A DNA stretch of 64,000 nucleotides from positions 70,561-134,560 of the IMG/VR virus record IMGVR_UViG_3300030616_000016. One strand, 5' to 3'. Below the pieces are notes generated by a model. That model had not been told where the DNA came from. It saw only the letters and a program-made list of their open reading frames with translations, and did no database searches. How positions within the stretch are numbered: position 1 is the first letter of the stretch; each line of letters begins with the position of its first letter. Source of the DNA: a virus. Shown here one piece after another: positions 1-64,000 of the stretch. The position numbers and the translations under genes were made by a program.

Positions 1-576
1 CTTTGTTCTACCTTTAACAAGGAAGAAGATGTCATTGGGCTTATCAAAACCTATAGATCAAACGATAGCTCGCGTGAAACTAATGTTGTCAGAACGGTGT
101 TATCTGAATGGAAGAAGAGCCTAAACATTCCAGATGCTTGTAGTTTCTGTGGAGTTCATTCTATTCTCTCCGAGTCCCAGATGGTAGCGTTGCTAGACAC
201 TATTGATTTATATGTGTGTACTTCTCGGGGAGAAGGAATGTCAGGCCCATTAATTCATGCTATGGCAATGGGAAAGCCTGTTATTTCTTCTGACTTTAGT
301 GCTATGAGTGACTTTATTTATGGCGATACATCTTTAAAGGTTGTTCGATACTGTCTAGAACCTGTTCATTCTATGTCACACATACCTTGGTATGGTCATA
401 GACAAGACTGGGCTAGACTAAACGTTTCTGATATTAGGGAAGGAATGCGTGAAGGATATGAATTATGGAGAGATGACAGAGATAGATTTGAAGAGATTGG
501 ACAGCGTGGAAGGGATTTTGTCAGAAAGATCTACTCTGACGAAGCAGTCCAGAAACGAATTAAGGAACTTATCTGA
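1..576 (+). CDS. glycosyltransferase family 1 (GT-B), C-terminal part; 5' end lies outside window
   Basis: Frame 1 is open from nt 1. EGMSGPLIHAMAMGKPVISSDFSAMSDFI matches the GT1 E-x7-E / sugar-nucleotide-binding region. Confidence 0.6.
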   Translation, partial: LCSTFNKEEDVIGLIKTYRSNDSSRETNVVRTVLSEWKKSLNIPDACSFCGVHSILSESQMVALLDTIDLYVCTSRGEGMSGPLIHAMAMGKPVISSDFSAMSDFIYGDTSLKVVRYCLEPVHSMSHIPWYGHRQDWARLNVSDIREGMREGYELWRDDRDRFEEIGQRGRDFVRKIYSDEAVQKRIKELI

Positions 577-720
577 TTGCAATATATTAAAGTCAAGTCT
601 TCCTAATAAACAAATTGCATATCTCTTATTAAATGGCTATAAGCCTAAAGAGATATGCAATATGTTACGCATTTCTATAAGATCGTTTTATCGTAGACTT
701 AAACAAAACTAAATACTTAT

Positions 721-745
721 TTTTACTAAACAGGGTTTAGTAAAA
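721..745. terminator. AT-rich perfect hairpin (TTTTACTAAAC-AGG-GTTTAGTAAAA) in the intergenic region between the plus-strand GT gene and the minus-strand RT gene; possible bidirectional terminator
   Basis: 11-bp perfect inverted repeat with a 3-nt loop, seen directly. The stem is weak (2 GC pairs) and the U-tract is poor. Confidence 0.25.
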
Positions 746-877
746 ATGGTTTTAACCCATGCTATTGGGCTTGTCCATATTCCCATCAGGCAATGTGTAC
801 ACTGCCCTATTCTGTATAAACTATCACCAGAAATTTACTATTTAGTTATTTTTAGTTTAGTCTTATAGAAATACTCT

Positions 878-2026
878 TTAGAACGAGTCAGCGCTTTCCT
901 TTTCTCTAACTGCTCTTTTTATTTGACTACTTAGTCTTGCGTGTGATTGCTTTTCTTTTGCTATGTCTTCTAATATTTCTATATCTTTACTGCTTAACAA
1001 CTTTCTTACTCTGATAATATCAAGGTGAGCAGCATATGATAGAGTTGCAAACAATGTTTCCAACTCCTTTTTATCACATTCATAATTCATGACTTTATGG
1101 ATCCACCCTTTATATTGCTTATATTTTTTGGATCCTATTCCACTAATTCTTCTTGCCATTGTTCTACGACTTATGTCAACTCCAAATACAACACCCAATG
1201 CACTTATTCTATTTATACCGCTTAACATAACTTTTGACTTATGTTTATTAAATCTCATTCCTTCTACTGCTACGGCCTTATTTGCGCACTTGAAAATATC
1301 ATTTATCCATTCTTTCCAGAATCTTTTAGATATGTAAGGCATAGAGCTACTTAGTTGTATGTCGTCAGCATATCTTGAATATCTGATCCTTCCATATGGC
1401 CAACCCATGCTTGACATTGTTATATCAAACTTTCTCATACATAGATTTGATATTACAGGACTTGATGGAGCACCTTGTGGTAATCCATTTGTCATTGAAA
1501 CAAGAGGTATTAATGGTATCTTATATTTTCTGCAGCATGTATCTACAGTATGTAATGATATAAGCATCTTTCTAATATGTTTTGCTTTAATAGATGGAAA
1601 GAAGTTCTTAATATCCATACTAATCATTATTCTAGCTCCATCATGTATCGACTGTAATTTGTTAATTGCAGTTTGGAAGCGTCTAGAACGTCTTAGTATT
1701 CTTCTAAAAGATTCTTGTGTTGTAAACAGCGGTTTTGGACTATATGCTAAGCTATGTCCATTTCTGTCATACTTTTGCAATAGCCATGAGACATATCTTT
1801 GTGCCGTTTTTAAGTCTTCGTCTGGCTCATGTAAATGCCTGATGCCACCTGATCTTTTTCTTATCATGTGGTGTGTATATCTTGAGTCTCTATCGTTTGA
1901 GTTTTGTTGTAAGTCTTCAAACAATTGCTGAATTGTAATACCAGATGGCAAGACTAGACTTAGAAAATTGTCAGGAGTTATATCATGAAGTCTCAGTTTC
2001 TTCTTTATCTGATTCTGTTCCATCAT
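878..2026 (-). CDS. reverse transcriptase (free-standing retron / group-II-intron-like RT, 382 aa)
   Basis: RT motifs: IRKRSGGIRHLHEP (1), ISMDIKNFFPSI (2), GLPQGAPSSPVISNL (4), YSRYADDIQL (5, YADD), NKHKSKV (7); the C-terminal KGWIHKVMNY resembles a thumb/X region. QGxxxSP is not the DGR-type IGxxxSQ. Its start overlaps the recA-like stop by 44 nt. Confidence 0.8.
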   Translation of the reverse strand: MMEQNQIKKKLRLHDITPDNFLSLVLPSGITIQQLFEDLQQNSNDRDSRYTHHMIRKRSGGIRHLHEPDEDLKTAQRYVSWLLQKYDRNGHSLAYSPKPLFTTQESFRRILRRSRRFQTAINKLQSIHDGARIMISMDIKNFFPSIKAKHIRKMLISLHTVDTCCRKYKIPLIPLVSMTNGLPQGAPSSPVISNLCMRKFDITMSSMGWPYGRIRYSRYADDIQLSSSMPYISKRFWKEWINDIFKCANKAVAVEGMRFNKHKSKVMLSGINRISALGVVFGVDISRRTMARRISGIGSKKYKQYKGWIHKVMNYECDKKELETLFATLSYAAHLDIIRVRKLLSSKDIEILEDIAKEKQSHARLSSQIKRAVREKESADSF

Positions 2027-3107
2027 CTCCGCCTTCCGATTCCGTATTGTCAGATATTAATTTGGTTATATCATTGTTTGCTGCAAATTCATATAGTGCT
2101 ATTATTCCTTGCACGCTTTCTTCGCCTATGTAGTAGTATCCACCACGCTTGGTGATTTTACCATCTACAATCATTTGATCTACTAAAAATCTTTCTTCAC
2201 TAAACCCATGATTAAAGATGAATGGATATTTTACTTCGGCTCCCTCCGGCATAGTACCAGACTGTCTAGTCTTATTGATTTTCATGTAATGCATGAAGCC
2301 AATAATTTTCTCTTTCTTCTTTCCATCTTCTTCTACAATGGCAGCTGGAGCTTCGCTTTTGCTACCTCTACGAGTCATCAGCCTTACGTGTGTAAAATGC
2401 TTAACCGCATTTCCTCCCTTAACGAGAGTTAGGTCACCATATCCACCAATATTGGTGTATATTTGACCAATCATTATGATTGTTGTGTTTGTCTTTGCTG
2501 CAGGACCACAAGCAAGTCTTAGGAACTGGCTCATTTTTCTTTGAAGAACACCGATGGTATCATCGTTTAGGCTACGGTTAGTACCGGTTTTACTTTCGAG
2601 TTCTGCGCGTGGAAGCAGACCGCCAATTGAATCAATAACTACGATGTCTACTAAATTCTCTCTCATAATGTCGAGACATTTATCTAGCATGTTCTCCATC
2701 GTATCTTTCTCAATTATAAAGAGCTCATCTGTATTGACTCCTTGTACTTTTAACCACTCTTTATCCAATGCTTCTTCTGCATCAACCCAGCATGCAATAC
2801 CATGGTTTTTCTGAACTTCTGCTACACATCTTGCACATGCAGTGCCTTTAGCTGTCTGTTCTGGTCCGGCGATTGTAACAATTTTACCTCTAGGAAAACC
2901 TCCGCCTAAATAGTCATCCCAGCCTTTAATGCCGGTTGATATTCTACCGTAATCCTCTAGTCCAAAATGTACAATTTGATTTTCATCATCGATGTCTTTG
3001 TTAATAGAAGTCGCTACTCTTTTTAGACGAGCCATCTTCTCTGCTTTTATATCTTGTGGAGATACAATCTTTTCTTCACTAGTATCTTTGCTTTTTCTCT
3101 TAGCCAT
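1983..3107 (-). CDS. recA: RecA-family recombinase (374 aa) with acidic C-terminal tail
   Basis: Aligns to the bacterial RecA core: GKIVTIAGPEQTAKGT (P-loop region), VDIVVIDSIGGLLPRAELE, IIMIGQI, GGNAVKHFTHVRLMTRRGS. GGAAG lies upstream of the ATG. Confidence 0.85.
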   Translation of the reverse strand: MAKRKSKDTSEEKIVSPQDIKAEKMARLKRVATSINKDIDDENQIVHFGLEDYGRISTGIKGWDDYLGGGFPRGKIVTIAGPEQTAKGTACARCVAEVQKNHGIACWVDAEEALDKEWLKVQGVNTDELFIIEKDTMENMLDKCLDIMRENLVDIVVIDSIGGLLPRAELESKTGTNRSLNDDTIGVLQRKMSQFLRLACGPAAKTNTTIIMIGQIYTNIGGYGDLTLVKGGNAVKHFTHVRLMTRRGSKSEAPAAIVEEDGKKKEKIIGFMHYMKINKTRQSGTMPEGAEVKYPFIFNHGFSEERFLVDQMIVDGKITKRGGYYYIGEESVQGIIALYEFAANNDITKLISDNTESEGGDDGTESDKEETETS

Positions 3108-3110
3108 GTG

Positions 3111-3287
3111 TTATTCTTCCAAACAAGTTTTACAGATTAAATTCCCAACGTCATCATGACTGCTACAATCTAAACAGATTGTTTTGCCACATGAACTACA
3201 TGATCCTAGATATGTGTCGGCCATAGTTTCCATAAACATTTGGTCGCATATTTCACAGTAGTTATCATTATCGTTGTTGTCACTCAT
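3111..3287 (-). CDS. small Cys-rich zinc-binding protein (58 aa; MSDNNDNDNYCEICDQ...CSSCGKTICLDCSS...CKTCLEE); not in the ORF track because it is under 60 aa
   Basis: Manual translation of the minus strand gives ATG at 3287 and TAA at 3111-3113, with 8 Cys in CxxC pairs. Confidence 0.4.
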   Translation of the reverse strand: MSDNNDNDNYCEICDQMFMETMADTYLGSCSSCGKTICLDCSSHDDVGNLICKTCLEE

Positions 3288-3651
3288 TATCTATGCCCTG
3301 CATTAAATATAGTAAATGATCTAGCTTCAAAGTAACAAGAGTGGTTTCATTACTAGGCTTAGCACTTCCTGAAGTACATAAGATAGGAAATCTACCAGTA
3401 TTTCTTGCTTCGCCTATCAATTTCTTCCAATCTGATTTTGATGGCATAAATATTCCATCTTTATTTGTTCTTTGTTTAGCTTCGATCTGTAATAATCGGT
3501 TTTGTATATCGCTATCAGATGCAAATACATTTCCAGAGCCTGCTGTTTCTCTTAAAGATATACCATATTGCTGTGCTCTTTCAACAATGTATCGTTGCAT
3601 TAATGCAGCGTTTTTATTCCTTCCGCCAACTCTTGACATAGGAATCTCCAT
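3280..3651 (-). CDS. hypothetical protein (123 aa)
   Basis: Minus-strand ORF packed against the recA-like gene; no recognisable motif. Confidence 0.45.
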   Translation of the reverse strand: MEIPMSRVGGRNKNAALMQRYIVERAQQYGISLRETAGSGNVFASDSDIQNRLLQIEAKQRTNKDGIFMPSKSDWKKLIGEARNTGRFPILCTSGSAKPSNETTLVTLKLDHLLYLMQGIDNE

Positions 3652-3752
3652 GCTTATTGCCTTTAAGTTTCTTATAGCCTGTCCATACTAATTCCCAACA
3701 GGCTATCTTAACTACCGTAGTGTATAATCTCCAGAGAATATATCCACAATGC

Positions 3753-4139
3753 CTATTCATGGCCCATATCCTCCTCAGGATTATACAAATAGGTTTTTCT
3801 GCCTATCATAAATCCTAATATACACATCTTTGTCATGCATAAATAGATATTCTTATCAAATTCTTCATCAGTATCACTATTTTCTAATATCCATTCTAGA
3901 TGGTCTTCACATACATTATCTATGAAATGCATGAGTGATCCTTCACATTCTTCTAACCAATCTTGTATCTCATTGCTCGTCTCTCTTTCTTCGAGCAATC
4001 TGTGACATTCGGAGATTATTTCTTTGGATACCATGTTGTAATCATCAAGTGTTATTTTCTTCATTGGTTTTTGGTCTCCATGTATATTTTGCATGCCAGG
4101 TTTTCTTTGCTTCAGTTGCATTGTCGTTTGTATTATCAT
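3753..4139 (-). CDS. hypothetical acidic protein (128 aa)
   Basis: Minus-strand ORF; begins MIIQ like its neighbour. Confidence 0.4.
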   Translation of the reverse strand: MIIQTTMQLKQRKPGMQNIHGDQKPMKKITLDDYNMVSKEIISECHRLLEERETSNEIQDWLEECEGSLMHFIDNVCEDHLEWILENSDTDEEFDKNIYLCMTKMCILGFMIGRKTYLYNPEEDMGHE

Positions 4140-4584
4140 CCTGCTTTGTTTCCTGGCTCTCGTTGGCTTCGTTCTCTGGTTTAGGATCTTCTTTCTTTTC
4201 TTCTTTGATGCGATTGTGTTGATCTAAAATATCTACATTACATGTTTTGATAAATTCATTAAAGTCTGTTTCACTTAAACAGTAATCATTAACATGAATG
4301 TGATAATGTAGATGTTCAGAATCCATCTCAGAAGAAGTTACCAGTTTACCAACAATATACAATGTAGAATCCAAATCTACAGCCTTATCTATCTCCTCTT
4401 CTTCAGGATATTCGAAGTGTAGTTCGTATATATTACTATCATTTGGAGATATACTAGTACCTCTTGCTTTATATACTTTTGTAGATAGAGCTCCTTTCTT
4501 GTCATTGTCTACGGCATCGCTCATTAAATCAATCTTGATCGCCTTCAGAACTGTCATTCCTTGATTGAACCTCTGTATTATCAT
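4045..4584 (-). CDS. hypothetical protein with low-complexity K/E/N-rich tail (179 aa)
   Basis: Minus-strand ORF; overlaps the next gene by 95 nt, so the true 3' end is uncertain. Confidence 0.4.
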   Translation of the reverse strand: MIIQRFNQGMTVLKAIKIDLMSDAVDNDKKGALSTKVYKARGTSISPNDSNIYELHFEYPEEEEIDKAVDLDSTLYIVGKLVTSSEMDSEHLHYHIHVNDYCLSETDFNEFIKTCNVDILDQHNRIKEEKKEDPKPENEANESQETKQDDNTNDNATEAKKTWHAKYTWRPKTNEENNT

Positions 4585-5764
4585 TATTTGCTCCTACAAA
4601 AAATCCTTCTCTCGTGTTCGATGAGTCTGATTGCTCACCGTGTTGTTCTTCTACTTTCCATAGTACTATGTTATTCTCTTCATGCTTAAGTATTTTAAGC
4701 TTGATGGTATTTGTTGCACAGCATTTAATCTGTTCTGCAAACTGTTTGATCGGCAGTAATATAGAGAAATCTTCTTCTGTTTCAGTTGTACAATTTAAGA
4801 TAATATTTGTACTGCCTTCCTCGCCATTAATATTTATTCTTATCCTTTTAACATTGTCATCGCTACCTTCTTCACCTGGAATAACAATAAAGTTAGCTAA
4901 TATTAGGCTTGGATCTTTTAGTATAAACCCTGTGAGATTAATACATTCTTCTCTATTAATAATGAAGGACGCCATTTCTATAGACTGTTCTTCTATTAAA
5001 GAAACACTATTCCATTCCGGTACAGCTTGATCAATATTGCGTTTCATACACTCAATGTTAATATACCATCTAGTGTCTGCATCAAAATGCGTGAGTCTTA
5101 TAAAGTTTAAATTATCAAATACAATAAAATTAAAGCTTGGTGAATGATTTATAATACTGCTCACGTTTGATAATACATCTCTTGTAAGTATAGATGGATT
5201 GTTTATGTCACTTAGGTCTTGTGATCTAATAATACTACTTTGAATTCTATCAATACAATACATTTTTGAGTTATCAATTGTAATTATATCGCCTAGCTGG
5301 TTAAATTCAAGCTTTGTTTTTGCCATAGCTTTAATATATTGTGGTGAAAATATTATTTTCGGTAATCCAATAGCATTAGGTGTAGCACTAAATTCATCTA
5401 TTCCGTTAGTTCCTTCTTCACATAATCTAAAGTCTCTGTTGATGTTGCCGCCGTTAATACTAATAAATCTATTATCATAGCTTATATGTATGACATCATC
5501 ACATGCAGAAATAAAATCAAGTAGCTTTTTGCAGTCATATTTAGTAATGACATTAGACTCAAGCTGTTCTTCTAGAGCATTAGCTGCCATAAATTTACCT
5601 GCTTGAGATCTTAGGCACATCATAAAGATTGAGTGACTTGTAACAAAATTGTTATCGTCATTCCAGAATCCAAAATATATGTCTGATGATTGAGCTATTT
5701 TAGTGGCATTTTGAAGTAGCTCAATCAAACGTGATTTATTAATTTGCATCTCTTCTCCCATCAA
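4529..5764 (-). CDS. hypothetical protein (411 aa)
   Basis: Long minus-strand ORF in the replication/recombination neighbourhood; no motif recognised. Confidence 0.5.
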   Translation of the reverse strand: MMGEEMQINKSRLIELLQNATKIAQSSDIYFGFWNDDNNFVTSHSIFMMCLRSQAGKFMAANALEEQLESNVITKYDCKKLLDFISACDDVIHISYDNRFISINGGNINRDFRLCEEGTNGIDEFSATPNAIGLPKIIFSPQYIKAMAKTKLEFNQLGDIITIDNSKMYCIDRIQSSIIRSQDLSDINNPSILTRDVLSNVSSIINHSPSFNFIVFDNLNFIRLTHFDADTRWYINIECMKRNIDQAVPEWNSVSLIEEQSIEMASFIINREECINLTGFILKDPSLILANFIVIPGEEGSDDNVKRIRININGEEGSTNIILNCTTETEEDFSILLPIKQFAEQIKCCATNTIKLKILKHEENNIVLWKVEEQHGEQSDSSNTREGFFVGANNDNTEVQSRNDSSEGDQD

Positions 5765-6218
5765 TAGTTGCTCTTTTTAATGCTTCGTCTAGTTTATTAA
5801 CTAGCTGACCAGCGCTATACGAAATTCTATTAATCTTATTATATCCTGCTATTGCTTCGACATGTGCAATATACATATCTTTAGTATTCACACGTGCTTG
5901 TCTTAATGCTTCATCTCCTGTATAGTTCTTGTTAGTTGCTTCATTCTTTGTGCCTCTTAATTCGTTATATTCCTCATCTCTAGCAATTTCTCGCTCATAG
6001 TCTGCTTGTTTCTCAGCGCCTATTAATTCTCCAACCATTGGCGAGATGCTTACTAGCAATGCAGATAGGTGTAGAAGGTCATTTTGCATATCATAGTAGT
6101 TATCCCAAGTGTTTGGTTCTCCGCCAAACTCTTCTGGTGCATACTTTTGGGAGATTCTCATAATCTCCCTTATTTCCAGCTCGATGCTTCTTCTACCTTC
6201 TTCTGTTACTTCAATCAT
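5739..6218 (-). CDS. hypothetical protein (159 aa)
   Basis: minus-strand ORF. Confidence 0.45.
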   Translation of the reverse strand: MIEVTEEGRRSIELEIREIMRISQKYAPEEFGGEPNTWDNYYDMQNDLLHLSALLVSISPMVGELIGAEKQADYEREIARDEEYNELRGTKNEATNKNYTGDEALRQARVNTKDMYIAHVEAIAGYNKINRISYSAGQLVNKLDEALKRATIDGRRDAN

Positions 6219-6231
6219 AATTTACACCGCC

Positions 6232-6777
6232 TTAGACTGTTGTGAAATAGAACCTATGTGACATAAGCTCGCAATCTCCGCCACAATACGGGCAGGCAAT
6301 AGTTAATGCAACCATATCTTGTTCACTATCTGATTCAACATCATCGTGAATCAGATCACAATCTTCACATATATATAATTCATTCTTGTCAGATGCATAC
6401 ATGGTAACGATGTCGCTTAAGAAATCAGATATGAATAGTTCTAGAGACACTTTATTTTCTAGAAGACCTAAAGCATAGTCTTCTGCATCTATGGGAGATA
6501 ATGTACTTGCTTTCACAAACTTAGTCATTTTGTCTATGTCTGACTTCCCATCATTTATAATATATATAAGAGCATTGTCTTTATCAATGTGTAGCATGCT
6601 CATTCCATGTTCAGCATTTGTCGACTTTGATTCACTTATTAAGTCTTCCCACATATAGGCTAGTGCAGCTGGATGTATCATCAATTCTTTAGCTATATTT
6701 ATCAATGAAGCTTTGAATTGATCTTTCATCACATCCGAATTGACTAACGCTTTTGGTAAAATGTCTGTGTCTTTCAT
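6232..6777 (-). CDS. hypothetical protein with C-terminal zinc ribbon (ACPYCGGDCELMSHRF)
   Basis: minus-strand ORF; CxxCGG C-terminus. Confidence 0.45.
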   Translation of the reverse strand: MKDTDILPKALVNSDVMKDQFKASLINIAKELMIHPAALAYMWEDLISESKSTNAEHGMSMLHIDKDNALIYIINDGKSDIDKMTKFVKASTLSPIDAEDYALGLLENKVSLELFISDFLSDIVTMYASDKNELYICEDCDLIHDDVESDSEQDMVALTIACPYCGGDCELMSHRFYFTTV

Positions 6778-7069
6778 TTTTATGTATCCATCTGTAGAAG
6801 GTTCTATCGTTAGTCCATATAAACATTAGTTTGTGTGTATATGGTATTCTTTCTTTATAAAGATCACGAAGTATCTGTCTTAGCTCTCCTGATTCCTTAC
6901 CAGTATTATGTATTATAAGAAGTTCTGTTCTTGTATACAAAGTCTTCGCATAGAATATTTGAAGCCAATCTTTGTTTAAAATAGTATGCCATGTAGACTT
7001 AGCATTCTCAATTAGTTGCTCATCATAGTTGAATAGACTAAGAGATAACAACATTTTCTGGTATAACAT
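6689..7069 (-). CDS. hypothetical protein (126 aa); overlaps its neighbour, start uncertain
   Basis: minus-strand ORF. Confidence 0.3.
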   Translation of the reverse strand: MLYQKMLLSLSLFNYDEQLIENAKSTWHTILNKDWLQIFYAKTLYTRTELLIIHNTGKESGELRQILRDLYKERIPYTHKLMFIWTNDRTFYRWIHKNERHRHFTKSVSQFGCDERSIQSFIDKYS

Positions 7070-7475
7070 GATCAGGTACCAATGTTACTGTTTCATAATC
7101 ACTCTCTATATACCCATAGATAATAGATTTAGTATTCATATCAATTGGCATATCTTGGTTGACTTCACATTTAACATCATGTATTTTGCCTTCTTGTATG
7201 ACACCACAAGTTGAAAACATATTGATGAAGCAACGCTTGATTGTTGTTGAAATACGATCAACAATAATGTTATTCTTAAATACTTTTGCATCACAACAAA
7301 CAAAAGTATTTTTAGCAACGTTATCAATAGATGACTTTATTATAACGGGCACGATTGAAACATGGTCTTTACCATCTTTTACATACTCTTGATATATATT
7401 AAGAAACGTATGTTCCTTGTATATACATTTAGTTATAATATAGCCACCTATGATAGCGCTGATATTTTCACTCAC
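7038..7475 (-). CDS. hypothetical protein (145 aa)
   Basis: minus-strand ORF. Confidence 0.4.
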   Translation of the reverse strand: MSENISAIIGGYIITKCIYKEHTFLNIYQEYVKDGKDHVSIVPVIIKSSIDNVAKNTFVCCDAKVFKNNIIVDRISTTIKRCFINMFSTCGVIQEGKIHDVKCEVNQDMPIDMNTKSIIYGYIESDYETVTLVPDHVIPENVVIS

Positions 7476-7477
7476 AC

Positions 7478-8476
7478 TTATTCTCCTTGATTGTCTTGTG
7501 CACTTACACGAAACTCAATGTTCTCTGATGCATCCCTAATAGCATTGATCATCTTATTGATGCCTTTGTCCGTGGCTTCCAATACATTATCATCAGCTTC
7601 TGGACAAAGCTTCGTGATTTTGTAGTCACAGAAGTGAGGAGTAAGTACACATGTACGAGAAGGGCTATCGCTATTTAGTATATTTGTTAGAGCTTCGCTA
7701 TCAACTGATGAAGTGTTAAGACCAGTAAAGAAATCATTGTTAAATTTAAGGAAGGCAACAACAGTAAAATTATTTCTTCCACTAGTTTTTCTGCTGATTT
7801 GCTCGCTCTTATATACTTCTGTCAAGATTCTAAATCCCTTGTAATAGCGGACATAGCCTTTATAGAAGTCTTCTGCAGTGATATATGCAAGCACAACGGT
7901 TCTTGGATCAGGATCATTTTTGGAGAAAGACTCACTGATCTCAAGCTCTTTAGTATTAGCACGAACCATGTCTATATATTCTTTTAATTTCTGACGCTTA
8001 AGCCTAGCAATTCTACGCTGTTCAATAATGTTAGAGATACTTCCAATGGCTTCATCAAGTACTCTAACGTTACGAATCGCAGACATAAGATCATATAGAG
8101 AGTTCTTATATATAACCGCAAAGCTCTCCAGTCTTTCAAGAGCAGCTTTAGCAACTGCTTCAGCATAACTTTGGTCGTCTATCATATTATCCATGATAGA
8201 ATCGACCTCTTTTTTTACTAGCTCCTCAGAACTGTGACAATATTCTGGTATAGTCTCTGAAATAGAATAGCCTATTGCATTTGCTAGTTCTGATGGTGTC
8301 ATATTGATTATTCTGCTGATGTTTCTTAATGTATCTCCATTAGCAACTAACCTTGGCAAAGGATTGTTGAAGTTAGGTGTATAGGAGCCTTTAACAATAA
8401 CATCAGGGATCATGATACTTAAATTTTCTGTAAGAAAATTGCGTATCTTCTCTCTTTCTGTTTTAGGTGTAGACAT
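7478..8476 (-). CDS. hypothetical protein (332 aa)
   Basis: Minus-strand ORF immediately downstream of the JAB gene. Confidence 0.5.
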   Translation of the reverse strand: MSTPKTEREKIRNFLTENLSIMIPDVIVKGSYTPNFNNPLPRLVANGDTLRNISRIINMTPSELANAIGYSISETIPEYCHSSEELVKKEVDSIMDNMIDDQSYAEAVAKAALERLESFAVIYKNSLYDLMSAIRNVRVLDEAIGSISNIIEQRRIARLKRQKLKEYIDMVRANTKELEISESFSKNDPDPRTVVLAYITAEDFYKGYVRYYKGFRILTEVYKSEQISRKTSGRNNFTVVAFLKFNNDFFTGLNTSSVDSEALTNILNSDSPSRTCVLTPHFCDYKITKLCPEADDNVLEATDKGINKMINAIRDASENIEFRVSAQDNQGE

Positions 8477-8492
8477 TAATTAACTCCGCTTT

Positions 8493-9485
8493 CTAGACTT
8501 TGTTGAAGTCTTTAATTACATGACTATGACATCTAGGACATTCCAGATTATTTTCATCATTAATTACAAACACATTATTACATGCAGGACATGTTATTCC
8601 TTCCTCTTCATCTGCATCTATAATAAGAGGATCAGTAATATGGTTATCAATTGGATCATCGATAGGATCGCCATATCCAGCCCAATTACGAATGTTTTGA
8701 GAAGTTCTGTGATGTCTGTTACCAAACCTAGGATTGTAATAGCTACCACCTATTGGAAACATAGTTGATTTTCCTTCAACTACTTCATCTTTGTCTTCAT
8801 CATATGAATGTGTAGTCATAGATTTTACAAGCTCATTTATCTCTTCTCTACATTTCTTATATGTTTCTGTGTAATCTGCAGTTACAACATTGAGATCAAT
8901 ATTGTCAATGACAAGCTTGGGGTTTTTCTGAACATATTTGACTAAGATGTTACCAGATTTATTTCCTACAAGCATTACTGCCCATCCATGTTGCTGAAGC
9001 ATCTCATCTGCAGCATCTACATCCTGTCCACTCCAGAATGTAGGCATGTTTACATGAGAATGCCAATGGAAATTCATGCGGCTGTATATTGATTTGCCAA
9101 TGTCTTGTTTAATAGTCAGCATATCTTCTTCTGATATATCATCAACAGATATATCTTTAAACTCCTCAGAGTCTTCAATATATTTGTTGATGTAGTTATC
9201 GATAATATCATGCTCTCCCTTAATGAGAGGAAGCTCAATTCTCTTACATCTGTCTTTATTACACAAACGAAAGTAGCCTGAGCTTGCTACTTGTTTAACG
9301 ATGAATACATTATCAATGATAAGATTACCATTCTTGTCTTGGATGATGGTACCAAGTCCACCACATTCGGTTGAACAAGCATTGATCCATCCTCTGATCT
9401 TTTCTCTTAGGATTGCTGGCATGTATATATTGATGCTTTCTTTAGTTTCTAAAGCATCTTTCTCGGATTCGTTCTTGATTTGCAT
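8493..9485 (-). CDS. JAMM/MPN+ (JAB) metalloprotease domain fused to a C-terminal zinc ribbon (330 aa); candidate Ubl-processing / deconjugating enzyme
   Basis: HWHSHVNMPTFWSGQD exactly matches the JAMM motif H-x-H-x7-S-x2-D, with an upstream Glu (STECGG). The C-terminus carries CPACN...CPRCH. Confidence 0.75.
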   Translation of the reverse strand: MQIKNESEKDALETKESINIYMPAILREKIRGWINACSTECGGLGTIIQDKNGNLIIDNVFIVKQVASSGYFRLCNKDRCKRIELPLIKGEHDIIDNYINKYIEDSEEFKDISVDDISEEDMLTIKQDIGKSIYSRMNFHWHSHVNMPTFWSGQDVDAADEMLQQHGWAVMLVGNKSGNILVKYVQKNPKLVIDNIDLNVVTADYTETYKKCREEINELVKSMTTHSYDEDKDEVVEGKSTMFPIGGSYYNPRFGNRHHRTSQNIRNWAGYGDPIDDPIDNHITDPLIIDADEEEGITCPACNNVFVINDENNLECPRCHSHVIKDFNKV

Positions 9486-9511
9486 ATCTTTCCTTTCTAT
9501 GCAAGGAGTTA

Positions 9512-10549
9512 TTATGATGCTGATGTATCTACGCGTCCATCAGGCAATAGTTTCAAGTCTTCTTTTTTTGCATATGCTTTCCAGTGGTCAATATCTGCAT
9601 ATGTATCGCCAGAATTACAACTTTCAAGATATTCTTTCAGAATGGCAAATATTACTCCATAACTACCACATTTAAGATACTGAGGAATGGCTCTGCTAAT
9701 ATTCCCCAAGCATGGACCACCATCAACATTAACATGAGGATGTGGATTTGAAGTTTCTTTACCTGGAGGTTCAATAACTGATGTAATGCGTATTCCTGTA
9801 CTATTATATGGAATACTAACAAGATATGTTCCCATATAATAGTACATGTCATTTTCTTTTATCCAGATAGGTGGTGTAAGCCCCTTAATTGAGTCTGGAG
9901 CGAACTCAATGTTAGCATATGCACCTGATTCATATAATTTCATTACTCCAGTAACTGCTTTGTCAATCATCATTTCTTTCTCTTCACCTTCAGGTATGTT
10001 TTCTATATCTTTTAACCTTTCCTTGGCTATTTCAAGGCGTTTCATAAGAGTAAGTTGATGTGTTTGACAAGCTTTCATTTGGTTTTCTGTGAGCCTCAAA
10101 GATGTGAGAAGACTAGTTTTCTCACTATCTACATTACCAAGAAGCTGACGATAAATACATTCCCGTACATCGTTTCTCTTGTTTGCAATGTCTCGTTGAG
10201 ATCTACGACTAGAGCCACTACCTCTTCTAGAAAGAATTATTCGCGCGTCTCTAAAACTTTTAAATGCGTTTGAGATTACTGCGTCAAATATATCTTCTCT
10301 AGAAGCAAGTATTTGTAAACAGTTTGGTGAATGGGTAATAGTTTTTCTTGACTCGTCAACAAAAGGTTCCCATACATTAGATATGTTAGGAATATCTTCA
10401 ATTGGTGTAGGATTTATAATGCAAAGAACCTCTGAAGTAAAATCCTGGAATCTATCACTAATGATAATGGTTTTTGTCAGAGAGATCTCAAATGTTCTGA
10501 AAACAGCAAATAAATCTGAGCTGTTTGCAACTCCCATATTATCAATCAT
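9512..10549 (-). CDS. protein with C-terminal UBC/E2-like domain (345 aa); the N-terminal ~230 aa are of unknown function
   Basis: IRITSVIEPPGKETSNPHPHVNVDGGPCLGNI parallels the E2 active-site HPN(I/V)xxxGxICL signature (HPH...PCL). Confidence 0.65.
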   Translation of the reverse strand: MIDNMGVANSSDLFAVFRTFEISLTKTIIISDRFQDFTSEVLCIINPTPIEDIPNISNVWEPFVDESRKTITHSPNCLQILASREDIFDAVISNAFKSFRDARIILSRRGSGSSRRSQRDIANKRNDVRECIYRQLLGNVDSEKTSLLTSLRLTENQMKACQTHQLTLMKRLEIAKERLKDIENIPEGEEKEMMIDKAVTGVMKLYESGAYANIEFAPDSIKGLTPPIWIKENDMYYYMGTYLVSIPYNSTGIRITSVIEPPGKETSNPHPHVNVDGGPCLGNISRAIPQYLKCGSYGVIFAILKEYLESCNSGDTYADIDHWKAYAKKEDLKLLPDGRVDTSAS

Positions 10550-10684
10550 ATTTGAAAGCCTTTCTGTGTTTTATGATTAGGGTAAAGAAAAGTCAAGTAC
10601 TATAGTAAGTGTTTACTATAATACTTGACTTTTTTGTGGCCACATAACTACACAAAAGTGTAGCTACATTTTTAGGGCACTTTA

Positions 10685-10900
10685 CTACTTGCCGCCATCA
10701 ACCTTCTGCTGCAGAACGACGATGTCGCCGTTATCCAGGACTGTGTCGAGGTCAGCAGCGTCGCCGTTTACACGGACTTTACGACTGCCCAGCTCAACTC
10801 CAGCTGTTGCAAGAAGGTTCGCGACGGTTGCGTTTGCCGGAGTGAGGCTGTAAGTCTTAACTTCGCCTTCACCCTGAGCCAGCTGTACACATGTAACCAT
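10685..10900 (-). CDS. ThiS/MoaD-type beta-grasp ubiquitin-like protein ending in Gly-Gly-Lys (71 aa)
   Basis: GEGEVKTYSLTPANATVANLLATAGVELGSRKVRVNGDAADLDTVLDNGDIVVLQQKVDGGK fits the ThiS/MoaD pattern (ATV..LL, VAVNG, L.DGD.V.I...V.GG). ATG at 10900 is preceded by AAGGAG. Local GC is about 55% against about 33% for the surroundings. Confidence 0.75.
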   Translation of the reverse strand: MVTCVQLAQGEGEVKTYSLTPANATVANLLATAGVELGSRKVRVNGDAADLDTVLDNGDIVVLQQKVDGGK

Positions 10901-10939
10901 TGCAGAACTCCTTAAATAGGGTTCATGTTTTGTCAACGT

Positions 10940-11614
10940 TCAACTACAAGGCCACACTAGCCTGTAGTCCGCTGACCCTTTTAGAAACATTAATTCATCC
11001 ATAGATAAATTATGTTCATTTGCAACTATAAATCCTATGTTTCCGTAGTCATCGAATCTCATAAGAGATATAAAGTTTTCTATTCCGAACCTATTTTTTG
11101 ATTCGTTTCCACAATAAACGCAATTTGGAAATCCGTATAGCATTTTAGAACCACATAGACCACACTCTTCTTTAGACTCCAGTTTGTAAACTCTTAGTTC
11201 TTTTAGTATTCTTTCATTAATCATAAACGATTGTTGCCCAAGTTTTACCTCTGTACGTTCATGCAAATCTACAAGAGCATCAAATGGAATTCGATTGATC
11301 CAGTAATTTAATGGTCTTAAGCTAGCTGTTCTATTTCTATATATAAGTAAGTTAACTAGTATTTTGTCTGCACATATGGGAGAGCCTTCTTTAAAAATAT
11401 ATCCCATAATTTTATTAGTTCCAATAACATTTCTAGAGCTTCCAATTTCTGGCACTGCTAATGTTAAGCGATTTGGGCTTAGGACTATATCCCATTTCTT
11501 TGATAAATCTTGAGGCTCGTCTGGGTTGTGAGGAGTTATATGCGCCAGCTTTTCTTCTATAGCTCCACGAAATATTGAGCTTTTTCTTCGCTCTAGACAT
11601 TGCGACATATACAA
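10940..11614 (-). CDS. hypothetical protein with CxxCG-x9-CxYCG zinc ribbon; the start may be the internal Met at about 11407 because the ORF overlaps the helicase 3' end
   Basis: ECGLCGSKMLYGFPNCVYCG; the ORF overlaps the uvrD-like C-terminus by 180 nt in another frame. Confidence 0.4.
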   Translation of the reverse strand: MYMSQCLERRKSSIFRGAIEEKLAHITPHNPDEPQDLSKKWDIVLSPNRLTLAVPEIGSSRNVIGTNKIMGYIFKEGSPICADKILVNLLIYRNRTASLRPLNYWINRIPFDALVDLHERTEVKLGQQSFMINERILKELRVYKLESKEECGLCGSKMLYGFPNCVYCGNESKNRFGIENFISLMRFDDYGNIGFIVANEHNLSMDELMFLKGSADYRLVWPCS

Positions 11615-13175
11615 CTCTCCTTTCGGACTCTATTTCGTCTTCTTCTACCATTGTGCATGGATAGTATCCTTCTTCCATCCCGCACATATAAACAATATCA
11701 AACTCAAGTCCCTTTACTCCGTGAACAGTAGCTATAGTCACATCTCCTGCATCGTTATCTGAGTTGCTTGTAAGTTTGATCTTATTTACTAGGTCAATCA
11801 TTGAGTCACAAGAGTCAGACATATAATCTATAATTTCATATAAGGATATCTGATACTTACTCTCGTCCATTTCATCAAGGAGTTTACAAGCATCTTTGAC
11901 TCCTTGCATATCATTGTTTAGGATCTTGTCTATTATCTCTACTATGTCCTCATTATCAACAAGAATTTTAGATTTTTCTTGGCTATTTTCTCTGTTAATA
12001 AATTGGTTAAGAAATCGTTTGCCTAATCCTCTTTTCAAGTATGCAAGAAATTGTGAGGTTCTTTCTATATTGATTCCGTCTTCTTTATTAATAGGATGAA
12101 GCCCACATATAAGATCAATAAGTCTTTTTGTCTTACCTCTTTCTGATAGTGACAGTCCACCTATTCTAGTATATGGTATAGCACGTTGATCAAAATATAT
12201 AGCTACAGTATCTAGTTGTCTATGTGTACGACCTAATATAGCCACTGAATTGCCAGCTTCCATATATCTTTGTATGTCTCGTGCCAAAAACTGATTCTCA
12301 TCAGATTCTGAGTTGAATGGATAGAAATCAACATTAGGTATACTAGCTTCTTCTGCAGTAATTTCACTGCTATAAGTATCTGCATTGCAGGATATTAGTT
12401 TATTACAATATCCAGCAATATGATTGTCAAATCTCCATGTATATGATAATGGAAGTACTTTGGCGCCTGATTCTTTTATGAGCATTTCTGTATTTTCGTA
12501 ACATGCACCACGAAATTGGTACAAGCACTGATTTTGGTCGCCTACTACTGTGAATCCTCTGTTAAAATCATACGTAAGTTCTTTAACCATATTGTATTGA
12601 ACAGTGTTGGTATCTTGCCATTCATCCACAATAATTCCATCGCAACCTACGTCTCTCATATATTCTATGGAGTCGTAAAGAAGATCACTGAAGTCTTTGA
12701 CATGGTTCTTTAGCTTGGTAGTTTTGTATATCTTAGCGAGAGAATCTAAGCTGTCTTGTACTGACAGATTATTTACTTCTACATTATTTTGAAGCTTAAT
12801 CTTTGCAGCTTCAAGTAAAAGCTTATAGATATCACTGTCAGGAGAGTATCCCATTTTCTTTATACAGCTTCTTATCAACTCTGTAGATTCGTTCTGGTCA
12901 ATAATCTCGAATTCTTGTTTGTTATTCTTGAGGAGTTGTAAGCCCAAGCCATGGAATGTTCCAATGAAAACAGCATTGTTCCCAGTTAGTCTACTTGTAA
13001 GTTCTTTTGCTGCCTTATTAGTAAATGTAATAGCAACGAACTTGTAATCTATATCAGCAACACCATAAGCTAATGTGGTTGTTTTGCCACTGCCAGGCGC
13101 AGCCATAACTACGTTTTTGTTGGCTGGGTCTTTCATATGCAAGATAATTGCTTGCTGTTCTTCAGTTGGATTCAT
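11433..13175 (-). CDS. UvrD/Rep/PcrA-like SF1 DNA helicase
   Basis: MNPTEEQQAIIL, AAPGSGKTT (Walker A), IIVDEWQD (motif II), RRVVYVAMSRAKKKL (motif VI), and a C-terminal SRFI. Start placed at the Met preceding NPTEEQ. Confidence 0.85.
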   Translation of the reverse strand: MNPTEEQQAIILHMKDPANKNVVMAAPGSGKTTTLAYGVADIDYKFVAITFTNKAAKELTSRLTGNNAVFIGTFHGLGLQLLKNNKQEFEIIDQNESTELIRSCIKKMGYSPDSDIYKLLLEAAKIKLQNNVEVNNLSVQDSLDSLAKIYKTTKLKNHVKDFSDLLYDSIEYMRDVGCDGIIVDEWQDTNTVQYNMVKELTYDFNRGFTVVGDQNQCLYQFRGACYENTEMLIKESGAKVLPLSYTWRFDNHIAGYCNKLISCNADTYSSEITAEEASIPNVDFYPFNSESDENQFLARDIQRYMEAGNSVAILGRTHRQLDTVAIYFDQRAIPYTRIGGLSLSERGKTKRLIDLICGLHPINKEDGINIERTSQFLAYLKRGLGKRFLNQFINRENSQEKSKILVDNEDIVEIIDKILNNDMQGVKDACKLLDEMDESKYQISLYEIIDYMSDSCDSMIDLVNKIKLTSNSDNDAGDVTIATVHGVKGLEFDIVYMCGMEEGYYPCTMVEEDEIESERRVVYVAMSRAKKKLNISWSYRRKAGAYNSSQPRRASRFIKEMGYSPKPKSLNISSARNWKL

Positions 13176-13179
13176 ATTA

Positions 13180-13434
13180 TTAGTCTGTTGTAGTGTTAAG
13201 GTGGTATTCAATCTCATCAGTAATGGATTTGGTGTCTTTATGCAGCGTTTGTTCTCCCTTAATACTGAGTTTGTACTTATTTCTTTTCTTTGGATCTGCA
13301 TATTTTGTTATAGAGATGCTTATGCGTTCATCTTTCTTTTGTGCTTGTTCTTGCGGCTGTTGTGTTTGTTCTGTTACATCACCTGGCATTTTAATATATC
13401 TCCTAATTTGTCTAGGTCTGATAAAAGATCCCAT
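13180..13434 (-). CDS. small hypothetical protein (84 aa)
   Basis: Minus-strand ORF tightly packed between genes. Confidence 0.3.
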   Translation of the reverse strand: MGSFIRPRQIRRYIKMPGDVTEQTQQPQEQAQKKDERISISITKYADPKKRNKYKLSIKGEQTLHKDTKSITDEIEYHLNTTTD

Positions 13435-14087
13435 TGTTTAAACATATGAAGGTCATTTATTAGTATTTTTTTACCACAGTAATAACATTCTGTAAAGTAT
13501 TCTGTGTGTGGACCAATTAATTTGTAGCGCAATATACCATCATTAAATAAATTATATGAAGCACATGAAGGACATAGGTATGGAATTAGTGCTAACATTG
13601 TTGATAGTATATTACCACGTTTTATACGAGCTGGATTTGATTTGTATATTGTTGTAAAACCAACTACTGAATTTAATAATGATCGAGACATAGCCCCAGA
13701 TGAATTTCTTCTTAATTCTTCTAGTATTGCTGTTTTTGAGTTTATTACTATGCGTTGACATGCAATACTAATACGTTGAACAGAATCATAATGCATATAA
13801 TCTGGATATATAGGTGGTATCTTTATCTCTGACATAGTTCCAATCATTTGTTCAATGATAGGTGTAACTGACCAGTTATACAAATCTCTTCCTACTAAAG
13901 AGCATCTTGTTATAGCACATGGAGGAACATATACATGTTTTTGATAACCGGGCGACAAATTATTAGTCATAGCTTTTGTAATGTCAGCATATGATACAGT
14001 AGGCACTGTCCATTTAGGGAGTATAGTGTTTTTAAGTTCTAGTGTGGAACAGATTGCTTTATTAAGACAGTTTATACATGGATGCAT
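13374..14087 (-). CDS. hypothetical Cys-rich protein (237 aa)
   Basis: Minus-strand ORF with several CxxC pairs; second gene downstream of the E1-like gene. Confidence 0.45.
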   Translation of the reverse strand: MHPCINCLNKAICSTLELKNTILPKWTVPTVSYADITKAMTNNLSPGYQKHVYVPPCAITRCSLVGRDLYNWSVTPIIEQMIGTMSEIKIPPIYPDYMHYDSVQRISIACQRIVINSKTAILEELRRNSSGAMSRSLLNSVVGFTTIYKSNPARIKRGNILSTMLALIPYLCPSCASYNLFNDGILRYKLIGPHTEYFTECYYCGKKILINDLHMFKQWDLLSDLDKLGDILKCQVM

Positions 14088-14107
14088 TGCTCTTTTCTCA
14101 CAGAATA

Positions 14108-14575
14108 TTATTTAGATGTCTCGTATATTGCTTTGATGTCTATGTTTGATGAGTCTTCCAATAGTAATTTTACTAGTCCTATTTTATTCTTGCTGTTAAA
14201 TGAAGACATGATTGCTTTAAGTATATTATCATTGTATGCGCCACAAAATTGGCATATAATCGAGCTTCCCAGACACATACAATTTGAACATCTTTCTGTA
14301 AGTTTAGATGTAATACTTATATAATCGCGTGATATTGTTACTGGCAAGCAACCACAACTATCTATTGCCAAAATATCATAAGTATCGTTGTCTATGTATC
14401 CAACTATTATTTTTTTTGCACGCATAAATTCTTTATATATAAGGAGATTATAAGCATTATGTTCTACTTCAAATGGTATTAATATACTATCACTGTCTTG
14501 TAAGGGTTTTGTAGACCCTTCAGAAAGTGTAAGCCCAGTGAATAATATACGATCAAAACGACACGATTTACTCAT
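14108..14575 (-). CDS. hypothetical Cys-cluster protein (155 aa), translationally coupled to the E1-like gene
   Basis: Start overlaps the E1 stop (ATGA). Contains CSNCMCLGSSIICQFCG. Confidence 0.45.
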   Translation of the reverse strand: MSKSCRFDRILFTGLTLSEGSTKPLQDSDSILIPFEVEHNAYNLLIYKEFMRAKKIIVGYIDNDTYDILAIDSCGCLPVTISRDYISITSKLTERCSNCMCLGSSIICQFCGAYNDNILKAIMSSFNSKNKIGLVKLLLEDSSNIDIKAIYETSK

Positions 14576-15309
14576 GGTCTTTTATCCTTAAAGATATCCC
14601 ATGTCTTGAAATTAATATCTATTCCAAATGGAATTGTTTCTTCTGTTCCATTTGCAATATGATAAATACATGAGGATATCCAGCTTGCTGTCCACATTAC
14701 TGGAAATATAATGCTCTTTTCTGTACACTTGATATCAGGCATGTCTTCATCATTATCAAGATTGTTTTCCTCGAACAGCTGAACTTCATCTGGCATGTAA
14801 GGAAGTACTGCGTATGCTTCGCATTGAGTTGCTCCAATTCTTGAGTCTATAAACATGGAAATACGAGCCATATTTTGACAACTATATTCAAACAGGAGTT
14901 GTCTTGCCTTCATGTTATCGACGGCAGAAATAATAATGTCAGCTTTTCTAGCGTATTTGTCAACATCGTCTACGCTTTCAAGTCTGTCTTTATGAAATTC
15001 CCACTCCCAGTTGGGCTTTGAATATCCGCTTATAATCTTTTCAAGTTCAGCTACTTTTAGGGCTCCAGTTTGCCGCCAATTATAAATTTGGTTTGCCTGA
15101 TTATGGACTTCAATTGAATCAAAGTCTACAATAGTACATTTGGTGATACCCATTTTTGCCATAGCAACTGCAGCAAATGAACCTATGCTTCCAGCTCCAA
15201 GCATAAATACATTAAGCTTCATCAGCTTATCAATGTCAACTAGATCAAAGTGACCTTTATAAATTTCTTCATTCTCATTGAATACAAATTCTTCTTCCTG
15301 GTTAGACAT
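14572..15309 (-). CDS. ThiF/MoeB-family E1-like adenylyltransferase (about 246 aa)
   Basis: VFMLGAGSIGSFAAVAMAKMGITKCTIVDFDSIEVHNQANQ is the classic E1/ThiF Rossmann GxGxxG...D.D.VE.SNL.RQ motif; DNMKARQLLFEYSCQN also present. ATG at 15309 is preceded by AAAGGAA. Confidence 0.8.
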   Translation of the reverse strand: MSNQEEEFVFNENEEIYKGHFDLVDIDKLMKLNVFMLGAGSIGSFAAVAMAKMGITKCTIVDFDSIEVHNQANQIYNWRQTGALKVAELEKIISGYSKPNWEWEFHKDRLESVDDVDKYARKADIIISAVDNMKARQLLFEYSCQNMARISMFIDSRIGATQCEAYAVLPYMPDEVQLFEENNLDNDEDMPDIKCTEKSIIFPVMWTASWISSCIYHIANGTEETIPFGIDINFKTWDIFKDKRP

Positions 15310-15328
15310 TGAGTAATTCCTTTCTGGT

Positions 15329-15967
15329 CTACTCACCGAATATTGATTGCATCGAAAAGTATGTATAACATACTAGCTCATATTCCTGAATCCATTCTTC
15401 TCTTTTTGTTCCGCTTTTATCTCTTATGATGTAGCTCGGATGATAAAGACAGATTATTGGAATATCATTATTGTTATTGTTATAGTAAAATGTTTCTCCA
15501 ACTAAATCTCCCATTTTAGTTGTAGTATTTACATCTTTTATTAATGCTATAGCTGATTGTTTGCCAAGGCAAACAATCAACCATGGATCCAGTATTTCTA
15601 ATTCTTTGTGAAGAAATGGAATACATTCTTCAACACAGTCTGTGGGTGGAGGACAAGTTTTCTCACCTTGCCTGAATGGTTTGCATCTGGCTATGTTTGT
15701 TAAGTAGCATTCTGATGCTGGCAATTCGGCGGCTTCTGTCATCTCATTGAGTTCTTGTCCAGCTGGACCACAAAATGGGATGCCTTGGCTATCTTCCTGG
15801 GCCCCAGGAGATTCGCCGATAAAAACTATGTTGTATCGGTAGCTTCCTCTGCTAAAAACAGGACTAGATGCTATATTTCTTAGTCTGCATTTTGTGCAGT
15901 CTAGTACGTCCTGTTCTAAGTCTTGGAGCTGACTTTCTTTACTTATATTTTGAGTATCTCCAGACAT
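15329..15967 (-). CDS. uracil-DNA glycosylase, family 4 (Fe-S type)
   Basis: CTKCRL Cys cluster, GESPGAQED (motif A), IPFCGPAG, and HPS (motif B). Confidence 0.8.
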   Translation of the reverse strand: MSGDTQNISKESQLQDLEQDVLDCTKCRLRNIASSPVFSRGSYRYNIVFIGESPGAQEDSQGIPFCGPAGQELNEMTEAAELPASECYLTNIARCKPFRQGEKTCPPPTDCVEECIPFLHKELEILDPWLIVCLGKQSAIALIKDVNTTTKMGDLVGETFYYNNNNNDIPIICLYHPSYIIRDKSGTKREEWIQEYELVCYTYFSMQSIFGE

Positions 15968-16385
15968 TTTGCGTAAATCCACTAGGGGTTTTGAGTCTAA
16001 TGCGCTCTTTGTCAATACTGACAATCTCTGAGCCTGGTACAAAGAGCTGGGCTAGGCTCATTTCAGTATACTTTGTTGAAGTTTTGGTAAGCTCTTCTTC
16101 TGACCAACCAAACTCCTTAGCCTTTGATACAGCTTCAACAAACTCACTGTCATTATATACATCAGGATTGTATTCTATATCACCGACATCAACTACCTGA
16201 CATATGATATTCTTAATCCTTGACTTGATGAATTTTGCATCGTCGTTCATATGAATATCTTCTAGTTTACTACACATGACAAGCAAGTCACCGCATAGAT
16301 TCCATGCGGGACTTGCTTGCAGTGTTTCTAGATTTGATTCTGACAGTGGAAGTATTTGCGTGATCTTTTCAGCTATAGCTTCCAT
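15939..16385 (-). CDS. hypothetical protein (148 aa)
   Basis: minus-strand ORF. Confidence 0.45.
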   Translation of the reverse strand: MEAIAEKITQILPLSESNLETLQASPAWNLCGDLLVMCSKLEDIHMNDDAKFIKSRIKNIICQVVDVGDIEYNPDVYNDSEFVEAVSKAKEFGWSEEELTKTSTKYTEMSLAQLFVPGSEIVSIDKERIRLKTPSGFTQNVWRYSKYK

Positions 16386-16396
16386 GTTGTCCTTTC

Positions 16397-16879
16397 CTAG
16401 TCGATAACGATATAATCAGAATCGACTACTTCATCTGTTTCGGGGTCAAGAATGTCAACCTTCTGCAATTTGTCCTTGTCAGAAGTATAGCCGTTTATGG
16501 CTTTGTAAATCTTGCGTGTACCCCTCTGAATGGGATTGGCCATATCTGTGCTTGTATCAAGACGCCGGCTTCCAATTGCTTTTAGCAGACCGCTAATCGA
16601 AATACAGCCAGAGTTGTCAATCAGCTCATGATTACCAATACCAAGCACTTTTCTAAGTGCATCTTCTTCAATGATAAACTCACTATCATTGATCCTGACA
16701 GTTGCAACTACCTCCTTATAAGGAAAGAGGAAGAACAAACCGTCACCTGTTTCTGCATCCTGGATAAGTACAAAGGCATTCTTGCCTATGGGTACAATTG
16801 TTACATCTTCCCAACCATACTCATCAAGGACTGTTTGGATGTCAATATTCTCATCCATTACTAACTCCCTTCTGGACAT
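16397..16879 (-). CDS. hypothetical protein (160 aa)
   Basis: minus-strand ORF. Confidence 0.45.
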   Translation of the reverse strand: MSRRELVMDENIDIQTVLDEYGWEDVTIVPIGKNAFVLIQDAETGDGLFFLFPYKEVVATVRINDSEFIIEEDALRKVLGIGNHELIDNSGCISISGLLKAIGSRRLDTSTDMANPIQRGTRKIYKAINGYTSDKDKLQKVDILDPETDEVVDSDYIVID

Positions 16880-16903
16880 GTTAATTAATCACAGCGCGCA
16901 TTC

Positions 16904-18661
16904 TCATGAATGCTTCCAAGCGCTGTATGAGATATCAATTATCTCTGTATCTAATATTTCGTTGGCCACTTGTTGTAAAACAAGTCTTGCAGGTAAGAAA
17001 GGTTTTAGCCTATTAAATGGCAGGCCTAAATTAACCTCAATAATTCCGTTGGAATATTTATATTCAGCTGACTGAATCACATGATAAACCTTAGGAGTTA
17101 CAAGGTTTTTAACTGAATATACTATTTTGTTTATTGTTTCCTTTTTGTTTGACGACATTATAGTATTGATTCTTTTAATTTCATCCAGTATAACACTTGA
17201 ACTTTCAGTGTTTCTTCTTACTGGTGGCAATTCTCTAAATGGTATTATTTCTGCAGGATATTGTCTATCGAATCCTAAGATGGTACTATTTAGAGATTTA
17301 GATACCTTCTTCCAGTTAGATAGGCTAAAGCCTGCAGGTGAACCATAGACTGTATAGAATAGATATACATCTCCGTTCTTAATCTTTCTAGACAGGCTCA
17401 TGATATGATCTTGCCATAACAGTATTGCTTCCATTTTTTGCTGGCTAAGAGGCATGACATAGTTTTCTTCAAAGCTTCTGAATTTGATTACACCTACTAC
17501 CTGAGTGCTAGATATATCAAACTTGGATAGTAGCTTTTTGTAGTCTATATCATTCTCTTCTGCGAATTTGTGTGCTCTTTCGTCACTCTTGCGTACAACT
17601 TCTACATCAATATTATGACCAAGTTCTTCCATAGACCATCGTTCTGACATAACGCCATAGTGTTTGTCAGAATCGACTACGTCGATAATATTGAACGACT
17701 TCTTGGTTTCTGTGATTCTAGCACCCCTGCCAATACACTGCATATACAGAACTTTAGAGGCTGTAGGCCTACCAAGAACTATTGTATCTATATCTGGTAC
17801 ATCTACACCCTCTGTATATATCTCACAGTTTATAAGGGTCTGAATTTTACCTTTGTAAAATGCCTCATTAATTTCTCTTCGTTCTTTTTTGGTATTCTCT
17901 TGAGATATCATTACAGGATTAAACTCTTCGAGTTCTTCAAGTAATGATTTGGCGTGAGTATTATCTACTGCGAATATAAGGGTCTTTCCTAAATATTCTG
18001 CGTCTCTCATGCCTTGTAGAATAGCCTTATTTCTTGCTTCGCTATTGACTTGCTTTAATGATTCTCTGGTAAATCTACCATTGACTTTCTTTAAGTCTAG
18101 TTTAATGCCAGTTCTTACTATATTGTATGAAGGTTTTGCGAGCCAGCCTTTTTCAACCATGTCATAGAATGTGCGTTGATAAGAAATAGAATCGAATCCT
18201 AGGTCTTTACCGTCTAATCTGGTTGGAGTTGCTGTAAGTCCTAGGATACGATTCCATTTAATTCTTTGAATTATGCCATCATCTCCTGATATGCTTGGCA
18301 TAGGGAAATGATGTGCTTCGTCACATACTATAGTATCGACTTCAGGAAGTTCATTATGTAATTCTGATGTAGATAGTATACTGGCGATTATGATATCTCC
18401 GCCAGCATCTTTCTCATCGGCATTCCATATTGTCACTTTAGAACCAAGAGACTCGAATGCACCATAGGCTTGAGATATTAGCTCATTTCTGTGTGCAAGC
18501 CAAAGAGTTTTTCTCTTCTTTGCATGAATCCAAGATGCCGCTGTAAATGTCTTACCTGTTCCAGTTGGAAGACATAACAGTGATTTCTTTCCAGGCTTGA
18601 GCTTCTTACTCATAGCTTTATGTGCTTCTTTTTGATAATCTCTTAGTTGTTTCTTAGCCAA
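16904..18661 (-). CDS. superfamily-2 DEAH-box DNA helicase (Res/SNF2-like phage helicase) with a C-terminal extra domain
   Basis: LPTGTGKT (I), VCDEAHHF (II), LGLTATPTR (III), QCIGRGARI (VI). Confidence 0.8.
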   Translation of the reverse strand: MAKKQLRDYQKEAHKAMSKKLKPGKKSLLCLPTGTGKTFTAASWIHAKKRKTLWLAHRNELISQAYGAFESLGSKVTIWNADEKDAGGDIIIASILSTSELHNELPEVDTIVCDEAHHFPMPSISGDDGIIQRIKWNRILGLTATPTRLDGKDLGFDSISYQRTFYDMVEKGWLAKPSYNIVRTGIKLDLKKVNGRFTRESLKQVNSEARNKAILQGMRDAEYLGKTLIFAVDNTHAKSLLEELEEFNPVMISQENTKKERREINEAFYKGKIQTLINCEIYTEGVDVPDIDTIVLGRPTASKVLYMQCIGRGARITETKKSFNIIDVVDSDKHYGVMSERWSMEELGHNIDVEVVRKSDERAHKFAEENDIDYKKLLSKFDISSTQVVGVIKFRSFEENYVMPLSQQKMEAILLWQDHIMSLSRKIKNGDVYLFYTVYGSPAGFSLSNWKKVSKSLNSTILGFDRQYPAEIIPFRELPPVRRNTESSSVILDEIKRINTIMSSNKKETINKIVYSVKNLVTPKVYHVIQSAEYKYSNGIIEVNLGLPFNRLKPFLPARLVLQQVANEILDTEIIDISYSAWKHS

Positions 18662-18662
18662 G

Positions 18663-19007
18663 CTATGCTCCCTGTATTATCTGTCGTACAGTGAGACAAC
18701 ATGCCTTTCTGAAAGATATTTTACCATGTTTATTGACAACTTCACTAAACGCAGGCCTAAAAATCTTGTCTCGAAAGTGGACTGCTGCCTCAATACTATC
18801 AAATGGAACCGGTATCATAGTAACTACAGGCTCATTGATAATAATGTAGTTTTGACCTTCTTCCTCAATAATACAACTGGATATACTAGTGTTACCAGTG
18901 ATTATTATATTATCCTGATCGTTCTTTGGCATAAGGATCCTCCGGGTCGACTGCCAGGCTGAATCTTGGTCTGTTGCCGCTCTGGTCTCTGTTTTCAAAC
19001 AAGGCAA
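18663..19007 (-). CDS. hypothetical protein (114 aa)
   Basis: minus-strand ORF. Confidence 0.4.
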   Translation of the reverse strand: MPCLKTETRAATDQDSAWQSTRRILMPKNDQDNIIITGNTSISSCIIEEEGQNYIIINEPVVTMIPVPFDSIEAAVHFRDKIFRPAFSEVVNKHGKISFRKACCLTVRQIIQGA

Positions 19008-19248
19008 TCTTAATTTGTTTGTTGTCTCTCAAAGCACCGTCAACGATGTCTTTGATTTTGTCATCGGACTCAGGGTCTTTACCAAAAAGTTCAAGTACAC
19101 CACTGTGAACTGTATCACTTCTTGTTGTCCATAATGCTCCTACAAAGAGCTTATCGCTACCCTTCTGATATCCTCTGCCACGACCTCGGTCGTCATTTCT
19201 TCCTCTGTCGTCTCTTCTCGAACTACTATTGTTTCCGCGCCAGCTCAT
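18910..19248 (-). CDS. RGG/RG-rich hypothetical protein (112 aa)
   Basis: ATG at 19248 is preceded by a perfect AGGAGG; N-terminal RRDDRGRNDDRGRGRGY. Confidence 0.5.
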   Translation of the reverse strand: MSWRGNNSSSRRDDRGRNDDRGRGRGYQKGSDKLFVGALWTTRSDTVHSGVLELFGKDPESDDKIKDIVDGALRDNKQIKIALFENRDQSGNRPRFSLAVDPEDPYAKERSG

Positions 19249-19250
19249 AT

Positions 19251-19568
19251 TTATCCTCCTATGGTATAAAGTATAGCTGTGTCCCAGTTTGCTCCGCATA
19301 CTTTACATTTGTATCCGGATGTATATAAAGGTTTTAATATAGTTGTAGAACATGTTGCACATTTATATATTCTATTGTGACTCATATTGCCAACAGCATC
19401 TTCTTTATTTCTTCTATCCAGCTCTTCCATTACATAATTATCAAGAGGAGCACGAAGGGGAGTATTATCTAGCCATACTAAATATGCTGTTGGTATTTGA
19501 GCTAAAAACGTGCCTTTATGCTTTCCAAAGGGTATTCTAAAGTTCTGAGCAGACATATTTGTCACCAT
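19251..19568 (-). CDS. DUF3820-like protein with C-terminal zinc ribbon
   Basis: IPFGKHKGTFLAQIPTAYLVWL matches the DUF3820 (ExoX C-terminal-like) FGK.KG...YL.WL signature. C-terminus has CATC...CKVCG. Confidence 0.5.
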   Translation of the reverse strand: MVTNMSAQNFRIPFGKHKGTFLAQIPTAYLVWLDNTPLRAPLDNYVMEELDRRNKEDAVGNMSHNRIYKCATCSTTILKPLYTSGYKCKVCGANWDTAILYTIGG

Positions 19569-20148
19569 TCAAGTAATCGTCTATTTTGTTTGCTTCTAGC
19601 TCAATGCCTGGTAGAAATGATGCTTGTTTTCTACTGGCAATAAAGTCCGCTAGCTGCACAATTTTTACTTCAATATCATCACATTTTACTGCGAGATCGG
19701 CTTCAATTTTTGGTTTAGAAAATCTATACATATGGAATCTGACACACCGTGCTAGCATCATTTCAGTTACTTGAAATGAATACGTGTCTCTAAAGCTCAT
19801 AATATATTCAAAACCTAGGATGCCATGCCGATAATCTGTTTTATCTTTCCACCTATGTCCATTCTTTCTTATGTCATGTACAATAGCTGCACCGACTACT
19901 GCATCTTTCATATCTCCTGGTATGTCAAAGTATGTGGCGAGCTGTCCTGCTATATACATAACTTTGATAGTATGTCTAAGCAAGCCATGCTCTCCATTAT
20001 CTTCTGGTGGATGATATTTACCACTAGATGATGCAGCGGCATAGAAGAATTGTTCATCTGCTTCTTTCAGTGCACTTGATACTAGATTTCTTATATTTTT
20101 GTCTTTTATATTGAGTACAATACGGTTAATGAAATTGTCAATGTTCAT
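19537..20148 (-). CDS. HD-domain phosphohydrolase
   Basis: GEHGLLRHTIKV and AAIVHDIRK form an H...HD motif. The ORF-track start at 20196 is probably an upstream extension. Confidence 0.6.
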   Translation of the reverse strand: MNIDNFINRIVLNIKDKNIRNLVSSALKEADEQFFYAAASSSGKYHPPEDNGEHGLLRHTIKVMYIAGQLATYFDIPGDMKDAVVGAAIVHDIRKNGHRWKDKTDYRHGILGFEYIMSFRDTYSFQVTEMMLARCVRFHMYRFSKPKIEADLAVKCDDIEVKIVQLADFIASRKQASFLPGIELEANKIDDYLNGDKYVCSEL

Positions 20149-20536
20149 ATATTCTTCTTTCTTATTTTGATGCCCACCTATCTCTATATTTAGCAAAAGT
20201 GTTGTGCATTGCTTTATTCATTTCCTCTATTTTATGAGGCATGTCACACAATTCATGAACAATCTTATTGTTAAAAGATTTGCCACGGAATAGCTGTAGA
20301 GTTGCTCTGATAAATATGGTTATTATTACCCATATAATATATAGGTATAAGAACAATTTGTCAAGCAATAATAATTTATTTGTCATCTAGTTTATTCTCA
20401 AAAGAGAAAGAAAAGCTATTATCTTTGGCGCTTGCCATATAGAGTTCCCACTAAATATGAGACAAGCTGTAAATGATATACTCCTTAGTAGGTGTAGTTA
20501 TTTACTTAGATAATAGCTTTTCATAGTAATGACAGA

Positions 20537-20851
20537 CTATGTAGCACCAAGATCCCATGGTTCTTTTGGTGGTTCAGTCGCGTCTCCGTTAGTTACAGCT
20601 TGTAATGTTTGCTCCACATTGTGTTTAAATCTCATTGCAAACTGACTAGGCTTAAGGCTTGTAATACCGCAAACCTTAGTTAACGCCTCCTTATAAACAT
20701 TATAAATATTATCTCTTTCCTCAGAGCTAAGTATTTTGCCTTGTAATAGCGTCAGGCAGCTTACTATTTCAACCATACGTTTTAAATCTTCTTTGTCTAC
20801 ATAGTAATTACCTTCTAAGCTCTGCTTGTTCATAATACAGTTCCATAGCAA
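20537..20851 (-). CDS. hypothetical protein (104 aa)
   Basis: minus-strand ORF. Confidence 0.4.
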   Translation of the reverse strand: MLWNCIMNKQSLEGNYYVDKEDLKRMVEIVSCLTLLQGKILSSEERDNIYNVYKEALTKVCGITSLKPSQFAMRFKHNVEQTLQAVTNGDATEPPKEPWDLGAT

Positions 20852-21036
20852 CTGGTTTTGATTTATATCCCATACTCCTTTAAAGAGTGTAAGATAAAAC
20901 TTTTATTATATCATAAATGTGTGTAATATCAACCTTTATGTTTCAAAAAACGGGTACTTACTCTACTTCGATTAAAAAAAGAAACGGGTACTTACTCTAC
21001 TGATAAAAAAGAACTTATGCACACAAAAAACAAGAT

Positions 21037-21195
21037 TCACTTCTTTTCGTCACCACAAATAGTACATCTGTGACCTGAGGATGTTTTGTTGTGGACGCGC
21101 TGAAACTTTCCGTATCTCTTGTCCTGAAAGATAGCGCCGGCTTTATTCATCTTGCCGTTTGCAATATGACCTTCACAAGTACAAGTTTTTATCAT
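21037..21195 (-). CDS. small zinc-ribbon protein (52 aa, MIKTCTCEGHIANGKMNKAGAIFQDKRYGKFQRVHNKTSSGHRCTICGDEKK); not in the ORF track
   Basis: Manual translation; TGGAG lies upstream of the ATG. The locus is GC-rich relative to its flanks, and an 11-bp inverted repeat lies just upstream. Confidence 0.35.
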   Translation of the reverse strand: MIKTCTCEGHIANGKMNKAGAIFQDKRYGKFQRVHNKTSSGHRCTICGDEKK

Positions 21196-21458
21196 GATGT
21201 GCTCCAAATTGGTAAAAGATAGAGACCATCTAAAGTAATATTCTATTCAAAGAGTATTAAAGTAGATGGTCTCATGATTTGATGCGATGGAAATTAATTC
21301 CAATCTCATCAATGAATGAAAGATAGCCCAGAGCGATTAACGCTATTTTCGTGCTATCAATTCATATATAATATTATCTGAAATTAATATTAGTGCATAG
21401 TCGCTTCTCCGTCAGAATTTAGATTTCTGGAATTGTTATTCTTGAATGTTATTTGAAA

Positions 21459-21872
21459 TTATCTGGTGTCAATTTTGCTACTCTCTCCTGTTTCTATGCA
21501 ATAATGGACTGTTGTTTCATGACCTGTCATTACTATCATATGATTTCCGCACATATTTATTACATTAGTACTTTCTAAATCATATACATTAAATACCTTT
21601 TGCAGTTCTTTGTCTTTGAATATGAAGACAAGATCCATATCGAACGCACTAAACTGTGTGTTAGTATCTGATACATTTATTATGTAGTCGAAATCTATCT
21701 TTTTATTGATGGATTCTTCAAGATATTCTTGATAATTTTCATCAATATCCTGAGGGTCTTCTACTCCATATACTTCTGATATTTCTTCTTCTGTCAAGAC
21801 TTCCTTGATTGTTTTGCCTTCGATTTCATCAATGTTTCTATACATTGAATTTCCTTTCTGAGAGAGTGACAT
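21459..21872 (-). CDS. hypothetical acidic protein (137 aa)
   Basis: Minus-strand ORF immediately downstream of the tnpB element's right end. Confidence 0.45.
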   Translation of the reverse strand: MSLSQKGNSMYRNIDEIEGKTIKEVLTEEEISEVYGVEDPQDIDENYQEYLEESINKKIDFDYIINVSDTNTQFSAFDMDLVFIFKDKELQKVFNVYDLESTNVINMCGNHMIVMTGHETTVHYCIETGESSKIDTR

Positions 21873-23167
21873 TACCCCACGCCTAAAGGCGGGGGCTTCC
21901 TAATTCATCGAAAATTGCGTTCCATACTGGCTACGTCTTACATCTTCTCCAAAGGCTTTAGGTTCCCCTTGCCCAGGGGTACAAAATGCAAAATTCAAAA
22001 TATTACTAGATGCAAGGGCATCTCTATCGTGTTTGGCACCACAAGTGCAAGTCCAATATCTGTCACTTAGCTTAAGATTATTATTTATAGCGCCGCACTG
22101 GTTACACATCTTGCTGGATGGTTCAAATCTTCCTATAGTCAAAACATGCTTTCCATACCAACCTGCCTTATACTCAAGAAAGGTACGAAAAGTATACCAT
22201 CCAACATCAGAGATAGCCTTGGCCAAACAATGATTCTTCACCATTCCAGAAACGTTTAAATCCTCAAGACACACTGCTTGGTTCTCGTCAATGAGCCTTT
22301 TGGACAATTTATGCAAAAAATCTTTACGTTGATTAGAAATCTTCTCATGTATCAACGCTACCTTCCTACGAGCCTTGTTTCTATTTGAAGAACCTTTCTT
22401 CTTCTTTGATAATTGTTTTTGCTTTCTTGCCAATCTTCTTTCAAGTTTCTTTAGGTATCTTGGATTATCTATTTTCTCGCCTGTTGATAGTGTTGCAAAA
22501 TGTTTTAATCCAACGTCAACACCTACACTATTATCTCGTTCAGGATTACATTTGATAGGTAATTCTTCTCCATTGTCAACCAAAATAGAAGCAAAGTATT
22601 TCCCAGAAGGAGCCATGAATATAGTTACAGTTTTAATATTGCCTTCAAATTGTCTATGGAATTTGCATTTGATGCCATCACGGAATTTCATTACATATAG
22701 CCTATTATTATCAAAATCCACATTACTTCCTTGTGGAAATTGACAAGATTGCTTTTTGAATTTCTTCTTAAATTGAGGATATCTTGCCTGTTTCTTAAAA
22801 AACCGCCGGAAAGCATTGTCAAGGTTTCTAAAGGCCATTTGCAAAGATTGACTATTAACTTCCTTCAGCCAACCATGCTCAGATTTCATATGTTTCAATT
22901 GCTTTATCAAATCAAAACAGGAAGGAGATTTCCCCGTTTTTTGATAAGACTCTGTTTTCTTTTGGAGTCCCAAATTGTATATGAACCGTACACAACCAAA
23001 ATGCTTCACAAGAAGCTCCTGTTGTTTTTTGTTGGGGTATATTTTGTATTTATATGCTCGTATCATTATATTTATAGTATAGCACAGGTTTCTGTAAATG
23101 TCAAGAGAAAAACGCATTCTTATATCCCCATGGCTAAAGCCAGGGGTCTTACGAATGCACCTTGATA
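21866..23167 (-). mobile_element. IS200/IS605-family tnpB-only (IS1341-like) element with subterminal imperfect hairpins
   Basis: Left end begins TTATCAAGGTGCATTCGTAAGACCCCTGGCTTTAGCCATGGGG; right end finishes CCCCCGCCTTTAGGCGTGGGGTAATGTCAC. Both ends recur at 33634-33883 and 62731-62781. Confidence 0.7.
21900..23066 (-). CDS. tnpB: TnpB (OrfB) RuvC-like RNA-guided nuclease / IS605 accessory protein
   Basis: MIRAYKYKIYPNKKQQELL...FGCVRFIYN N-terminus; C-terminal CNQCG...CTCG zinc finger; RuvC-like regions. Confidence 0.85.
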   Translation of the reverse strand: MIRAYKYKIYPNKKQQELLVKHFGCVRFIYNLGLQKKTESYQKTGKSPSCFDLIKQLKHMKSEHGWLKEVNSQSLQMAFRNLDNAFRRFFKKQARYPQFKKKFKKQSCQFPQGSNVDFDNNRLYVMKFRDGIKCKFHRQFEGNIKTVTIFMAPSGKYFASILVDNGEELPIKCNPERDNSVGVDVGLKHFATLSTGEKIDNPRYLKKLERRLARKQKQLSKKKKGSSNRNKARRKVALIHEKISNQRKDFLHKLSKRLIDENQAVCLEDLNVSGMVKNHCLAKAISDVGWYTFRTFLEYKAGWYGKHVLTIGRFEPSSKMCNQCGAINNNLKLSDRYWTCTCGAKHDRDALASSNILNFAFCTPGQGEPKAFGEDVRRSQYGTQFSMN

Positions 23168-23339
23168 AAAGAGCAGGAGGAAGGTATCCTCTTCCCCCTG
23201 CCAGGTTTCATTATCAAAAGCTCCAGCTGCTTTCAATTATCAGTTGAACGCTGGAATTCAATGAAATGTTGCATTTATGTTGTCTACGGCGCTATAGCCA
23301 ATTTTTAGATCTAAGTACCTGCGACCTGCCATTAGTCCA

Positions 23340-23390
23340 AGGACACATAAGGAATAAAATGGAGTGTCCTGAGGGACTTGAACCCTCAAC
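23340..23390 (-). other. tRNA 3'-half-like module: canonical T-arm (GAGGG-TTCAAGT-CCCTC) followed by AGGACAC-T-CCA, then a 7-nt complement (GTGTCCT) forming a second hairpin
   Basis: Seen in sequence on the minus strand; no D or anticodon arm could be folded. Confidence 0.3.
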
Positions 23391-23499
23391 TCAGGCATAG
23401 TTAATATTGGCGTTCGAGAAGACAACGCAACAAATGCTGAGCTTTCAGGGAATAGTCTGAATTTAGCGTGCTTTCATATTATCACCAGCTTTCGCCGCG

Positions 23500-23560
23500 T
23501 ATGCCAGTTCCGCCATCTTCCCATATAGTGGGAAGAGCAGGGTTCGAACCTGCACGGTGA
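23500..23560 (-). other. Second tRNA 3'-half-like module: T-arm (GCAGG-TTCGAAC-CCTGC) followed by TCTTCCC-A, then the complement GGGAAGA forming a hairpin
   Basis: Seen in sequence; same architecture as 23340-23390. Confidence 0.3.
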
Positions 23561-23608
23561 AGGAAAGTACTTATTTCAGCTTAACCTTAAGCTTCAGCTT
23601 GCCCTGTA

Positions 23609-24346
23609 TTATCCGAAAATGAAGTTACAGATGTCCTTGCCGATTTCTTTGCGTTCAACAGACGTGTTGTTTGCTTCTTCTCGTGCAAACTTGACTGCTC
23701 TCATAAGAACAGCAATTTTGTCAAGCATTTCTTTCTTACGAGTTGCAGAAATACATGTACTGAGCTTTGTAGTAGTCCAGTAACCGATAATCTCATCGCT
23801 GACTACAAGCTGAGTCTGTGCAGGATGCTTTTCAGTAGCAGCATAAAGAACGATAGGTTTCTCAACCTTACGTGTTTTATGTGTCTGACGCGCGCCTGAT
23901 TTGAACATTCCGGAATCTTCATCACGAGCCCATGTTTCTGCTGGATCCAGTTCAGGAAGTTTCTCGACATATGTTTTAATATCGTTCAGCTGTTTTTCGA
24001 GGTACAGCAAGAATGTGGGAGGGGCGTCTTTTACAATTACTGTGTCGCCAACCTTAATATCTGCTTTTGCAATGGTATTGCCAAAGTCTTTAGTTGCAGT
24101 AACATCAAACAGATCTGCGAGAGATTCCGCTACTTCGTTAATTACATTGTTCAGATTTTCTTGTACCTTTACTGATTCTTCTGGAAAGTTCTCACCTTCT
24201 TCGTCTTTAGGCTCATATACTTTATGAAGGCCATTGAATATTTGTGGTGCATCTGACAAACGATGAGCCTGAGTAATGATAGAATTATGGCGGGATTTTT
24301 CGCCCTTCTCAACTGCAATAATCTGATTAAGTTTAACTTCAGACAT
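23609..24346 (-). CDS. hypothetical protein (245 aa), locally higher GC
   Basis: minus-strand ORF. Confidence 0.5.
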   Translation of the reverse strand: MSEVKLNQIIAVEKGEKSRHNSIITQAHRLSDAPQIFNGLHKVYEPKDEEGENFPEESVKVQENLNNVINEVAESLADLFDVTATKDFGNTIAKADIKVGDTVIVKDAPPTFLLYLEKQLNDIKTYVEKLPELDPAETWARDEDSGMFKSGARQTHKTRKVEKPIVLYAATEKHPAQTQLVVSDEIIGYWTTTKLSTCISATRKKEMLDKIAVLMRAVKFAREEANNTSVERKEIGKDICNFIFG

Positions 24347-24371
24347 TTGTTACCTCCTTCTGTAAGATTTA

Positions 24372-25121
24372 TTATTCAATTATTTCTTTTATTTCTTTTA
24401 TGATACTTTCTTTTGATTTAATTTTTGGTTTTGACTCATGCAATATATTATTAGTACTTTCTTGTATCATATAATCTTCAACTTGGATAGATTTTAATGT
24501 GTCTTTATACAAGTCATCGATTGTTATATCTGAAATATCATTTACACTATCAGAATATGTTGATATCATGTTATTAAATTTTGATTTAAGCTCTACTTGT
24601 TTAGACTTTGCCCTCAGAGAAATGAGCTTAGAATCATATTCATTACATTTCTTTTCATATTCTTTTATCTTATTTTCCCAGCTAATCAGAATTTTTCTTA
24701 AAGAGCTTAGTGTTTCTTTTTTAAGCTTAACTTCTTCTTTCATTTTCTTTAGAACAAGTGACCTAGAATGAATCGTTTCTAGTTCTTTTAGGTTTCGCTC
24801 TACATTTGATTCTTTTAGATTTTTCTTTATGTTACTTGTAACTTCTTGTATATTTTGTTCAAGTCCATAAACTTCTTCTTCCAGAAACTTTATATCTATT
24901 TTTAACTCTATTGCCTGTGATTTACTTACTTTCAAATTACTTTTCAGGTCATCTATAACGACCTCGATTCTATCAATTTTTACATCTGTAGGAATTGATT
25001 TTTCTATCTTCTTAACAGTAGTTTTCTGTGCTGTTTTGACATAGCTTTTAACTCTGCTGTATCCAATAAATACGATTGCTAATATTGTTATTATGGCTAC
25101 GACAACAAGTTTTTTAATCAT
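24372..25121 (-). CDS. membrane-anchored coiled-coil protein (N-terminal TM helix)
   Basis: IKKLVVVAIITILAIVFIGY transmembrane helix followed by K/E-rich heptad-like sequence. Confidence 0.5.
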   Translation of the reverse strand: MIKKLVVVAIITILAIVFIGYSRVKSYVKTAQKTTVKKIEKSIPTDVKIDRIEVVIDDLKSNLKVSKSQAIELKIDIKFLEEEVYGLEQNIQEVTSNIKKNLKESNVERNLKELETIHSRSLVLKKMKEEVKLKKETLSSLRKILISWENKIKEYEKKCNEYDSKLISLRAKSKQVELKSKFNNMISTYSDSVNDISDITIDDLYKDTLKSIQVEDYMIQESTNNILHESKPKIKSKESIIKEIKEIIE

Positions 25122-26298
25122 TCAATTTCTCCTCTGATTTTGTTGATTTTTGTAGATTATATTGCATTATGTTTTTATCAAATTCTCTAATCTGTGTCTT
25201 CATTTCTTCTGATTCTTTTATAAGTTTGCTATATTTATGTTTGATAATAGCTTTAGAATGTAATAAGCCAATATGTTCAATAAGTTTATTAAATTTGTAA
25301 GCGAATCTAGTAGCTTTTGCTGGAATTTCTGTCAATGCTTCTACTTCTTGATCAGTTAGAGTTGAAGTTTTTAATTTATCAACTCTTGATTTTAATTCAT
25401 TAAGTTTACTTTGTGGTAATTTCAACTTATTTAATTGGTATTTGAAATCATCTTTGAGGAGATCTGCGAACTTTCCTTCTTTTGCTTCAAGTATATTATC
25501 AAAGAATCCTGTACCTTTCTTAGGTTCTTCTTCTATATATTTATCAAATCTAGTTACGGGTTCTTCCGGAGCACTCGCAAGTTCTTTCAGATACTCTGAA
25601 GGCTTAGGTAATGTTTTAGGTTCTTCTGTTGTTATTTTCTGTTGTAATGATCTTATCCACTCAGCACGTCCATCAAACTTGATGCTGTTTAAAGAAATAT
25701 GGTTATAATAATATTCAATAAGACAATCTGTTACATTTTTTAATATTTGTTCTTTTGGCATTTGATATATACAAGTCTTAAGACATTTTTTACTAATACT
25801 TTCCAAAACATTTTCTTTAATGTTTGGATATTCTGCTTTAATGTATTCTTTTATTAATGGAAGTCTTCTTTCAATAAGTTCATTATTTCTAAGATTATTC
25901 ATCATTAATAATATTACGATTGTTAAGCAAGTTCCAAAAATATATGGATTTATTTTGGTCTCAACTTTTGCAGCATCTCCATATAAGCTATGCCATATTA
26001 CAATAAGTTTTCCTGCTTGGATTATTGAATATACAATTAATGGGATAAATAATATGTATCCTAATGCCTCATATGCACTCATATATGGAAGTGTATTTAT
26101 ATTCATTATTGGCATTGGCTCCTTGGTTTGTGGAACATGGACATTGCTAAGTATTGATATAAGAATAAGTACAAACGAGATTATTAGTGCACAAAATAAT
26201 GACTTACTGGTTTGTATGATTTCAGATAAAAGTATTATCAATGCAAGTAATGGTAATCCAATACAAATGATTATTATAATGTATATAAGCACTACCAT
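25114..26298 (-). CDS. polytopic membrane protein with C-terminal coiled coil (394 aa)
   Basis: Four to five hydrophobic helices in the first 150 aa. Confidence 0.5.
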   Translation of the reverse strand: MVVLIYIIIIICIGLPLLALIILLSEIIQTSKSLFCALIISFVLILISILSNVHVPQTKEPMPIMNINTLPYMSAYEALGYILFIPLIVYSIIQAGKLIVIWHSLYGDAAKVETKINPYIFGTCLTIVILLMMNNLRNNELIERRLPLIKEYIKAEYPNIKENVLESISKKCLKTCIYQMPKEQILKNVTDCLIEYYYNHISLNSIKFDGRAEWIRSLQQKITTEEPKTLPKPSEYLKELASAPEEPVTRFDKYIEEEPKKGTGFFDNILEAKEGKFADLLKDDFKYQLNKLKLPQSKLNELKSRVDKLKTSTLTDQEVEALTEIPAKATRFAYKFNKLIEHIGLLHSKAIIKHKYSKLIKESEEMKTQIREFDKNIMQYNLQKSTKSEEKLND

Positions 26299-26300
26299 AA

Positions 26301-27305
26301 TTATCTCATTAAATATAGATTGCGTAGTTCATCTCTATCATAAAACACATTACGGATTTCTTGTCTAATATTATAGTCTTGAAATATTCTATCATAAAAA
26401 CTAGTAGTATCTCCACCAAGAAATTCTATTGCATCATTTATTGGTTGAGTTGTATTATGGTCTGGAGTAATTCCAATTCCTTCTTTCTCGACTCCATATA
26501 TATCATATATAATTCCTGCTGTGTAATTGAATCCATCGCCTCTATAAAACTTATATGCTTGTACGGCTCTAAAAGCACCAAATGTTTTAGAGCCAAATAT
26601 TGTAGCTTCTGAATAGTATTTCATTGCTGAAACAAATATTTCTGCGAATTGAAATGTACAAGCACTCGTAAGTATACACATATTATTTTTATGAAGCCAT
26701 GTATTTTCTGTTTGCACAGACATATCTGCAAAATCACTAAACGCAAATGCTGTATTATTAATTGCTGCAACTAATTCATTAGAATAAGTTTTGTGAGTAA
26801 ATCCAGCAAGCAGTTTTATGTATTCGCCTAATCCGCCATTATTACAATATCTAAGATCGAGAATTAAAGAATTGCATTCGAATTCATACATGTAATGGTT
26901 GACATTAAGCATAACAGTTTCTGCCATTCCAGCAGACATTTTATCTACAGATATATATAATATATCTGGTTCAATTTTATATATTTTTAATGTTCCTGAT
27001 GCTTCATTATCTGATATGGCTGCTTCCATTTCTTCGCTGTTTATATACCTTGTATATAAATCTGTTTCAGAACGGAGTCTATTTATATATGATTCTAAAG
27101 TATCTGAAGTTAAAGGTGGTTGAACGTTTCCATAAATATAGCCTTGTGATAATACCGAATATGCTTCTTGTAGATATTCTTCATCTACGTTTGTAATTTG
27201 ATTTTCTGTATTTGGATTGCTACTATTTCCTCCTCCTCCACAGCCATTACAAAATATAATTATGATACATAATATGAACAAATTAATTTTGATATTTTTT
27301 ATCAA
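26301..27305 (-). CDS. S41-family (C-terminal-processing / tail-specific) peptidase, lipoprotein
   Basis: Lipoprotein signal (ILCIIIIFCNGCGGGG) and the S41 hallmark LILDLRYCNNGGLG (LxLDLRxNxGG). Confidence 0.65.
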   Translation of the reverse strand: MIKNIKINLFILCIIIIFCNGCGGGGNSSNPNTENQITNVDEEYLQEAYSVLSQGYIYGNVQPPLTSDTLESYINRLRSETDLYTRYINSEEMEAAISDNEASGTLKIYKIEPDILYISVDKMSAGMAETVMLNVNHYMYEFECNSLILDLRYCNNGGLGEYIKLLAGFTHKTYSNELVAAINNTAFAFSDFADMSVQTENTWLHKNNMCILTSACTFQFAEIFVSAMKYYSEATIFGSKTFGAFRAVQAYKFYRGDGFNYTAGIIYDIYGVEKEGIGITPDHNTTQPINDAIEFLGGDTTSFYDRIFQDYNIRQEIRNVFYDRDELRNLYLMR

Positions 27306-27428
27306 GACTACCTCTTTCTGTTTAATAATGGTTGTAATGAATAGGAAAGTCTCTGGTAAGGCAAAAGGATGAAGAGCACGAGGGCTCTTTGGGGGAAGTC
27401 GAAAATTCTCACCAGAGACGGGATATAT

Positions 27429-28220
27429 TTAGAAATCAGTTGATTTTGCGGTTCTCATACCGCGAGCCATCATTTCTTTCACAAAGTCTTCTCCAAGACT
27501 TTCGAAGGTCGCTACATTTGAAGTTGTATCTTCAATTAATACAAACTTCTTAATATTCTCATCGCCGAAGTTATCAGCAATGTCTCTTACTGTATTTGCA
27601 ACACAGTGTGACAGAGCTTCTCCAGTTATGAGAATATCGTCTGCTTCCAGTAGGCTATCAAGAAGATTGCCATTAAGTCTTGTAGTAGGGTCAGACGGGT
27701 CTTCTACATCGGCTTTTACTGCTGAGTAGTGTTCTGTAAAAGGATTAGACCCTTTAGTAACATAGTCAATCATAGCAAACTGATTTTCCCACTCAGTTAT
27801 TGCTTCGAACACATTAGCATCGATTGAATGTCCTTGCGAACCAATAAGACAATGTGGCCGCCAGATGCAGAGAACATATCTGCCATTGTCTTCAAGTGTT
27901 TTTGTATAATCTGAAGCTTTCTGTTGAAGAGCTGGGTTATAGGAATGCCAGACACCATTTTTTACATCATCATGGGATATTACTGTAAATGGGTTTGGAT
28001 GTTTACCATCTTTATCAACCCAGAATATAGGATGTGCAATATGAATGGTTCTGTGAGAATCCATTGTAATATGGATATCATCTAATCCGTCTTTCATTCT
28101 GTTGACCATTTCTGCAAGACGTTTCATATCCTCATCTGCTCTAGGAACAACTAGGGCTCCTTTTGGATTACAGAAGTCATATTGAGGATCAATAGCAAGA
28201 AGATGAGTTTTCTTGTTCAT
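27429..28220 (-). CDS. isochorismatase-family cysteine hydrolase, nicotinamidase (PncA)-like
   Basis: LLAIDPQYDFCNPKGALVVP (PncA N-terminal D...DF) and LITGEALSHCVANTVRD (catalytic Cys motif). Confidence 0.65.
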   Translation of the reverse strand: MNKKTHLLAIDPQYDFCNPKGALVVPRADEDMKRLAEMVNRMKDGLDDIHITMDSHRTIHIAHPIFWVDKDGKHPNPFTVISHDDVKNGVWHSYNPALQQKASDYTKTLEDNGRYVLCIWRPHCLIGSQGHSIDANVFEAITEWENQFAMIDYVTKGSNPFTEHYSAVKADVEDPSDPTTRLNGNLLDSLLEADDILITGEALSHCVANTVRDIADNFGDENIKKFVLIEDTTSNVATFESLGEDFVKEMMARGMRTAKSTDF

Positions 28221-28239
28221 AATTGCTGACCTTTCTTAG

Positions 28240-29895
28240 TTATTTTTTAATACTGATAGAGAACATTTCTTTATCCTCTGTAAAGTATACACTGGTACCA
28301 TCAGTGTATAGTGGCATTGATGAGTCTATCGGCGGATTAGTAATAATGCGTTTTTGATTATCTTTAGAGATCTCAATCTTTTGATCGCTAAATACATCAA
28401 TGCAAACTCCATTATTAAGAACAATGAAATTGATATTATCAACATCGCGCTCTTCTTTGTCTAGCAGAATACCTTTATTTTCTTTGCTGCATAGTTTGAA
28501 TCGGAATCTATAATATTTACCAGATTCTTCTGCTATGCATACTAGAATTCCTCTGCTATGTTTTGCATTGATTATTCTAAGTCCATGGAGTTCCTCAATA
28601 GGACCTAGAAAACTACCAGAATCTTCTAATGGCGCATATGCCCAACATTTGTCTAGGAAGTTGCTAATTACTACTCCACTAAACATTTGATTCATAGTAC
28701 CAAGATTTTGGGATGGATTCGAGCATGCCGCGCTCTTATTCCCCATATTTTTTGCATATACCTCATATACTGAGGCGCCGTTTCTGCAAAATATACTACC
28801 ATTGTATATCATGGCTTTGTCTGCGGCAAATTTACCTGGTATATCCGTTTCTATTTCTACACAGCCATTATCAATTATGCCTAACACAGGGTCAGGAGAT
28901 AGATTGCATAGAAATGCCTTTTTATTGGATATATCCTTAAATATGGATTTACCACAGTATATTGCCTTATCCGTAAATGTATAGAAAATACCATTTAGGA
29001 ATTGTATTGATTTAATCGGCTCATTGTACTTATACATTGATTTAATGTCAAAATTTGCTGTGCTTCTTATAGTCTTTTGAACCATAGCTATATTAATTGT
29101 AGCGTCAGGTTTAGGTGGAGCGCTGCGTTTATTCTCAATGAATATTGACTTAAACCACTCCATATGAGCTTTAGGAATAACTGAGAAGTCTTGACATACG
29201 GATGGAATGGTAACCTTACTATCAAATACGGATATACCATCATCCATTCGCTTAGTAAATTCTCTTGGTTTATAGTCTGGGTGTTTACCCTTATAAGGAT
29301 GGATACCAACATAAAGCTGAAATGCTATTACTGCAAACGAGAACCAATCGCTTAGTTCTGTGAACTTTTTGGCTAAGCGGTCTCTTATTGAATCCATAAT
29401 AGCATTAGCTGGAAATGACTTTGTCTGATAACTGTCAACGTCAATAAAGTAAGGTACTTTATGACCTTTGTCTATCAGAAAGTTCATTTCATTCATATCT
29501 ACTATCAGGCATTGTTTAGAATGAATGTGCTCGACCGTGTCTTGTATATTGCGCACAATTTCTAATACTTGATTAGGAGATATATTATTATCTTTTCTGT
29601 ACTGCTTAGTAAAGAGCTTGCATAGAGCACTTGTCTCTTTAATATACTTCATTGTATATCCGATGACATTGCTTGTCTTTTTATCGCAAACAATATCTTC
29701 CGGTTTGATAACATTGCCGGCTGTTATATAGCCAAGCTCTTCAATCTTTCTTAATGGTATCATATGCTTGATATCATTATAAATCTTGAAGGCAATATTG
29801 TCTTTTTTATATACAGAACCTTGACCACCAGATGCAATAAAATCATTGTCTTTCAGGTCAAATGAAGCCTTTGTTCTATTTACAATGACTCTCAT
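28240..29895 (-). CDS. Hanks-type Ser/Thr protein kinase with a C-terminal beta-rich domain
   Basis: Gly loop GGQGSVY, AFKIY (VAIK), catalytic loop HSKQCLIVDMNEMNFLI, and DVDSY (DFG-like). Confidence 0.7.
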   Translation of the reverse strand: MRVIVNRTKASFDLKDNDFIASGGQGSVYKKDNIAFKIYNDIKHMIPLRKIEELGYITAGNVIKPEDIVCDKKTSNVIGYTMKYIKETSALCKLFTKQYRKDNNISPNQVLEIVRNIQDTVEHIHSKQCLIVDMNEMNFLIDKGHKVPYFIDVDSYQTKSFPANAIMDSIRDRLAKKFTELSDWFSFAVIAFQLYVGIHPYKGKHPDYKPREFTKRMDDGISVFDSKVTIPSVCQDFSVIPKAHMEWFKSIFIENKRSAPPKPDATINIAMVQKTIRSTANFDIKSMYKYNEPIKSIQFLNGIFYTFTDKAIYCGKSIFKDISNKKAFLCNLSPDPVLGIIDNGCVEIETDIPGKFAADKAMIYNGSIFCRNGASVYEVYAKNMGNKSAACSNPSQNLGTMNQMFSGVVISNFLDKCWAYAPLEDSGSFLGPIEELHGLRIINAKHSRGILVCIAEESGKYYRFRFKLCSKENKGILLDKEERDVDNINFIVLNNGVCIDVFSDQKIEISKDNQKRIITNPPIDSSMPLYTDGTSVYFTEDKEMFSISIKK

Positions 29896-30731
29896 GGCTT
29901 ATCCTTAAGCAGTGTAGCACATGCTATATCATCAAAGTGCTTATTGTTTATTTTGGAATCCATGATGCGTATTTTCTTCATTCTTCTTTTTACAAACTCT
30001 CCTTTGAAGGTTTTATATACAGTCATTCGTATAGCGTTATCAAGCACACTTGTATTTTCAAAAGAGCTTATACCATCAGTGAACAGGCTTATGCTCATTC
30101 CTTCTGCCATTGGCGCACTAGACATTATGTATGGCTCGAACATGGGGATTGTAGAGCTCTTAAAGTCTTCGTCTGGGTTATATGACAATACTGTTTTTTC
30201 TGGATTGCCCAATATATCCATAGTATTCATATAGTCTTTAATCTTTTCATCTTCCATGCGATATGCAAGATAGTATGGCATGTTAGATGTATATGATATT
30301 TCTTCAATACGAATCCATGGATTTGGGTCATTCGCTCTATCAAAACCATCATTAAAGACAACTACTCCATCTCCCCATACTGCTATGCCAAATCCCTCAT
30401 TATTGGCTATTACTACCATAAGCGTGGCATAGAATGTCTGGATGTCAAGACAAAGAGCTATTGCTACTTTTGATAGCGCTCCCAACACTTTATTTTCAAA
30501 TGAACAAAGAGCAGTTGATAATGTCTTGTGTCCAAACATAACTATTGAGCTTCTTAATGCTTGTTCTGCAGCAATTCCAAGTATTTTTGCACCAAGGTCT
30601 GTGTTTTGTGCAGAAGAACAGCCGTCACAGACGATACCATAGGAATAACCATAGATATCGCCTGTGATAGCATAATCTTCACACATATCATGACTGGCAC
30701 CAATTTCTACAAAACTATCTTTCTGTATCAT
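29892..30731 (-). CDS. PP2C-family Ser/Thr phosphatase
   Basis: GASHDMCEDYAI ... GIVCDGCSS ... DGVVVFNDG are the PP2C metal-binding Asp motifs. Confidence 0.65.
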   Translation of the reverse strand: MIQKDSFVEIGASHDMCEDYAITGDIYGYSYGIVCDGCSSAQNTDLGAKILGIAAEQALRSSIVMFGHKTLSTALCSFENKVLGALSKVAIALCLDIQTFYATLMVVIANNEGFGIAVWGDGVVVFNDGFDRANDPNPWIRIEEISYTSNMPYYLAYRMEDEKIKDYMNTMDILGNPEKTVLSYNPDEDFKSSTIPMFEPYIMSSAPMAEGMSISLFTDGISSFENTSVLDNAIRMTVYKTFKGEFVKRRMKKIRIMDSKINNKHFDDIACATLLKDKP

Positions 30732-30747
30732 TGGTACTCCCAGTCAT

Positions 30748-31497
30748 TTAGAAGTTAAGAATTGAAGATGCCGAGCCGGATCCAAGAGACTGTGATTGTG
30801 AGGATATGCTTTGACTCACAAATTCAGCCAGCTTTGCAAGCTTGGATGGAGTAGCTTCTCCGACAGATACGTATTTATCAAGGTTTGCATTATCCTTGAA
30901 TGTAGTCAAGAAATTCTTGACTGCAGGATCTTTATCAATCCCGATAAGAACCGTAATAATTGATTCGAGGCTTTCTTCTCTTGTGATATCATCTACTAAC
31001 GTAGCAACTTGTACTGGCGCATTATTTGATTGATTATCAGCGCCATCTGTAATGATAAATACAATTGCATTTGTTAGGAGATCTACTTTATCATACATCT
31101 GCTTGCTATACTGATGTGTTGCTTCGATGCCTTCATATGTTGCATCAAATAATGCAGTTGTACCGCCTGTACGGATGATATTAGAGTATTCATCATCACT
31201 AATATCACTTAGGAGGCGGAAACCATGCATTTCGTTCAGATTAGCATTGAATGTAGTGAAGCGAACCATTAAGTTTTCTGCACGTGGAGACTTTTTGCAT
31301 GATTCGATTACAGTTTTCAGCATATCCTCAATATCATCTTTGTATGGAGACACTGAAGAAGATACGTCGATAATAATTGAAACGAGTGTATATTCAGAAG
31401 CACCTAGTTCATCAAGCTTTACAGCACTGAATCTGAAGTTTGATGCAGTCTGCATACTGGTTATGTTTGCAAGATCTTTATCCATTAATCTTGGCAT
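30748..31497 (-). CDS. von Willebrand factor A (vWA, TerY-like) domain protein
   Basis: MIDAS: IIIDVSSSV (DxSxS), GGTTAL, FIITDGADN. Confidence 0.75.
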   Translation of the reverse strand: MPRLMDKDLANITSMQTASNFRFSAVKLDELGASEYTLVSIIIDVSSSVSPYKDDIEDMLKTVIESCKKSPRAENLMVRFTTFNANLNEMHGFRLLSDISDDEYSNIIRTGGTTALFDATYEGIEATHQYSKQMYDKVDLLTNAIVFIITDGADNQSNNAPVQVATLVDDITREESLESIITVLIGIDKDPAVKNFLTTFKDNANLDKYVSVGEATPSKLAKLAEFVSQSISSQSQSLGSGSASSILNF

Positions 31498-31499
31498 GG

Positions 31500-32486
31500 T
31501 TATTTCCTTTCTTTGTTAAGCCTGTTTCCTTCTCCTAAATGCATAAGGGGAAGCGGTTTAGGGCTATCACCATTTAGGAAGTATACCTTGGTAGCCGGGT
31601 CTTTTGTAATTGTACCTAGTGCTTTAAGTGCTTCAAGCTGGATATATGCAGGATTATTTGCAATAGCATCGTTAACTTTCTGAATTTCATATGCTTTTGC
31701 GTCTGCAAGGATCTTCTGTTTTTCTGCTGAAAGCATTGCGGCGTCTTTATCTGCCTGAGCAGTTTTAACTTTCTTCTGCTGTTCAGTCTCAAACCTGCGC
31801 AACTCTGCTTTCTCACGTTCAGCTTCCTGCTCGCGTTTCTTCTTACTCTCAACACCTTGCTGGATTGTGTTGGGAAGTTGAATATTTCTAATGAGAACAG
31901 CTTCAACATCAAGGCCCTTTGGTGCAACGTATTCTTTAATTGAAGTAAGAAGATTTGCCTGCATCTTTTGCTGAATTTCTTCCCTAAAGAATGACTCTGC
32001 AGTTTTCACACTTTTACCTTGTTCTCGCAATAAGCTTCGGAACTTGGGTAACATGTGTACTTCCATAAGGTCTTTAGGATTACCGGTTTCTTGCAGAATG
32101 TCTGGAGCCATAGACTTGATAATTCGATACTGACAGCTTACATCGAATGTCGTAACAAGCTGGTCCATACTTGGGATGGGAACCTGGCTCATTGTAATAC
32201 TTTTCTGACGACAATCGAATTCTTCCCAATCATACAAAGGATTGGTAAGGTGAATGCCTGCTTCATAGGGCTGATCAACGACTTTACCAAAGAATGTAGC
32301 TACTCCAATATGTCCTGGAGGTATTGAGATAACACATGAAGCGATGAGAGTAATAGCGCCGACGGCTCCTACCAGTAGACCGCCAAGAATATAAGGACGC
32401 CTTTTTTCTTCTGATTTAGCCATAAGACCATATACAAACACCAACAAACCGATTAATGCAATTATAATACCAAGAGCAAGTATCAT
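31500..32486 (-). CDS. SPFH/band-7 (stomatin/flotillin-like) membrane protein with coiled-coil C-terminus
   Basis: N-terminal TM helices followed by an SPFH core (GHIGVATFFGKVVD...), then EQQKKVKTAQADKDAAML coiled coil. Confidence 0.7.
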   Translation of the reverse strand: MILALGIIIALIGLLVFVYGLMAKSEEKRRPYILGGLLVGAVGAITLIASCVISIPPGHIGVATFFGKVVDQPYEAGIHLTNPLYDWEEFDCRQKSITMSQVPIPSMDQLVTTFDVSCQYRIIKSMAPDILQETGNPKDLMEVHMLPKFRSLLREQGKSVKTAESFFREEIQQKMQANLLTSIKEYVAPKGLDVEAVLIRNIQLPNTIQQGVESKKKREQEAEREKAELRRFETEQQKKVKTAQADKDAAMLSAEKQKILADAKAYEIQKVNDAIANNPAYIQLEALKALGTITKDPATKVYFLNGDSPKPLPLMHLGEGNRLNKERK

Positions 32487-32921
32487 ATTACTACCTTTCT
32501 AAATCAAATTACTTTTTAGTATATATACCAATGAAACCATTCCACTGGTAATTTTTGTACTTAATACCACAAATGAATCCAAACAATAGTGTAGATAGAA
32601 CAACAAAGCCTATCATTATTAAAGTAGCTTTTGCTAATTGTTTCATTCTACACCTCTATAATAAGTAAGTTTCCGTATAGCAGCCAACTCCTGGGGAAAT
32701 CGACATTAGGAAAGCATGTCGACTAACTATATGTCTCCATATAGAACAGGTGAAACGTTGGTTTCTCGATTAACTTTCACCTTTCAGCTGTCAACTTTCA
32801 AATCCTGAACTTTGAATTTTAAAGTTTGAGCTTTGAAGGGCTAAGTTTAGTTCGTATTATGAGTACGATACGTAATTCCTATTTTCTTTTCTCCCTCTTC
32901 GCTATGGAAAACTTATTGTAT

Positions 32922-33497
32922 TTATTCTATTGTAATAGTAGTCGTTGCATTGATCATTGACAGCTTACCGTCAATTTCATCTTCAATTTCGCCAAGCTCT
33001 TCCAGTTTCTTATGAACACTTGGTGCATCGACACTGATGACAAGTCCCGCACTGTCTTTGTCGAAGCTGTTGTTCATCGATTCTTCTTGCTTTACATGGC
33101 TATAAACTTGCATATATGAAGTTTTAATTGAAGGGAGAGTTTCTCTTCTCCAAATTAGCCATTCTGCAATTGTCATTTCATAATTGCCAATTTTAACAAC
33201 AGTTGCTTCATTTGCAAGCTGAATTGCCATTCTGATGTTCTTTTTGCGTTCGGCAAGATCAGTGATTGTTTGCATTGTATCTTGCACGAATTTTGCTGAT
33301 CCGCCTTCATTTTCGTATGGATCCTTAAATTTCTCATTCCTTATAGAAACATCAATAACTGCTTTAGTTTTCTTGTTAATCTTATTATTGATGAGTTTAA
33401 TTTCTGCGAGCCCTTCCGTAATAGTCATGTTTGATTCCATGCTGAACCTTTCCTCTCTATTAATTTGTTTTAACCAAAAATTCACCAAACAACACAA
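32922..33497 (-). CDS. hypothetical protein (true start possibly the internal Met at about 33440)
   Basis: minus-strand ORF. Confidence 0.45.
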   Translation of the reverse strand: MCCLVNFWLKQINREERFSMESNMTITEGLAEIKLINNKINKKTKAVIDVSIRNEKFKDPYENEGGSAKFVQDTMQTITDLAERKKNIRMAIQLANEATVVKIGNYEMTIAEWLIWRRETLPSIKTSYMQVYSHVKQEESMNNSFDKDSAGLVISVDAPSVHKKLEELGEIEDEIDGKLSMINATTTITIE

Positions 33498-33633
33498 CTT
33501 GCTTATTAAATGATAATTAGATAGTTACTTAGATAATCAAATTATTTGATAGATCGGTAACATATCTCAATTATGCAATTTTTTGGTAATATATGTATAT
33601 CACTGTGCCTTAAAATGAGTACCTATTATCGTT

Positions 33634-33883
33634 TATCAAGGTGCATTCGTAAGACCCCTGGCTTTAGCCATGGGGATATAAGAATGCGTTTTTCTCTTGA
33701 CATTTACAGAAATCTGTGCTATACTTTTGCTAATGATCGAAAACCAAGATCATTGGCAAAGAATTTAGATACCGCAGGGCATGCGGAAATTTACGCCTTT
33801 GGAGAAGATGTAAGACTTGTCTGCTTGAAAGCAGTCTTCAGTGAATTAGGAAGCCCCCGCCTTTAGGCGTGGGGTAATGTCAC
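33634..33883 (+). mobile_element. MITE-like miniature derivative (about 250 bp) of the IS605-family element, with LE and RE but no tnpB; sits 5 bp downstream of the RNAP beta-like gene
   Basis: About 95 nt match the LE of the full element and about 60 nt its RE (GCCTTTGGAGAAGATGTAAGAC ... GGAAGCCCCCGCCTTTAGGCGTGGGGTAATGTCAC). Confidence 0.65.
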
Positions 33884-33887
33884 CTGA

Positions 33888-35558
33888 TTAGTTTATAAGG
33901 CAAAACAGATACTTCTGAATTCTGTCACTGCCTGTTGCATATTCGTCTATCAGGCGATATAAGAGCTTGTCCCAGCCTTTAGATAGCATCAACTGCATTA
34001 CAGTGATGTATATCCTTGTTCCAGACCTCTTACCACTATTTGCATATATTCCATCATCAGATAGCTTACGACTGCATGCATGAGTATTTGTCTGGTGGCT
34101 GAACTTATCTAATACTATCCAGAACACTTTCCCAGACCATGCCTCAACTGTCTGTCCGTTATAAGTATGCTTTTGTGGCTTGCATTCTTTTATAAGAGCA
34201 GATGGTATATTCCCATCTTCTCCTTCTAGAAAGTGAGGAACGGGCGCCGGCCCTGATTCCTCTGCAATATTATTAAGCATAGCTTCTACTATCTGACCTG
34301 GATTCCTACGCTTTAGAGTTGCAAGAGCGTTGGTTACCACTTCTGCTGGTTTGCCATCTATCTTAGGCATTTGCTCGTCTGGTATAATATTTACTATACC
34401 TTTATTACCGTGACGATTTGTAATTTTGTCGCCACTTCTGAGAATATGAAATCTCTCGTATTCGACAATAAGTTTTGTACAAACTGTGTTTGCTACTTTT
34501 GTTCTTATCTCACTGATATTAGACAGTTTAGCTTCACGCTTGACATGACATTTAAGCGTGATTGTTTCTTCTCCATCAGAATAAGAACCAATTATCTGAT
34601 TTGGTCTTACAATGTCTCCGGCTTTGGCTTCCATCTTTAGGCTTTGTTTGCACCATCCTGGTACTACGAATGTCTGTTTCTCAGGAATGACACATGTCAT
34701 TTTTCTAGCTGCTGACTTACTCATAACAATCTGTTCTTTGTATACACCAGGCATGATTGCATGAACTGTAAGTAAGTGCTTGCCATTAAGATTGTTATCA
34801 TAATCTTCTGGAAACACCATAGGTTTATCTGGACTAACTAGCTTGCTGGAAGCCTTGAAATTAGATGCAGTGGTTCTGCGGCGATTATATTCTGGTACAA
34901 TAAGATTCTTATTGAGTATATCGCAATAAACCCGACCTCTTTTGGTGAAGCATCCAATATCGTTTATTTTGCATTCTTCAGCCATGTACATTGTGCGACC
35001 ACAATTCCCCGATGACTGACTTATACTTGTCCAATCAAGAATGCCTTCTGTATTGAATGGCATAAATTCATCCGTTCGTTCTTGAAATAGCTCTAATGAT
35101 ATTTTGGGTCCATAGTGAGTAGCTATTCCCTTTACGACATGAGATAATCTTGAAGTTTTAAGTAAATTATCGAGCTTCATTTGAGCTGTGGTAGAATCTT
35201 CTTGATGTCCGAACATAAAGAAGTCTGACAGTTGTGTAGCATATGCTTGCTTAATGAATTTAAGAAGAAGCTCGTATGGTGTTGATAAATATGTGTGATT
35301 AATATTCATACATCTGTTATTAAAGATTGGCATTGGATTAAGTGTATAGCATAATTGCCGGCTTATTCCATTTACAGAAAACATACCCTTGTTATCAATC
35401 TTAGGTATATTTAGTTTTACGACTGTTTGCATGCTCTGGGATGCCTCTTTAACAAGCATTTTTGTATGAAATAGGTCATCATATTCTTCTATATGACAGT
35501 CAACAGGCAAACAATTACATATAGGAAACAATCTTGCAAGATGAGACTTATTCATCAT
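33888..35558 (-). CDS. multisubunit RNA polymerase beta-subunit-like protein (C-terminal module of beta)
   Basis: GDKITNRHGNKGIVNIIPDEQMPKIDGKPAEVVTNALA aligns with RpoB GDKMAGRHGNKGVVS...; the GKVFWIVLDKFSHQTNTHACSRK region matches the RpoB C-terminal conserved block. Confidence 0.8.
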   Translation of the reverse strand: MMNKSHLARLFPICNCLPVDCHIEEYDDLFHTKMLVKEASQSMQTVVKLNIPKIDNKGMFSVNGISRQLCYTLNPMPIFNNRCMNINHTYLSTPYELLLKFIKQAYATQLSDFFMFGHQEDSTTAQMKLDNLLKTSRLSHVVKGIATHYGPKISLELFQERTDEFMPFNTEGILDWTSISQSSGNCGRTMYMAEECKINDIGCFTKRGRVYCDILNKNLIVPEYNRRRTTASNFKASSKLVSPDKPMVFPEDYDNNLNGKHLLTVHAIMPGVYKEQIVMSKSAARKMTCVIPEKQTFVVPGWCKQSLKMEAKAGDIVRPNQIIGSYSDGEETITLKCHVKREAKLSNISEIRTKVANTVCTKLIVEYERFHILRSGDKITNRHGNKGIVNIIPDEQMPKIDGKPAEVVTNALATLKRRNPGQIVEAMLNNIAEESGPAPVPHFLEGEDGNIPSALIKECKPQKHTYNGQTVEAWSGKVFWIVLDKFSHQTNTHACSRKLSDDGIYANSGKRSGTRIYITVMQLMLSKGWDKLLYRLIDEYATGSDRIQKYLFCLIN

Positions 35559-37074
35559 TATCTTTCTCCAATACTAGGACTCTGTCCCTGAGATACTTGA
35601 TGAGTTGATTTTTGTCTTCGTTATTCAGTACATTCATGATGTGTTCTATGGCTAGAGTATAGAAAGCGTCGCCTTCTACCATGCTTAGTCTAGGATCAAA
35701 CACTGCATAGAATATAGAATTCTCTGCGTCTACTATATCATTAATTAACTTAGGGTTATCCCTATTATATAGTAGATTAAGATATGGCTCGACTTGTTCT
35801 ACGTCTATCTCACAATCTTTAAGTATTTCGCGAGCTACGTTTATGTCGCTAATACCATCATTTTTAAGTACTTTAATGAGACTGACATATGATTCATCAA
35901 GTTTATGTTTAGAATCAAATAGGCGCTGGTTTGCTTGTTCTGATAGCTTATCTGCAGCTTTGGCTATTTCTATATTGCCATCTGCCAATACTCTTGCACG
36001 ACATGCTGCGGCTCCAGCCTTGCCAATCTCTGATTTCTGGAGAATGAGGCCTTTTGCAACCTTGATGTCGTCTTCTCGTATTTCAGATAAGGACTTGCCT
36101 TTAAAGAATCCTGTAAGGTCCTTAACGTCAATGTCTTCTGCATTACACATGGCTTTTATTGTCTCAGAATTTTCTGTGTCAATAAGGTCATGTGGTCCAA
36201 TTACTCTGAATTTTGAGATTCTTTTTACACCATCATCTATTATGTTTTCCAAGTCAGGGGTTTCTTCTTGATTATCGATAAGAAACTCTTTGTCCCACTT
36301 TGTTGTGGACCAGTCTTCTTCTATATCAATATCAGGATACCCAAGTACTGTTTCAATTAGATCTCCATCGGAATCAGCACCCATGCCATCAGTAATAATG
36401 GGATGAATAATGATCCTGTTGGATTTAGTAGGAAGTATGTATAACTTGCGCATAGAATCGTTGTGTAGCAAGGGATTTCTGAATGCAATTACATAAGGCT
36501 TCCCTTCTGTATTGGACTCTTCTTTCCTTTCTTTCCACTTTTCTATGAACTTGACATATATATGCTGAGGTAATTTTATGTGGTCATAAGGCATTCTGAA
36601 GTCGGTAGCAATATGGCCTTTACCAGAATATAATGCTCTGAAACCAAGGATATATGTATTAAACAATCCTGATTTACCGACCAGCTCTTTAGCCATTATT
36701 TTCCATACTCTTTCAGCACTATCTTCCACTACTTCTGTGTCAATATTGCCAATACCAAGTTGGCTAATTGACACAAGTAGTTTTTCTGTAGCGATTTGTA
36801 TATCATTTAATACTATGTGCCCGGCTACTGGTCCTGGCATATTCATATTAGGGATTATTACTTTTTGAACCTTCTTGCCGAAGTAATTATTTATTTCAAT
36901 CGGCAAGTGTACATACCCGCCATACTGAAGTACATCTTCATCAAGTATGGTGTTTTTGAGGTTCTTATTAAGTAAATCCGGTTTTGAAATGATCGCTTTT
37001 GTTGTATTCGAAAATAGATTTCTTCGTATCTGTATATTACCACACTGTTTCGATAAACTCGTCAGATTCATCAT
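35548..37074 (-). CDS. multisubunit RNA polymerase beta'-subunit-like protein (catalytic N-terminal module)
   Basis: VIAFRNPLLHNDSMRKLYILP (NRQPSLH-like) and IITDGMGADSDGDLIE (NADFDGD catalytic loop variant). Confidence 0.75.
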   Translation of the reverse strand: MMNLTSLSKQCGNIQIRRNLFSNTTKAIISKPDLLNKNLKNTILDEDVLQYGGYVHLPIEINNYFGKKVQKVIIPNMNMPGPVAGHIVLNDIQIATEKLLVSISQLGIGNIDTEVVEDSAERVWKIMAKELVGKSGLFNTYILGFRALYSGKGHIATDFRMPYDHIKLPQHIYVKFIEKWKERKEESNTEGKPYVIAFRNPLLHNDSMRKLYILPTKSNRIIIHPIITDGMGADSDGDLIETVLGYPDIDIEEDWSTTKWDKEFLIDNQEETPDLENIIDDGVKRISKFRVIGPHDLIDTENSETIKAMCNAEDIDVKDLTGFFKGKSLSEIREDDIKVAKGLILQKSEIGKAGAAACRARVLADGNIEIAKAADKLSEQANQRLFDSKHKLDESYVSLIKVLKNDGISDINVAREILKDCEIDVEQVEPYLNLLYNRDNPKLINDIVDAENSIFYAVFDPRLSMVEGDAFYTLAIEHIMNVLNNEDKNQLIKYLRDRVLVLEKDNDE

Positions 37075-37417
37075 CTATGTCTCCGTCTTCAATTTTTGTT
37101 TTATACCAGAAAGATATTGTATCATTTCCATAGTTCTTTCCAGGGATTCTGGAACCATGGAGTTCTCCGAATGCTGCGTTGCTTTCGCAACTCCAGGGAA
37201 GATTTATATGCATCTTATTCTTTAATCTTCCGTCTTCGGCTCTTTCTAACTTTCTGACTTTAACAAAAACTGGAACAGGCACGTATACAGAACCATCTTC
37301 TTCCTTTTTAACTGGCAATCCGCATATTTTGCCCTCTTGATCCTTTGAACTTGTGAATCTTACTGCTTGATCGATAATCTCAGTGAAGCGCTGATTAGGC
37401 TTGAGAAACGTTAGCAA
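37037..37417 (-). CDS. hypothetical protein (126 aa)
   Basis: minus-strand ORF. Confidence 0.4.
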   Translation of the reverse strand: MLTFLKPNQRFTEIIDQAVRFTSSKDQEGKICGLPVKKEEDGSVYVPVPVFVKVRKLERAEDGRLKNKMHINLPWSCESNAAFGELHGSRIPGKNYGNDTISFWYKTKIEDGDIDDESDEFIETVW

Positions 37418-37525
37418 TTGGCAACTCCTTACGTCTTTTTTGAGGTAGGAAGGGAATAAAAAGAGCTGGAATACTTACCAATAAAGGTAAATATTCCAGC
37501 TCAATCCATGTTTGGAGACATTGGA

Positions 37526-38344
37526 TTAGATTTCGTCGACGCTGAACTCTCCGACAACACCACTGTTACTTGCACTGAGTACATCAGACGGATCTCCAAT
37601 GAGAATATCGTCTGTAGCAACGTTATTGTCGCTGTTTGACCTTGCATTATTGTTACCATACATGATCCTATCGATCACTATACGGTGGAACAGAGGTTGT
37701 ACAATTGCTCTTTCATTATTGTCTCCGACCCATCCTTCGAGGGTCTCAGCAGGACCTGGATCTGATTCCAGATGACCAATAATATAGGAGCGAGGAGAAT
37801 CTTCGATATTGAGTCGATGCTCACGACGCATGATATGAATCCATGCAGGAACGTCATCAAGTGACTTTCCCATGATGACACGAGACTTACTATTATGGTA
37901 AGGCTTGGCCTCACCTTTGGCAATAATTGATCCGGCACACTGAGTAGAATGACGTGTCTGCGGGATTTCTTCATCCGCAACAGTTACGATTCCGTCTACA
38001 TAATTAAGCCTGAATCCTTCCTTGGTAACTACGTTTCCTTCCTCATCAGTAGCCTTTATAACTTTACCATCTTCAGTATTGTATGTAAAGGGCATATCGA
38101 TGATTTTGGAGCGCATATTGCCAATTACAATGACGTATTCGCCATGTTTGATCTCGCGTTTTGATACTACCTGAATGATGTTTTCAAAGAAAGAACCACC
38201 ATTGCGAGCCCTCCGTTTTGCAGATACAGTCGACAGAAAACCGAGTCCGTCAATGTGAATCCCACCAAAGCTCTGACCGATAACGGTTACACCCACACTG
38301 GGTCTATCCGCATTGTTTGCACTATTGTTCCTTGTAATGAACAT
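37526..38344 (-). CDS. hypothetical protein (272 aa)
   Basis: minus-strand ORF. Confidence 0.45.
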   Translation of the reverse strand: MFITRNNSANNADRPSVGVTVIGQSFGGIHIDGLGFLSTVSAKRRARNGGSFFENIIQVVSKREIKHGEYVIVIGNMRSKIIDMPFTYNTEDGKVIKATDEEGNVVTKEGFRLNYVDGIVTVADEEIPQTRHSTQCAGSIIAKGEAKPYHNSKSRVIMGKSLDDVPAWIHIMRREHRLNIEDSPRSYIIGHLESDPGPAETLEGWVGDNNERAIVQPLFHRIVIDRIMYGNNNARSNSDNNVATDDILIGDPSDVLSASNSGVVGEFSVDEI

Positions 38345-38446
38345 GTGCTAACTCCTTCCTACAAATAAGATTAGAACGATTACCAACACAAAATATTCAC
38401 AACTATACACACCAATACAAGCTGAACAAAAGTCAAATTGGGACAA

Positions 38447-38770
38447 TTATTCCATGATTTTAATGTGTGGTTTGGTTATTTTCTCGAACCTTACGTTGTC
38501 TTGATATAAAGTTGTATCAGTTAAATCAGGCTTTTCTTTTGGCTTTTCATCCTTGTTTTCTTTGCCATTTATGGTGACTTCGAAGCGTTTTAACATGCTT
38601 TTAGGAAGCACTTCTCTTGCTACTTTTCTGTATAATTCTGCCTCCTGAGGCTTGGTTTTCATTAGTTTAACAAGAGATGACATGGCTTTATCATGGCCAT
38701 TTTCTTTGAGTTCTTTTACCAAGTTTTCGTACTTTTCTCTTGCTTTCTGCTTCTTTTCTGCGCGTGTCAT
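38447..38770 (-). CDS. Lys/Glu-rich hypothetical protein (107 aa)
   Basis: minus-strand ORF. Confidence 0.4.
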   Translation of the reverse strand: MTRAEKKQKAREKYENLVKELKENGHDKAMSSLVKLMKTKPQEAELYRKVAREVLPKSMLKRFEVTINGKENKDEKPKEKPDLTDTTLYQDNVRFEKITKPHIKIME

Positions 38771-38936
38771 TGACTGCTCCTAAAAAATAGATACTGTTTT
38801 TGGTGTCACAAATTTCCAACTAGTTCGACACCAATATTGCTACTAGGATTGAAATTGCCAGAAATCCCCTTATTATAATAGGATTTCTTACACCTCTAGT
38901 GCCAGTTGCCCCAAACGGTTAGTTTTTGAGCAAAAA

Positions 38937-39185
38937 TTATTTTTTGTTCATTTTTATAGACTTCATATTGAACACAAGAACTTCGTCTTTATCAGAGATT
39001 CTTGTGTCAAGATCGTCTACTATTACACCATTCAGAATAACAATTCCATCTTTAGCAATTTGATTTACTTCTGACTTCTTCATTCCCTTAGATAGTAAAT
39101 CAAGAATAGTTGCTTGCTTTTTGACACGTATATCCTCAGATCTACTGACAAGAATACGTGCGCCAACTCTTAGACGTACCTTCAT
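38937..39185 (-). CDS. small protein (82 aa), possibly S4-like RNA-binding
   Basis: VRLRVGARILVSRSE...ILNGVIV resembles the S4 RLD..L...SR...V.VNG pattern (weak). Confidence 0.3.
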   Translation of the reverse strand: MKVRLRVGARILVSRSEDIRVKKQATILDLLSKGMKKSEVNQIAKDGIVILNGVIVDDLDTRISDKDEVLVFNMKSIKMNKK

Positions 39186-39254
39186 GTTGCACCCTCAGTG
39201 TATTTTATGATTATCTTGTAGATTAGCATAATCATATTATAGCACATCCAGATG

Positions 39255-39713
39255 CTAAGTCCAACGAAATAATTTTGAATCTAGAAACAGATGCACTAAC
39301 CATCCGATGGACATAGAGATACAAATTAAAAGAATATTTACAAGTTCTTCGTCTGTATCTTTCCTTAAACAGTATACCATGACAAACGCTATTGTAGGGC
39401 AAAGTATAGCAAAGACTTGTGAATGCATGTATCCACGGTGTTTTGAAGTTTGTGGAAGCAGTGCACATATTGCTACTATATTGGCAATAGCATGTTGTTT
39501 AACAATGAACATGATTAGAAGCGCCAGACAAACAAAACGATTGAACCATCTTTGTGGAATGGATCCAATGTCGAGGTCTGGGATTAGTGAACCACTGAAT
39601 GTGAACAAGCCGCACGCTATTGCTATATCTGGTTTATGACATAAATAGTATGCGCCTGTAGATGTAGCAATGGAAGTTAGTACTCCCATACTACAATGTG
39701 CTTTGAAATTCAT
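39255..39713 (-). CDS. membrane-bound metal-dependent hydrolase (DUF457/YdjM-like)
   Basis: Multiple TM helices and SKHRGYMHS (HRGxxHS motif). Confidence 0.5.
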   Translation of the reverse strand: MNFKAHCSMGVLTSIATSTGAYYLCHKPDIAIACGLFTFSGSLIPDLDIGSIPQRWFNRFVCLALLIMFIVKQHAIANIVAICALLPQTSKHRGYMHSQVFAILCPTIAFVMVYCLRKDTDEELVNILLICISMSIGWLVHLFLDSKLFRWT

Positions 39714-39726
39714 TGTCATTCTCCAA

Positions 39727-40083
39727 TTAGAACACATTGCCTTCCATATCGCTTGCCCATCGACTTACTATATCTTCTGATTCTTCAAGACTCATCTGAG
39801 TAATACGGGCAATTAGTATGACTGTAGCGTTAGATACTTCTTTGTCATTACTAACATTTTTGCCTATATTGTCCTTAAATGAATTTTCAATGAACTTAAG
39901 TGCCTGTTCTTTATCAGCTTCATAGGCGCTTTTTATTATCATGAACGCCGCGTCTATGTTTCTCATCATAGCAAGAAGTATTTTCTGATTATCCAGGTTA
40001 TAGATCATATCATAGCCGATGCTTCTTGCAATTTCTTCCATAAGTTTATTTTTGCATTCTGACATTTTGCTACTCCTTCTCAT
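39727..40083 (-). CDS. hypothetical protein (118 aa)
   Basis: minus-strand ORF. Confidence 0.4.
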   Translation of the reverse strand: MRRSSKMSECKNKLMEEIARSIGYDMIYNLDNQKILLAMMRNIDAAFMIIKSAYEADKEQALKFIENSFKDNIGKNVSNDKEVSNATVILIARITQMSLEESEDIVSRWASDMEGNVF

Positions 40084-40414
40084 CTTCGTTTACTAAGTGT
40101 GGGAATTTATTCACAATTATCTTGCATTGTAGTACTGACTCAAGTTTTCTGATTGTGTCCTTTGTTGTACATACTTCTAAACCGATTGATCTGTCGCCGC
40201 ATAAGTAGAACTGATCGTTTGCTTTTAGTAAGGTACCAGCAGCAAATGCAACGCTCTTATCTTCTTTCTCATCAAGAAGCTCGTCGCTTCTGGTTAAGTG
40301 ATTAAGATTATATTCAATGAATCGCATATCGCCACCTGTTGTTTCAAGAAACTTTATAACGATATTGTTCTTTCTATGAATATCTTCCACCGATAGTATC
40401 TTTTTATTGTGCAT
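40070..40414 (-). CDS. hypothetical protein (114 aa)
   Basis: minus-strand ORF. Confidence 0.4.
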   Translation of the reverse strand: MHNKKILSVEDIHRKNNIVIKFLETTGGDMRFIEYNLNHLTRSDELLDEKEDKSVAFAAGTLLKANDQFYLCGDRSIGLEVCTTKDTIRKLESVLQCKIIVNKFPHLVNEDEKE

Positions 40415-40624
40415 TACCTTGCTCCTTGAAATCTTTATTGGTTATCATGTTACCATTTGCTCTATCTTTTGGAGGTACATAATTATGGTTTAGGGCCTCA
40501 TTTTTTGTAATGCCATGCTCCAATTCTACTCTATTCCAATCTATAAGATCTGATATGCTACTTAGAAAACGTACTGAATCATTTTTATCTTGCGACATCT
40601 TTATCTCCGATAATAATTCATTCT

Positions 40625-40985
40625 ATACATATGGTATATTTATTCTTCGTGATTCATTCGTTTGGCATGGTATTTCAATTTGCTTGATTCGCTAATGAGT
40701 AGTGGTGTTTCAATATTTTTGGCTCATTTTAATACTTTGTTCTATTCTTTCATATGATTCATTCCTTGGTCCTGGTATTTTAGGGCTGATGGCTCATTCA
40801 GTACAATTGGTATTTTCGTGTTCATAATTCATTCTTGTTGTTTGGTATTTCCACCAAGATGACTCATTCTAATAAAGTGGTTGTTCAAATAAAGTGATTC
40901 ATTCTTCCACGTTGATGTATTCAATTGCATAGTTCATTCTTTTCTTGTGATATTTCGTGTAGATTGATTCATTCATGAAAACTAT
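40625..40985. repeat. Degenerate tandem array, about 10 units of about 33-34 bp, consensus TGGTATTTC-N7-8-TGATTCATTC-N7-8
   Basis: Read directly: GATTCATTC recurs about 9 times and GGTATTT about 8 times with regular phasing. Confidence 0.7.
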
Positions 40986-41610
40986 GATATTCACTCCAGA
41001 ATAACTTTTCTCTGTAATCCTTACATGCTTTCATGTATTCTTCTAAAGTCTGTAGAAATGATTTCTGTTCTTTTCTATTGTATGTTATAGGCATAGGAGG
41101 AAATCTTTTTATATATTCCTCTTGCTTTTTCTTTTGTATCTTCTTACGCCTATTTTTTCTTGCAAGTTTTCTTCTTGCTTTCATGCGTTGTGTTTTATTA
41201 AGTTGTACAATTTCACTTGTAATTGTTCTTCTATGAATAATCCACGATTTCCTAAGTTCTTGTTTAAATTCCTTAAAGAAATCCCATTCTTCTATAGCTC
41301 TGATTTTTCTTTTGAGACGCCTTCTTATTTTAATCCTTGATTTTCTAATGTGATTAAGTGTGAATATTTTACTACTTATATCTTTGGGCTCATGTTTATC
41401 GAATCCTGGTATCCAGTTATATTCACACCATAGGGTAAGATCTTTTGTAATTTGTTGAACATGCTCGTAATCTGGTTTTACATAATATGTTCTATATTCT
41501 GGAAGATAATGATTGTTTCTTTGTTCTTCAACGAGTTTGTTTGCTACAATAATTACGCAGCCTTTTAGTGATTTTATTAGATGTTCTCTAACAGATTTTG
41601 TTCGATTCAT
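40969..41610 (-). CDS. highly basic protein (213 aa; R/K-rich tracts such as IKIRRRLKRKIR and RMKARRKLARKNRRKKIQKKKQ), candidate DNA-binding protein
   Basis: Minus-strand ORF between the two repeat arrays. Confidence 0.5.
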   Translation of the reverse strand: MNRTKSVREHLIKSLKGCVIIVANKLVEEQRNNHYLPEYRTYYVKPDYEHVQQITKDLTLWCEYNWIPGFDKHEPKDISSKIFTLNHIRKSRIKIRRRLKRKIRAIEEWDFFKEFKQELRKSWIIHRRTITSEIVQLNKTQRMKARRKLARKNRRKKIQKKKQEEYIKRFPPMPITYNRKEQKSFLQTLEEYMKACKDYREKLFWSEYHSFHE

Positions 41611-41637
41611 TTAGTTTATCCTTATATACAATATGCT

Positions 41638-42030
41638 TTAGAACAAAAACCTTACGTTTGGATACTCCTTGAGACATTCAAGACCGGGTTTGATTACTTC
41701 CTGGAAGATATTATATCTGTTAGCTAGCCCGCCACCTAATCTGCTAATTAAGAAGATATAATCATCATATTCTTCTATTCTTCTCTCTAGCTTGGCTAGT
41801 TCTGTTTGGAATTTAGGCTTATATTCTTCTGGCTTATAAAAGCTACCGTCATTGTTATTAGGCGCCTTCTTTGTTACGAATCCATATGTATTTGGCATAT
41901 CACGCAGCTTAGCAGCTCCGCCATATCCCTTATGTAATAGATTGTCGCCAAATACAAATATTTCATATCTATGTCTCTTTAAATAGGCCCTTGTTATTTT
42001 TGTCTCACCGCCGCTTCTATTAGATTCCAT
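41638..42030 (-). CDS. hypothetical protein (130 aa) with an IFVFGDNLLHKGYGGAAK motif
   Basis: Minus-strand ORF. The G-rich motif is reminiscent of Rossmann-like nucleotide-processing folds, but the family is not identified. Confidence 0.45.
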   Translation of the reverse strand: MESNRSGGETKITRAYLKRHRYEIFVFGDNLLHKGYGGAAKLRDMPNTYGFVTKKAPNNNDGSFYKPEEYKPKFQTELAKLERRIEEYDDYIFLISRLGGGLANRYNIFQEVIKPGLECLKEYPNVRFLF

Positions 42031-42079
42031 TTATATCTCCCTTAATAAATTTGAGCCGCAATTATTACGCAGGATTCAA

Positions 42080-42298
42080 TTGAGAGCAGAGGTAGTTGGT
42101 GTCCAATGTCTGTTGGTCAATCCTGCTTACACATCCCAGACTTGTTCAAAGTGTGGTTATGTCCACAAGCTCAATCGGAATGGTGAGATATTTAATTGCA
42201 GGAATTGTGGCTGCAAAGGGGATGCTGATTTAAATGCATCTCGAAATATCTTGAATCTTGGATTGGCTCAGGAGTCTATAGTCCCTGAAAAAACATAA
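42080..42298 (+). pseudogene. TnpB 3' fragment (RuvC-III plus zinc finger only), divergent from the full tnpB at 21.9 kb
   Basis: VNPAYTSQTCSKCGYVHKLNRNGEIFNCRNCGCKGDADLNASRNILNLGL; there is no N-terminal portion. Confidence 0.6.
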
Positions 42299-42329
42299 AA
42301 GAATATTCCTCTATAAATATTCTAACTAT

Positions 42330-42920
42330 TGGTGTTTTCCTTTTTGTGATTCATTCATTATAACTGATGTTTCTATAAGTGTGATTCATTCTTTAATAAT
42401 GGTAATTTAATGGCTTTGATTCATTTTTCCCCAATGGTATTTCTTATGTAATTATTCATTCTTTATACTTGATATTGTGACTACATTGATTCATTTGTAT
42501 GGACTGGTATTTCATATTTAGTGATTCACTCACTTATTTTGGTATTTCCATGGGTGTGGTTCATTCCGGCATGATGGTACTTCTAGGCAATTAATTCATT
42601 CTTATAGTCTGGTACATTGTCCTATCTGATTCATTCCTTCTTTATGGTATTTCGTGACTGATAATTCATTCTGTTCAGCTGGTATTTTGGAGCTTATGAT
42701 TCGTTCGCAATTAATGGTACTTTCTGATTTATAACTCATTTTCTCCGAATGGTATTTCAGATTGAGTGATTCATTTGTTCATGTTGAATTATTGTGCAAA
42801 GTGATTCATTCTCGCGACATGGTATTTTGGGGCTAATGATTCATTCATAATATATGATATTTTTTGGATAATGATTCGTTCATGTTGCATGGTAATTCTA
42901 GGACGCTGACTCGCTCCAAG
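42330..42920. repeat. Second degenerate tandem array, about 17 units of about 33-34 bp, same consensus (TGGTATTTC ... TGATTCATTC) and same orientation as array 1
   Basis: Read directly; ATTCATTC and GGTATTTC cores alternate with variable 7-8-nt spacers. Confidence 0.7.
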
Positions 42921-43009
42921 GGCTTGTAATCTTAACGGATTTGGCTTATGCTATTTATTAGTAAAACAGGGCAAGCCATTGTAGCTTGCCCTGTAATATA
43001 TTCTTCATA

Positions 43010-44020
43010 TTACCAAGGCCAGTTAGGGACCTCGATCTTATGAACATGTTTCAAGTGATCGAATGCATAAGGCTGGAAAGGCGCTTCGACGCCATAATGA
43101 GCACGATAAGCAACTTCCCACCAGTGAGACAGGAATATCTTAGTAGCCCATCTCTTACTTCTCATATGAATCTGACTATTGGGGAGCTTGCCTTCGCGAT
43201 ATATTGCCCTCTGTTTATGACCAGGCACTCTTCGAAGAACTTCTCGTGCAATATGCGCATATTCCTTGGCTTCATTCTTACGCGACTCGATAATCTTCCT
43301 TTCAACAACAAGATGTCCATAGAGATCTTTTGGATTGTTGCATGTCATATTGAAAGACTCACCGATTTTCCAGCAGAGTGTTTTCAGTTCTGAATTCCAG
43401 GGACGCATTGACAGACCTCTGTAAAGCGTCTTGCCTGTATGAACTCCGCCTCCTTTCTGTAATGAGAGACGAAGTGCGGTAGCTGCTTTGATTCCTCCGG
43501 CTTCTTGTATCGCATTTGCTACCTTAATAGCATCTTCTTCAGATACTCTTCTTGTACTATCAGGATTAATACCGGCTTCGTCAACCATGATTTCTCTTGT
43601 AACTTTCTTGCCAAGCCAGCGCTTTCCGTCTACAAGACCAGCATAGCTATAGATATGTCCTGGAGTCTTAGCTTTGTCCATATCTATATGGGCAATAAGA
43701 CCGGCGCTGATAACAGGGCCAATACCTACAACTGATTGAGCCCATGTACCAATTTTTGTTGATAATGAGAAATGATTGAGCGCGAGCTTCACCTGATTCT
43801 CAAGACGCTCCGCATTCTTAAGAAACCAATCAAGCACTTCCATTGGAGGGTCGTCTACGCCCTGCTCTGCTGCTCTAAGCTGACCAGCAAGCCTGATTCT
43901 CTGGTTCTGCATGGTATAATAACTATCTACCAGATAGCGGGCTTCCTGACGCGTAATCTTTCTTGACGCGTTTCTTATGTCTTTACCTACTCTTTCAATA
44001 ATTTCTTCAATAGCCATCAC
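43010..44020 (-). CDS. hypothetical Trp-rich protein (336 aa) with a Transposase_20-like helix-hairpin-helix motif; locally GC-rich
   Basis: VVGIGPVISAGLIAHIDMDKAKTPGHIYSYAGLV resembles the IS110-family C-terminal HhH (PGIG..tA..L.A...D..RF.s...L.sYAGL). No DEDD N-terminal domain was recognised. Confidence 0.45.
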   Translation of the reverse strand: MMAIEEIIERVGKDIRNASRKITRQEARYLVDSYYTMQNQRIRLAGQLRAAEQGVDDPPMEVLDWFLKNAERLENQVKLALNHFSLSTKIGTWAQSVVGIGPVISAGLIAHIDMDKAKTPGHIYSYAGLVDGKRWLGKKVTREIMVDEAGINPDSTRRVSEEDAIKVANAIQEAGGIKAATALRLSLQKGGGVHTGKTLYRGLSMRPWNSELKTLCWKIGESFNMTCNNPKDLYGHLVVERKIIESRKNEAKEYAHIAREVLRRVPGHKQRAIYREGKLPNSQIHMRSKRWATKIFLSHWWEVAYRAHYGVEAPFQPYAFDHLKHVHKIEVPNWPW

Positions 44021-44038
44021 AATGTCTCCAAAAATTAA

Positions 44039-45196
44039 TTAAAGCATGTTTACCATGCTATTATATAGACCCGCATACTCTTGCGGGCCTGAACGTTTGC
44101 CTGGGTTATCGGACAATTTAACAGTAGGAACAAAGCCCTCTCTATTATATGAACAGGCAGTCATTTTAATAACGATATTAAGAGGATCTACTCCAACATC
44201 ATTAGTGAAATTAGTGCCTATACCATATACTGTTTTGATTCTTTTGTTTACATATTCTTCTATCTCAAGAACCTTGTCAACATCAAGAGAGTCTGAGAAT
44301 ACAATGGTTTTTGTACTTGGATCTATACCAAGGCTCTCATAGTGTTTTATTATTTTGTCAGCAAATTCCATAGGATCGCCTGAATCTTGCCTTACACCAT
44401 CCCAAAGACTCGCTCTGACATAATCAAATGATCTTAGAAACCAATCAGTTGTATAAGTATCAGTAAGCGCTATGCCTAGTTTGCCCTTATATGTCTCTGC
44501 CCATTTATCAAGGGCAATAGAAGTAGCCATTTGAGGACCAAATATGGCGCCGTGGAACATAAACCACTCATGAGCTTGTGTGCCAATTGGTCGCATGTTA
44601 TGAGTGGTTGCTAATAATACATTACTTGTACCAAGACAGTATTGTGAAATTTGTTTTCTTGTAGACATGTCATCCAGAAGTTCATTCTGTACACCAAATG
44701 AAAATCTGCGTCTGGTTCCGAATTCTATGAAGTTGACTTTGTGCTTGATGAGTTTGTCAACCTTGTCTACATTTGTTTTATATCTTTCTTTCCTGAACTT
44801 AGGCGCTATACCAAGCTTAAGATAGTATAGCTCGCTAATAGCCGCTAATAGCGGTACTTCCCATAGTATAGCAGAATACCATGGCCCGCATATTTCTACT
44901 TTGAGATCTTCGTCTGTTTGTGTAACACATACTTCATTAGGATTGAATCGATGATGTCGTAGGTATTCTAGATATGTTGAATCAAAGACTCCAATCTTTC
45001 GCATAGCTGTAATACTATCGTCTATAAAGTATGTATGTTGCATATGATCAATAAACTCATTTAATTCCTTTTGCATACTTTCAGGGAACTCAGTCTTTGT
45101 TCTTGACTTGAATTCATATTTTACTAATGCAGATGGATAGTGTTTAAGTACTGCATTTTGCATGGCGAACTTATAGAAATCATTGTCTGCTGCCAT
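44039..45196 (-). CDS. pncB: nicotinate phosphoribosyltransferase (NAPRTase, PncB-type)
   Basis: FIEFGTRRRFS, LGTSNVLLA and VRQDSGDP signatures of the NaPRTase family. Confidence 0.8.
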   Translation of the reverse strand: MAADNDFYKFAMQNAVLKHYPSALVKYEFKSRTKTEFPESMQKELNEFIDHMQHTYFIDDSITAMRKIGVFDSTYLEYLRHHRFNPNEVCVTQTDEDLKVEICGPWYSAILWEVPLLAAISELYYLKLGIAPKFRKERYKTNVDKVDKLIKHKVNFIEFGTRRRFSFGVQNELLDDMSTRKQISQYCLGTSNVLLATTHNMRPIGTQAHEWFMFHGAIFGPQMATSIALDKWAETYKGKLGIALTDTYTTDWFLRSFDYVRASLWDGVRQDSGDPMEFADKIIKHYESLGIDPSTKTIVFSDSLDVDKVLEIEEYVNKRIKTVYGIGTNFTNDVGVDPLNIVIKMTACSYNREGFVPTVKLSDNPGKRSGPQEYAGLYNSMVNML

Positions 45197-45219
45197 TGTT
45201 ATCTCCGATAATGAATATG

Positions 45220-45702
45220 TTAATATATAGCATCTAATCCTTCACCTGCACGAAATATTTCTGCCTTTTCTATGGCTTCTAATAAACCCTTACATTCACA
45301 ACCGCAATGTATACATATTGCTAATTCTTTTGGATCTACTCGATCTTTCTTATTCAAAAGCTCATTGTTAAATTCTCTGGATCCACAGTAATTACATTGT
45401 GCTCTAAATACTTCTTCAAGTAACCAAGTAGAAATACCCTCTTTCCCTGTTGTGCATGTATGTTCTGGCTCCATACTTGTCAGATGGATATAATCATTTG
45501 GATAAGTTATAGTTTCTGTTCTTATAACTCTATGAAAATATCCAATACATTTCCTTAGTTGTTCTCGATAATCGCTATCTGGGCCAAGATCATCTGCTAT
45601 TTCATATGGTAATAGAATTTCTCCAACATTATATGTTTCCATGACTACTCCATCCCGATGGTATCTATGAAGTATTGTCCATCTCTTAATAATGTCACAC
45701 AA
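45220..45702 (-). CDS. hypothetical Cys-rich protein (160 aa)
   Basis: C-terminus has CNYCGS...CIHCGCEC. Confidence 0.4.
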   Translation of the reverse strand: MCDIIKRWTILHRYHRDGVVMETYNVGEILLPYEIADDLGPDSDYREQLRKCIGYFHRVIRTETITYPNDYIHLTSMEPEHTCTTGKEGISTWLLEEVFRAQCNYCGSREFNNELLNKKDRVDPKELAICIHCGCECKGLLEAIEKAEIFRAGEGLDAIY

Positions 45703-46205
45703 GAATGTTTGGATAATAGTTCGCGTGTATCAAATGGCTCTGTAATTATATGACAGCCATTTAAGGTATCAATTTTGGCTACTTGATTATCAGAAGGAAG
45801 TAGATTCATGATATCGATTATTGTATCTTGATCTGTAGTATCTACATCAAGCATAAACATCTTATCACTATGTGCATGCTCTTTTTGCATTAGAGCAGTG
45901 CGCCACCATGAATCAATAGAAGCTGATATTTCTGGATGGTCAATCATCTTCTTCATAAGCCATTTCATTGCTGCTTCACAATTACGGCTATTGACAGTCT
46001 TGTAAATACGCCACATTCCTCCCCTAATAGTGAGTTCTTCTTTAAGAATTTCTAGATCTATATCATGATCTTTAATAACGCGACGAATACATTTAGGCTT
46101 ATTATCGTTTATCTCCTGGTCTTTATTTCTTCGAACTGCAATGAACAAATCCACAAACTTTGAATAAAATGTTGGCTCTTTGTTTGACATTTCTATTCCT
46201 TTCAC
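45645..46205 (-). CDS. hypothetical protein (186 aa)
   Basis: minus-strand ORF. Confidence 0.45.
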   Translation of the reverse strand: MKGIEMSNKEPTFYSKFVDLFIAVRRNKDQEINDNKPKCIRRVIKDHDIDLEILKEELTIRGGMWRIYKTVNSRNCEAAMKWLMKKMIDHPEISASIDSWWRTALMQKEHAHSDKMFMLDVDTTDQDTIIDIMNLLPSDNQVAKIDTLNGCHIITEPFDTRELLSKHSCVTLLRDGQYFIDTIGME

Positions 46206-46327
46206 AATAAATTGCCACAGAAGCTACCTAGCAATACAGAAATTGTGCCAAGAAGTAATCCTATGAGCAGTGGCCATACTGCTTCAAGCATCTTTTTAAA
46301 ATCTTCCATAATAATAACTCCTTGCAT

Positions 46328-46669
46328 TCAATTGACTGATTTGGATCCACAGTTTGGACATTCAAATAAGAGTTTAATATCATAGCCACAATAAAAGCAT
46401 TGATTATACGGCTCAAGATATTTTATAGTATTGACTGTATTAATAGTTGTGCCAAGTGCGACATTGCTATTAGGGTTTAGAGTGGCATTAGAAAGCTGAA
46501 ACATATTCCATTTTAATCTTTTAGTTATATATACATTGTGCTTATGAGTCCAATTGTATATATAATTCCTATGTACATCGGAAATATCTTCGTTACAAGT
46601 AAGTATGTTCTTGTGATATCTGACGCGTATGTGTCGCTTCATTACTTTTGCGGCTTCTCTATATTTCAT
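46328..46669 (-). CDS. member of the small zinc-ribbon paralog family (C-terminal CFYCG...CPNCGS)
   Basis: Shared N-terminal MKYREAAKV-type start and a C-terminal CxxCG-x8-CxNCG. Confidence 0.5.
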   Translation of the reverse strand: MKYREAAKVMKRHIRVRYHKNILTCNEDISDVHRNYIYNWTHKHNVYITKRLKWNMFQLSNATLNPNSNVALGTTINTVNTIKYLEPYNQCFYCGYDIKLLFECPNCGSKSVN

Positions 46670-46910
46670 TGTGATGGTCCATTTCCGAATACGACTCCGT
46701 CTCTGTACCCTTCTGTATGTCCAGCATTATATCCTGCCGCATAGGCTTTCTTTGCTAGTTCTTTTTGCTTTTTATCTTTTATACTAGCAGCTCTACACCA
46801 TTTCTTGAATTCCTTCTCACTGTATTCCATCATCCTCCTCCTCATAGCGGTCATCTTCAGTCATCTTATGGCGACTTAAGAATGCCCATATTATTATGAT
46901 TATCAATAAT

Positions 46911-47153
46911 TCAACCCCCATTGTTGTCTCCATCTACATGATGATTTTTGCAAATTCTTACCTTGTGTCCTTGATAGTCAATTTCTTTTGTATCCGCCAT
47001 GGCATTCAATCTGCCACAAATAATACATCTTCCAACTGACTTTCTCTTTTCAGCTATTTTATTGCCCAGCAATGCTTTACTATCATTATTTTTGCTCATA
47101 AAAATTCTCCTATTGGTTATGTTGTTGTCTGATAACATTAAGGAATGCATCAA
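46911..47153 (-). CDS. small zinc-binding hypothetical protein (80 aa)
   Basis: CIICG...H..VRICKNHH. Confidence 0.35.
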   Translation of the reverse strand: MMHSLMLSDNNITNRRIFMSKNNDSKALLGNKIAEKRKSVGRCIICGRLNAMADTKEIDYQGHKVRICKNHHVDGDNNGG

Positions 47154-47439
47154 TTCTATCAGAAGGTCTTTTGCGCAATTCTTGAATATAAATCGCGCGT
47201 CTTTTGGTAAGATTATCTATCCTCTCTTTTAGTTTCACTTCTTTCCTTGAAATATAAAACTTTCTTACTATTGGTGATAGAACAAACCATCTACTCTTTA
47301 GTTTTTCGTACTTTACTTTCAATAGCCATATTTCATCATTTAAATTGTTTATGGCAATAGATAAATCAGCACCTGACATTTTTGGAATAAGGTTAGTTTT
47401 CATGCTCTCTCCATATTTCATAATAATGTAGAGCCGCAT
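47110..47439 (-). CDS. hypothetical coiled-coil protein (109 aa)
   Basis: minus-strand ORF. Confidence 0.35.
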   Translation of the reverse strand: MRLYIIMKYGESMKTNLIPKMSGADLSIAINNLNDEIWLLKVKYEKLKSRWFVLSPIVRKFYISRKEVKLKERIDNLTKRRAIYIQELRKRPSDRIDAFLNVIRQQHNQ

Positions 47440-47777
47440 AAATCACAAATCTTCTGCTCTATATTAATATCTTTATTCCCACAAAATGGACATAATGCTA
47501 AATGAATGTTCTGAATGTCTGTTGATGTTAATGCTGCTGTATGCCAATAAGAGTCTATGACTATTGATTTATACTCCATGTGTATTCTAGATATTTTGAT
47601 ACTCTTGTTTGCTATAGTATTTGGAAGCCTGCATTGATACATTGTTGTACCATCTCCTTTATCATATATAGCACCATTAATAAGAGGAGAGTTTTCATCT
47701 TGTACATAAATTACAGACCATTGGTTTTCGTATGCAATAACACATTCTTCATAGGTCATTATGATACTCTCCTTCAA
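47418..47777 (-). CDS. zinc-ribbon paralog family member (LCPFCGNKDINIEQKICDLCGS)
   Basis: family signature. Confidence 0.5.
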   Translation of the reverse strand: MKESIIMTYEECVIAYENQWSVIYVQDENSPLINGAIYDKGDGTTMYQCRLPNTIANKSIKISRIHMEYKSIVIDSYWHTAALTSTDIQNIHLALCPFCGNKDINIEQKICDLCGSTLL

Positions 47778-47784
47778 TAATCAA

Positions 47785-48108
47785 TTAGTATTCTATAATG
47801 ACTTCTGGCTGTTTATACTCATTTGTATCTTTGTTAGTTTTAACCGGCGGCAAGACATTAATGATCCTACCATATGTGTCTTTTACTGTGCGGCTCGCTT
47901 CAAATTCTTCTTGTGTTAGTTCATTGGGATTGCCATACTGTTTGACCCATCCATTATATAGCTGCTTAGCATTTCTTTCTCTTTTTTGTATGATGCTTTT
48001 GCTGCTTCTAAATGTACATATAATCATTGATGAAAGTATGCAGATTATCGCTAATAGTACTACTAATTCAATAAAGGCAAACCCTTTATTACACTTTAAT
48101 ATTTTCAT
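47785..48108 (-). CDS. prepilin-type N-terminal cleavage/methylation domain protein (ComGC-like pseudopilin, 107 aa)
   Basis: MKILKCNK-GFAFIELVVLLAIICIL is a basic leader followed by G|F, Glu at +5 and a hydrophobic helix, i.e. a class III signal peptide. Confidence 0.6.
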   Translation of the reverse strand: MKILKCNKGFAFIELVVLLAIICILSSMIICTFRSSKSIIQKRERNAKQLYNGWVKQYGNPNELTQEEFEASRTVKDTYGRIINVLPPVKTNKDTNEYKQPEVIIEY

Positions 48109-48119
48109 GATATCTCCTG

Positions 48120-48488
48120 TTAGTCAATGTACCCATTTTTCTTAAAGCTAACTAATACTATCTTATTTTTCTCGCGATCATGTTGAAGCTTGATGTATAC
48201 TTTGGTATTACCTATTACTGTTTTGTATACATCCATATATTTTCTTACGTATAGATTTGCTTTTGTTGCATAAGCAAAATCTGGCTCTTTTAAGTTGAGC
48301 AGAGTTTCTACAACTTGGCTTTTTGAAAAGCTAAAGTCTTTTTGCGCATGATATCTCGCATCTCTTAATATCATATATCTATCATTCTTAATGAGAGTTT
48401 TTGCGCCTTCTAACTCAATAGAAGGCATGGCTCTCCTTTTTATGACAGGGAGATCTATGTCATTATTATTTGCTAAAGATACTTTCAC
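48120..48488 (-). CDS. hypothetical protein (122 aa)
   Basis: minus-strand ORF. Confidence 0.45.
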   Translation of the reverse strand: MKVSLANNNDIDLPVIKRRAMPSIELEGAKTLIKNDRYMILRDARYHAQKDFSFSKSQVVETLLNLKEPDFAYATKANLYVRKYMDVYKTVIGNTKVYIKLQHDREKNKIVLVSFKKNGYID

Positions 48489-48516
48489 TGGTCATTACTC
48501 CTCTGACAAAAAATGT

Positions 48517-48912
48517 TCATGGTAGTTCTGAATCGCAGCCGCAATTATTGCAAGCCTTATGCTTAATGTCTATATCTTGATTACCGCAATATTTGCATCT
48601 TATTACTTCAAGATCCTCAATTGATACATTTAGGTATAGAATTGTTTCTCCATCTGATACTGCAAATCCGCCTACATTCTCTGAATTTATCACATTAAGT
48701 TCATCTTTTACTATATCGACTCCTACAATATTTAGTGTCTTACCACGAAATATATCCACATAACAAGGCCCACAAATTGATGATTGTGAGACACAACCAT
48801 TTTCATCTATGTCAGCATGTCTTGCAGTTAAATTATATTCTTCATGTTCACCTATATTTAAGAATACAGGTGTTTTGTTAATATATGCCCGAACTGCCTC
48901 TTTGAACGTCAT
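48517..48912 (-). CDS. zinc-ribbon paralog family member (RCKYCGNQDIDIKHKACNNCGCDSELP)
   Basis: family signature; N-terminal MTFKEAVRAY. Confidence 0.5.
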   Translation of the reverse strand: MTFKEAVRAYINKTPVFLNIGEHEEYNLTARHADIDENGCVSQSSICGPCYVDIFRGKTLNIVGVDIVKDELNVINSENVGGFAVSDGETILYLNVSIEDLEVIRCKYCGNQDIDIKHKACNNCGCDSELP

Positions 48913-49036
48913 GATTTATCCTCACGGTCTTTAAAGATTATCAATAGTATTTTTAGCGAAATAACATACAGTATGAGAATACCTAGAAATAGCTTTAACC
49001 ATAGAAATAGCATCGAATATTCTTCTCGATAGTATA

Positions 49037-49381
49037 TTATTTCGCTTCACGGACATCAATCCCAAGTTTGTCTTTAATCCACTTTGCAACAAGATGTCTG
49101 TGACAAAACTTCGTTGATCCTTCCCAGCATAATAGTATGGGTTCGCCGTCTACTAGCTCATGAATTTCATCATAAACTTCAGCGGCATTTAATTTACTTA
49201 GAATCTTGTCGTATTCTCGTACATAGGCTATTTTATCCAAGTTTCTTCTATAGGACTGTAATAATTCTTGTGATGGAGCTAATGTACGATATGTTGAGCC
49301 TATATAGAATTTTGGAGGAAATAGCGCTATAGACACTGCATCTGGATGAGTACCATAATTTCTGAAGTATGAAGTTTTCAA
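49037..49381 (-). CDS. DUF488-like protein
   Basis: ILLCWEGSTKFCHRHLVAKWI matches the LLC.E....CHR motif of DUF488. Confidence 0.4.
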   Translation of the reverse strand: MKTSYFRNYGTHPDAVSIALFPPKFYIGSTYRTLAPSQELLQSYRRNLDKIAYVREYDKILSKLNAAEVYDEIHELVDGEPILLCWEGSTKFCHRHLVAKWIKDKLGIDVREAK

Positions 49382-49617
49382 TTATCTTCTCCTTTGCTTT
49401 TATTATAATAGTATCTGTAAGCTTCTGTGGCTAATGCGCTCATCATAATTAGTGTGGAAGAACGATTGATATCATTTATTCTTATGAACTCATCAGTGAG
49501 CATACGTAATTTGCAATCGCCAATTTCTCCCTTATCTCTTAGAGTTTCATAATTAGATAGCAGTTCTTTTCTATCTTCGTCTGTCATTTCACCAATATAT
49601 TCTTCCATACTCATTAT

Positions 49618-50052
49618 TTAATCTCCATTGAGAGTTTCTATTGCACGCTCTTTAATGATTTCTTTTACTTTGTCTTCTATCTCATCCATTTTATCTTCAT
49701 CAAGATTATTTGATTCTGGTTTACGAGGACAGCTTGATTCCCAGTCACATTCGAAATCTACTGCAGATTTATCTGGTTCAATTGTGTATGTAGCACGACC
49801 ATGATAATCTTGATATCTCCAATCAGTACTTACTGTCTGTACTGATTTATAATTGGAGAGTTTTACTGTATTATGCTCTCTTGCTTCTTGTATATCATCC
49901 TGGATTTGTTCTTGTGTAACAATCTTATAGATTTGAGTAATATACTTTTTATTACAAGAAGTTTTCATAGCTGCATCATGTATGGTTTCTGCTTCTATGA
50001 TCTCGCTTTGTCCATTACAGCATAATACCTCAAAATGTGCTTTATTACTCAT
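49618..50052 (-). CDS. hypothetical protein (144 aa)
   Basis: minus-strand ORF. Confidence 0.4.
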   Translation of the reverse strand: MSNKAHFEVLCCNGQSEIIEAETIHDAAMKTSCNKKYITQIYKIVTQEQIQDDIQEAREHNTVKLSNYKSVQTVSTDWRYQDYHGRATYTIEPDKSAVDFECDWESSCPRKPESNNLDEDKMDEIEDKVKEIIKERAIETLNGD

Positions 50053-50295
50053 TGCTTGTCCTCCTTCTCCATGAATTCAAGTGTATTGTAATCAATAGCT
50101 TTGAAGCCCTTCTCTTCGAATGTTTCCATATATTTAAGCTGGCGCTCAAGATCTTTCAACAAAGCTTGAGCATTTGCTCTAGGAGAGCCTTCTGCAGGTA
50201 TGTTCTTCTTAACAAGATCAATTTTATCTCTGAGCTTCTGCTTAAATACATTCCTGTGTTTCATTGTCTCAGGGATATTTACTTTATGTGGCATA

Positions 50296-51069
50296 TTACT
50301 CCCTTTCTAGACAGAATGTCTCCATCATGTGATTTTGAACTCCTCTGTATTGCCATTGAAAAGTACAATTGACTCCCTTAATCTTAGGAAACTCTCCAAC
50401 ATTTCTATCTTGTATTTTGCTATTTCTTGAGTCACTCTGAATAGTTATGAAAATTAACTTACAATCGCTTTTGTTCACGAGATGTTTGACTGAAGATATT
50501 CTTTGATGCGTTAGTGGACCATTATAATCTAAGTGTGCTACATCAATGTCTATACGACTACATTTCTTGAGAAATGAATCGACATTCTGGTTTATCAGTT
50601 TTACATCCTTACTTAGCTTGCTCTTTATCGAGTTTTCGCAGATTGTATATATACTGTTTTTCGCCTCAAAGGCTAGAATGTTGTATGTATCTACTCCAAC
50701 CATGTTATTAATTATTACTAATTCAGTTCCTAGGTATGGTAGACATAGAAATTTGATGCTTCTTAGTCCTTTTGAGTGAATAATATTGCCTATGCTAGTA
50801 ATGCTATACCGCTTACCTATTGTGGCATATTTATCATTATTAGCGTCAATATTATTCTTTTTCTTAATGATTGGAAGGTTGGTTCTAACTTTTGTTTTGA
50901 TGTTATGCAAATGTGTCTCAACAGTTCTTGGCTTTATATCAAGCTTAGCTGATATTTGAGGAATAGAAAGACCACGCATGAATAGATCAACATGTTCTTT
51001 TTCTCTCTTTGTAAACAAATGCTTTTTATTAGAGACATCTGACGGCAAATGAACTTTTGTCCTATTCAT
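50296..51069 (-). CDS. LuxR/FixJ-type HTH protein (N-terminal HTH) with a C-terminal domain of unknown function
   Basis: LFTKREKEHVDLFMRGLSIPQISAKLDIKPRTVETHLHNIKTKV matches the LuxR-type HTH. Confidence 0.5.
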   Translation of the reverse strand: MNRTKVHLPSDVSNKKHLFTKREKEHVDLFMRGLSIPQISAKLDIKPRTVETHLHNIKTKVRTNLPIIKKKNNIDANNDKYATIGKRYSITSIGNIIHSKGLRSIKFLCLPYLGTELVIINNMVGVDTYNILAFEAKNSIYTICENSIKSKLSKDVKLINQNVDSFLKKCSRIDIDVAHLDYNGPLTHQRISSVKHLVNKSDCKLIFITIQSDSRNSKIQDRNVGEFPKIKGVNCTFQWQYRGVQNHMMETFCLERE

Positions 51070-51693
51070 CTGGATTCCTTTCTGCTGAAGTATCTCTATC
51101 TGGTCCTCTTACTATTGATCTTAAACTCCATGATTTAGACTGTGGACAGGTTACGAAATGGCTTGTAAAGCATTCTGTTAAATGCCACTTCCCATTTTTA
51201 TCTTTTGTCCAAGCTTTTATTGGATCGACATCTAATGGCATACGTTTGCCATTGGCTGTTGTGATCCATTTAATATTTGCTTCACATGTTCTGCATTTCT
51301 CATATCCCATATCTTTCTCCTATCTTTGTTCTAAAGTCCAAACAGTTTTCTGTCTGATCCTAGGTGATCAACTATTTCACGAGCTAATCTTCTAGTAACG
51401 AGAATACGTATCATATCATCATCTGCATATGGCTCCTTTCTTTCAAAGTTCAATTGAAGATGTTCTTCTTGTGTGCGCAGTGCAATGACTATTTCAGCAA
51501 ACCACGATTCCATTTTACTGACTTCCATTTTTGCTTTATGTAGCTCGGAACTCATCTCCCAACATTTTTTATTTAGCTTCTTTTCGAGCTCTGTTTTTGG
51601 TTTTTGATTATGACAGTTCATTTTTTTCCTTCCTGTTGGACAGAAATATATGGGGTCGGGCTCTATTCCCTTATGCTAAAATTATATGTTAGT

Positions 51694-51972
51694 TTACCAC
51701 CCTTCCAAAAAACCTAAATTTTCCCAATGGATGTTTTCTTCCTTGTCTTTTTTCCATCCTCGTACTACAGTAACTTTCCTAAACCACTTTGTTTTAAAGT
51801 TTATTGTTACCGGTAGTATGGCAAACCAAGTTTTTATTTCTATCTCTGTTTCATCTCTTTCAGGATCTAAAAATCTCGCCAGTTCCCATCTTTTATCAAT
51901 CATACATTCCATTATTGCGACTACTTGTTCCAACCATCGAGTTTCATTATTAGTTTTGCTCGTCGCTGGCAA
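51694..51972 (-). CDS. small hypothetical protein, paralog of 56787-57083 (shared TRWLE.V and WFA[IL]LPVTI motifs)
   Basis: paralogy seen directly. Confidence 0.4.
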   Translation of the reverse strand: MPATSKTNNETRWLEQVVAIMECMIDKRWELARFLDPERDETEIEIKTWFAILPVTINFKTKWFRKVTVVRGWKKDKEENIHWENLGFLEGW

Positions 51973-52128
51973 TAATGCAAACCAAGACTTAATTTCTACA
52001 TCACCACAAACAGGGGGGGTTTACGTTTACGCTTTATTCTCATTTCTCTTATATCCTTAACAAAAAAGTCAGTGGACCGGTTACTACTCAGACTACATCT
52101 TTACCTATTAATTCTATTGCTATGAACT

Positions 52129-52560
52129 TCATGTCTTGTCCTCTCGCCTAACTAAAAATGGCCCGCTTTGGTTATCCTTCACAAGCCTTTGTATTGTACC
52201 CTCGTCCAACTCAAAGCATTCCAAATTAGCCGATGTATGAGCAGACGGGACATGCGGAGCATAATCAGGATGTGATGACAAGCCCGCAGATGTTCTTAAA
52301 ATTCCCTTATCAAAAGGAAGCTCAAATACAGTAAAGTAACCATTATCGTTAGTAGCTTGTATTGCTTTTGATTGAGCTTGCTTCGAATTAAATCCGGTTG
52401 TTCTAACTTCATAATTAAAAATACAAAGCACATCACCAGATTTCAAGTCAGAAGCGTTATGTACTACAACCAAATTAAACTTATCTTGGATTTCTTTGCT
52501 AAAGTTAAAGCATCCTCCAGCTTCTACTATTTCATCAGACATTTTTGACTCCTTATCCAT
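52129..52560 (-). CDS. hypothetical protein (143 aa)
   Basis: minus-strand ORF. Confidence 0.45.
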   Translation of the reverse strand: MDKESKMSDEIVEAGGCFNFSKEIQDKFNLVVVHNASDLKSGDVLCIFNYEVRTTGFNSKQAQSKAIQATNDNGYFTVFELPFDKGILRTSAGLSSHPDYAPHVPSAHTSANLECFELDEGTIQRLVKDNQSGPFLVRREDKT

Positions 52561-52761
52561 TAAGGTCTTTGTGCCGGTGGTGCTATATCGGGCTTTGGTG
52601 TTTTAGGAGGCTCGTTTACACCACCTTTTTGATATGCCCTTCTTTAATTGGATGTACTTGTCCCAGCACCTCCTAGCCCCGCCCTGAGAATATAAACCTT
52701 GACTGGGCAAAACAAACCTGCTTCCCCTCAGGAAATCGAAAATCCCAGTCAAGGAGGTTAA

Positions 52762-54402
52762 TTACTTATCGAGATGCCATGAATCGAATTGCGCGGCTCT
52801 TCCTTCATGCCCACCAAAATGATTAACTTTTGCGACTCTACCAATATAATCATTTGGATTGTTCATAATTTGGATTACCTCTTCGCGGCTTCCCATACTT
52901 GAAGCTCCAATCTTAAATGGCTTGCCTGATTCTAGGCTTTCGAAATTGACAACGCCGGCTATTCCGCCTTTGTCACCTGGTTTAAGATTGACACTTGTTA
53001 CTTCCCAATCTGCCTCATCGTCCTTAAACTTGAACTTTCTTCCGTCATTAATAGAGGCGTTGGCAGGAACACCAACAAACCCTTCAATATCTCTATGTCT
53101 ATCGATATTGTTTATGTCTGCCTTTTCGGGTAATTTGATTAATCCGCCGCTTTTTGATACAAGAGACTTAAGTATGCTGTGATTATCAGACTGGCTGACT
53201 TCTCCAATAGACTTATTGTCTATTTTATCTGCCCGATATGCTCTTATCTCAGGTTTGATTGTTGGATCAAGGTTAGATCCATTGAGAATACCACCAATCT
53301 CATGCGCTTTGAGATATTTGCCATCTCTCTTAAAAGTAAGCTCGCCCATTGATAGCATCTTCTTGGAAGTCTTTATTTTCTCAATACCAGGAACTTTTGC
53401 GGTATATTCAATACGCTGACCAGTCTTCTTGCTAATTCTTGGAGACCAAAGCCTTGTGCCTTTGGGTCCGCTTTCAATATAAGCACTAGCACCGTCGTAT
53501 TTTATTCTTACATCACCATCTTTACCAACAATTCTTTTGAACTTATCAATATCCTGGTCATATGTTAGATGGAGCCTGTCTTTAACAGCCGGCGCGTTTG
53601 GTTTCTTAACTCCAAGACTAATAATAGGCACACTTCTATTATCATTCTTATCCATGATTTTATATAGATAGAGTTTTCTATTATTGATAATATGAGGCGC
53701 GCTTATCTCTAGTGAGTTCTCACTACCATGCATATATATTGTCTTAGATGAAACTACCTGTCTGGATTCGCCTGCTCCATAGCCTGTAGGCCCATTCTCT
53801 TCTCCTATCCAGGATGTTTCTGCATCCTTAGGAGAATGATCAAGATTTTGTGCCAGCCAGGCATTACCTTCAAATTCAGACCTGACAAGCTGCATGATTC
53901 TATCTTTAGTTGCTTCAGTAATAGAACCATCAGTATTTTTGCTTATCTTAAAATCTTGTGGAAGACGCTTCACAATACTAATGTTACCAATGTGTATATC
54001 TACATGGTTACCTGCCTTATTTGCTTCATGTAATATAATGACCATTTTGGTAAATTGCGCCTTAGCCTTAGTAAATTCATTTGTTCTTCCTGCAGATAGA
54101 TTGTTAGCAGAAGTAGGACGGCTTGTGTTTACAATTGATGTTAGCATTCTTGCACAAGACTTTGCACATGGTTTTCTTACTGCTTTATTGAACAACATAT
54201 TACCAATATGCTCAGGAAGCCTGTCTTTCTTGTATGCATCATACAACTTGTAAGCACTTCTGAATCTTCTGGCTCTACTAATTACTTTTGCAAGTCTTCT
54301 GCTCTTGAAAATGAGCGGACCTACAATTAGCTCTTCTGCTACTTCTCTATATAGAAATTCAGCGTCATGAGTTTTCTTCTCAACTCTCGCTAGAATGTTC
54401 AT
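52762..54402 (-). CDS. covalent nucleotidyltransferase-superfamily enzyme, probably an ATP-dependent DNA (or RNA) ligase, with an N-terminal extension of about 300 aa
   Basis: RIKYDGASAYIE (motif I KxDG), later IEGFVGV (motif IV-like), KFKFK (motif V-like), and a C-terminal OB-like region. The Arg of KxDGxR is absent. Confidence 0.5.
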   Translation of the reverse strand: MNILARVEKKTHDAEFLYREVAEELIVGPLIFKSRRLAKVISRARRFRSAYKLYDAYKKDRLPEHIGNMLFNKAVRKPCAKSCARMLTSIVNTSRPTSANNLSAGRTNEFTKAKAQFTKMVIILHEANKAGNHVDIHIGNISIVKRLPQDFKISKNTDGSITEATKDRIMQLVRSEFEGNAWLAQNLDHSPKDAETSWIGEENGPTGYGAGESRQVVSSKTIYMHGSENSLEISAPHIINNRKLYLYKIMDKNDNRSVPIISLGVKKPNAPAVKDRLHLTYDQDIDKFKRIVGKDGDVRIKYDGASAYIESGPKGTRLWSPRISKKTGQRIEYTAKVPGIEKIKTSKKMLSMGELTFKRDGKYLKAHEIGGILNGSNLDPTIKPEIRAYRADKIDNKSIGEVSQSDNHSILKSLVSKSGGLIKLPEKADINNIDRHRDIEGFVGVPANASINDGRKFKFKDDEADWEVTSVNLKPGDKGGIAGVVNFESLESGKPFKIGASSMGSREEVIQIMNNPNDYIGRVAKVNHFGGHEGRAAQFDSWHLDK

Positions 54403-54414
54403 GGTCTTTCTCCG

Positions 54415-54747
54415 TTAGTGTTGTGAGCCACAGCTTGAACACACGCGTGTATCTACTGAAACATCTCCCCCACAAAATTTGCATATAAAGTTCTTTGTAT
54501 CTTTTATGTTTTTGACACTGCACGACTCACATACGTTACTATATTTCGCTATTGTTTCTATATCTATGTTCTGTGGAACAAGGAATGCGACTATTTGTTC
54601 GTATTTCCCAGCAGTGTAGTAATCTTGACAGGTTATGCAAACGCATTCCTCGATGAACTGATATACATCATACTTATATGTATCAGGGTCTACCCATTTT
54701 TTGATTTTAATTAAGTCTCCTTGTATGAACTTTAGGTATGTCCTCAT
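54415..54747 (-). CDS. zinc-ribbon paralog family member (ICKFCGGDVSVDTRVCSSCGSQH)
   Basis: family signature. Confidence 0.5.
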   Translation of the reverse strand: MRTYLKFIQGDLIKIKKWVDPDTYKYDVYQFIEECVCITCQDYYTAGKYEQIVAFLVPQNIDIETIAKYSNVCESCSVKNIKDTKNFICKFCGGDVSVDTRVCSSCGSQH

Positions 54748-54756
54748 CTGAATCTC

Positions 54757-55230
54757 CTAAATACTTGTCTCACATCCGCAGTTCTTACAAACACCTTTTT
54801 GTATTTCATCGCTGCCACAGAATTCACAAATTGCTAATTTCGCATATCTAATCGATTCGGATATTAAAAAATATTTTGAACCATTTGATACTATAAAGCA
54901 ATCGGTAGGAAATAGTGCATCAACAGACTGTATGGTACAAATTTTATCTCTTATTAAGTCTTCCACAAGTACATCAAATAGTTCTGTGCTTCTAATTCCT
55001 TTTGCATCAGTAAGTGTTGTTTTCATAGGATATGAACGAGGTATATCGAATACGATTTTTAGCTTATGTTTTATGGCATGCATTGCTTCTTCTATGGTCA
55101 TAATATTATCCTTTGGAAATGATATTAGGCAGCAAGCTTCCATACTCCAGCTGAGGCGCCTGCTAATGCCCATGTAGAAGAAATGCCCATATATGTCAAT
55201 ATACTTGCTCCTCCAAGAGTGGAGAGGCAT
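54757..55230 (-). CDS. zinc-ribbon paralog family member (ICEFCGSDEIQKGVCKNCGCETSI); the start is probably an internal Met
   Basis: family signature. Confidence 0.5.
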   Translation of the reverse strand: MPLHSWRSKYIDIYGHFFYMGISRRLSWSMEACCLISFPKDNIMTIEEAMHAIKHKLKIVFDIPRSYPMKTTLTDAKGIRSTELFDVLVEDLIRDKICTIQSVDALFPTDCFIVSNGSKYFLISESIRYAKLAICEFCGSDEIQKGVCKNCGCETSI

Positions 55231-55355
55231 AGCAATGAGAATCCTTTCCAGTGATTAGCTATTCCTAAAAAGAAATTTTTTGCTGATGACACGAATGAGT
55301 TTGTAGTTCTTGTAATAAAGTCTTTCATCAATATACCTCTGATAAAATGTTAGTT

Positions 55356-55637
55356 TTAGTAATTTGCTATCTGACATAGTGTCACTGCAATAAGAGTTGT
55401 TACGACTATGGCGAAGCTTATTGACGCAAGTGAGCCGCATCCCATTAGATTTGTAAAGAAATATATGGCCGCGCCGCATCCTCCTCCAATAGCTCCATTC
55501 ATAAACTTCTGCATTTTTGTTAGTTTTCTTTTGTTATCGTACATGTTGGTTCTCCTAAGTATTAGTTTCACATCCACAATTGCAGCATACTTCATCTTGA
55601 ATCTCCTTACTGCCACAAAATTGACATTGTATTTCAT
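55356..55637 (-). CDS. small membrane protein with glycine-zipper (GAIGGGCGAAIYF)
   Basis: hydrophobic helices. Confidence 0.35.
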   Translation of the reverse strand: MKYNVNFVAVRRFKMKYAAIVDVKLILRRTNMYDNKRKLTKMQKFMNGAIGGGCGAAIYFFTNLMGCGSLASISFAIVVTTLIAVTLCQIANY

Positions 55638-55866
55638 AAGGAATTATATATCCTTCATCTACCCAGCGTCTGAGAGTAGTTGCTGTAATTGCGCTCCAGT
55701 TACTGCCACACCCTATTTCATTTAGATTACAATCTAGTCCAATCAGATAAAATGCAGCATCGCAAACGGAATGACGTTCTACTCTGAATATTTGTCCTGA
55801 ATTGCGCTCAATTTTATCTGTCCATTGCCATAGCTCACCAACTTGTGGCATTCTTGTTTCACTCAT
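55555..55866 (-). CDS. zinc-ribbon paralog family member (QCQFCGSKEIQDEVCCNCGCETNT)
   Basis: family signature; AGGAGG lies upstream of the ATG. Confidence 0.5.
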   Translation of the reverse strand: MSETRMPQVGELWQWTDKIERNSGQIFRVERHSVCDAAFYLIGLDCNLNEIGCGSNWSAITATTLRRWVDEGYIIPYEIQCQFCGSKEIQDEVCCNCGCETNT

Positions 55867-56038
55867 TTCTCCTCCTTAGATGACAGTGCGCAATATATGC
55901 CATATCTGCTATTACTCCTGCAAATAGTGAATTTGAGAAGTCGGCGCCAAGTGCCTTCATAAGAGAAAACATGATAAGTCCAATAACTGTTGCTATAAGA
56001 ATTTCCTTACTAGCATTATATGTTTCTTTAGAGCTCAT
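55859..56038 (-). CDS. small membrane protein (59 aa, MSSKETYNASKEILIATVIGLIMFSLMKALGADF...); not in the ORF track
   Basis: Manual translation; GGAG upstream; its stop overlaps the next gene's start (ATGAGTGA). Confidence 0.35.
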   Translation of the reverse strand: MSSKETYNASKEILIATVIGLIMFSLMKALGADFSNSLFAGVIADMAYIAHCHLRRRNE

Positions 56039-56089
56039 TATTATATCTCCTATTATTTGCTATGCATTTCTTGTCAAAAGTTGCCAAAA

Positions 56090-56312
56090 ACGTGTGCGTG
56101 CTTCTTGTTCCCATGCTATACGCCGGTCTTTTACGTCAGGGCCATCGCATTACACGTCTCAGATTTGTTCTGAGTGCGGCAAAAATGTCAAGAAATCGTT
56201 GTCCGCAAGAACCCACATATGCTCCTGCGGATTCGTTGCGAATCGAGATCACAACGCAGCGTTGAATATTTTGCGACTCGGGATGGAGTCGCTTGCAGCT
56301 TCGACTGCATAG
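56090..56312 (+). pseudogene. TnpB 3' remnant (zinc finger plus RuvC-III), frame-disrupted and GC-rich
   Basis: YTSQICSECGKNVKKSLSARTHICSCGFVANRDHNAALNILRLG; three overlapping short frames and no upstream TnpB portion. Confidence 0.55.
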
Positions 56313-56324
56313 ATGCTCGGCAAT

Positions 56325-56756
56325 TCATTGCCGAGAGCATTCACTTTTGCGTTCTTCTATAGGCATTTCTGAATTGCAGCCGCAATTTAAACATACATCC
56401 TTAATCTCATTATGCCCGCAGAATTTGCATATGGCAATAGACAGCTCACGTGGCTCGATAATTATATAGATATCTGATGTCCATTCTAAGATAACAAAGT
56501 CTATCTTCTCTCCATCATAACCCGTTTCTTTATAGACTCTTGCTATCTTCAATGGTTCGTGGTCTGCGCACTCAAGTGAGATACATAATAGCACGCCTTC
56601 TTCATCTACAATATAGCGTTCTTTATTATGTATTACATTTTGAGCCTTAAGCGCGGCAGGATTAAATGCATACCATGCATAATTATCATTAGGATCAACT
56701 ATAACCATAACCTTTAGTCCATTCTTGTAGCACTGCCTTACTTCTTTCAGTTTCAT
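56325..56756 (-). CDS. zinc-ribbon paralog family member (ICKFCGHNEIKDVCLNCGCNSEMP)
   Basis: family signature. Confidence 0.5.
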   Translation of the reverse strand: MKLKEVRQCYKNGLKVMVIVDPNDNYAWYAFNPAALKAQNVIHNKERYIVDEEGVLLCISLECADHEPLKIARVYKETGYDGEKIDFVILEWTSDIYIIIEPRELSIAICKFCGHNEIKDVCLNCGCNSEMPIEERKSECSRQ

Positions 56757-56786
56757 TATTTTTTCTCCAATATGGATTCACTTGTT

Positions 56787-57083
56787 CTAACTATCAATCG
56801 TAAAATCTATTGGATGGTGTATAGTATCGCCTCCTGGTTGTACTTTTGTGTCTTCTCTACTTTGTTGGTCTGTAAATTCGACATTGACCCATTTAAGAAA
56901 ACGCATTGGCTCATATGTAAAATCACTAAATGACATTAACTCCTGTGCCTCTTGAACTACTGTTACTCGTTCCAGCCATCGTGTTTCTTTAATGTTATTC
57001 TTACATATGGTTACTGGCAATAATGCAAACCATGATTTTACACGTCTATTGCCTTCTTTCATTTCTTTCTTTTGGAATCTCAC
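56787..57083 (-). CDS. small hypothetical protein, paralog of 51694-51972
   Basis: shared motifs. Confidence 0.4.
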   Translation of the reverse strand: MRFQKKEMKEGNRRVKSWFALLPVTICKNNIKETRWLERVTVVQEAQELMSFSDFTYEPMRFLKWVNVEFTDQQSREDTKVQPGGDTIHHPIDFTIDS

Positions 57084-57085
57084 GC

Positions 57086-57439
57086 TTAATCTCCTCTCAT
57101 TTCCTCAAGTAGGATATTCAGTGCTTCCCTAGCACGGTCTGTAAGCCATTGTTGGTCACATGACATACGTAATAATGTGCATTTCATCGGCTTTTCTTCG
57201 CTATACATCCATTCAATAAGCTCCTCTGCTTGCTCCCTGTCTGCAACCTCGACAGTCAGGTAAACAATTTTCTTTCTTGTAAGCATATCTACTATGCCGT
57301 TAAAAGTTTTCTCTGCTTGTTCAGGGTTCATCTGTATCACCGCCTTTCTTTGCCATAATCGATCTCCTATAGCGTTAATATAACAACTGTAGCGTATCCC
57401 CTTACATCTCCTTTCAATATACGATACCGTTAATGTCAA
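57086..57439 (-). CDS. hypothetical protein (117 aa)
   Basis: minus-strand ORF. Confidence 0.4.
   Translation of the reverse strand: MTLTVSYIERRCKGIRYSCYINAIGDRLWQRKAVIQMNPEQAEKTFNGIVDMLTRKKIVYLTVEVADREQAEELIEWMYSEEKPMKCTLLRMSCDQQWLTDRAREALNILLEEMRGD

Positions 57440-64000: not shown

What the first reader, a model, noticed from the sequence alone, without database searches (positions are those of the whole stretch)
23170..23608. GC-rich structured intergenic region with two tRNA 3'-half-like modules (T-arm + acceptor strand + CCA) but no complete tRNA
On the minus strand two modules share an unusual architecture. Each has a canonical T-arm (GAGGG-TTCAAGT-CCCTC, GCAGG-TTCGAAC-CCTGC) followed at once by a 7-nt acceptor-like strand. 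In the first module that strand carries the discriminator plus CCA (AGGACAC-T-CCA). A loop and the exact 7-nt complement then follow. No D or anticodon arm could be folded by eye. Candidate explanations are tRNA-derived attachment-site cores (integrases target tRNA 3' ends), circularly permuted or split tRNA genes, tRNA-like decoys for host tRNA-targeting defences, or processing signals. The region sits between the IS left end and a higher-GC ORF.
Basis: seen in the sequence. Interest (0 to 1): 0.5.

Follow-up and report, generated by a model that had tools for sequence, protein, structure and literature searches.

The report
Double tRNA-shaped RNA beside DUF7873
The interval is the gene for a roughly 440-base structured RNA containing two tRNA-shaped domains, which in phages and many bacteria is always found beside one uncharacterised protein gene (DUF7873), so it looks like an undescribed tRNA-mimicking RNA-protein pair.

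Summary
Both T-arm + 7-nt acceptor strand (+ N-CCA) + loop + exact complement modules are at the stated coordinates on the minus strand.

They are not tRNA halves. Each is a complete tRNA body in circularly permuted order. The order is connecting-stem strand, variable nucleotides, T-arm, closed acceptor hairpin, U8, D-arm, then the other connecting-stem strand. Neither has a closed anticodon loop.

Both lie in one ~440-nt RNA (23608-23165, minus strand). It starts just after the stop codon of a DUF7873 gene and ends in an intrinsic terminator.

A homologous RNA lies next to DUF7873 in 164 of 166 loci examined, from phages, Streptomyces, Myxococcota, Acidobacteriota and others. No other neighbouring gene is conserved.

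Covariation is strong. In the 3' domain 92% of cells are paired, against ~41% in slid controls. The tertiary 15:48 pair covaries in 72 of 73 sequences.

Module 1 keeps the E. coli leucine identity set in 80 of 99 homologues. CCA follows the discriminator in 37% (module 1) and 58% (module 2).

No Rfam family, tRNA finder or paper covers it. The topology matches the Ro60-bound RNA YrlA, but membership fails.

Best reading: an undescribed tRNA-mimic RNA-protein pair, possibly matured by RNase P. Its function is unknown.

The parts
23165..23608 (-). Whole non-coding RNA gene (~440 nt), from 1-3 nt after the DUF7873 stop codon to the U-tail of the terminator
   Evidence: nhmmer and covariance-model matches span it. 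Homologous RNA lies next to DUF7873 in 85/86 and 79/80 loci. Folding z-score is -3.3.
23609..24346 (-). DUF7873 protein gene (245 aa), the invariable genetic partner of the RNA
   Evidence: Pfam PF25283, E 8e-90. 5368 homologues, about 50% identical across phyla. The AF2 model has pLDDT 88 with no informative fold match.
23575..23606 (-). 5' end of the RNA: P1 5' strand CAGGG (23606-23602) and segment S1, CAAGCUGAAGCUUAAGGUUAAGCUGAA, which carries four spaced CUNA motifs. The last motif, CUGAA (23579-23575), is the 5' strand of P2.
   Evidence: Conserved columns in alignments A3 and A4. P1 is 67% paired and P2 70% paired, both with double changes. CUNA:UN'AG covariation.
23556..23560 (-). Connecting stem of module 1, 5' strand UCACC; pairs with GGUGA at 23486-23482
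   Evidence: A helix of at least 5 bp is present in 95% of 99 homologues, against 58% when partners are shuffled.
23537..23553 (-). T-arm of module 1 (GCAGG UUCGAAC CCUGC)
   Evidence: 100% paired across 99 sequences, with covariation. T-loop is UUCGAAU or UUCGAGU in most.
23516..23536 (-). Closed acceptor hairpin of module 1: UCUUCCC, discriminator A (23529), loop CUAUAU, GGGAAGA
   Evidence: 7 bp, 99.4% paired, all 7 pairs with double changes. Discriminator is A in 88% of homologues and CCA follows it in 37%.
23497..23515 (-). U8-G9 and D-arm of module 1 (GCG GAACUGGCAUA CGC), tRNA-Leu type
   Evidence: D stem is 100% paired. A14A15, G18G19 and A20a together with U48 and A73 occur in 80/99 homologues. 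The D-arm of a homologue matches E. coli tRNA-Leu genes.
23482..23496 (-). Stub hairpin GGCGAAAGCU (23496-23487), in the place of an anticodon arm, and the 3' strand GGUGA of the connecting stem
   Evidence: Fold. Two geometries are seen among homologues.
23432..23461 (-). Segment S2: P2 3' strand UUCAG (23461-23457), ACUAUU, P1 3' strand CCCUG (23450-23446), and CUCAGC (23441-23436), which can pair with the first CUNA motif of S1 as a pseudoknot, then AUUU up to the start of the GUUGC strand (23431)
   Evidence: The a-f pairing gives 4/4 bp in 64% against 35% in controls; the central pair is G:C in 27, C:G in 12 and U:G in 3.
23392..23431 (-). 5' strand of the long stem that carries module 2: GUUGC, UUGUCU, internal loop UCUCGAAC, GCCAAU, loop, and stem strand GCCUG (23396-23392)
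   Evidence: Helices at columns 37-43/187-192 (89% paired), 51-57/169-176 (90%) and 69-73/148-152 (80%). All pairs show double changes.
23371..23391 (-). Variable loop AGUU and T-arm of module 2 (GAGGG UUCAAGU CCCUC)
   Evidence: T stem is 99% paired. N48 covaries with N15: A:U in 48, G:C in 24, other in 1.
23340..23370 (-). Closed acceptor hairpin of module 2: AGGACAC, discriminator U, CCA, 13-nt loop, GUGUCCU
   Evidence: 7 bp, 98.8% paired, all pairs with double changes. Discriminator is U in 62% and G in 37%. CCA is encoded in 58%. U at -1 in 79% and Y-R at -3/-2 in about 90-99%.
23317..23339 (-). U8-G9, D-arm of module 2 (GACU AAUGGCA GGUC), G26, and stem strand CAGGU
   Evidence: D stem is 96% paired. 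A14 is invariant. The re-permuted module is called a tRNA by ARAGORN.
23263..23316 (-). 3' strand of the module-2 stem: conserved ACUUAGAUCUAAA (holds a fifth CUNA motif), AUUGGC, internal loop UAUAGCGCCGU (consensus UUAAACGCCG), AGACAA, AUAAAU, GCAAC
23223..23254 (-). Lineage-variable hairpin CCAGC...GCUGG
   Evidence: Fold. Present in the closest relative L001 and replaced or absent elsewhere.
23165..23202 (-). Terminator hairpin with conserved GGAUA loop, followed by a U-tail
   Evidence: Terminator scan. Equivalent hairpins with GGAUA or GGCUA loops occur in relatives.
21900..23160 (-). Context only, not part of the RNA: a tnpB-only IS200/IS605-type element inserted after the terminator. 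Left-end hairpin 23146-23126; promoter-like site 23104-23076.
   Evidence: Pfam OrfB_IS605 and Cas12f TNB. Promoter scan. Absent from related loci.

Best explanation
The interval encodes one stable non-coding RNA of about 440 nt. It is transcribed on the minus strand behind the DUF7873 gene and ended by its own terminator.

Shown:
- The RNA folds into a 5' domain and a 3' domain, and each carries a tRNA-shaped module.
- In each module the T-arm, a 7-bp acceptor stem, U8, the D-arm and the 15:48 tertiary pair of a tRNA are all present.
- The acceptor stem is closed by a loop. The arm opposite it (anticodon-stem or variable-arm position) is open and joins the rest of the RNA.
- The RNA and DUF7873 form an obligate two-gene unit in phages and in bacterial chromosomes.

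Inferred:
- The two products act together as a ribonucleoprotein. The non-tRNA scaffold (CUNA repeats, the AUCGA/UUAAACGCCG internal loop, the GGAUA hairpin) would hold the protein. The two L-shaped modules would be presented to machinery that recognises the acceptor/T-arm/elbow face of tRNA.
- Both modules keep a discriminator base, G+1, a pyrimidine-purine-U leader and, often, an encoded CCA. The acceptor loops are therefore probably cut by RNase P and trimmed (or extended) to CCA. This happens in Mycobacterium smegmatis YrlA and in two-piece tmRNA. It would leave a nicked, base-paired RNA with one or two free CCA ends.
- Module 1 would then carry everything E. coli LeuRS needs.

The biological role (tether, sponge, decoy or acceptor) is not established.
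For: Co-occurrence:
- The RNA is next to DUF7873 in 85/86 viral or metagenomic loci and 79/80 genome loci. It can be downstream, upstream (L003), 1.3 kb away, or inverted (L112, L104).
- No other neighbour gene is conserved.

Structure:
- 3' domain: 34 pairs, 92.3% paired against 37-44% when slid, 861 double-change cells, 0 of 500 shuffles as high.
- 5' domain: T, acceptor and D stems are 99-100% paired with covariation.
- The module-1 connecting stem is present in 95% against 58% in controls.
- The 15:48 pair covaries in 72/73 sequences.
- Re-permuted module 2 is called a tRNA in 71/73. Forty of those calls are in the intended register, against 5 in chimeric controls.

Acceptor-end features:
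- Discriminator A in 88% (module 1); U or G in 99% (module 2).
- CCA encoded in 37% and 58%, against about 1.6% expected by chance.
- G+1 in 79% and 88%. U8 in 100%.
- U(-1) in 79% of module 2.

Leucine set: A73, U48, A14A15, G18G19 and A20a together in 80/99 homologues. These are the E. coli determinants, and tRNA-Leu lacking the anticodon and variable arms is still charged (PMC9976931).

Precedent: M. smegmatis YrlA, which has a 7-bp acceptor-like stem, is cut by RNase P and receives CCA (PMC4201824).
Against: - Nothing shows that the RNA is expressed, cut or bound by the protein. The link is synteny only.
- DUF7873 is mildly acidic (median pI 6.3) and has no recognisable RNA-binding fold.
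- CCA is absent from both modules in 26 of 71 loci. Its presence does not follow whether neighbouring phage tRNA genes encode CCA.
- Module 2 has no identity set that would work without an anticodon.
- P1, P2 and the pseudoknot are only moderately supported, at 64-70%.
- Some acceptor loops are very short (minimum 3 nt in module 1), which argues against cleavage everywhere.
Confidence: 0.62

Rival explanations
1. It is a cis-acting part of the DUF7873 transcript. The tRNA-like structures would recruit RNase P or RNase Z to form or stabilise the mRNA 3' end, as mascRNA does for MALAT1, and would have no function of their own.
For: In most loci the RNA begins within a few nucleotides of the DUF7873 stop codon on the same strand. 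The mascRNA model gives a weak sub-threshold hit on module 2 (15.1 bits).
Against: The RNA lies upstream of the gene, with its own terminator, in L003-L005. It lies on the opposite strand in L104 and 1.3 kb away in L112. More than 300 nt of covarying structure and two or three modules is far more than an end-forming signal needs.
Confidence: 0.1
2. It is a bacterial Y RNA of the YrlA type. It would bind a Ro60/Rsr protein encoded elsewhere and tether it to an effector through the tRNA-like domain.
For: It has the same T-arm / acceptor-like stem-loop / D-arm order with an open stem and the same 15:48 covariation (PMC4201824). Some jumbo phages encode TROVE proteins (PMC7824862).
Against: No TROVE/Ro60 gene is present among the large ORFs of the window or in the 20 kb around the locus. 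None is a conserved neighbour in 108 non-redundant loci. The Ro60-binding motif GNCGAAN0-1G occurs in 19/108 sequences, against 18.3 +/- 3.3 in shuffles. There are two modules in a 330-440-nt RNA. No Rfam family was hit.
Confidence: 0.05
3. They are circularly permuted or split tRNA genes that are processed into decoding tRNAs.
For: The gene order is permuted, and ARAGORN accepts the re-permuted sequence. CCA and discriminator are kept. About 29% of homologues have a YU-NAG-R string 3' of the module-2 stem.
Against: There is no closed anticodon loop. The triplet at that place is not conserved. Module 1 has only a stub or a linker where the anticodon arm should be. Bacteria have no known circularisation or splicing route for this. 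The non-tRNA parts are conserved as strongly as the modules.
Confidence: 0.03
4. It is a two-piece (permuted) tmRNA or a tmRNA-like ribosome-rescue RNA.
For: The order T-arm, acceptor 3' strand, CCA, loop, acceptor 5' strand is that of permuted ssrA. A dedicated small protein partner recalls SmpB.
Against: ARAGORN, which searches for permuted tmRNA, finds none. No Rfam tmRNA model scores, not even at E<=10. That includes RF04321, which models only the permuted tRNA-like domain (PMC11915505). G3:U70 occurs in 0/99 sequences (module 1) and 2/73 (module 2). A full D stem is present, unlike tmRNA. There are two modules.
Confidence: 0.03
5. They are remnants of tRNA 3' ends at a phage attachment site, or debris linked to the neighbouring IS.
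For: Integrases often target tRNA 3' ends. An IS lies 5-40 nt away.
Against: The acceptor strands vary between loci and covary with an adjacent complement. No integrase is a conserved neighbour. The same RNA occurs without any IS and in non-prophage chromosomal contexts.
Confidence: 0.01

Closest known systems
YrlA (Y RNA-like A), the tRNA-like bacterial Y RNA bound by Ro60/Rsr
   Same: The module topology is the same: T-arm, then a stem-loop in the place of the acceptor stem, then the D-arm. The 5' and 3' flanks pair where the anticodon stem would be. It also shares conserved tRNA tertiary positions and 15:48 covariation. M. smegmatis YrlA has a 7-bp stem, is cut by RNase P and receives CCA (PMC4201824).
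   Different: The partner gene is DUF7873, not Ro60. There is no GNCGAAN0-1G motif. There are two (sometimes three) modules in a 330-440-nt RNA with extra conserved domains. Both acceptor stems are always 7 bp, with a conserved discriminator. Module 1 is of tRNA-Leu type.
Two-piece (circularly permuted) tmRNA with SmpB
   Same: The tRNA-like domain is in permuted gene order. CCA is encoded in front of a spacer that is removed. The resulting pieces are held together by base pairing. There is a dedicated small protein partner.
   Different: There is no alanine determinant G3:U70. No tag reading frame was recognised. A full D-arm is present. There are two modules. No hit to any tmRNA model.
Minimal tRNA-Leu substrates of LeuRS (tRNA-Leu lacking the anticodon and variable arms)
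   Same: Module 1 keeps A73, A15:U48, G18G19, A20a and a canonical T-loop. These are the elements reported to suffice for leucylation by E. coli LeuRS (PMC9976931).
   Different: The 3' end is not free unless the loop is cut. Charging has not been tested. About a fifth of homologues lack the full set.
Large phage-associated ornate RNAs found near tRNA genes (GOLLD, ROOL)
   Same: It is large, highly structured, carried by phages, and often next to tRNA arrays (about 35 of 80 viral loci). Some relatives embed a regular tRNA-like element.
   Different: No sequence or structure match in Rfam. It is smaller. It is strictly linked to one protein gene. It is also common in bacterial chromosomes outside prophages.

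Membership tests
Canonical tRNA gene | Contiguous cloverleaf found by tRNA predictors at their thresholds | tested here: not met
   ARAGORN finds 0 genes in the window. The Rfam tRNA model scores 17.4 bits against a gathering score of 29.
Canonical tRNA gene | 7-nt anticodon loop closed by the anticodon stem, with a conserved anticodon | tested here: not met
   The stem is formed by distant strands and opens onto the rest of the RNA. The triplet at the equivalent place varies.
Canonical tRNA gene | 7-bp acceptor stem, 5-bp T stem with UUCRANY loop, U8, A14, G18G19, D stem, 15:48 pair | tested here: met
YrlA / bacterial Y RNA | T-arm, acceptor-like stem-loop and D-arm in that order, on an open stem | tested here: met
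   feature as described in PMC4201824.
YrlA / bacterial Y RNA | Encoded next to a Ro60/Rsr (TROVE) gene | tested here: not met
   No TROVE hit among the ORFs scanned in the window or in the called genes +/-10 kb. DUF7873 is the only conserved neighbour in 108 loci.
YrlA / bacterial Y RNA | Ro60-binding helix with the GNCGAAN0-1G motif | tested here: not met
   Found in 19/108 sequences, against 18.3 +/- 3.3 in shuffles.
Two-piece (permuted) tmRNA | Recognised by ARAGORN or the Rfam tmRNA models, including the model restricted to the permuted tRNA-like domain (RF04321) | tested here: not met
   (no tmRNA family even at E<=10). Content of the model from PMC11915505.
Two-piece (permuted) tmRNA | G3:U70 alanine determinant | tested here: not met
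   The 3:70 pair is C:G, G:C, U:A or A:U in module 1 (0/99 G:U). It is G:U in 2/73 of module 2.
Two-piece (permuted) tmRNA | Resume codon and conserved tag reading frame | not tested
   No frame analysis was run. The inter-module segment is conserved as RNA helices.
Phage attachment site within a tRNA 3' end | Identity with a host tRNA 3' end, next to an integrase, with no need for a complementary strand | tested here: not met
   The acceptor strands vary and covary with a neighbouring complement. No conserved integrase. No match in phage records by DNA.
IS200/IS605 element RNA (omega RNA) or IS end | Lies at the 3' end of tnpB and travels with the IS | tested here: not met
   It lies 5' of tnpB, beyond the left-end hairpin. 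Homologous RNAs have no tnpB nearby.
DUF7873-associated double tRNA-like RNA (family proposed here) | Within about 1.5 kb of a DUF7873 gene; CAAGCUNA-type 5' segment; two permuted tRNA-like modules; AUCGA/UUAAACGCCG internal loop | tested here: met
   The window scores 123 bits with covariance model R1, built from the 5' domain of 72 homologues including the window's own sequence, so the match is partly by construction. It also aligns throughout A2 and A3.

The most novel reading that the evidence does not exclude
The RNA is matured by RNase P and 3' trimming into a three-piece, base-paired particle with two free CCA ends, and module 1 is charged with leucine by the host LeuRS. That would make it a second class of aminoacylated non-tRNA RNA after tmRNA. 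DUF7873 would be its SmpB-like or transferase-like partner. Bacteria and phages would use the particle on the ribosome, or as an amino-acid donor or sink.
Probability: 0.12. Interest if true: 0.95.

Novelty: new variant of a known kind. Interest (0 to 1): 0.8.

Why it matters
Dedicated tRNA-mimic ribonucleoproteins are rare in bacteria; the well-known ones are tmRNA-SmpB and Y RNA-Ro60. This pair is widespread. There are 5368 DUF7873 proteins in the metagenomic protein set. More than 570 species genomes carry it, including many Streptomyces and myxobacteria. So do 75 GenBank phage records, among them cultured phages of Arthrobacter, Gordonia, Klebsiella, Vibrio and Rhizobium.

Yet the RNA is not annotated. 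In GenBank records it is left blank, covered by tiny hypothetical ORFs, or mis-called as 'tRNA-Stop'.

It gives a protein family of unknown function a concrete, testable partner. It adds a large structured RNA class, and it explains spurious tRNA calls in these genomes. Tractable hosts exist, so the questions of processing, charging and function can be tested directly. For phage biology, its position beside tRNA arrays suggests a role in the contest over the host tRNA and translation machinery.

Tried and rejected
- DNA similarity of the interval to GenBank phages: no match.
- Exact-pattern scan of viral contigs for the T-arm + acceptor + CCA string: none.
- Single-protein locus search in viral contigs: none. 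An alignment was needed.
- Rfam at gathering score on the window and on 11 related loci: only ordinary tRNAs.
- Rfam at E<=10 on the interval: only noise-level hits.
- PDB sequence profile search, PHROGs, NCBIfam and PADLOC: nothing for DUF7873.
- Neighbour-gene clustering: no conserved partner beyond DUF7873.
- Test of whether CCA in the modules follows CCA in neighbouring tRNA genes: no relation.
- The non-permuted cloverleaf suggested by the weak Rfam hit, and by ARAGORN calls in Streptomyces and Klebsiella phage loci. Rejected because the 5' segment is conserved while the acceptor 3' strand varies.
- An anticodon-like reading of the segment 3' of the module-2 stem: only 29% fit YU-NAG-R.
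- Six literature searches found no description of the RNA or of DUF7873.
Full report
**Observation**

- T-arm GAGGG-UUCAAGU-CCCUC lies at 23387-23371. It is followed at once by AGGACAC, U and CCA, then a 13-nt loop, then the exact complement GUGUCCU (23346-23340).
- T-arm GCAGG-UUCGAAC-CCUGC lies at 23553-23537. It is followed by UCUUCCC and A, then a 6-nt loop, then GGGAAGA (23522-23516).

ARAGORN finds no tRNA or tmRNA in the whole window. Rfam 15 has no hit at gathering score. At E<=10 the best hit is the tRNA model at 17.4 bits, against a threshold of 29. So the predictors do not find ordinary tRNAs.

**What the modules are**

These are GCG-GAACUGGCAUA-CGC at 23513-23497 and GACU-AAUGGCA-GGUC at 23337-23323.

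The segment just 5' of each T-arm also pairs with the segment just 3' of each D-arm. The pairs are UCACC/GGUGA and GCCUG/CAGGU.

Each module is therefore a whole tRNA body in circularly permuted order. The acceptor stem is closed by a loop. The stem opposite it is open towards the rest of the molecule.

I tested this in silico by opening the acceptor loop and closing the open stem of module 2 with an artificial 7-nt loop. ARAGORN then calls a tRNA in 71 of 73 homologues. Forty calls are in the intended register, against 5 for chimeras built from two loci.

**One RNA, not two hairpins**

The interval from 23608 to 23165 folds better than shuffles (z = -3.3). It ends in a terminator-like hairpin followed by a U-run at 23202-23165. 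It begins 1-3 nt after the stop codon of the upstream ORF (23609-24346, minus strand). That ORF is a strong match to Pfam DUF7873 (E 8e-90).

To the right lies a tnpB-only IS200/IS605-type element, with its own left-end hairpin and promoter-like site. It is incidental, because the closest relative of the locus has the same RNA and no IS.

The window belongs to a 231.6-kb phage-like contig that has split RNA polymerase subunits.

**Comparative evidence**

DUF7873 has 5368 homologues in the large protein collection. They are about 50% identical across phyla.

I fetched three sets of loci:
- 80 viral loci;
- 80 loci from species genomes, out of more than 570 positives: Streptomyces, Actinomadura, Myxococcota, Acidobacteriota, Abditibacteriota and Herpetosiphon;
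- a few loci by exact protein look-up.

An nhmmer profile seeded from three RNAs finds the homologous RNA next to the gene in 85 of 86 loci in the first set. The exception is truncated. It finds it in 79 of 80 genome loci.

The RNA is usually directly downstream. It is upstream with its own terminator in L003-L005. It is 1.3 kb away in L112 and on the other strand in L104.

Clustering all ORFs of 108 non-redundant loci shows no other conserved neighbour. Bacterial contexts are ordinary chromosomal ones, for example pseudouridine kinase and glycosidase, an amidohydrolase and an ABC ATPase in Streptomyces.

About 35 of the 80 viral loci have tRNA gene arrays within 3 kb.

In GenBank, 75 phage records carry the gene, always named hypothetical. 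The RNA region is handled three ways:
- left blank (Arthrobacter phage Mimi);
- covered by small hypothetical ORFs (Gordonia phage Ronaldo);
- partly called 'tRNA-Stop(tta)' (Klebsiella phage Centimanus).

The covariance model or direct reading shows the RNA there.

**Structure**

3' domain, 73 sequences, alignment A2. The proposed 34 pairs are the base stem, middle stem, connecting stem, T stem, 7-bp acceptor stem and D stem.
- 92.3% of cells are paired, against 37-44% when the partner is slid by 1-3 columns.
- There are 861 cells with changes on both sides.
- No shuffle out of 500 reaches the observed values for four of the five measures. For the count of pairs with a change on both sides, 27 of 500 do.
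- Every helix has double changes.

5' domain. A covariance model (R1) was built on 72 sequences and used to align 99.
- The T stem is 100% paired, the acceptor stem 99.4% and the D stem 100%, all with covariation.
- P1 (the 5' end with CCCUG) is 67% paired and P2 is 70%.
- The module-1 connecting stem is at least 5 bp in 95% of sequences, against 58% with shuffled partners.
- That stem occurs in two geometries. [quoted passage not shown] The window has this form. The other has ordinary class-I spacing.

The first CUNA motif of the 5' segment covaries with a UN'AG motif after P1. The central pair is G:C in 27, C:G in 12 and U:G in 3. A full match occurs in 64%, against 35% in controls. This would be a pseudoknot, and I treat it as tentative.

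The tertiary Levitt pair covaries in module 2: A15:U48 in 48 sequences, G15:C48 in 24, and one exception. In module 1 it is A15:U48 in 96 of 99. This supports an L-shaped fold.

**Acceptor-end features**

- Module 1: discriminator A in 88%; CCA directly after it in 37%; G+1 in 79%.
- Module 2: discriminator U in 62% or G in 37%; CCA in 58%; G+1 in 88%.
- U8 is invariant in both.
- The loop nucleotides just before G+1 are Y-R at -3/-2 in about 90-99%. U at -1 occurs in 79% of module 2. The middle of the loop is variable and poor in G.

A plain closed hairpin would not need any of these features. They are what RNase P, 3' trimming, the CCA enzyme and synthetases read.

**Leucine-type module**

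Module 1 keeps A73, U48, A14A15, G18G19 and A20a together in 80 of 99 homologues, including the window.

According to the identity review (PMC9976931), these are the E. coli leucine determinants. The anticodon and long variable arm are not needed, and tRNA-Leu lacking both arms is still charged.

A homologue's module 1, searched against E. coli genomes, aligns across a tRNA-Met | tRNA-Leu gene junction, with the D-arm on tRNA-Leu.

**Most likely mechanism**

Shown: a conserved, structured RNA of 330-440 nt with two permuted tRNA-like domains. It is genetically locked to DUF7873 and is present in phages and in bacterial chromosomes.

Inferred:
- The two products act as one particle.
- The tRNA-like domains engage tRNA-recognising machinery through the acceptor/T-arm/elbow face.
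- The acceptor loops are cut by RNase P and finished to CCA. M. smegmatis YrlA is documented to do this; it also has a 7-bp stem (PMC4201824). Two-piece tmRNA does the same.
- After such processing, module 1 would be a plausible LeuRS substrate.

My confidence levels:
- high that this is a real RNA gene of this architecture linked to DUF7873;
- about even that it is cut at the loops;
- low (about 0.1-0.2) that it is aminoacylated.

Points against:
- No expression or binding data exist.
- The protein is mildly acidic (median pI 6.3).
- Its confident AF2 model, a four-helix bundle with a long beta-hairpin whose tip carries the invariant HPAQTQ motif, has no informative structural relative.
- CCA is missing from both modules in 26 of 71 loci and does not track the style of nearby tRNA genes.

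**Comparison with known systems**

The closest known kind is YrlA, which has the same module topology and 15:48 covariation. Membership fails on three counts:
- no Ro60/TROVE neighbour;
- the Ro60-binding motif is at chance level;
- there are two modules in a much larger RNA.

Permuted tmRNA shares the gene order, but every tmRNA test fails.

It is not an attachment-site core, an IS RNA, GOLLD or ROOL.

Six literature searches and a search for 'DUF7873' found nothing. Subscription-only papers are not covered by these searches.

**Verdict**

It is a widespread, apparently undescribed tRNA-mimic RNA with a dedicated protein partner. I class it as a new variant of the tmRNA/Y-RNA kind of system. 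Its function is unknown.

Noticed in passing
window 878-2026 (-), with 1983-3107 (-): A retron/DRT-like reverse transcriptase (Pfam RVT_1, 7.6e-20; PADLOC RT_II-A, 1.4e-37) lies next to a RecA-like gene in this phage-like contig.
   Followed up: no
window 21900-23160 (-): A tnpB-only IS200/IS605-type element is inserted a few nucleotides after the RNA terminator. Its left-end hairpin is at 23146-23126. A strong sigma-70-like promoter lies at 23104-23076. The gene as called in the source record is 388 aa, so the real start is probably 23066, not 23117.
   Followed up: partly
window 27429-32486 (-), 44039-45196 (-) and 43010-44020 (-): A cluster of nicotinamidase-like, Ser/Thr kinase, PP2C phosphatase and Band7/HflK-like genes lies upstream of DUF7873. 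A NAPRTase and a weak IS110-like transposase lie elsewhere in the window. PP2C, kinase or NfeD genes also occur near DUF7873 in two unrelated bacterial loci (L168, L169). They are not conserved neighbours overall.
   Followed up: partly
L099 7239-7314, L091 4775-4849, L105 7118-7195, L109 7120-7193, L103 4519-4590, L169 about 11133-11205; L173 3597-3669: In a Pyrinomonadaceae clade and in Vibrio phage D491, the 3' part of the RNA carries an ordinary (non-permuted) tRNA-like element. Its anticodon differs between close relatives (GUU, GAG, GAA, UAG), and its T-loop is often UGCAAUU. It acts as a third module, or as a replacement for module 2.
   Followed up: partly
L165 6808-6894, L117/L120 6759-6845, L118 2300-2386, L164 6753-6841; L172 3507-3590: ARAGORN (and a GenBank annotation, 'tRNA-Stop(tta)') calls spurious tRNAs. 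They pair the RNA's conserved 5' segment, or upstream sequence, with the T-arm and acceptor 3' strand of a module. These are likely mis-annotations in public genomes.
   Followed up: partly
window 23575-23601 and 23303-23316 (-); alignments A2 and A3: Four evenly spaced CUNA motifs lie in the 5' segment and a fifth lies 3' of the module-2 stem. Two or three UNAG motifs are also present. In the window the fifth motif sits in a perfect 10-nt palindrome, UUAGAUCUAA. These could be repeated protein sites, alternative pairings or a dimerisation element.
   Followed up: partly
window 23182-23190 (-); terminator hairpins of L001, L030, L040, L026, L029, L019: The loop of the terminal hairpin is GGAUA or GGCUA in distant clades, so the terminator hairpin seems to be a functional part of the RNA.
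   Followed up: no
L170 (Arthrobacter phage Mimi), L171 (Gordonia phage Ronaldo), and many IMG/VR loci (L043, L051, L082, L016, L059): In phages the DUF7873-RNA pair often sits at the edge of a tRNA gene array, with up to 21 tRNA genes within 3 kb.
   Followed up: partly
L009 4122-4173, L010 1603-1654, L016 1704-1779, L082 6532-6590: Extra partial matches to the T-arm/acceptor part of the RNA profile lie outside the main RNA in a few loci. They may be additional modules or tRNA junctions.
   Followed up: no

Follow-up and report, generated by a model that had tools for sequence, protein, structure and literature searches.

The window, a 64,000-nucleotide stretch of phage DNA, carries a kinase, a phosphatase and a vWA gene (the triad) together with a nicotinamidase gene (pncA, here nic). 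An ORF check found all six genes proposed in the earlier note, encoding SPFH, vWA, PP2C, kinase, hydrolase (nic) and S41-like proteins, as intact reading frames on the minus strand. The features are as follows:

26301-27305, minus strand: S41-like lipoprotein (Peptidase_S41, E 3.9e-16)
27372-27389, minus strand: weak terminator-like hairpin, a 6-pair stem followed by a T-rich tail (consensus scan, pattern match only)
27429-28220, minus strand: PncA-type nicotinamidase, 263 aa, the fourth cassette gene, with Asp-Lys-Cys triad and zinc site intact
28240-29895, minus strand: YegI-like Hanks-type Ser/Thr kinase (residues 1 to ~265) with a C-terminal beta-propeller (~282-551)
29892-30731, minus strand: PP2C-type Ser/Thr phosphatase, 279 aa (PP2C_2 match), its stop overlapping the kinase start by 4 nt
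30748-31497, minus strand: TerY/YegL-like vWA protein, 249 aa, soluble, with intact MIDAS and a conserved Ser-rich C-terminal helix (FVSQSISSQSQSLG)
31500-32486, minus strand: SPFH/Band-7 membrane protein (Band_7, 2.7e-24; phrog_200, 2.7e-55) with two N-terminal hydrophobic segments
44039-45196, minus strand: PncB, nicotinate phosphoribosyltransferase, which uses the PncA product (TIGR01514, PRK05321, NAPRTase), ~12 kb upstream of the cassette

The genes from SPFH through vWA, PP2C and kinase to nic are tightly packed, with successive gaps of 2, 16, -4 and 19 nt. A gap of 123 nt follows between nic and the S41 block, and the cassette transcript may end at the hairpin within it. No transmembrane segments are present in the vWA, PP2C, kinase and nic proteins of the window. 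The cassette core consists of four soluble gene products: a PncA-type nicotinamidase, a YegL-like vWA protein, a PP2C phosphatase and a YegI-like propeller kinase. Their canonical gene order is pncA-vWA-PP2C-kinase, with pncA normally 5' of vWA. In this phage, pncA has been relocated to the last position, 3' of the kinase, and SPFH occupies its usual slot.

The domain models invoked in the earlier note are matched for PP2C, Band_7 and Peptidase_S41, while Pkinase falls slightly below its Pfam cutoff (30.1 bits against 31.7) and Pfam VWA gives no match for the window vWA protein itself. Homologues of the latter bear PF00092 or the JGI name 'YegL', and its alignment to E. coli YegL by hhalign reaches E 1.1e-4. 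The AlphaFold (AF2) model of the vWA protein (pLDDT 88.2) retrieves exclusively vWA/MIDAS domains as top Foldseek matches in the PDB. In the homologue alignment, the MIDAS residues D44, S48, T114 and D151 are invariant and S46 nearly so; the serines S228, S230, S232 and S235 of the C-terminal region, where the model places a helix at residues 217-240, are invariant as well.

The kinase region (residues 1-265) aligns to YegI with a probability of 97.9% (hhalign, E 4.6e-13). Its AF2 model (pLDDT 88.5) shows a Hanks kinase fold followed by an all-beta C-terminal domain; Foldseek matches the N-terminus to IRAK4, CDK and BRAF and the C-terminus to the propellers of Nup133, Hsv2 and DDB1. The earlier proposal depended on the catalytic Lys and Asp, and both are conserved: among 34 homologues, K37 is kept in at least 90%, and G23, G24, E53, D133, N138 and D152 are invariant. 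S155 is also conserved in the homologue alignment. The phosphatase matches PP2C_2 at E 3.7e-10 (40.1 bits, cutoff 24) and E. coli PphC weakly at the profile level (E 7e-4). Its metal-site Asp residues D19, D36, D121, D219, D267 and D268 are invariant in 22 sequences, as are the motifs D36-G37, G120-D121-G122, D219-G220 and D267-D268.

The best PDB matches of nic are yeast Pnc1 (2h0r) and P. horikoshii PncA (1ilw), with the DxQxDF and DxH...H motifs aligned. It shares the Asp-Lys-Cys triad and the Asp/His/His metal site with these canonical nicotinamidases and with E. coli PncA: D11, K156 and C206 are invariant and align with the E. coli enzyme, H123 is invariant, and D54 and H56 are kept in at least 90% of sequences. 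In contrast to the canonical enzymes, nic has ~50 extra residues, with an insertion (~residues 64-118) that separates the metal-site motifs, and over a gapped MAFFT alignment it is only ~30% identical to E. coli PncA. The NCBIfam nicotinamidase/pyrazinamidase model hits below its cutoff (E 3e-8), as does the Isochorismatase model. Many of the 3168 homologues are labelled nicotinamidase or bear PF00857.

The genes for vWA, PP2C, kinase and nic occur together far more consistently than chance would allow, with order and strand recurring in nearly every complete set. Synteny was scored in non-redundant loci whose upstream sequence extended for 5 kb or more. Among 69 viral (huge-phage) loci, PP2C is found in 68, vWA in 66 and nic in 65; among 44 genome (bacterial/MAG) loci, many of which are MAG contigs and possibly mis-binned phage DNA, vWA is found in 41, nic in 40 and PP2C in 36. 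The order nic-vWA-PP2C-kinase on a single strand holds in 62/63 complete viral and 35/35 complete genome sets, with a median span of 4.3 kb in the genome loci. The triad is thus syntenic in many phages and not the random juxtaposition that the earlier note had considered. Across 85 viral loci, only four families are near-universal: kinase (85), PP2C (85), vWA (79) and nic (77). Between members of the phage cassettes there are often 0-6 kb of variable genes, which weakens the operon argument for phages. Several bacterial phyla also carry the cassette, as a compact operon; copies on a Capsulimonadaceae chromosome and a Deltaproteobacteria contig are flanked by ordinary cellular genes. A profile of the full-length kinase matches 1261 clusters (50% identity) at E<=1e-30, and the bacterial cassette kinases group in taxon-coherent clades. 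The hydrolase, previously seen as a mere follower gene, is in fact the best conserved cassette member, with ~55% identity against ~35% for the kinase. No fusion proteins joining the triad and PncA were seen, and we found no description in the searchable literature of a cassette combining a nicotinamidase with the triad.

The earlier note had placed SPFH, triad, hydrolase, S41, membrane and coiled-coil proteins in one phage-controlled membrane signalling unit. All these genes lie on one strand, SPFH ends 2 nt from vWA, the SPFH, S41, 394-aa and coiled-coil proteins bear signal or transmembrane segments, and the coiled-coil protein weakly matches PspA. However, phmmer searches over all ORFs of 164 related loci found an SPFH homologue in only one, 9 kb from the cassette, and an S41 homologue in only one, not adjoining the triad; the membrane and coiled-coil proteins each occur in at most one, and in syntenic position in none. 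The closest relative (kinase 54%, vWA 71% identity) lacks the SPFH, S41 block, membrane and coiled-coil genes, and carries nic upstream of vWA where the window has SPFH. SPFH is a lineage-specific local addition and not a conserved cassette member, although the 2-nt gap to vWA makes its co-transcription with the cassette probable. The remaining extra genes are separated from nic by the 123-nt gap with its hairpin. The closest matches of the S41-like protein are non-catalytic IRBP modules, and in an alignment read by eye it apparently lacks the Ser nucleophile. The absence of transmembrane segments from nic and the triad proteins leaves the idea of a membrane signalling device without foundation, and we consider the single-unit reading highly improbable.

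In huge phages, the cassette forms part of the gene set for NAD+ salvage. In the window, PncB is identified by TIGR01514 (394 bits, cutoff 269.55), PRK05321 (438 bits) and Pfam NAPRTase (9e-57); NadD and NadE were not found within these 64 kb. After the core four, the neighbours in 85 viral loci are led by PncB (34), NUDIX (27), NadE (27) and NadD-like (18) families, and the recurrent set also includes NADAR and PARP. In 49/66 viral and 30/37 genome loci, one or more additional NAD/ADP-ribose genes are found no more than 10 kb from the cassette. Another Preiss-Handler enzyme is that close in only 36/66 viral loci, and PncB in 23 of these 66 non-redundant loci.

TerY-P triads were described by Anantharaman et al. 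2012 and shown by Gao et al. 2020 to defend against phage, both as cited in PMC11090510 and PMC4978471. The triad shares with TerY-P and E. coli YegL-PphC-YegI a MIDAS-bearing vWA protein, a PP2C and a Hanks-type kinase in matching order. The part of the TerY-P neighbourhood noted earlier that stands is the triad, and SPFH is not part of it. YegI residues K39, D141 and D159 (bioRxiv 10.1101/819920) correspond to K37, D133 and D152, and YegL has a comparable Ser-rich C-terminus; similarity to YegL and PphC is weak (E 1e-4 and 7e-4). The triad might be a self-contained TerY-P-type immune or superinfection-exclusion system that the phage carries and that operates as stand-alone TerY-P defence systems do, with pncA merely sharing a variable 'conflict island'; the kinase weakly matches the defence kinases mad6 and PD-T4-6, and the phage loci surrounding the cassette are variable. 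We regard this as rather improbable. The most conserved member is pncA, an obligatory fourth gene that sets the cassette apart from TerY-P: it is adjacent, co-oriented and fixed in position in >90% of loci in bacteria and phages, and the linkage persists across kinase divergence to ~30% identity. No recurrent nuclease or other effector lies near the cassette. Its kinase ends in a beta-propeller, whereas described TerY-P kinases carry an OB fold or zinc ribbon and YegI a membrane hairpin. Their neighbours are ter genes, McrBC/CoCoNuT, helicases and nucleases in place of the NAD+ salvage and ADP-ribose genes seen here. On the other hand, known TerY-P triads serve phage defence or accompany DNA-processing systems (PMC11090510) and have no metabolic role, which counts against a metabolic reading of the cassette.

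The metabolic neighbours could also point to ADP-ribosylation control rather than NAD+ supply. PncA would clear nicotinamide, a product inhibitor of PARPs, sirtuins and ADP-ribosyltransferases, and the phospho-switch would couple its removal to a damage or infection signal. Yeast Pnc1 regulates Sir2 through nicotinamide clearance. Genes for PARP+WGR, NADAR, a WGR-ligase fusion and NUDIX recur beside the cassette, NUDIX being the commonest bacterial neighbour (21/37 genome loci). However, PARP occurs in only 5/66 viral and 4/37 genome loci, and the commonest phage neighbours, PncB, NadE and NadD, fit NAD+ resynthesis only. We give this possibility a small chance; it is compatible with NAD+ salvage and the two are not mutually exclusive.

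With about even confidence, we propose that the cassette is a phosphorylation-controlled nicotinamide-salvage module common to bacteria and huge phages; a functional link between triad and PncA is suggested by gene order. Host NADase immune effectors, or ADP-ribosyltransferases, PARP and sirtuins, would cleave NAD+ to nicotinamide. PncA would deamidate it to nicotinate, PncB (44039-45196) would convert this to NaMN, and NadD and NadE of phage or host would complete the Preiss-Handler route to NAD+. The triad may tune the activity or assembly of this route through reversible Ser/Thr phosphorylation. The propeller of the kinase would be a docking or sensing surface, and the vWA protein would be an adaptor that depends on its MIDAS. 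Phosphorylation would probably fall on the invariant Ser-rich helix at the C-terminus of this adaptor, and PP2C would return the switch to its start state. We infer the phosphorylated protein, the propeller ligand and the direction of regulation in this scheme.

Phages are known to rebuild NAD+ and so evade NADase immunity through NARP1 and NARP2 (bioRxiv 10.1101/2024.02.11.579819) and NARP3 (PMC13464706). As proposed for the cassette, these phage-borne pathways start from breakdown products or precursors, in NARP2 likewise from nicotinamide. The NARPs have been proposed or shown to defeat NADase immunity, whereas a comparable role of the cassette is a prediction from its genes. Its entry would be deamidating (PncA, then PncB), in contrast to Adps/Namat, Nampt/Nmnat and PnuC/NadR, and no NARP is accompanied by a switch made of kinase, phosphatase and vWA protein. 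Gut jumbo phages bear pncB-nadD-nadE clusters ('BGCs', PMC11662467), which, as around the cassette, group Preiss-Handler enzymes on huge genomes. No kinase, phosphatase or vWA gene is mentioned for these clusters there, whereas in the cassette pncA is tied to a signalling triad and the set also occurs in bacterial chromosomes. For the phage, the benefit would be to counter NAD+ depletion, and the cassette suggests that NAD+ is rebuilt during infection under phosphorylation control.

The vWA, PP2C and kinase genes (the triad) are adjacent on one strand of the window. They lie between a gene for an SPFH protein and a gene for a nicotinamidase-like hydrolase (nic), and a second block of genes follows.

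Gene layout of the region (window positions, strand, product)
31500-32486 (-), SPFH protein
30748-31497 (-), vWA protein
29892-30731 (-), PP2C phosphatase
28240-29895 (-), kinase
27429-28220 (-), nicotinamidase-like protein (nic)
26301-27305 (-), S41-like lipoprotein
25114-26298 (-), polytopic membrane protein
24372-25121 (-), TM-anchored coiled-coil protein
23609-24346 (-), DUF7873 protein

The intergenic gaps from SPFH to nic are 2, 16, -4 and 19 nt, with 16 nt between vWA and PP2C and -4 nt between PP2C and the kinase. After nic, a gap of 123 nt with a weak terminator-like hairpin (pattern match) leads to the second block, which is tightly packed. The 435-nt intergenic region upstream of SPFH (32487-32921) is likely the promoter region for the cassette transcript; the sigma-70-like matches within it are only generic. 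The vWA, PP2C, kinase and nic proteins are all free of transmembrane segments. Phage replication is represented on the 231.6-kb metagenomic contig that includes the window (ENA ERZ27252234 k141_1275754) by helicases, a UvsX-like recombinase and split RNA polymerase beta-like genes. A megablast search with 23600-33500 against 50,697 phage records returned no close DNA relative.

Several other ORFs of the window were annotated. Two overlapping ORFs (33888-35558 and 35548-37074, both (-)) resemble the split multisubunit RNA polymerase of jumbo phages. The first contains an RNA_pol_Rpb2_6 domain (2.4e-13). For the second, PHROG gave nothing at E<=1e-5, and the recorded annotation of its contig lists no Pfam domain. 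At 878-2026 and 1983-3107 (-), a polymerase/reverse-transcriptase-like ORF (phrog_2825, 4e-31; phrog_1423, 4e-11) adjoins a UvsX-like recombinase. A 191-aa ORF at 32922-33497 (-) matches phrog_1491 ('tail fiber protein', 1.7e-19), an annotation that is doubtful because the ORF sits among metabolic and transcription genes.

Of the domains assigned in the earlier note, Band_7, PP2C_2 and Peptidase_S41 pass their Pfam thresholds, Pkinase falls just under its cutoff (30.1 against 31.7 bits) and Pfam does not recognise a vWA domain in the window protein. The kinase is of the Hanks Ser/Thr type, and its catalytic Lys and Asp are both present. In an alignment of 34 full-length homologues, G23 and G24 of the Gly-rich loop, the beta3 lysine K37, the alphaC glutamate E53, D133 and N138 of the catalytic loop and D152 at the DFG-equivalent position are kept. 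Profile comparison by hhalign matches residues 1-265 to E. coli YegI with 97.9% probability (E 4.6e-13). Once a numbering offset of two residues is corrected, K37, D133 and D152 fall on YegI K39, D141 and D159, which have been named as catalytic; the substrate of YegI is not known (bioRxiv 10.1101/819920). S155 aligns with one of the positions at which YegI autophosphorylation has been mapped. The AlphaFold model (pLDDT 88.5) consists of a kinase domain followed by an all-beta domain (residues 282-551). In Foldseek, the N-terminal part resembles eukaryotic-type kinases and the C-terminal part the beta-propellers of Nup133, Hsv2 and DDB1, and residues 282-551 are thus predicted to fold as a beta-propeller.

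The vWA homologues are named YegL (COG TerY) or bear PF00092. A phmmer comparison of the window protein with PDB sequences gave nothing useful, and the fold was settled by structure prediction: the AlphaFold model (pLDDT 88.2) has Foldseek matches exclusively to vWA/MIDAS domains. Of the MIDAS residues, D44, S48, T114 and D151 show no variation and S46 almost none, which identifies a TerY-like vWA protein with a MIDAS metal site. The hhalign match to E. coli YegL has an E-value of 1.1e-4 and a probability of 56%. An invariant Ser-rich motif is located in the C-terminal helix, and a similar one is present in YegL. The PP2C protein scores 40.1 bits against PP2C_2 (cutoff 24). It is a PP2C-family phosphatase that keeps all canonical metal-binding aspartates, with D19, D36, D121, D219, D267 and D268 invariant; its pairwise BLASTP match to E. 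coli PphC is insignificant (E 0.096).

The best solved relatives of nic are nicotinamidases. The Asp-Lys-Cys catalytic triad (D11, K156 and C206) is invariant among 19 proteins of the cassette and has its counterparts in E. coli PncA. At the metal site, D54 and H56 match the 'RDWHP' motif of Pnc1, and the invariant H123, part of a 'PHC' motif, aligns with 'DHC' of the E. coli enzyme. The metal ligands of the reference enzymes are those of the Pnc1 and M. tuberculosis PncA structures. Scores against Isochorismatase (18.8 bits, cutoff 27) and PRK11609 (33.7 bits, cutoff 174) are below threshold, and many close homologues carry PF00857. The protein represents a divergent subfamily of predicted PncA nicotinamidases.

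The kinase+propeller family has 1677 matches in a word-indexed database and comprises 1261 clusters (50% identity) at E<=1e-30 in an exhaustive profile search. A scan of IMG/VR with a single kinase sequence gave no match, and the related loci were obtained with an alignment query. The viral sample contained 80 IMG/VR loci and three huge uncultured phages (462-595 kb), and the genome sample contained 80 genome or MAG loci, many of the latter being MAG contigs. When all ORFs of the viral loci were clustered, exactly four families were near-universal: kinase, PP2C, vWA and nic. Among non-redundant loci with enough upstream sequence, the order nic-vWA-PP2C-kinase on one strand is found in 62 of 63 viral and all 35 genome complete sets; divergent PP2C genes are under-detected by tblastn. 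The triad, and nic with it, is thus syntenic in related phages, so that this refuting condition of the earlier note does not hold.

The remaining neighbours behave differently. The earlier note had placed SPFH, the triad, the hydrolase, the S41 lipoprotein and the membrane and coiled-coil proteins in a single membrane signalling device. The window SPFH protein does have a Band_7 domain (86.6 bits, above the Pfam threshold) with an N-terminal membrane anchor, and contains two hydrophobic segments. By tblastn and phmmer, SPFH and S41 were each found in 1 of 164 related loci, and the membrane protein, coiled-coil protein and DUF7873 in none of the 164. In the closest relative (54% identity for the kinase, 71% for vWA, 68% for nic), nic is directly upstream of vWA, and neither SPFH nor the S41 block is present. 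SPFH is thus not a conserved partner of the triad, and the membrane device is contradicted by synteny. The S41 block is a separate unit, unrelated to the cassette. Because both synteny and the closest relative place nic 5' of vWA, nic has been relocated to the 3' end of the cassette in the window phage, with SPFH in its usual place.

The separate block (24372-27305, (-)) is envelope-directed and encodes an S41-fold lipoprotein, then a ~4-TM protein and the TM-anchored coiled-coil protein, which shows weak PspA/IM30 similarity (1e-4; 24372-25121). The lipoprotein passes the Peptidase_S41 threshold (59.5 bits), and its best solved matches are non-catalytic IRBP modules. It has 'TSACTFQFAE' at the position of the protease active-site motif, with no obvious nucleophile Ser (by eye, in one IRBP alignment); S41 proteases, which use a Ser-Lys catalytic dyad, carry a Ser-rich motif there (GSASASE). 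No tblastn match to this protein was found in 50,697 phage records. The DUF7873 protein (23609-24346, (-); 8e-90) has homologues in 75 cultured phage records, including Arthrobacter, Gordonia, Vibrio, Rhizobium and Klebsiella phages, and those listed are annotated as hypothetical; a scan of IMG/VR for DUF7873 found no match. Just downstream of the block, an intact TnpB/IS605 OrfB gene (21900-23117, (-)) encodes HTH_OrfB_IS605, OrfB_IS605 and Cas12f1-like TNB domains. Relatives are also present at several of the related huge-phage loci (L041, L062 and L020).

Both likenesses to and differences from TerY-P systems can be observed. TerY-P is used here in a second-hand definition, drawn from PMC11090510 and PMC4978471. 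The window triad has the composition of TerY-P and shares the co-oriented vWA-PP2C-kinase order, as in E. coli yegL-pphC-yegI, which confirms the earlier assignment. According to these sources, the TerY-P kinase ends in an OB fold in defence systems and in a zinc ribbon in CoCoNuT-linked ones (PMC11090510, PMC4978471), whereas the window kinase ends in a predicted beta-propeller. Unlike TerY-P, the cassette loci lack an association with ter or DNA-processing/restriction genes, and no recurrent nuclease or helicase family is found beside the cassette among the related loci. PADLOC gave no TerY-P match for the window vWA and PP2C proteins; this is uninformative, since E. coli YegL and PphC likewise give none. 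A rival and less probable reading makes the triad a TerY-P defence system in its own right and pncA a mere bystander; it would share the triad order, but the near-universal nic gene and these differences speak against it. The cassette is best filed as a TerY-P variant with a fourth obligatory gene.

After the four cassette genes, the next commonest neighbours are PncB, NadE, NadD, NUDIX hydrolases, NAD-dependent DNA ligase (LigA), NADAR and PARP+WGR. Within 10 kb, 49 of the 66 non-redundant viral loci have at least one such NAD/ADP-ribose gene, as do 30 of the 37 genome loci, and 36 of the 66 viral loci have a further Preiss-Handler enzyme within that distance. PncA, PncB, NadD and NadE together constitute the deamidating salvage from nicotinamide to NAD+. 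Of the neighbour families, only PncB (44039-45196) is present in the 64-kb window; tblastn detected no NadE, NadD, NUDIX, NADAR, PARP or LigA. An ORF with a weak IS110-family transposase match (43010-44020, (-)) directly adjoins pncB, which hints that the NAD+ genes of the window phage were rearranged by mobile elements.

Further genes lie beside the cassette in relatives (L005:15738-17150, L116:3642-6644, L007:1790-2269 and L012:15952-16641). Collectively, these are a PARP with WGR and regulatory domains, a 1000-aa WGR and ATP-dependent ligase fusion (bacterial), NADAR and Thg1-like genes, and they form an NAD+/ADP-ribose and nucleic-acid repair island. A rival and less probable explanation, in which the cassette controls ADP-ribosylation by clearing nicotinamide, draws on the PARP and NADAR neighbours; the Preiss-Handler genes belong to salvage.

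The phage NAD+ reconstitution pathways NARP1-3 are defined by the pairs Adps+Namat, Nampt+Nmnat and PnuC+NadR-like (PMC13464706). None of these pairs was seen in the cassette. The NAD+ enzymes are instead PncA and PncB, joined by NadD and NadE in relatives. The cassette is undescribed in the jumbo-phage comparative papers, the jumbo-phage NAD+ paper and the NARP papers, and a literature search combining nicotinamidase, vWA, PP2C, TerY and phage returned no description of it.

The cassette is found in huge phages, T4-like phages, Armatimonadota, Acidobacteriota, Myxococcota, Desulfobacterales and Gammaproteobacteria. On genome contigs its genes lie close together (median 4.3 kb), and NUDIX or pncB is often found next to them. 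A Capsulimonadaceae chromosome has a BlaR1-type peptidase, an amino-acid permease, a flavin reductase, an ECF sigma factor and a WGR-ligase fusion as flanks, and a Deltaproteobacteria contig has histidine kinases, solute-binding proteins and glycogen phosphorylase. In a crude distance-based NJ tree, the kinases of bacteria cluster according to phylum (Acidobacteriota, Armatimonadota, Myxococcota, Desulfobacterales, Gammaproteobacteria), and the window kinase falls among viral sequences. Compact loci, cellular flanks and phylum-wise grouping indicate that cells as well as phages carry the cassette as an operon. The possibility that all 'genome' matches are mis-binned phage DNA was rejected for several loci, given their cellular flanks and taxon-coherent clades. 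The cassette also spans more than one phage lineage, since a T4-like phage (L172, a 38-kb contig of Logan SRR13892586, with gp32, RegA and topoisomerase II) carries pncA, pncB, NADAR and PP2C. This contig has a 246-aa ORF at the expected vWA position, and its cassette members are separated by runs of small ORFs.

Given the component identities, the intact active sites, the order fixed over deep divergence and the NAD+ context, the reading with the best support is that an entry enzyme of nicotinamide salvage is coupled to a TerY-P-like phospho-switch. It is possible that the Ser-rich helix of the vWA protein is the phospho-acceptor and that the kinase propeller provides a docking or sensing surface. 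By analogy to NARP1-3 and the jumbo-phage NAD+ clusters, the phage may benefit by restoring NAD+ that NADase immunity or heavy use has drained. The mechanism is a proposal throughout, and the structures behind it are predictions.

A more far-reaching version, which we regard as rather improbable, makes the cassette an NAD+ rescue device under the control of a sensor. Huge phages would have acquired it from operons for NAD+ homeostasis in bacteria, as a regulated fourth route of NAD+ reconstitution with which to overcome NADase-based immunity. The propeller or the vWA MIDAS would detect what the cleavage of NAD+ yields (nicotinamide, ADP-ribose or an ADP-ribosylated protein), and the phosphorylated vWA adaptor would turn on PncA-PncB salvage. 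If true, a TerY-P-type triad would for the first time have a metabolic output assigned to it.

TerY-P triads are widespread and include a validated anti-phage system, and their substrate and output are not known. The cassette brings its own candidate output in the predicted nicotinamidase, which is simple to assay and belongs to a defined pathway, and the logic of the triad can therefore be tested directly. A bacterial model may be possible in the Capsulimonas lineage, if a cultured strain has the cassette. NAD+ depletion and reconstitution are a central front of the phage-bacteria conflict, where the known routes NARP1-3 are unregulated enzyme pairs. If true, a phosphorylation-gated Preiss-Handler entry, present in more than 1,200 sequence clusters, would supply a new route together with a further level of control.

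What the first reader, a model, noticed from the sequence alone, without database searches (positions are those of the whole stretch)
33634..33883. MITE-like 250-bp derivative of the same IS (LE + RE, internal deletion) 5 bp after the RNAP beta-like gene
About 95 nt of left end and about 60 nt of right end of the tnpB element are retained with diverged junction sequence, and the plus-strand ORF 33573-33866 across it is an artefact. Such miniature elements can still express an omega-RNA-like transcript or be mobilised in trans. Its position downstream of an essential transcription gene suggests possible terminator or regulatory co-option.
Basis: seen in the sequence. Interest (0 to 1): 0.5.

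Follow-up and report, generated by a model that had tools for sequence, protein, structure and literature searches.

The report
Gene-less mini-transposon carrying a guide RNA
A 247-bp protein-less copy of an IS200/IS605 transposon in a 232-kb phage genome keeps both transposon ends, a strong promoter and a complete guide-RNA scaffold for the TnpB nuclease encoded 10.5 kb away; this type of element has been described before, so it is a clean example, not a new kind of system.

Summary
Window 33637-33883 (+) is a 247-bp miniature IS200/IS605 element. It follows a TTAT target motif and ends 4 nt from the stop codon of a split RNA-polymerase beta-like gene.

- **Ends.** The left end is 98% identical over 97 nt to the full tnpB element (21866-23164, minus strand). 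The last 43 nt are identical.
- **Middle.** The "diverged junction" is not junk. It is a 114-nt TnpB guide-RNA (omega-RNA) scaffold. A covariance model built only from relatives in other genomes scores it 73.9 bits, above the full copy's 65.3 bits.
- **Structure.** All four stems and a covarying pseudoknot are kept, with compensatory changes in stem 1. A TTGACA-17-TATACT promoter (11/12, with TG) sits just upstream.
- **Origin.** The scaffold is only 75% identical to the resident copy, so the element is chimeric or gene-converted rather than a simple internal deletion.

Most likely it is a non-autonomous PATE-type element that supplies a second guide to the resident TnpB in trans. That would direct cleavage of the empty site for homing. 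Expression and activity are inferred. The terminator co-option idea is not supported.

Guide-RNA-bearing PATEs are already described (Meers et al. 2023), so this is a new member of a known kind. Also seen: a 48-bp single-hairpin remnant at 62734-62781, and a second tnpB-less omega-RNA copy in a related phage contig.

The parts
33633..33636 (+). Target/transposon-adjacent motif TTAT (possibly TTATC) immediately 5' of the left end
   Evidence: The same TTAT precedes all three copies: full 23165-23168 (reverse complement), mini, and micro 62730-62733. Relatives L004 and L005 have TTAC at the same place.
33637..33883 (+). Miniature protein-less IS200/IS605 (PATE-type) element, 247 bp
   Evidence: Homology to both ends of the full element. 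No target-site duplication in the flanks. No gene called here in the source assembly.
33637..33731 (+). Left end, including the imperfect-palindrome hairpin at 33655-33675 (the presumed TnpA recognition site)
   Evidence: 98% identity over 97 nt to 23076-23172. The hairpin-plus-flank motif was found in more than 120 bacterial genome contigs. It also lies next to a Y1 transposase gene in L061.
33697..33725 (+). Sigma-70-type promoter TTGACA-17 nt-TATACT with an extended -10 TG. In the full element it drives tnpB; here it is fused to the omega-RNA.
   Evidence: 11 of 12 hexamer matches plus TG. It is conserved in the full copy (23076-23104) and in relatives L004 (TTGACT-17-TATACT) and L005 (TCGACA-17-TATACT).
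33726..33760 (+). New 13-bp-stem hairpin (TTTGCTAATGATC / GATCATTGGCAAA). The 3' arm is an inverted duplicate of sequence around the former tnpB start codon, so this marks the deletion junction.
   Evidence: RNA and DNA folds. No counterpart in the full copy or in any locus. The predicted transcription start, about 33732, lies inside its 5' arm.
33770..33883 (+). Complete 114-nt omega-RNA scaffold:
- stem 1: 33772-33776 / 33782-33786
- pseudoknot: 33778-33781 with 33878-33881
- stem 2: 33796-33800 / 33846-33850
- variable stem 3: 33821-33834
- stem 4: the right-end hairpin, 33854-33874
   Evidence: Covariance model R1, built from 7 relatives only, scores it 73.9 bits with E 4e-14 over the full model length. 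Covariation of the helices is and of the pseudoknot. The layout matches the 116-nt ISDra2 scaffold (PMC10097598).
33884..33899 (+). Predicted guide (16 nt, perhaps up to 20 nt to 33903). It is antisense to the last codons and stop codon of the RNAP beta-like gene.
   Evidence: By the rule for IS200/IS605 TnpB, the guide is the flank immediately 3' of the right end (PMC10055086, PMC10097598). No other TTAT-flanked match exists in the window.
21866..23164 (-). Full-length tnpB-only element (1,299 bp). tnpB is 21900-23066 (388 aa). Its own omega-RNA scaffold is 21866-21981. It is the presumed source of TnpB acting in trans.
   Evidence: Pfam hits, translation, R1 score 65.3 bits, and an identical protein P0001 on a 231.6-kb contig.
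62734..62781 (+). 48-bp 'micro' remnant preceded by TTAT. It joins the first 22 nt of the left end, a hybrid left/right hairpin and the last 9 nt of the right end.
   Evidence: It scores only 18.6 bits with R1, so it has no omega-RNA scaffold.

Best explanation
The feature is a non-autonomous, protein-less IS200/IS605 element (a PATE, palindrome-associated transposable element). It has been reduced to three working modules:
1. The two subterminal hairpin ends that a Y1 transposase (TnpA) recognises.
2. The left-end promoter that normally drives tnpB.
3. A complete omega-RNA scaffold that ends at the right-end boundary.

**Proposed mechanism**
- Transcription from the promoter would give an RNA of roughly 150 nt. 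Its 3' continuation into the flank (33884 onward) is the guide.
- The TnpB made by the full copy 10.5 kb away would load this RNA in trans.
- The complex would cut any genome copy that has TTAT directly followed by the guide-matching sequence. That is the empty site, either after TnpA excision or in a co-infecting phage that lacks the insertion.
- Repair by recombination with an occupied copy would restore or spread the mini-element.
- Because the cut site lies in the last codons of the RNAP beta-like gene, that 3' end would be co-converted.
- The occupied site is protected because GTCAC, not TTAT, precedes the target.

**Shown here:** the anatomy, the homology, the conservation of the RNA structure and the presence of an apparently intact TnpB.

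**Inferred:** transcription, loading onto the resident TnpB, cleavage, homing, and mobilisation by a TnpA supplied from elsewhere.
For: - **End homology.** 98% over 97 nt at the left end and 100% over the last 43 nt.
- **Independent model.** A covariance model built without any window sequence finds exactly two strong hits in the window: the mini (73.9 bits) and the full copy (65.3 bits). In 74 viral tnpB loci its 60 hits all lie at the 3' end of a tnpB gene.
- **Helix covariation.** 94.4% of cells are paired, against 35-47% when the partners are slid. 19 of 20 pairs show changes on both sides.
- **Pseudoknot.** It was not part of the model, yet 96% of cells pair, with 23 double changes against 6.2 in shuffles. 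The mini has GGCA:UGUC.
- **Stem 1.** It differs from the full copy by two fully compensatory pair changes (CCCCU/AGGGG to CCGCA/UGCGG) and no disruptive change.
- **Scaffold size and layout.** These match the 116-nt functional ISDra2 scaffold, whose 5' extension is dispensable (PMC10097598).
- **Promoter.** 11 of 12 matches plus TG, conserved in relatives.
- **TnpB.** Full-length Pfam domains and the D-E-D motifs are present.
- **Target uniqueness.** The guide has no other TAM-flanked target in the window.
- **Recurrence.** A related phage contig also carries one tnpB element plus one tnpB-less omega-RNA copy, again with compensatory stem-1 changes.
- **Literature.** PATEs that encode omega-RNAs used in trans are described in PMC10055086.
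Against: - There are no expression data.
- Only one copy of the mini exists and no empty-site allele was found. Only one contig carries this phage, so mobility is unproven.
- No tnpA is present in the 64-kb window.
- The scaffold is only 75% identical to the resident TnpB's own scaffold, so compatibility is assumed, not shown.
- Stem 2 has only three canonical pairs plus two U-U mismatches. The resident copy and its closest relatives share this.
- The strong 13-bp hairpin just after the promoter, followed by GAAUUU, might attenuate transcription.
- The phage encodes its own multisubunit RNA polymerase, so use of a sigma-70-type promoter during infection is uncertain.
Confidence: 0.6

Rival explanations
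1. It is an inert relic: a dead deletion derivative that is neither transcribed usefully nor mobilised, kept only because it is recent or neutral.
For: - It is a single copy with no empty-site polymorphism available.
- No tnpA is present in the window.
- A clearly dead 48-bp remnant of the same family exists at 62734-62781, which shows that these elements do decay in this genome.
Against: - Every functional module is intact.
- The 20 differences from the full copy within the scaffold include only compensatory changes in stem 1 and none in stem 2, stem 4 or the pseudoknot.
- It scores higher against the family model than the tnpB-linked copy.
- A second phage keeps a similar tnpB-less scaffold with three compensatory pair changes.
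Confidence: 0.25
2. It has been co-opted as a terminator or 3'-end stabiliser for the RNAP beta-like gene. Its hairpins, read on the minus strand, would end or protect the mRNA.
For: It lies 4 nt after the stop codon, and several stable hairpins follow on the minus-strand transcript.
Against: - No terminator-like site was found on either strand of 33300-34100.
- None of the minus-strand hairpins is followed by a U-tract (read directly from the sequence).
- The relative L080 has only a 57-nt spacer, with no such element, after the orthologous gene.
- Conservation tracks the plus-strand RNA structure, including a pseudoknot, and not a minus-strand terminator.
Confidence: 0.05
3. It acts as an antisense regulator. 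Transcription from the strong promoter runs convergently into the 3' end of the RNAP beta-like gene and lowers its expression, independently of TnpB.
For: The promoter points at the gene and no terminator lies between them.
Against: This does not explain why the full omega-RNA scaffold and pseudoknot are preserved. No conserved antisense arrangement is seen in relatives.
Confidence: 0.05

Closest known systems
PATE-like minimal IS200/IS605 elements of Geobacillus stearothermophilus (Meers et al. 2023, PMC10055086) and Haloquadratum walsbyi PATEs (PMC3119063)
   Same: Both are protein-less elements bounded by the left and right ends of a co-resident IS200/IS605 family. The paper states that PATEs often encode omega-RNAs that need TnpB supplied in trans.
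   Different: - This one sits in a 232-kb phage genome rather than a bacterial or archaeal chromosome.
- The left-end tnpB promoter is fused almost directly to the scaffold.
- Its scaffold is a diverged variant (75% identity) of the resident copy's, while the ends are near-identical.
- It is a single copy, not a multi-copy family.
ISDra2 TnpB omega-RNA (Nakagawa et al. 2023, PMC10097598)
   Same: - A scaffold of about 115 nt ending at the right-end boundary.
- Four stems plus a pseudoknot between an upstream loop and the last nucleotides before the guide.
- A variable, dispensable stem 3.
- The guide is taken from the flank.
   Different: - No detectable sequence similarity was tested; the correspondence is architectural.
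- The TAM here is TTAT(C), not TTGAT.
- Here the RNA is uncoupled from tnpB.
tnpB-only IS1341-type elements of phages
   Same: The parent copy at 21866-23164 is of this type. TnpB homologues occur in 428 phage records.
   Different: The feature under study has lost tnpB altogether. The closest phage-database TnpB is only 48% identical to the resident one.
RAGATH-18 RNA (Rfam RF03064), the guide-RNA motif of IS607 TnpBs (PMC11061315)
   Same: A weak match covers stems 2 and 3 in both the mini (21.2 bits) and the L206 copy (24.6 bits).
   Different: Both scores are far below the gathering score of 44.9 bits, so it is not a member.

Membership tests
IS200/IS605 non-autonomous element (PATE/MITE-like) | Left and right ends with subterminal imperfect palindromes matching those of an autonomous or tnpB-bearing element | tested here: met
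   The left-end hairpin is identical and the right-end hairpin plus tail is identical to the full copy.
IS200/IS605 non-autonomous element (PATE/MITE-like) | Insertion immediately 3' of a conserved short target motif, without target-site duplication | tested here: met
   TTAT precedes all three copies, and the flanks are unrelated with no duplication.
IS200/IS605 non-autonomous element (PATE/MITE-like) | No protein-coding capacity | tested here: met
   ORF 33573-33866 has no Pfam hit. No gene is called here in the source assembly. The former tnpB C-terminal frame is broken by a 2-nt length difference.
IS200/IS605 non-autonomous element (PATE/MITE-like) | Evidence of mobility: multiple copies, or occupied versus empty sites | tested here: inconclusive
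   There is a single mini copy. No other contig carries this phage. The nearest relative has only 66% RNAP identity, which is too divergent to define an empty site.
IS200/IS605 non-autonomous element (PATE/MITE-like) | A cognate Y1 transposase (TnpA) available in trans | tested here: inconclusive
   None was found in the 64-kb window by tblastn. The rest of the 232-kb genome and the host were not available. Matching left-end hairpins lie next to tnpA in L061 and are widespread in bacteria.
TnpB omega-RNA | Conserved scaffold that ends at the right-end boundary | tested here: met
   Model R1, built from relatives only, gives 73.9 bits over its full length and ends at 33883.
TnpB omega-RNA | Secondary structure supported by covariation, including the pseudoknot next to the guide | tested here: met
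   The helix counts come from an alignment fitted to the model. The pseudoknot was not modelled.
TnpB omega-RNA | Expressed, bound by TnpB, and directs TAM-dependent DNA cleavage | not testable with these tools
   Needs RNA-seq, RIP and cleavage assays.
Intrinsic (Rho-independent) terminator | G+C-rich hairpin followed by a U-tract on the strand of the upstream gene | tested here: not met
   One search found 0 sites on either strand in 33300-34100.
Rfam RAGATH-18 (RF03064) | Score at or above the curated gathering threshold | tested here: not met
   21.2 bits against a threshold of 44.9. There were no gathering-level Rfam hits anywhere in the window.

The most novel reading that the evidence does not exclude
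The resident TnpB may work as a small multi-guide system whose two guides drive a whole accessory island, not just the transposons.

- Compared with the related phage L080, the window carries about 13 kb (about 20852-33887) that L080 lacks.
- The mini sits exactly at one edge of this block and the full element about 1 kb inside the other edge.
- Both have their left ends facing inward and their guides facing outward into conserved flanking genes.

In a co-infection, cuts at both outer sites in an island-less genome could be repaired from the island-bearing genome. That would copy the whole block, an RNA-guided version of homing-endonuclease marker exclusion.

A second phage with one tnpB plus one stand-alone omega-RNA (L206/L207) hints that satellite guides are a recurrent arrangement.
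Probability: 0.07. Interest if true: 0.75.

Novelty: new member of a known kind. Interest (0 to 1): 0.35.

Why it matters
The element is a compact natural example of how modular the IS200/IS605 system is. The transposase-recognised ends, the promoter and the nuclease's guide RNA can persist without any protein gene and can be recombined from different lineages.

In a phage, a stand-alone guide placed against an essential polymerase gene could bias inheritance of that region during co-infection, as free-standing homing endonucleases do. The roughly 150-nt promoter-plus-scaffold unit is also a natural minimal omega-RNA expression cassette for a 388-aa TnpB.

None of this changes current understanding. 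It adds a well-delimited case, and a covariance model with a supported pseudoknot, for this TnpB clade.

Tried and rejected
- **Near-identical DNA in phage records.** None found.
- **Exact left-end and right-end strings in IMG/VR.** None found.
- **Left-end string in JGI metagenomes.** Only two chance hits, inside an unrelated gene.
- **Exact-protein look-ups** with the mechanical ORF boundaries, and for P0121: not on record.
- **RNAP-gene relatives in IMG/VR.** None found.
- **Empty site via relatives L080-L084.** Synteny is clear, but the DNA is too diverged to define the pre-insertion site.
- **Rfam.** Nothing at gathering level. Only sub-threshold RAGATH-18 and HPnc0580 hits.
- **tRNA scan.** None.
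- **More tnpB-less omega-RNA copies among 80 bacterial loci carrying the left-end motif.** All 9 model hits fit full-length elements or are unrelated to the motif.
- **Homology between the genes that follow the RNAP gene in the window and in L080.** None.
- **IS608-style base-pairing rule between the target motif and the nucleotides 5' of each hairpin.** I tried to derive it by eye and abandoned it, because I could not recall the rule reliably.

Full report
**What is in the sequence**

The window is the reverse complement of about 64 kb of a 231.6-kb metagenomic contig, ENA ERZ27252234 k141_1275754. Its genes are phage-like and include a split RNA-polymerase beta-like gene at 33888-35558 on the minus strand (Pfam RNA_pol_Rpb2_6).

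At 21866-23164 (minus strand) lies a 1,299-bp tnpB-only IS200/IS605 element.
- Its 388-aa product matches HTH_OrfB_IS605, OrfB_IS605 and Cas12f1-like_TNB over their full lengths.
- The RuvC motifs VGVDVG, CLEDLN and HDRD are present.

The finding at 33634-33883 is real.
- The repeat finder pairs 23076-23172 with 33629-33725 (97 nt, 98%), 21866-21922 with 33827-33883 (57 nt, 91%), and 21935-21981 with 33770-33816 (47 nt, 83%).
- Local alignment merges the last two into one 114/116-nt block at 82.8% identity.
- The family's hairpin pattern occurs five times in the window and never in shuffles: twice in the full copy, twice in the mini, and once in a third 48-bp copy at 62734-62781.
- All three copies are preceded by TTAT. 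The right ends all finish with GTCAC, and the flanks are unrelated.
- The mini is therefore 33637-33883 (247 bp), with 1 nt of uncertainty if the target motif is TTATC. Its right end lies 4 nt from the RNAP gene's stop codon.

**Anatomy of the mini, 5' to 3' on the plus strand**

1. The left end, with its imperfect-palindrome hairpin at 33655-33675.
2. A TTGACA-17-TATACT promoter with an extended -10 TG at 33697-33725, scoring 11 of 12. In the full copy and in relatives L004 and L005 it sits just upstream of the tnpB start codon.
3. The first few tnpB codons, then a perfect 13-bp-stem hairpin at 33726-33760. Its 3' arm is an inverted duplicate of the preceding sequence. This marks the deletion junction.
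4. From 33770 to 33883, the block homologous to the last 116 nt of the full element.

**The "diverged junction" is a complete omega-RNA scaffold**

I collected tnpB relatives and aligned the 3' ends of seven of them, none from this window. RNAalifold gave a three-helix consensus in which 15 of 20 pairs show compensatory changes.

A covariance model (R1) was built from those seven sequences and searched over the window with filters off.
- It found two strong hits: the mini at 73.9 bits (E about 4e-14, full model length) and the full copy at 65.3 bits.
- The micro copy reached only 18.6 bits.

Across 74 viral tnpB loci the model's 60 hits all lie at the 3' end of a tnpB gene. The mini was the only tnpB-less hit in that search.

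On the resulting 44 distinct sequences, 94.4% of cells pair, against 35-47% when partners are slid, and 19 of 20 pairs change on both sides. That alignment is fitted to the model, which favours the structure.

A fourth interaction was not modelled. The loop of stem 1 pairs with the four nucleotides just before the terminal AC (GAAC:GUUC, GGCA:UGUC, GGAU:AUCC and others). It is 96% paired, with 23 double changes against 6.2 in shuffles.

This layout is four stems plus a pseudoknot next to the guide, in about 115 nt. It matches the experimentally defined 116-nt ISDra2 scaffold, whose longer 5' part is dispensable (PMC10097598).

The mini keeps all of it.
- Stem 1 differs from the resident copy by two fully compensatory pair changes.
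- Stem 2, stem 4 and the pseudoknot are unchanged.
- Stem 3 is replaced by a different and more stable hairpin, at the position that varies across the family.

**Origin**

Divergence between the mini and the resident copy is very uneven.
- At the ends there are 2 differences in 140 nt.
- In the 81-nt scaffold there are 20 differences (Fisher p = 4e-8).
- The resident scaffold is 94% identical to that of L004, a relative from another metagenome whose hairpin ends are quite different. The mini's scaffold is 75% identical to both and 81.5% identical to L005.

The mini is therefore not a simple internal deletion of the resident copy. Either it combines a scaffold from a cousin lineage with ends of the resident type, or its ends were homogenised by gene conversion. 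This fits the modularity noted by Meers et al.

**Mechanism**

By the established rule for these elements, the guide is the flank 3' of the right end (PMC10055086, PMC10097598).
- Here the guide is CTGATTAGTTTATAAG..., antisense to the last codons and stop of the RNAP gene.
- The cognate target, TTAT followed by that sequence, exists only in an empty site. The occupied site has GTCAC in place of the TAM, and no other TAM-flanked match occurs in the window.

The best-supported reading is a PATE that supplies a second guide to the resident TnpB in trans. That would allow restoration or spread of the insertion by cut-and-repair homing.

Transcription, loading, cleavage and mobilisation are all inferred. 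No tnpA is in the window. Near-identical left-end hairpin motifs sit beside a Y1 transposase gene in L061 and occur in more than 120 bacterial genome contigs from many phyla, mostly Bacillota. A transposase supplied in trans is therefore plausible, but none was identified.

**Alternatives**

- *Inert relic.* This cannot be excluded without expression or polymorphism data. It fits poorly with the pattern of substitutions and the intact modules.
- *Terminator or regulatory co-option.* This is not supported. No terminator-like site exists on either strand. The orthologous gene in relative L080 is followed by a plain 57-nt spacer. What is conserved is a plus-strand structure.
- *Plus-strand ORF 33573-33866.* It has no family match and was not called in the source assembly.

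**Context and a second example**

Relative phage L080 (RNAP 66% identical) is collinear with the window up to the RNAP stop codon and again from about 20776. In between, the window has about 13 kb that L080 replaces with 0.87 kb holding an unrelated gene.
- The mini lies exactly at one edge of this variable block and the full element about 1 kb inside the other edge.
- Both guides face outward.
- This underlies the speculative island-drive reading, to which I give a low probability.

Separately, a 21-nt string from the scaffold hits the 38-kb phage contig IMGVR_UViG_3300037504_000175 twice.
- One hit is in its tnpB element (L207/L005).
- The other is in a tnpB-less copy (L206 5402-5508, minus strand) that keeps 107 nt of scaffold plus right end at 91.6% identity. 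It has no detectable left end and no tnpB.
- Three of its stem-1 pairs differ from its resident tnpB copy, all three compensatory.

Stand-alone omega-RNA copies beside a single tnpB thus recur in at least two unrelated phage genomes.

**Comparison with what is known, and verdict**

[quoted passage not shown] The feature is a clear new member of that kind.

It has some noteworthy particulars: a large-phage setting, a promoter-scaffold fusion, chimeric ancestry and an insertion against an essential gene. Novelty is low to moderate.

Noticed in passing
window 62730-62781: A 48-bp 'micro' copy of the same IS, preceded by TTAT. It joins the first 22 nt of the left end, a hybrid hairpin (left-end 5' arm, right-end 3' arm) and the last 9 nt of the right end. 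It looks like the scar of a deletion between the two hairpins. It supplies the last codons and the stop codon of ORF 62761-63024 (minus strand).
   Followed up: partly
window about 20852-33887, compared with L080 5672-6545: About 13 kb is absent from the related phage L080, which has 0.87 kb with an unrelated 198-aa gene instead. The block encodes Band_7, PP2C phosphatase, a protein-kinase-like protein, S41 peptidase and DUF7873. It is bounded by the mini on one side, with the full IS about 1 kb inside the other side. Both left ends face inward and both guides face outward.
   Followed up: partly
L206 5402-5508 (minus strand) and L207 10086-11249 (same contig, IMGVR_UViG_3300037504_000175): A different phage contig carries one tnpB element plus a tnpB-less omega-RNA/right-end copy. 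That copy has no detectable left end and shows three compensatory stem-1 pair changes. About 290 nt of non-coding, well-folding sequence (z = -3.0) lies upstream of it.
   Followed up: partly
The taxa include Bacillota, Spirochaetota, Chloroflexota, Methylacidiphilum and Ignavibacteria. The transposase-recognition module is therefore far more widespread than this TnpB/omega-RNA clade.
   Followed up: partly
window 40755-42916: Thirteen copies of a roughly 45-nt unit with a conserved TGATTCATTC core, spaced at multiples of 35 nt in two clusters (repeat family D2).
   Followed up: no
window 61601-62056 and 59482-59571: Tandem arrays with periods of 12 nt (23 registers) and 15 nt (5 copies), inside or near ORF 61020-62240 (minus strand).
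   Followed up: no
window 61016-61097 and 63919-64000: An 82-nt direct repeat at 94% identity, 2.9 kb apart. The second copy is cut by the window end.
   Followed up: no
window 10567-10654: A 42-nt inverted repeat with a 4-nt spacer (74% complementary). It contains TTGACT and TATAGT-like hexamers on both arms and may be a divergent promoter or operator.
   Followed up: no
window 33796-33852 and L206 5431-5489: Sub-threshold Rfam matches to RAGATH-18 (21.2 and 24.6 bits; gathering score 44.9), the guide-RNA motif of IS607 TnpBs. They fall on stems 2 and 3 of the scaffold.
   Followed up: no
L084 (ENA ERZ27252234 k141_678569): The same sample contains a second, distinct phage whose RNAP beta-like protein is 53% identical. 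Related large phages therefore co-occur and could co-infect.
   Followed up: no

Follow-up and report, generated by a model that had tools for sequence, protein, structure and literature searches.

A 64,000-nucleotide stretch of viral DNA, referred to below as the window, encodes a nicotinate phosphoribosyltransferase (PncB, positions 44039-45196) and a long-form nicotinamidase-like protein (27429-28220). The gene of the latter does not stand alone as a salvage gene but closes a conserved operon that also comprises a von Willebrand A (vWA) protein, a PP2C-family phosphatase and a protein kinase. The reading which we favour is that the two enzymes would perform a deamidating, kinase-gated salvage of nicotinamide which sustains the NAD+ of the phage. 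Taken as a whole, this model is held with slightly more confidence than doubt. Among the anti-phage strategies of bacteria, the depletion of NAD+ is a major one, and none of the three phage NAD+ reconstitution pathways proven to date proceeds via deamidating PncA and PncB. If the model is true, the recycling of nicotinamide by PncA/PncB in huge phages would be a new branch of the NAD+ arms race, and it would account for the nicotinamidase which so frequently accompanies phage pncB.

The window belongs to a metagenomic contig of 231,593 bp (ENA ERZ27252234 k141_1275754). It has a G+C content of ~35% and is densely filled with genes, nearly all of which are located on the minus strand. Helicases, RecA, UDG, a split RNA-polymerase beta-like gene, TnpB and many small unknown ORFs were detected. 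The 64-kb window contained no tRNA genes, and the Rfam scan of the same stretch returned no families. The top GenBank phage matches of both PncB and the PncA-like protein were metagenomic phages of 460-735 kb, and the long PncA was present in only four GenBank phage records, every one of them metagenomic. A huge-phage origin of the contig is no more than probable, because no capsid or terminase gene was seen in the 84 kb made up of the window with its two 10-kb flanks. Megablast of positions 40000-48000 against 50,697 phage records resulted in zero matches, and an exact 40-mer of the window's pncB was not found in IMG/VR. Therefore, a close sequenced relative of the contig is missing from these collections.

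PncB and the long-form nicotinamidase

PncB catalyses the ATP-coupled conversion of nicotinate and PRPP to nicotinate mononucleotide (NaMN). An earlier, sequence-only reading of the window had placed this enzyme at 44039-45196 on the basis of the FGTRRR, GTSN and RQDSGD motifs. The ORF was exact (minus strand, ATG start, 385 aa), and the motifs were located in the translation at residues 159-164, 189-192 and 269-274, respectively, together with GTQAHEW at 205-211. The two-domain NAPRTase architecture, consisting of NAPRTase_N and the catalytic barrel, was present. The Pfam NAPRTase_N model matched residues 4-121 with an E value of 8e-31, and NAPRTase matched residues 155-368 with an E value of 9e-57. 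The scores with the curated NCBIfam models were 438 bits for NF003704 (cut-off 379) and 394.3 bits for TIGR01514 (cut-off 269.55), with E 1e-131 for PncB models; such scores lie far outside what chance would give. The closest solved relative was 2im5 of Porphyromonas gingivalis (E 6.6e-79), the alignment with which spanned both ends of the protein. H209 of GTQAHEW was aligned with the GTxxHEW histidine of 2im5 and 1yir, and its counterpart in Salmonella PncB is the histidine that is autophosphorylated.

The nearest relatives of the window's PncB were just ~50% identical and formed a mixture of Bacteroidota, Myxococcota and huge-phage sequences. In a 40-sequence alignment of bacterial and viral relatives, the window's protein kept 42 of the 42 invariant columns, which included R162-R164, H209, D271, S272, G325, G327 and T328. 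A check by profiles and catalytic residues had been proposed in the sequence-only reading, and both sides of it agreed with the assignment. By the curated equivalog models, 44039-45196 is classed as PncB with no sign of inactivation. An identity as NAMPT or Namat was rejected because the PncB models were well past their cut-offs and the match to the PHROG nicotinamide-PRTase family was weak (E 2e-19).

A PncA-like hydrolase with a D-K-C triad had been suggested at 27429-28220. The ORF was again exact (minus strand, ATG start, 263 aa), and the triad residues could be assigned to D11, K156 and C206. The check by profiles and catalytic residues had a mixed outcome for this protein. The catalytic C206 was invariant and the fold was that of a nicotinamidase, but the protein scored only 18.8 bits with Pfam Isochorismatase PF00857 (gathering score 27) and 33.7 bits with NCBIfam PncA NF008623 (cut-off 174). 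According to these two models, it is outside the curated sequence families. At the sequence level, nicotinamidases were its sole matches among solved structures. The family itself is large and well conserved, with 3,168 matches, the best of them ~60% identical to the window's protein.

The AF2 model of the PncA-like protein, built on 51 family members, had a pLDDT of 94.8. In the Foldseek search against PDB, ranks 1-18 were all occupied by nicotinamidases, with E values from 1e-15 to 1e-8 and target-normalised TM-scores of 0.52-0.81, mostly about 0.8. They originated from A. baumannii, yeast, Leishmania, Pyrococcus, Drosophila, M. tuberculosis, S. pneumoniae and S. mutans. Biuret hydrolase, maleamate amidase and carbamoylsarcosine amidase were found further down.

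Residues D11, D54, H63, H123, K156 and C206 were invariant in the 51 homologues, and H56 was conserved in at least 90% of them. G200 and A202 of the G-x-A-x-x-x-C stretch before C206 were invariant as well; this stretch and the triad were also kept in a 7-sequence alignment of phage PncAs with M. tuberculosis PncA. Against M. tuberculosis PncA, D11/K156/C206 aligned with the triad D8/K96/C138, and D54/H56/H63/H123 with the metal ligands D49/H51/H57/H71. An Asp/His metal site sets nicotinamidases apart from other isochorismatase-fold amidases. Compared with classical PncA, the protein carries an insert of ~50 residues (~66-117) and smaller ones. The large insert falls between the metal ligands H63 and H123, near the active site. 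By its fold, triad and metal site the product of 27429-28220 is nicotinamidase-like, and it is predicted to convert nicotinamide to nicotinate and NH3. The substrate could differ, since the protein is under the curated thresholds and has the ~50-residue insert near the active site.

The vWA-PP2C-kinase-PncA operon

The operon extends on the minus strand from 31497 to 27429 in the order vWA, PP2C, kinase and PncA-like gene, and the overlaps and gaps between the genes are 19 nt or less throughout. The first gene (30748-31497) encodes a TerY-like vWA protein of 249 aa, which had no direct Pfam matches. It was assigned by its 46% identity (E 2e-69) to a protein that neighbours the long PncA in the related locus L059 and bears PF00092 VWA, and by the DxSxS motif, present as DVSSS at residues 44-48. 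The second gene (29892-30731) encodes a PP2C-family protein phosphatase of 279 aa (Pfam PP2C_2, E 3.7e-10), the stop of which overlaps the start of the kinase gene by 4 nt.

The kinase gene (28240-29895), located immediately upstream of the PncA-like gene, encodes a protein kinase domain (residues ~1-255) and an all-beta, propeller-like domain (~282-551). The match to Pfam Pkinase, E 4e-7, was under the gathering score. Residues G23, G24, H125, D133, N138 and D152 were invariant in 42 homologues, and K37 was conserved in at least 90%. The AF2 model had a pLDDT of 90; in Foldseek its N-terminal half matched protein kinases and its C-terminal half the Nup133/Hsv2 propellers. The flanking SPFH and S41-peptidase genes were considered as further members of the cassette and rejected, as they did not recur elsewhere except for one S41 match. 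The operon as such had been overlooked in the sequence-only reading.

The conservation of the cassette was determined in 80 IMG/VR loci holding the long PncA and in 42 GTDB loci with at least 5.5 kb of downstream sequence. Among the viral loci the vWA, PP2C and kinase partners were present in 75, 74 and 73, respectively, and all three in 70 of the 80, usually in the order PncA-vWA-PP2C-kinase. All three partners were found in 25 of the 42 bacterial loci, which cover Armatimonadota, Acidobacteriota, Desulfobacterales, Thiotrichaceae and other groups. The order long PncA-vWA-PP2C-kinase-PncB was recurrent in bacteria, with PncB frequently right behind the kinase, and the cassette-linked bacterial PncB genes that were tested scored 450-545 bits against the NF003704 cut-off of 379. 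When kinase homologues were used as the starting point, the same nicotinamidase cassette was recovered.

In total, cassette stretches were detected at least 176 times in viral contigs and at least 584 times in GTDB species-representative genomes. Phages and bacteria with unrelated genomes carry the cassette at 50-65% identity. Beyond the cassette and PncB, the window has nothing in common with the cassette-bearing loci, and the cassette therefore behaves as a mobile module. It is common in ordinary bacterial chromosomes and, therefore, not phage-specific, and it may serve primarily in housekeeping regulation or in defence instead of counter-defence. That the nicotinamidase is so consistently coupled to the triad suggests a control of NAD salvage by phospho-signalling in many organisms.

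Linkage to NAD synthesis and the possible roles of the cassette

In the window, pncB stands among unrelated genes, 16 kb apart from the PncA-like gene. Elsewhere, the huge phages LR756511 and LR756500 both carry PncB and the long PncA ~28 kb apart, and the two are separated by ~30 kb in another viral contig, of which L008 and L206 are two parts. A closer linkage was detected in several viral contigs, with the arrangements PncB-NadE-PncA-NadD (L009), NadD..PncB-NadE-PncA (L006), long PncA followed by PncB-NadE-NadD (L010), and NadD-PP2C-kinase-long PncA-vWA-NadE (L012). NadE, PncA and PncB occurred together in L004 and L005, and PncA adjoined PncB in L011. Eight viral contigs had a PncB relative, and in seven of them the stretches read also contained a nicotinamidase. 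The long PncA of L010 holds the place beside PncB-NadE-NadD which the classical PncA has in L009 and L006, and in bacteria the long PncA heads operons whose last gene is pncB. A second subfamily, 35% identical, was found directly after NadE in ~40 viral contigs, mostly of 230-400 kb.

At least one NAD-synthesis gene was present within 10 kb of the cassette in 40 of the 80 viral loci. The counts were 26 for PncB, 14 for NadE, 11 for NadD and 14 for a NadM-like adenylyltransferase-Nudix gene. In nine loci such genes were located inside the cassette, as in L195 (PncA-vWA-PP2C-PncB-NadE-kinase) and in L167, L183 and L217 (PncA-vWA-PncB-PP2C-NadD-kinase). Comparative genomics thus ties the long nicotinamidase family to pncB, nadE and nadD. 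Pfam scans of ORFs and tblastn with phage NadE and NadD detected neither NadD nor NadE in the window or in its two 10-kb flanks. Consequently, the route within these 84 kb stops at NaMN, and the synthesis of NAD+ relies on genes outside the region examined.

The favoured model combines these observations as follows. The divergent long-form nicotinamidase would convert nicotinamide to nicotinate, which PncB would join with PRPP to yield NaMN; NadD and NadE, supplied by the host or encoded in the other ~147 kb of the contig, would then complete NAD+. The nicotinamidase would be co-transcribed with the vWA, the PP2C and the propeller-fused kinase, and the phosphorylation switch formed by these three may gate or localise the recycling of nicotinamide. 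By this means an infecting phage would keep or rebuild its NAD+ pool, also once nicotinamide has been freed by NADase-type defences. The identification of the two enzymes is well supported, and from it and the gene neighbourhoods we infer the enzyme activities, the regulation by the triad and the role in counter-defence. A counter-defence role is plausible and has already been proposed in the literature. A wider version of the model is doubtful in our estimate: the cassette, with PncB, NadE, NadD or NadM genes beside or inside it, would constitute a signal-gated, fourth, deamidating type of NAD+ reconstitution in huge phages and many bacterial phyla, with phosphorylation turning the recycling on during NAD+ destruction. 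If the signal-gated reading is true, it would be the first phage counter-defence metabolic pathway with its own kinase/phosphatase control. In yeast, the removal of nicotinamide by Pnc1 relieves the product inhibition of Sir2. The same removal by the phage nicotinamidase could ease the inhibition of NADases, at the cost of the phage.

The two enzymes may also be auxiliary metabolic genes, raising NAD+ for the NAD-consuming enzymes and the heavy replication load of the phage regardless of any NADase defence, which we regard as rather unlikely. Genes for PARP, ADP-ribosylglycohydrolase and NadM-like proteins adjoin the cassette in related loci, and the operon in bacterial chromosomes resembles a resident pncA-pncB operon. 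A survey of jumbo phages reports NAD synthesis genes alongside many NAD-consuming enzymes, as well as complementarity with host pathways (PMC11662467), which is consistent with a metabolic function. Two observations argue in the other direction. The company of PncB and a nicotinamidase in seven of the eight viral contigs points to nicotinamide as the input and not to environmental nicotinate, and a kinase/phosphatase switch devoted to the enzyme suggests that the response is triggered, not constitutive. A metabolic role and counter-defence are not distinguishable from sequence alone.

It is less probable still that the cassette is a conflict system, serving bacterial defence or superinfection exclusion, with an effector that destroys nicotinamide and only an incidental link to PncB. 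Such an effector would starve the NARP1 or NARP2 pathways of rival phages, both of which consume nicotinamide, or would relieve NADase inhibition. The modular spread between unrelated phage and bacterial genomes fits this proposal. So does the likeness of the architecture to TerY-P triads, variants of which are stand-alone anti-phage systems (PMC11090510, citing Gao 2020). However, the NAD-building genes beside or inside the cassette in half of the viral loci point to synthesis and not deprivation, PADLOC was blank for three of the four proteins with weak matches for the kinase, and the kinase bears a propeller where TerY-P has a zinc ribbon or an OB fold.

Finally, a scenario in which the 263-aa protein works as an amidohydrolase of the isochorismatase superfamily on another substrate (NMN, nicotinamide riboside, NAD+ or an unrelated amide) and does not feed PncB can draw on the sub-threshold profile scores, on the insertions, above all that between H63 and H123, on the other amidases among the lower fold matches and on the frequent neighbour NadE, whose substrate is the deamidated dinucleotide, but is very improbable given the invariant or nearly invariant counterparts of the M. 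tuberculosis metal ligands, the 18 best structural matches that are exclusively nicotinamidases and the substitution of the long PncA for the classical one in L010.

Comparison with known systems

The phage NAD+ reconstitution pathways which counter NADase defences are NARP1, NARP2 (10.1101/2024.02.11.579819) and NARP3. They consist of Adps and Namat, Nampt and Nmnat, and PnuC and NadR, respectively. Similarly to them, the phage genes of the window would rebuild NAD+ from salvage precursors, and NARP1 and NARP2 also start at nicotinamide. In contrast, the window shares no component homology with NARP1-3, and its route begins with the deamidation of nicotinamide and takes four enzymes and an amidation step. 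Pfam scans of the window ORFs detected no PRPP-synthetase-like, cytidylyltransferase/NadR or PnuC families, and PncA and PncB are not mentioned in the NARP1-3 papers. The sequence-only reading had put forward PncA and PncB as a distinct way of recycling NAD+. The distinction from NARP1-3 stands; the idea itself had been published before (PMC11662467).

That study (Microbiome 2024) describes Preiss-Handler clusters of pncB-nadD-nadE in jumbo phages, the 'NAD-jumbo phages', and proposes that the route may counteract NAD+ depletion; a phage pncA receives merely a passing mention there. The PncA/PncB counter-defence idea is, accordingly, not new. The window resembles these clusters in its large-phage PncB and the deamidated route to NAD+. 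Unlike them, it has no nadD or nadE within the 84 kb examined, and its nicotinamidase is a divergent long form in a vWA-PP2C-kinase operon, which goes unmentioned in PMC11662467. Neither a nicotinamidase nor the vWA-PP2C-kinase triad is mentioned in surveys of viral NAD systems and jumbo phages, and the literature search found nothing that links a nicotinamidase, TerY or PP2C with phage defence.

With the classical PncA/PncB salvage of E. coli, M. tuberculosis, Salmonella and yeast (Pnc1), the window has in common the PncB equivalog and the nicotinamidase fold with the Asp-Lys-Cys triad and metal ligands. Unlike classical PncA, the long form is only ~20% identical to the solved nicotinamidases in Foldseek, has several insertions and comprises 263 aa, whereas most solved nicotinamidases among the matches have 179-216 aa. 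It also differs from classical salvage in being operon-coupled to signalling proteins.

The TerY-P triad is composed of a TerY-like vWA protein, a PP2C and a Ser/Thr kinase (PMC11090510, citing Anantharaman 2012 and Gao 2020). The adjacent vWA, PP2C and kinase genes of the window and the retained DxSxS motif of the vWA protein correspond to that description. The kinase does not: its C-terminus is propeller-like, whereas the same source gives a zinc ribbon for TerY-P and an OB fold for the defence variant. The partner of the cassette is an NAD-salvage enzyme and not the restriction or nuclease modules which that text associates with TerY-P. PADLOC returned no match for the vWA, PP2C or nicotinamidase proteins and only weak mad6 and PD-T4-6 matches for the kinase; with the different C-terminal domain of the kinase, the filing of the triad under TerY-P was not supported. 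A vWA-PP2C-kinase-nicotinamidase cassette had no description in the literature searched. The kinase-linked nicotinamidase cassette, with its close tie to the genes of NAD synthesis, is the part that looks new in comparison with these systems.

Neighbouring genes of the cassette and nicotinamidase relatives in other viral loci

On the vWA side, the cassette is adjoined by an SPFH/Band-7 protein gene (31500-32486, minus strand) with a 4-nt overlap with the vWA start. The next gene after the nicotinamidase gene (26301-27305, minus strand) encodes an S41 peptidase whose N-terminus resembles that of a lipoprotein. In other loci, no recurrence of the SPFH/Band-7 gene with the cassette was found, and the S41 peptidase gave a single match only. 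Both were therefore rejected as cassette parts and are regarded as mere local neighbours.

ADP-ribose-related genes were detected in the surroundings of the cassette in the related phage loci L059/L060, L141, L220 and L002. The set comprises PARP, ADP-ribosylglycohydrolase, NADAR and a NadM-like adenylyltransferase-Nudix protein, together with a divergent 453-aa NAPRTase-family protein. The ADP-ribose-related neighbours tie the cassette to NAD/ADP-ribose conflict biology.

A separate nicotinamidase-like subfamily, sharing about 35% identity with the window protein, was determined in loci L013-L054 (match at about 10001-10621). In about 40 IMG/VR viral contigs, near-identical to one another and for the most part 230-400 kb long, the gene lies directly 3' of one for a NadE-like protein, and neither a kinase nor a PP2C was found near it in these loci. 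In one viral contig (L221, 1-649), the gene called across the nicotinamidase region encodes 517 aa and includes GIY-YIG/NUMOD3 homing-endonuclease domains; a mobile endonuclease may there have been inserted into, or fused to, the nicotinamidase gene.

Transposase-like genes and the surroundings of pncB

Directly downstream of pncB, and separated from it by an 18-nt gap, lies a gene for a 336-aa protein (43010-44020, minus strand) with a weak match to the helix-hairpin-helix region of IS110-family Transposase_20 (E 8e-5); no relative of this protein was present among the fetched loci. Past this gene, on the opposite (plus) strand and roughly 1.7 kb from the downstream end of pncB, an ORF (42080-42298) encodes 72 aa that resemble the C-terminal RuvC/zinc-finger end of TnpB. 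Its translation reads NPAYTSQTCSKCG...CRNCG...DADLNASRNI, it is matched by the TnpB-bearing loci L207 and L208, and about 700 nt without an ORF follow it. The region 42080-43009 looks like a decayed IS200/605-type element. An apparently intact TnpB is encoded at 21900-23117 (minus strand; OrfB_IS605 and Cas12f1-like TNB; PHROG transposase, E 1e-133), and another Cas12f1-like TNB match (E 8e-13) was detected in an ORF between 51331 and 63792, within the final 13 kb of the window.

Ubiquitin-like candidates, replication and transcription genes

The gene of a ThiF-family E1-like enzyme (14572-15336, minus strand) adjoins that of a uracil-DNA glycosylase (15329-16042, minus strand). A ThiS-like small protein was matched elsewhere in the window, between 23609 and 51069, and the two proteins may constitute a phage ubiquitin-like conjugation system. 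Strong matches were obtained to two families of unknown function, DUF7873 (23609-24346, E 8e-90) and DUF7831 (41638-42030, E 6e-19), both on the minus strand, as is the gene of a YdjM-like membrane protein (39255-39737). MqsR-toxin and DUF488 matches fall within the 23.6-51 kb block.

A reverse transcriptase gene (878-2026, RVT_1, E 8e-20) and the 3' end of a RecA homologue gene (1983-3107) overlap by 44 nt, both on the minus strand. Beyond window position 1 of the same contig (L055, 15538-20260), a LAGLIDADG-type gene appears to divide DNA polymerase III alpha into two genes, which is consistent with an intein or homing endonuclease insertion. Two large minus-strand genes adjoin each other at 33888-35558 and 35548-37074; the latter is without a family match, and the RNA-polymerase Rpb2 domain-6 match of the former suggests a split multisubunit RNA polymerase of the jumbo-phage kind.
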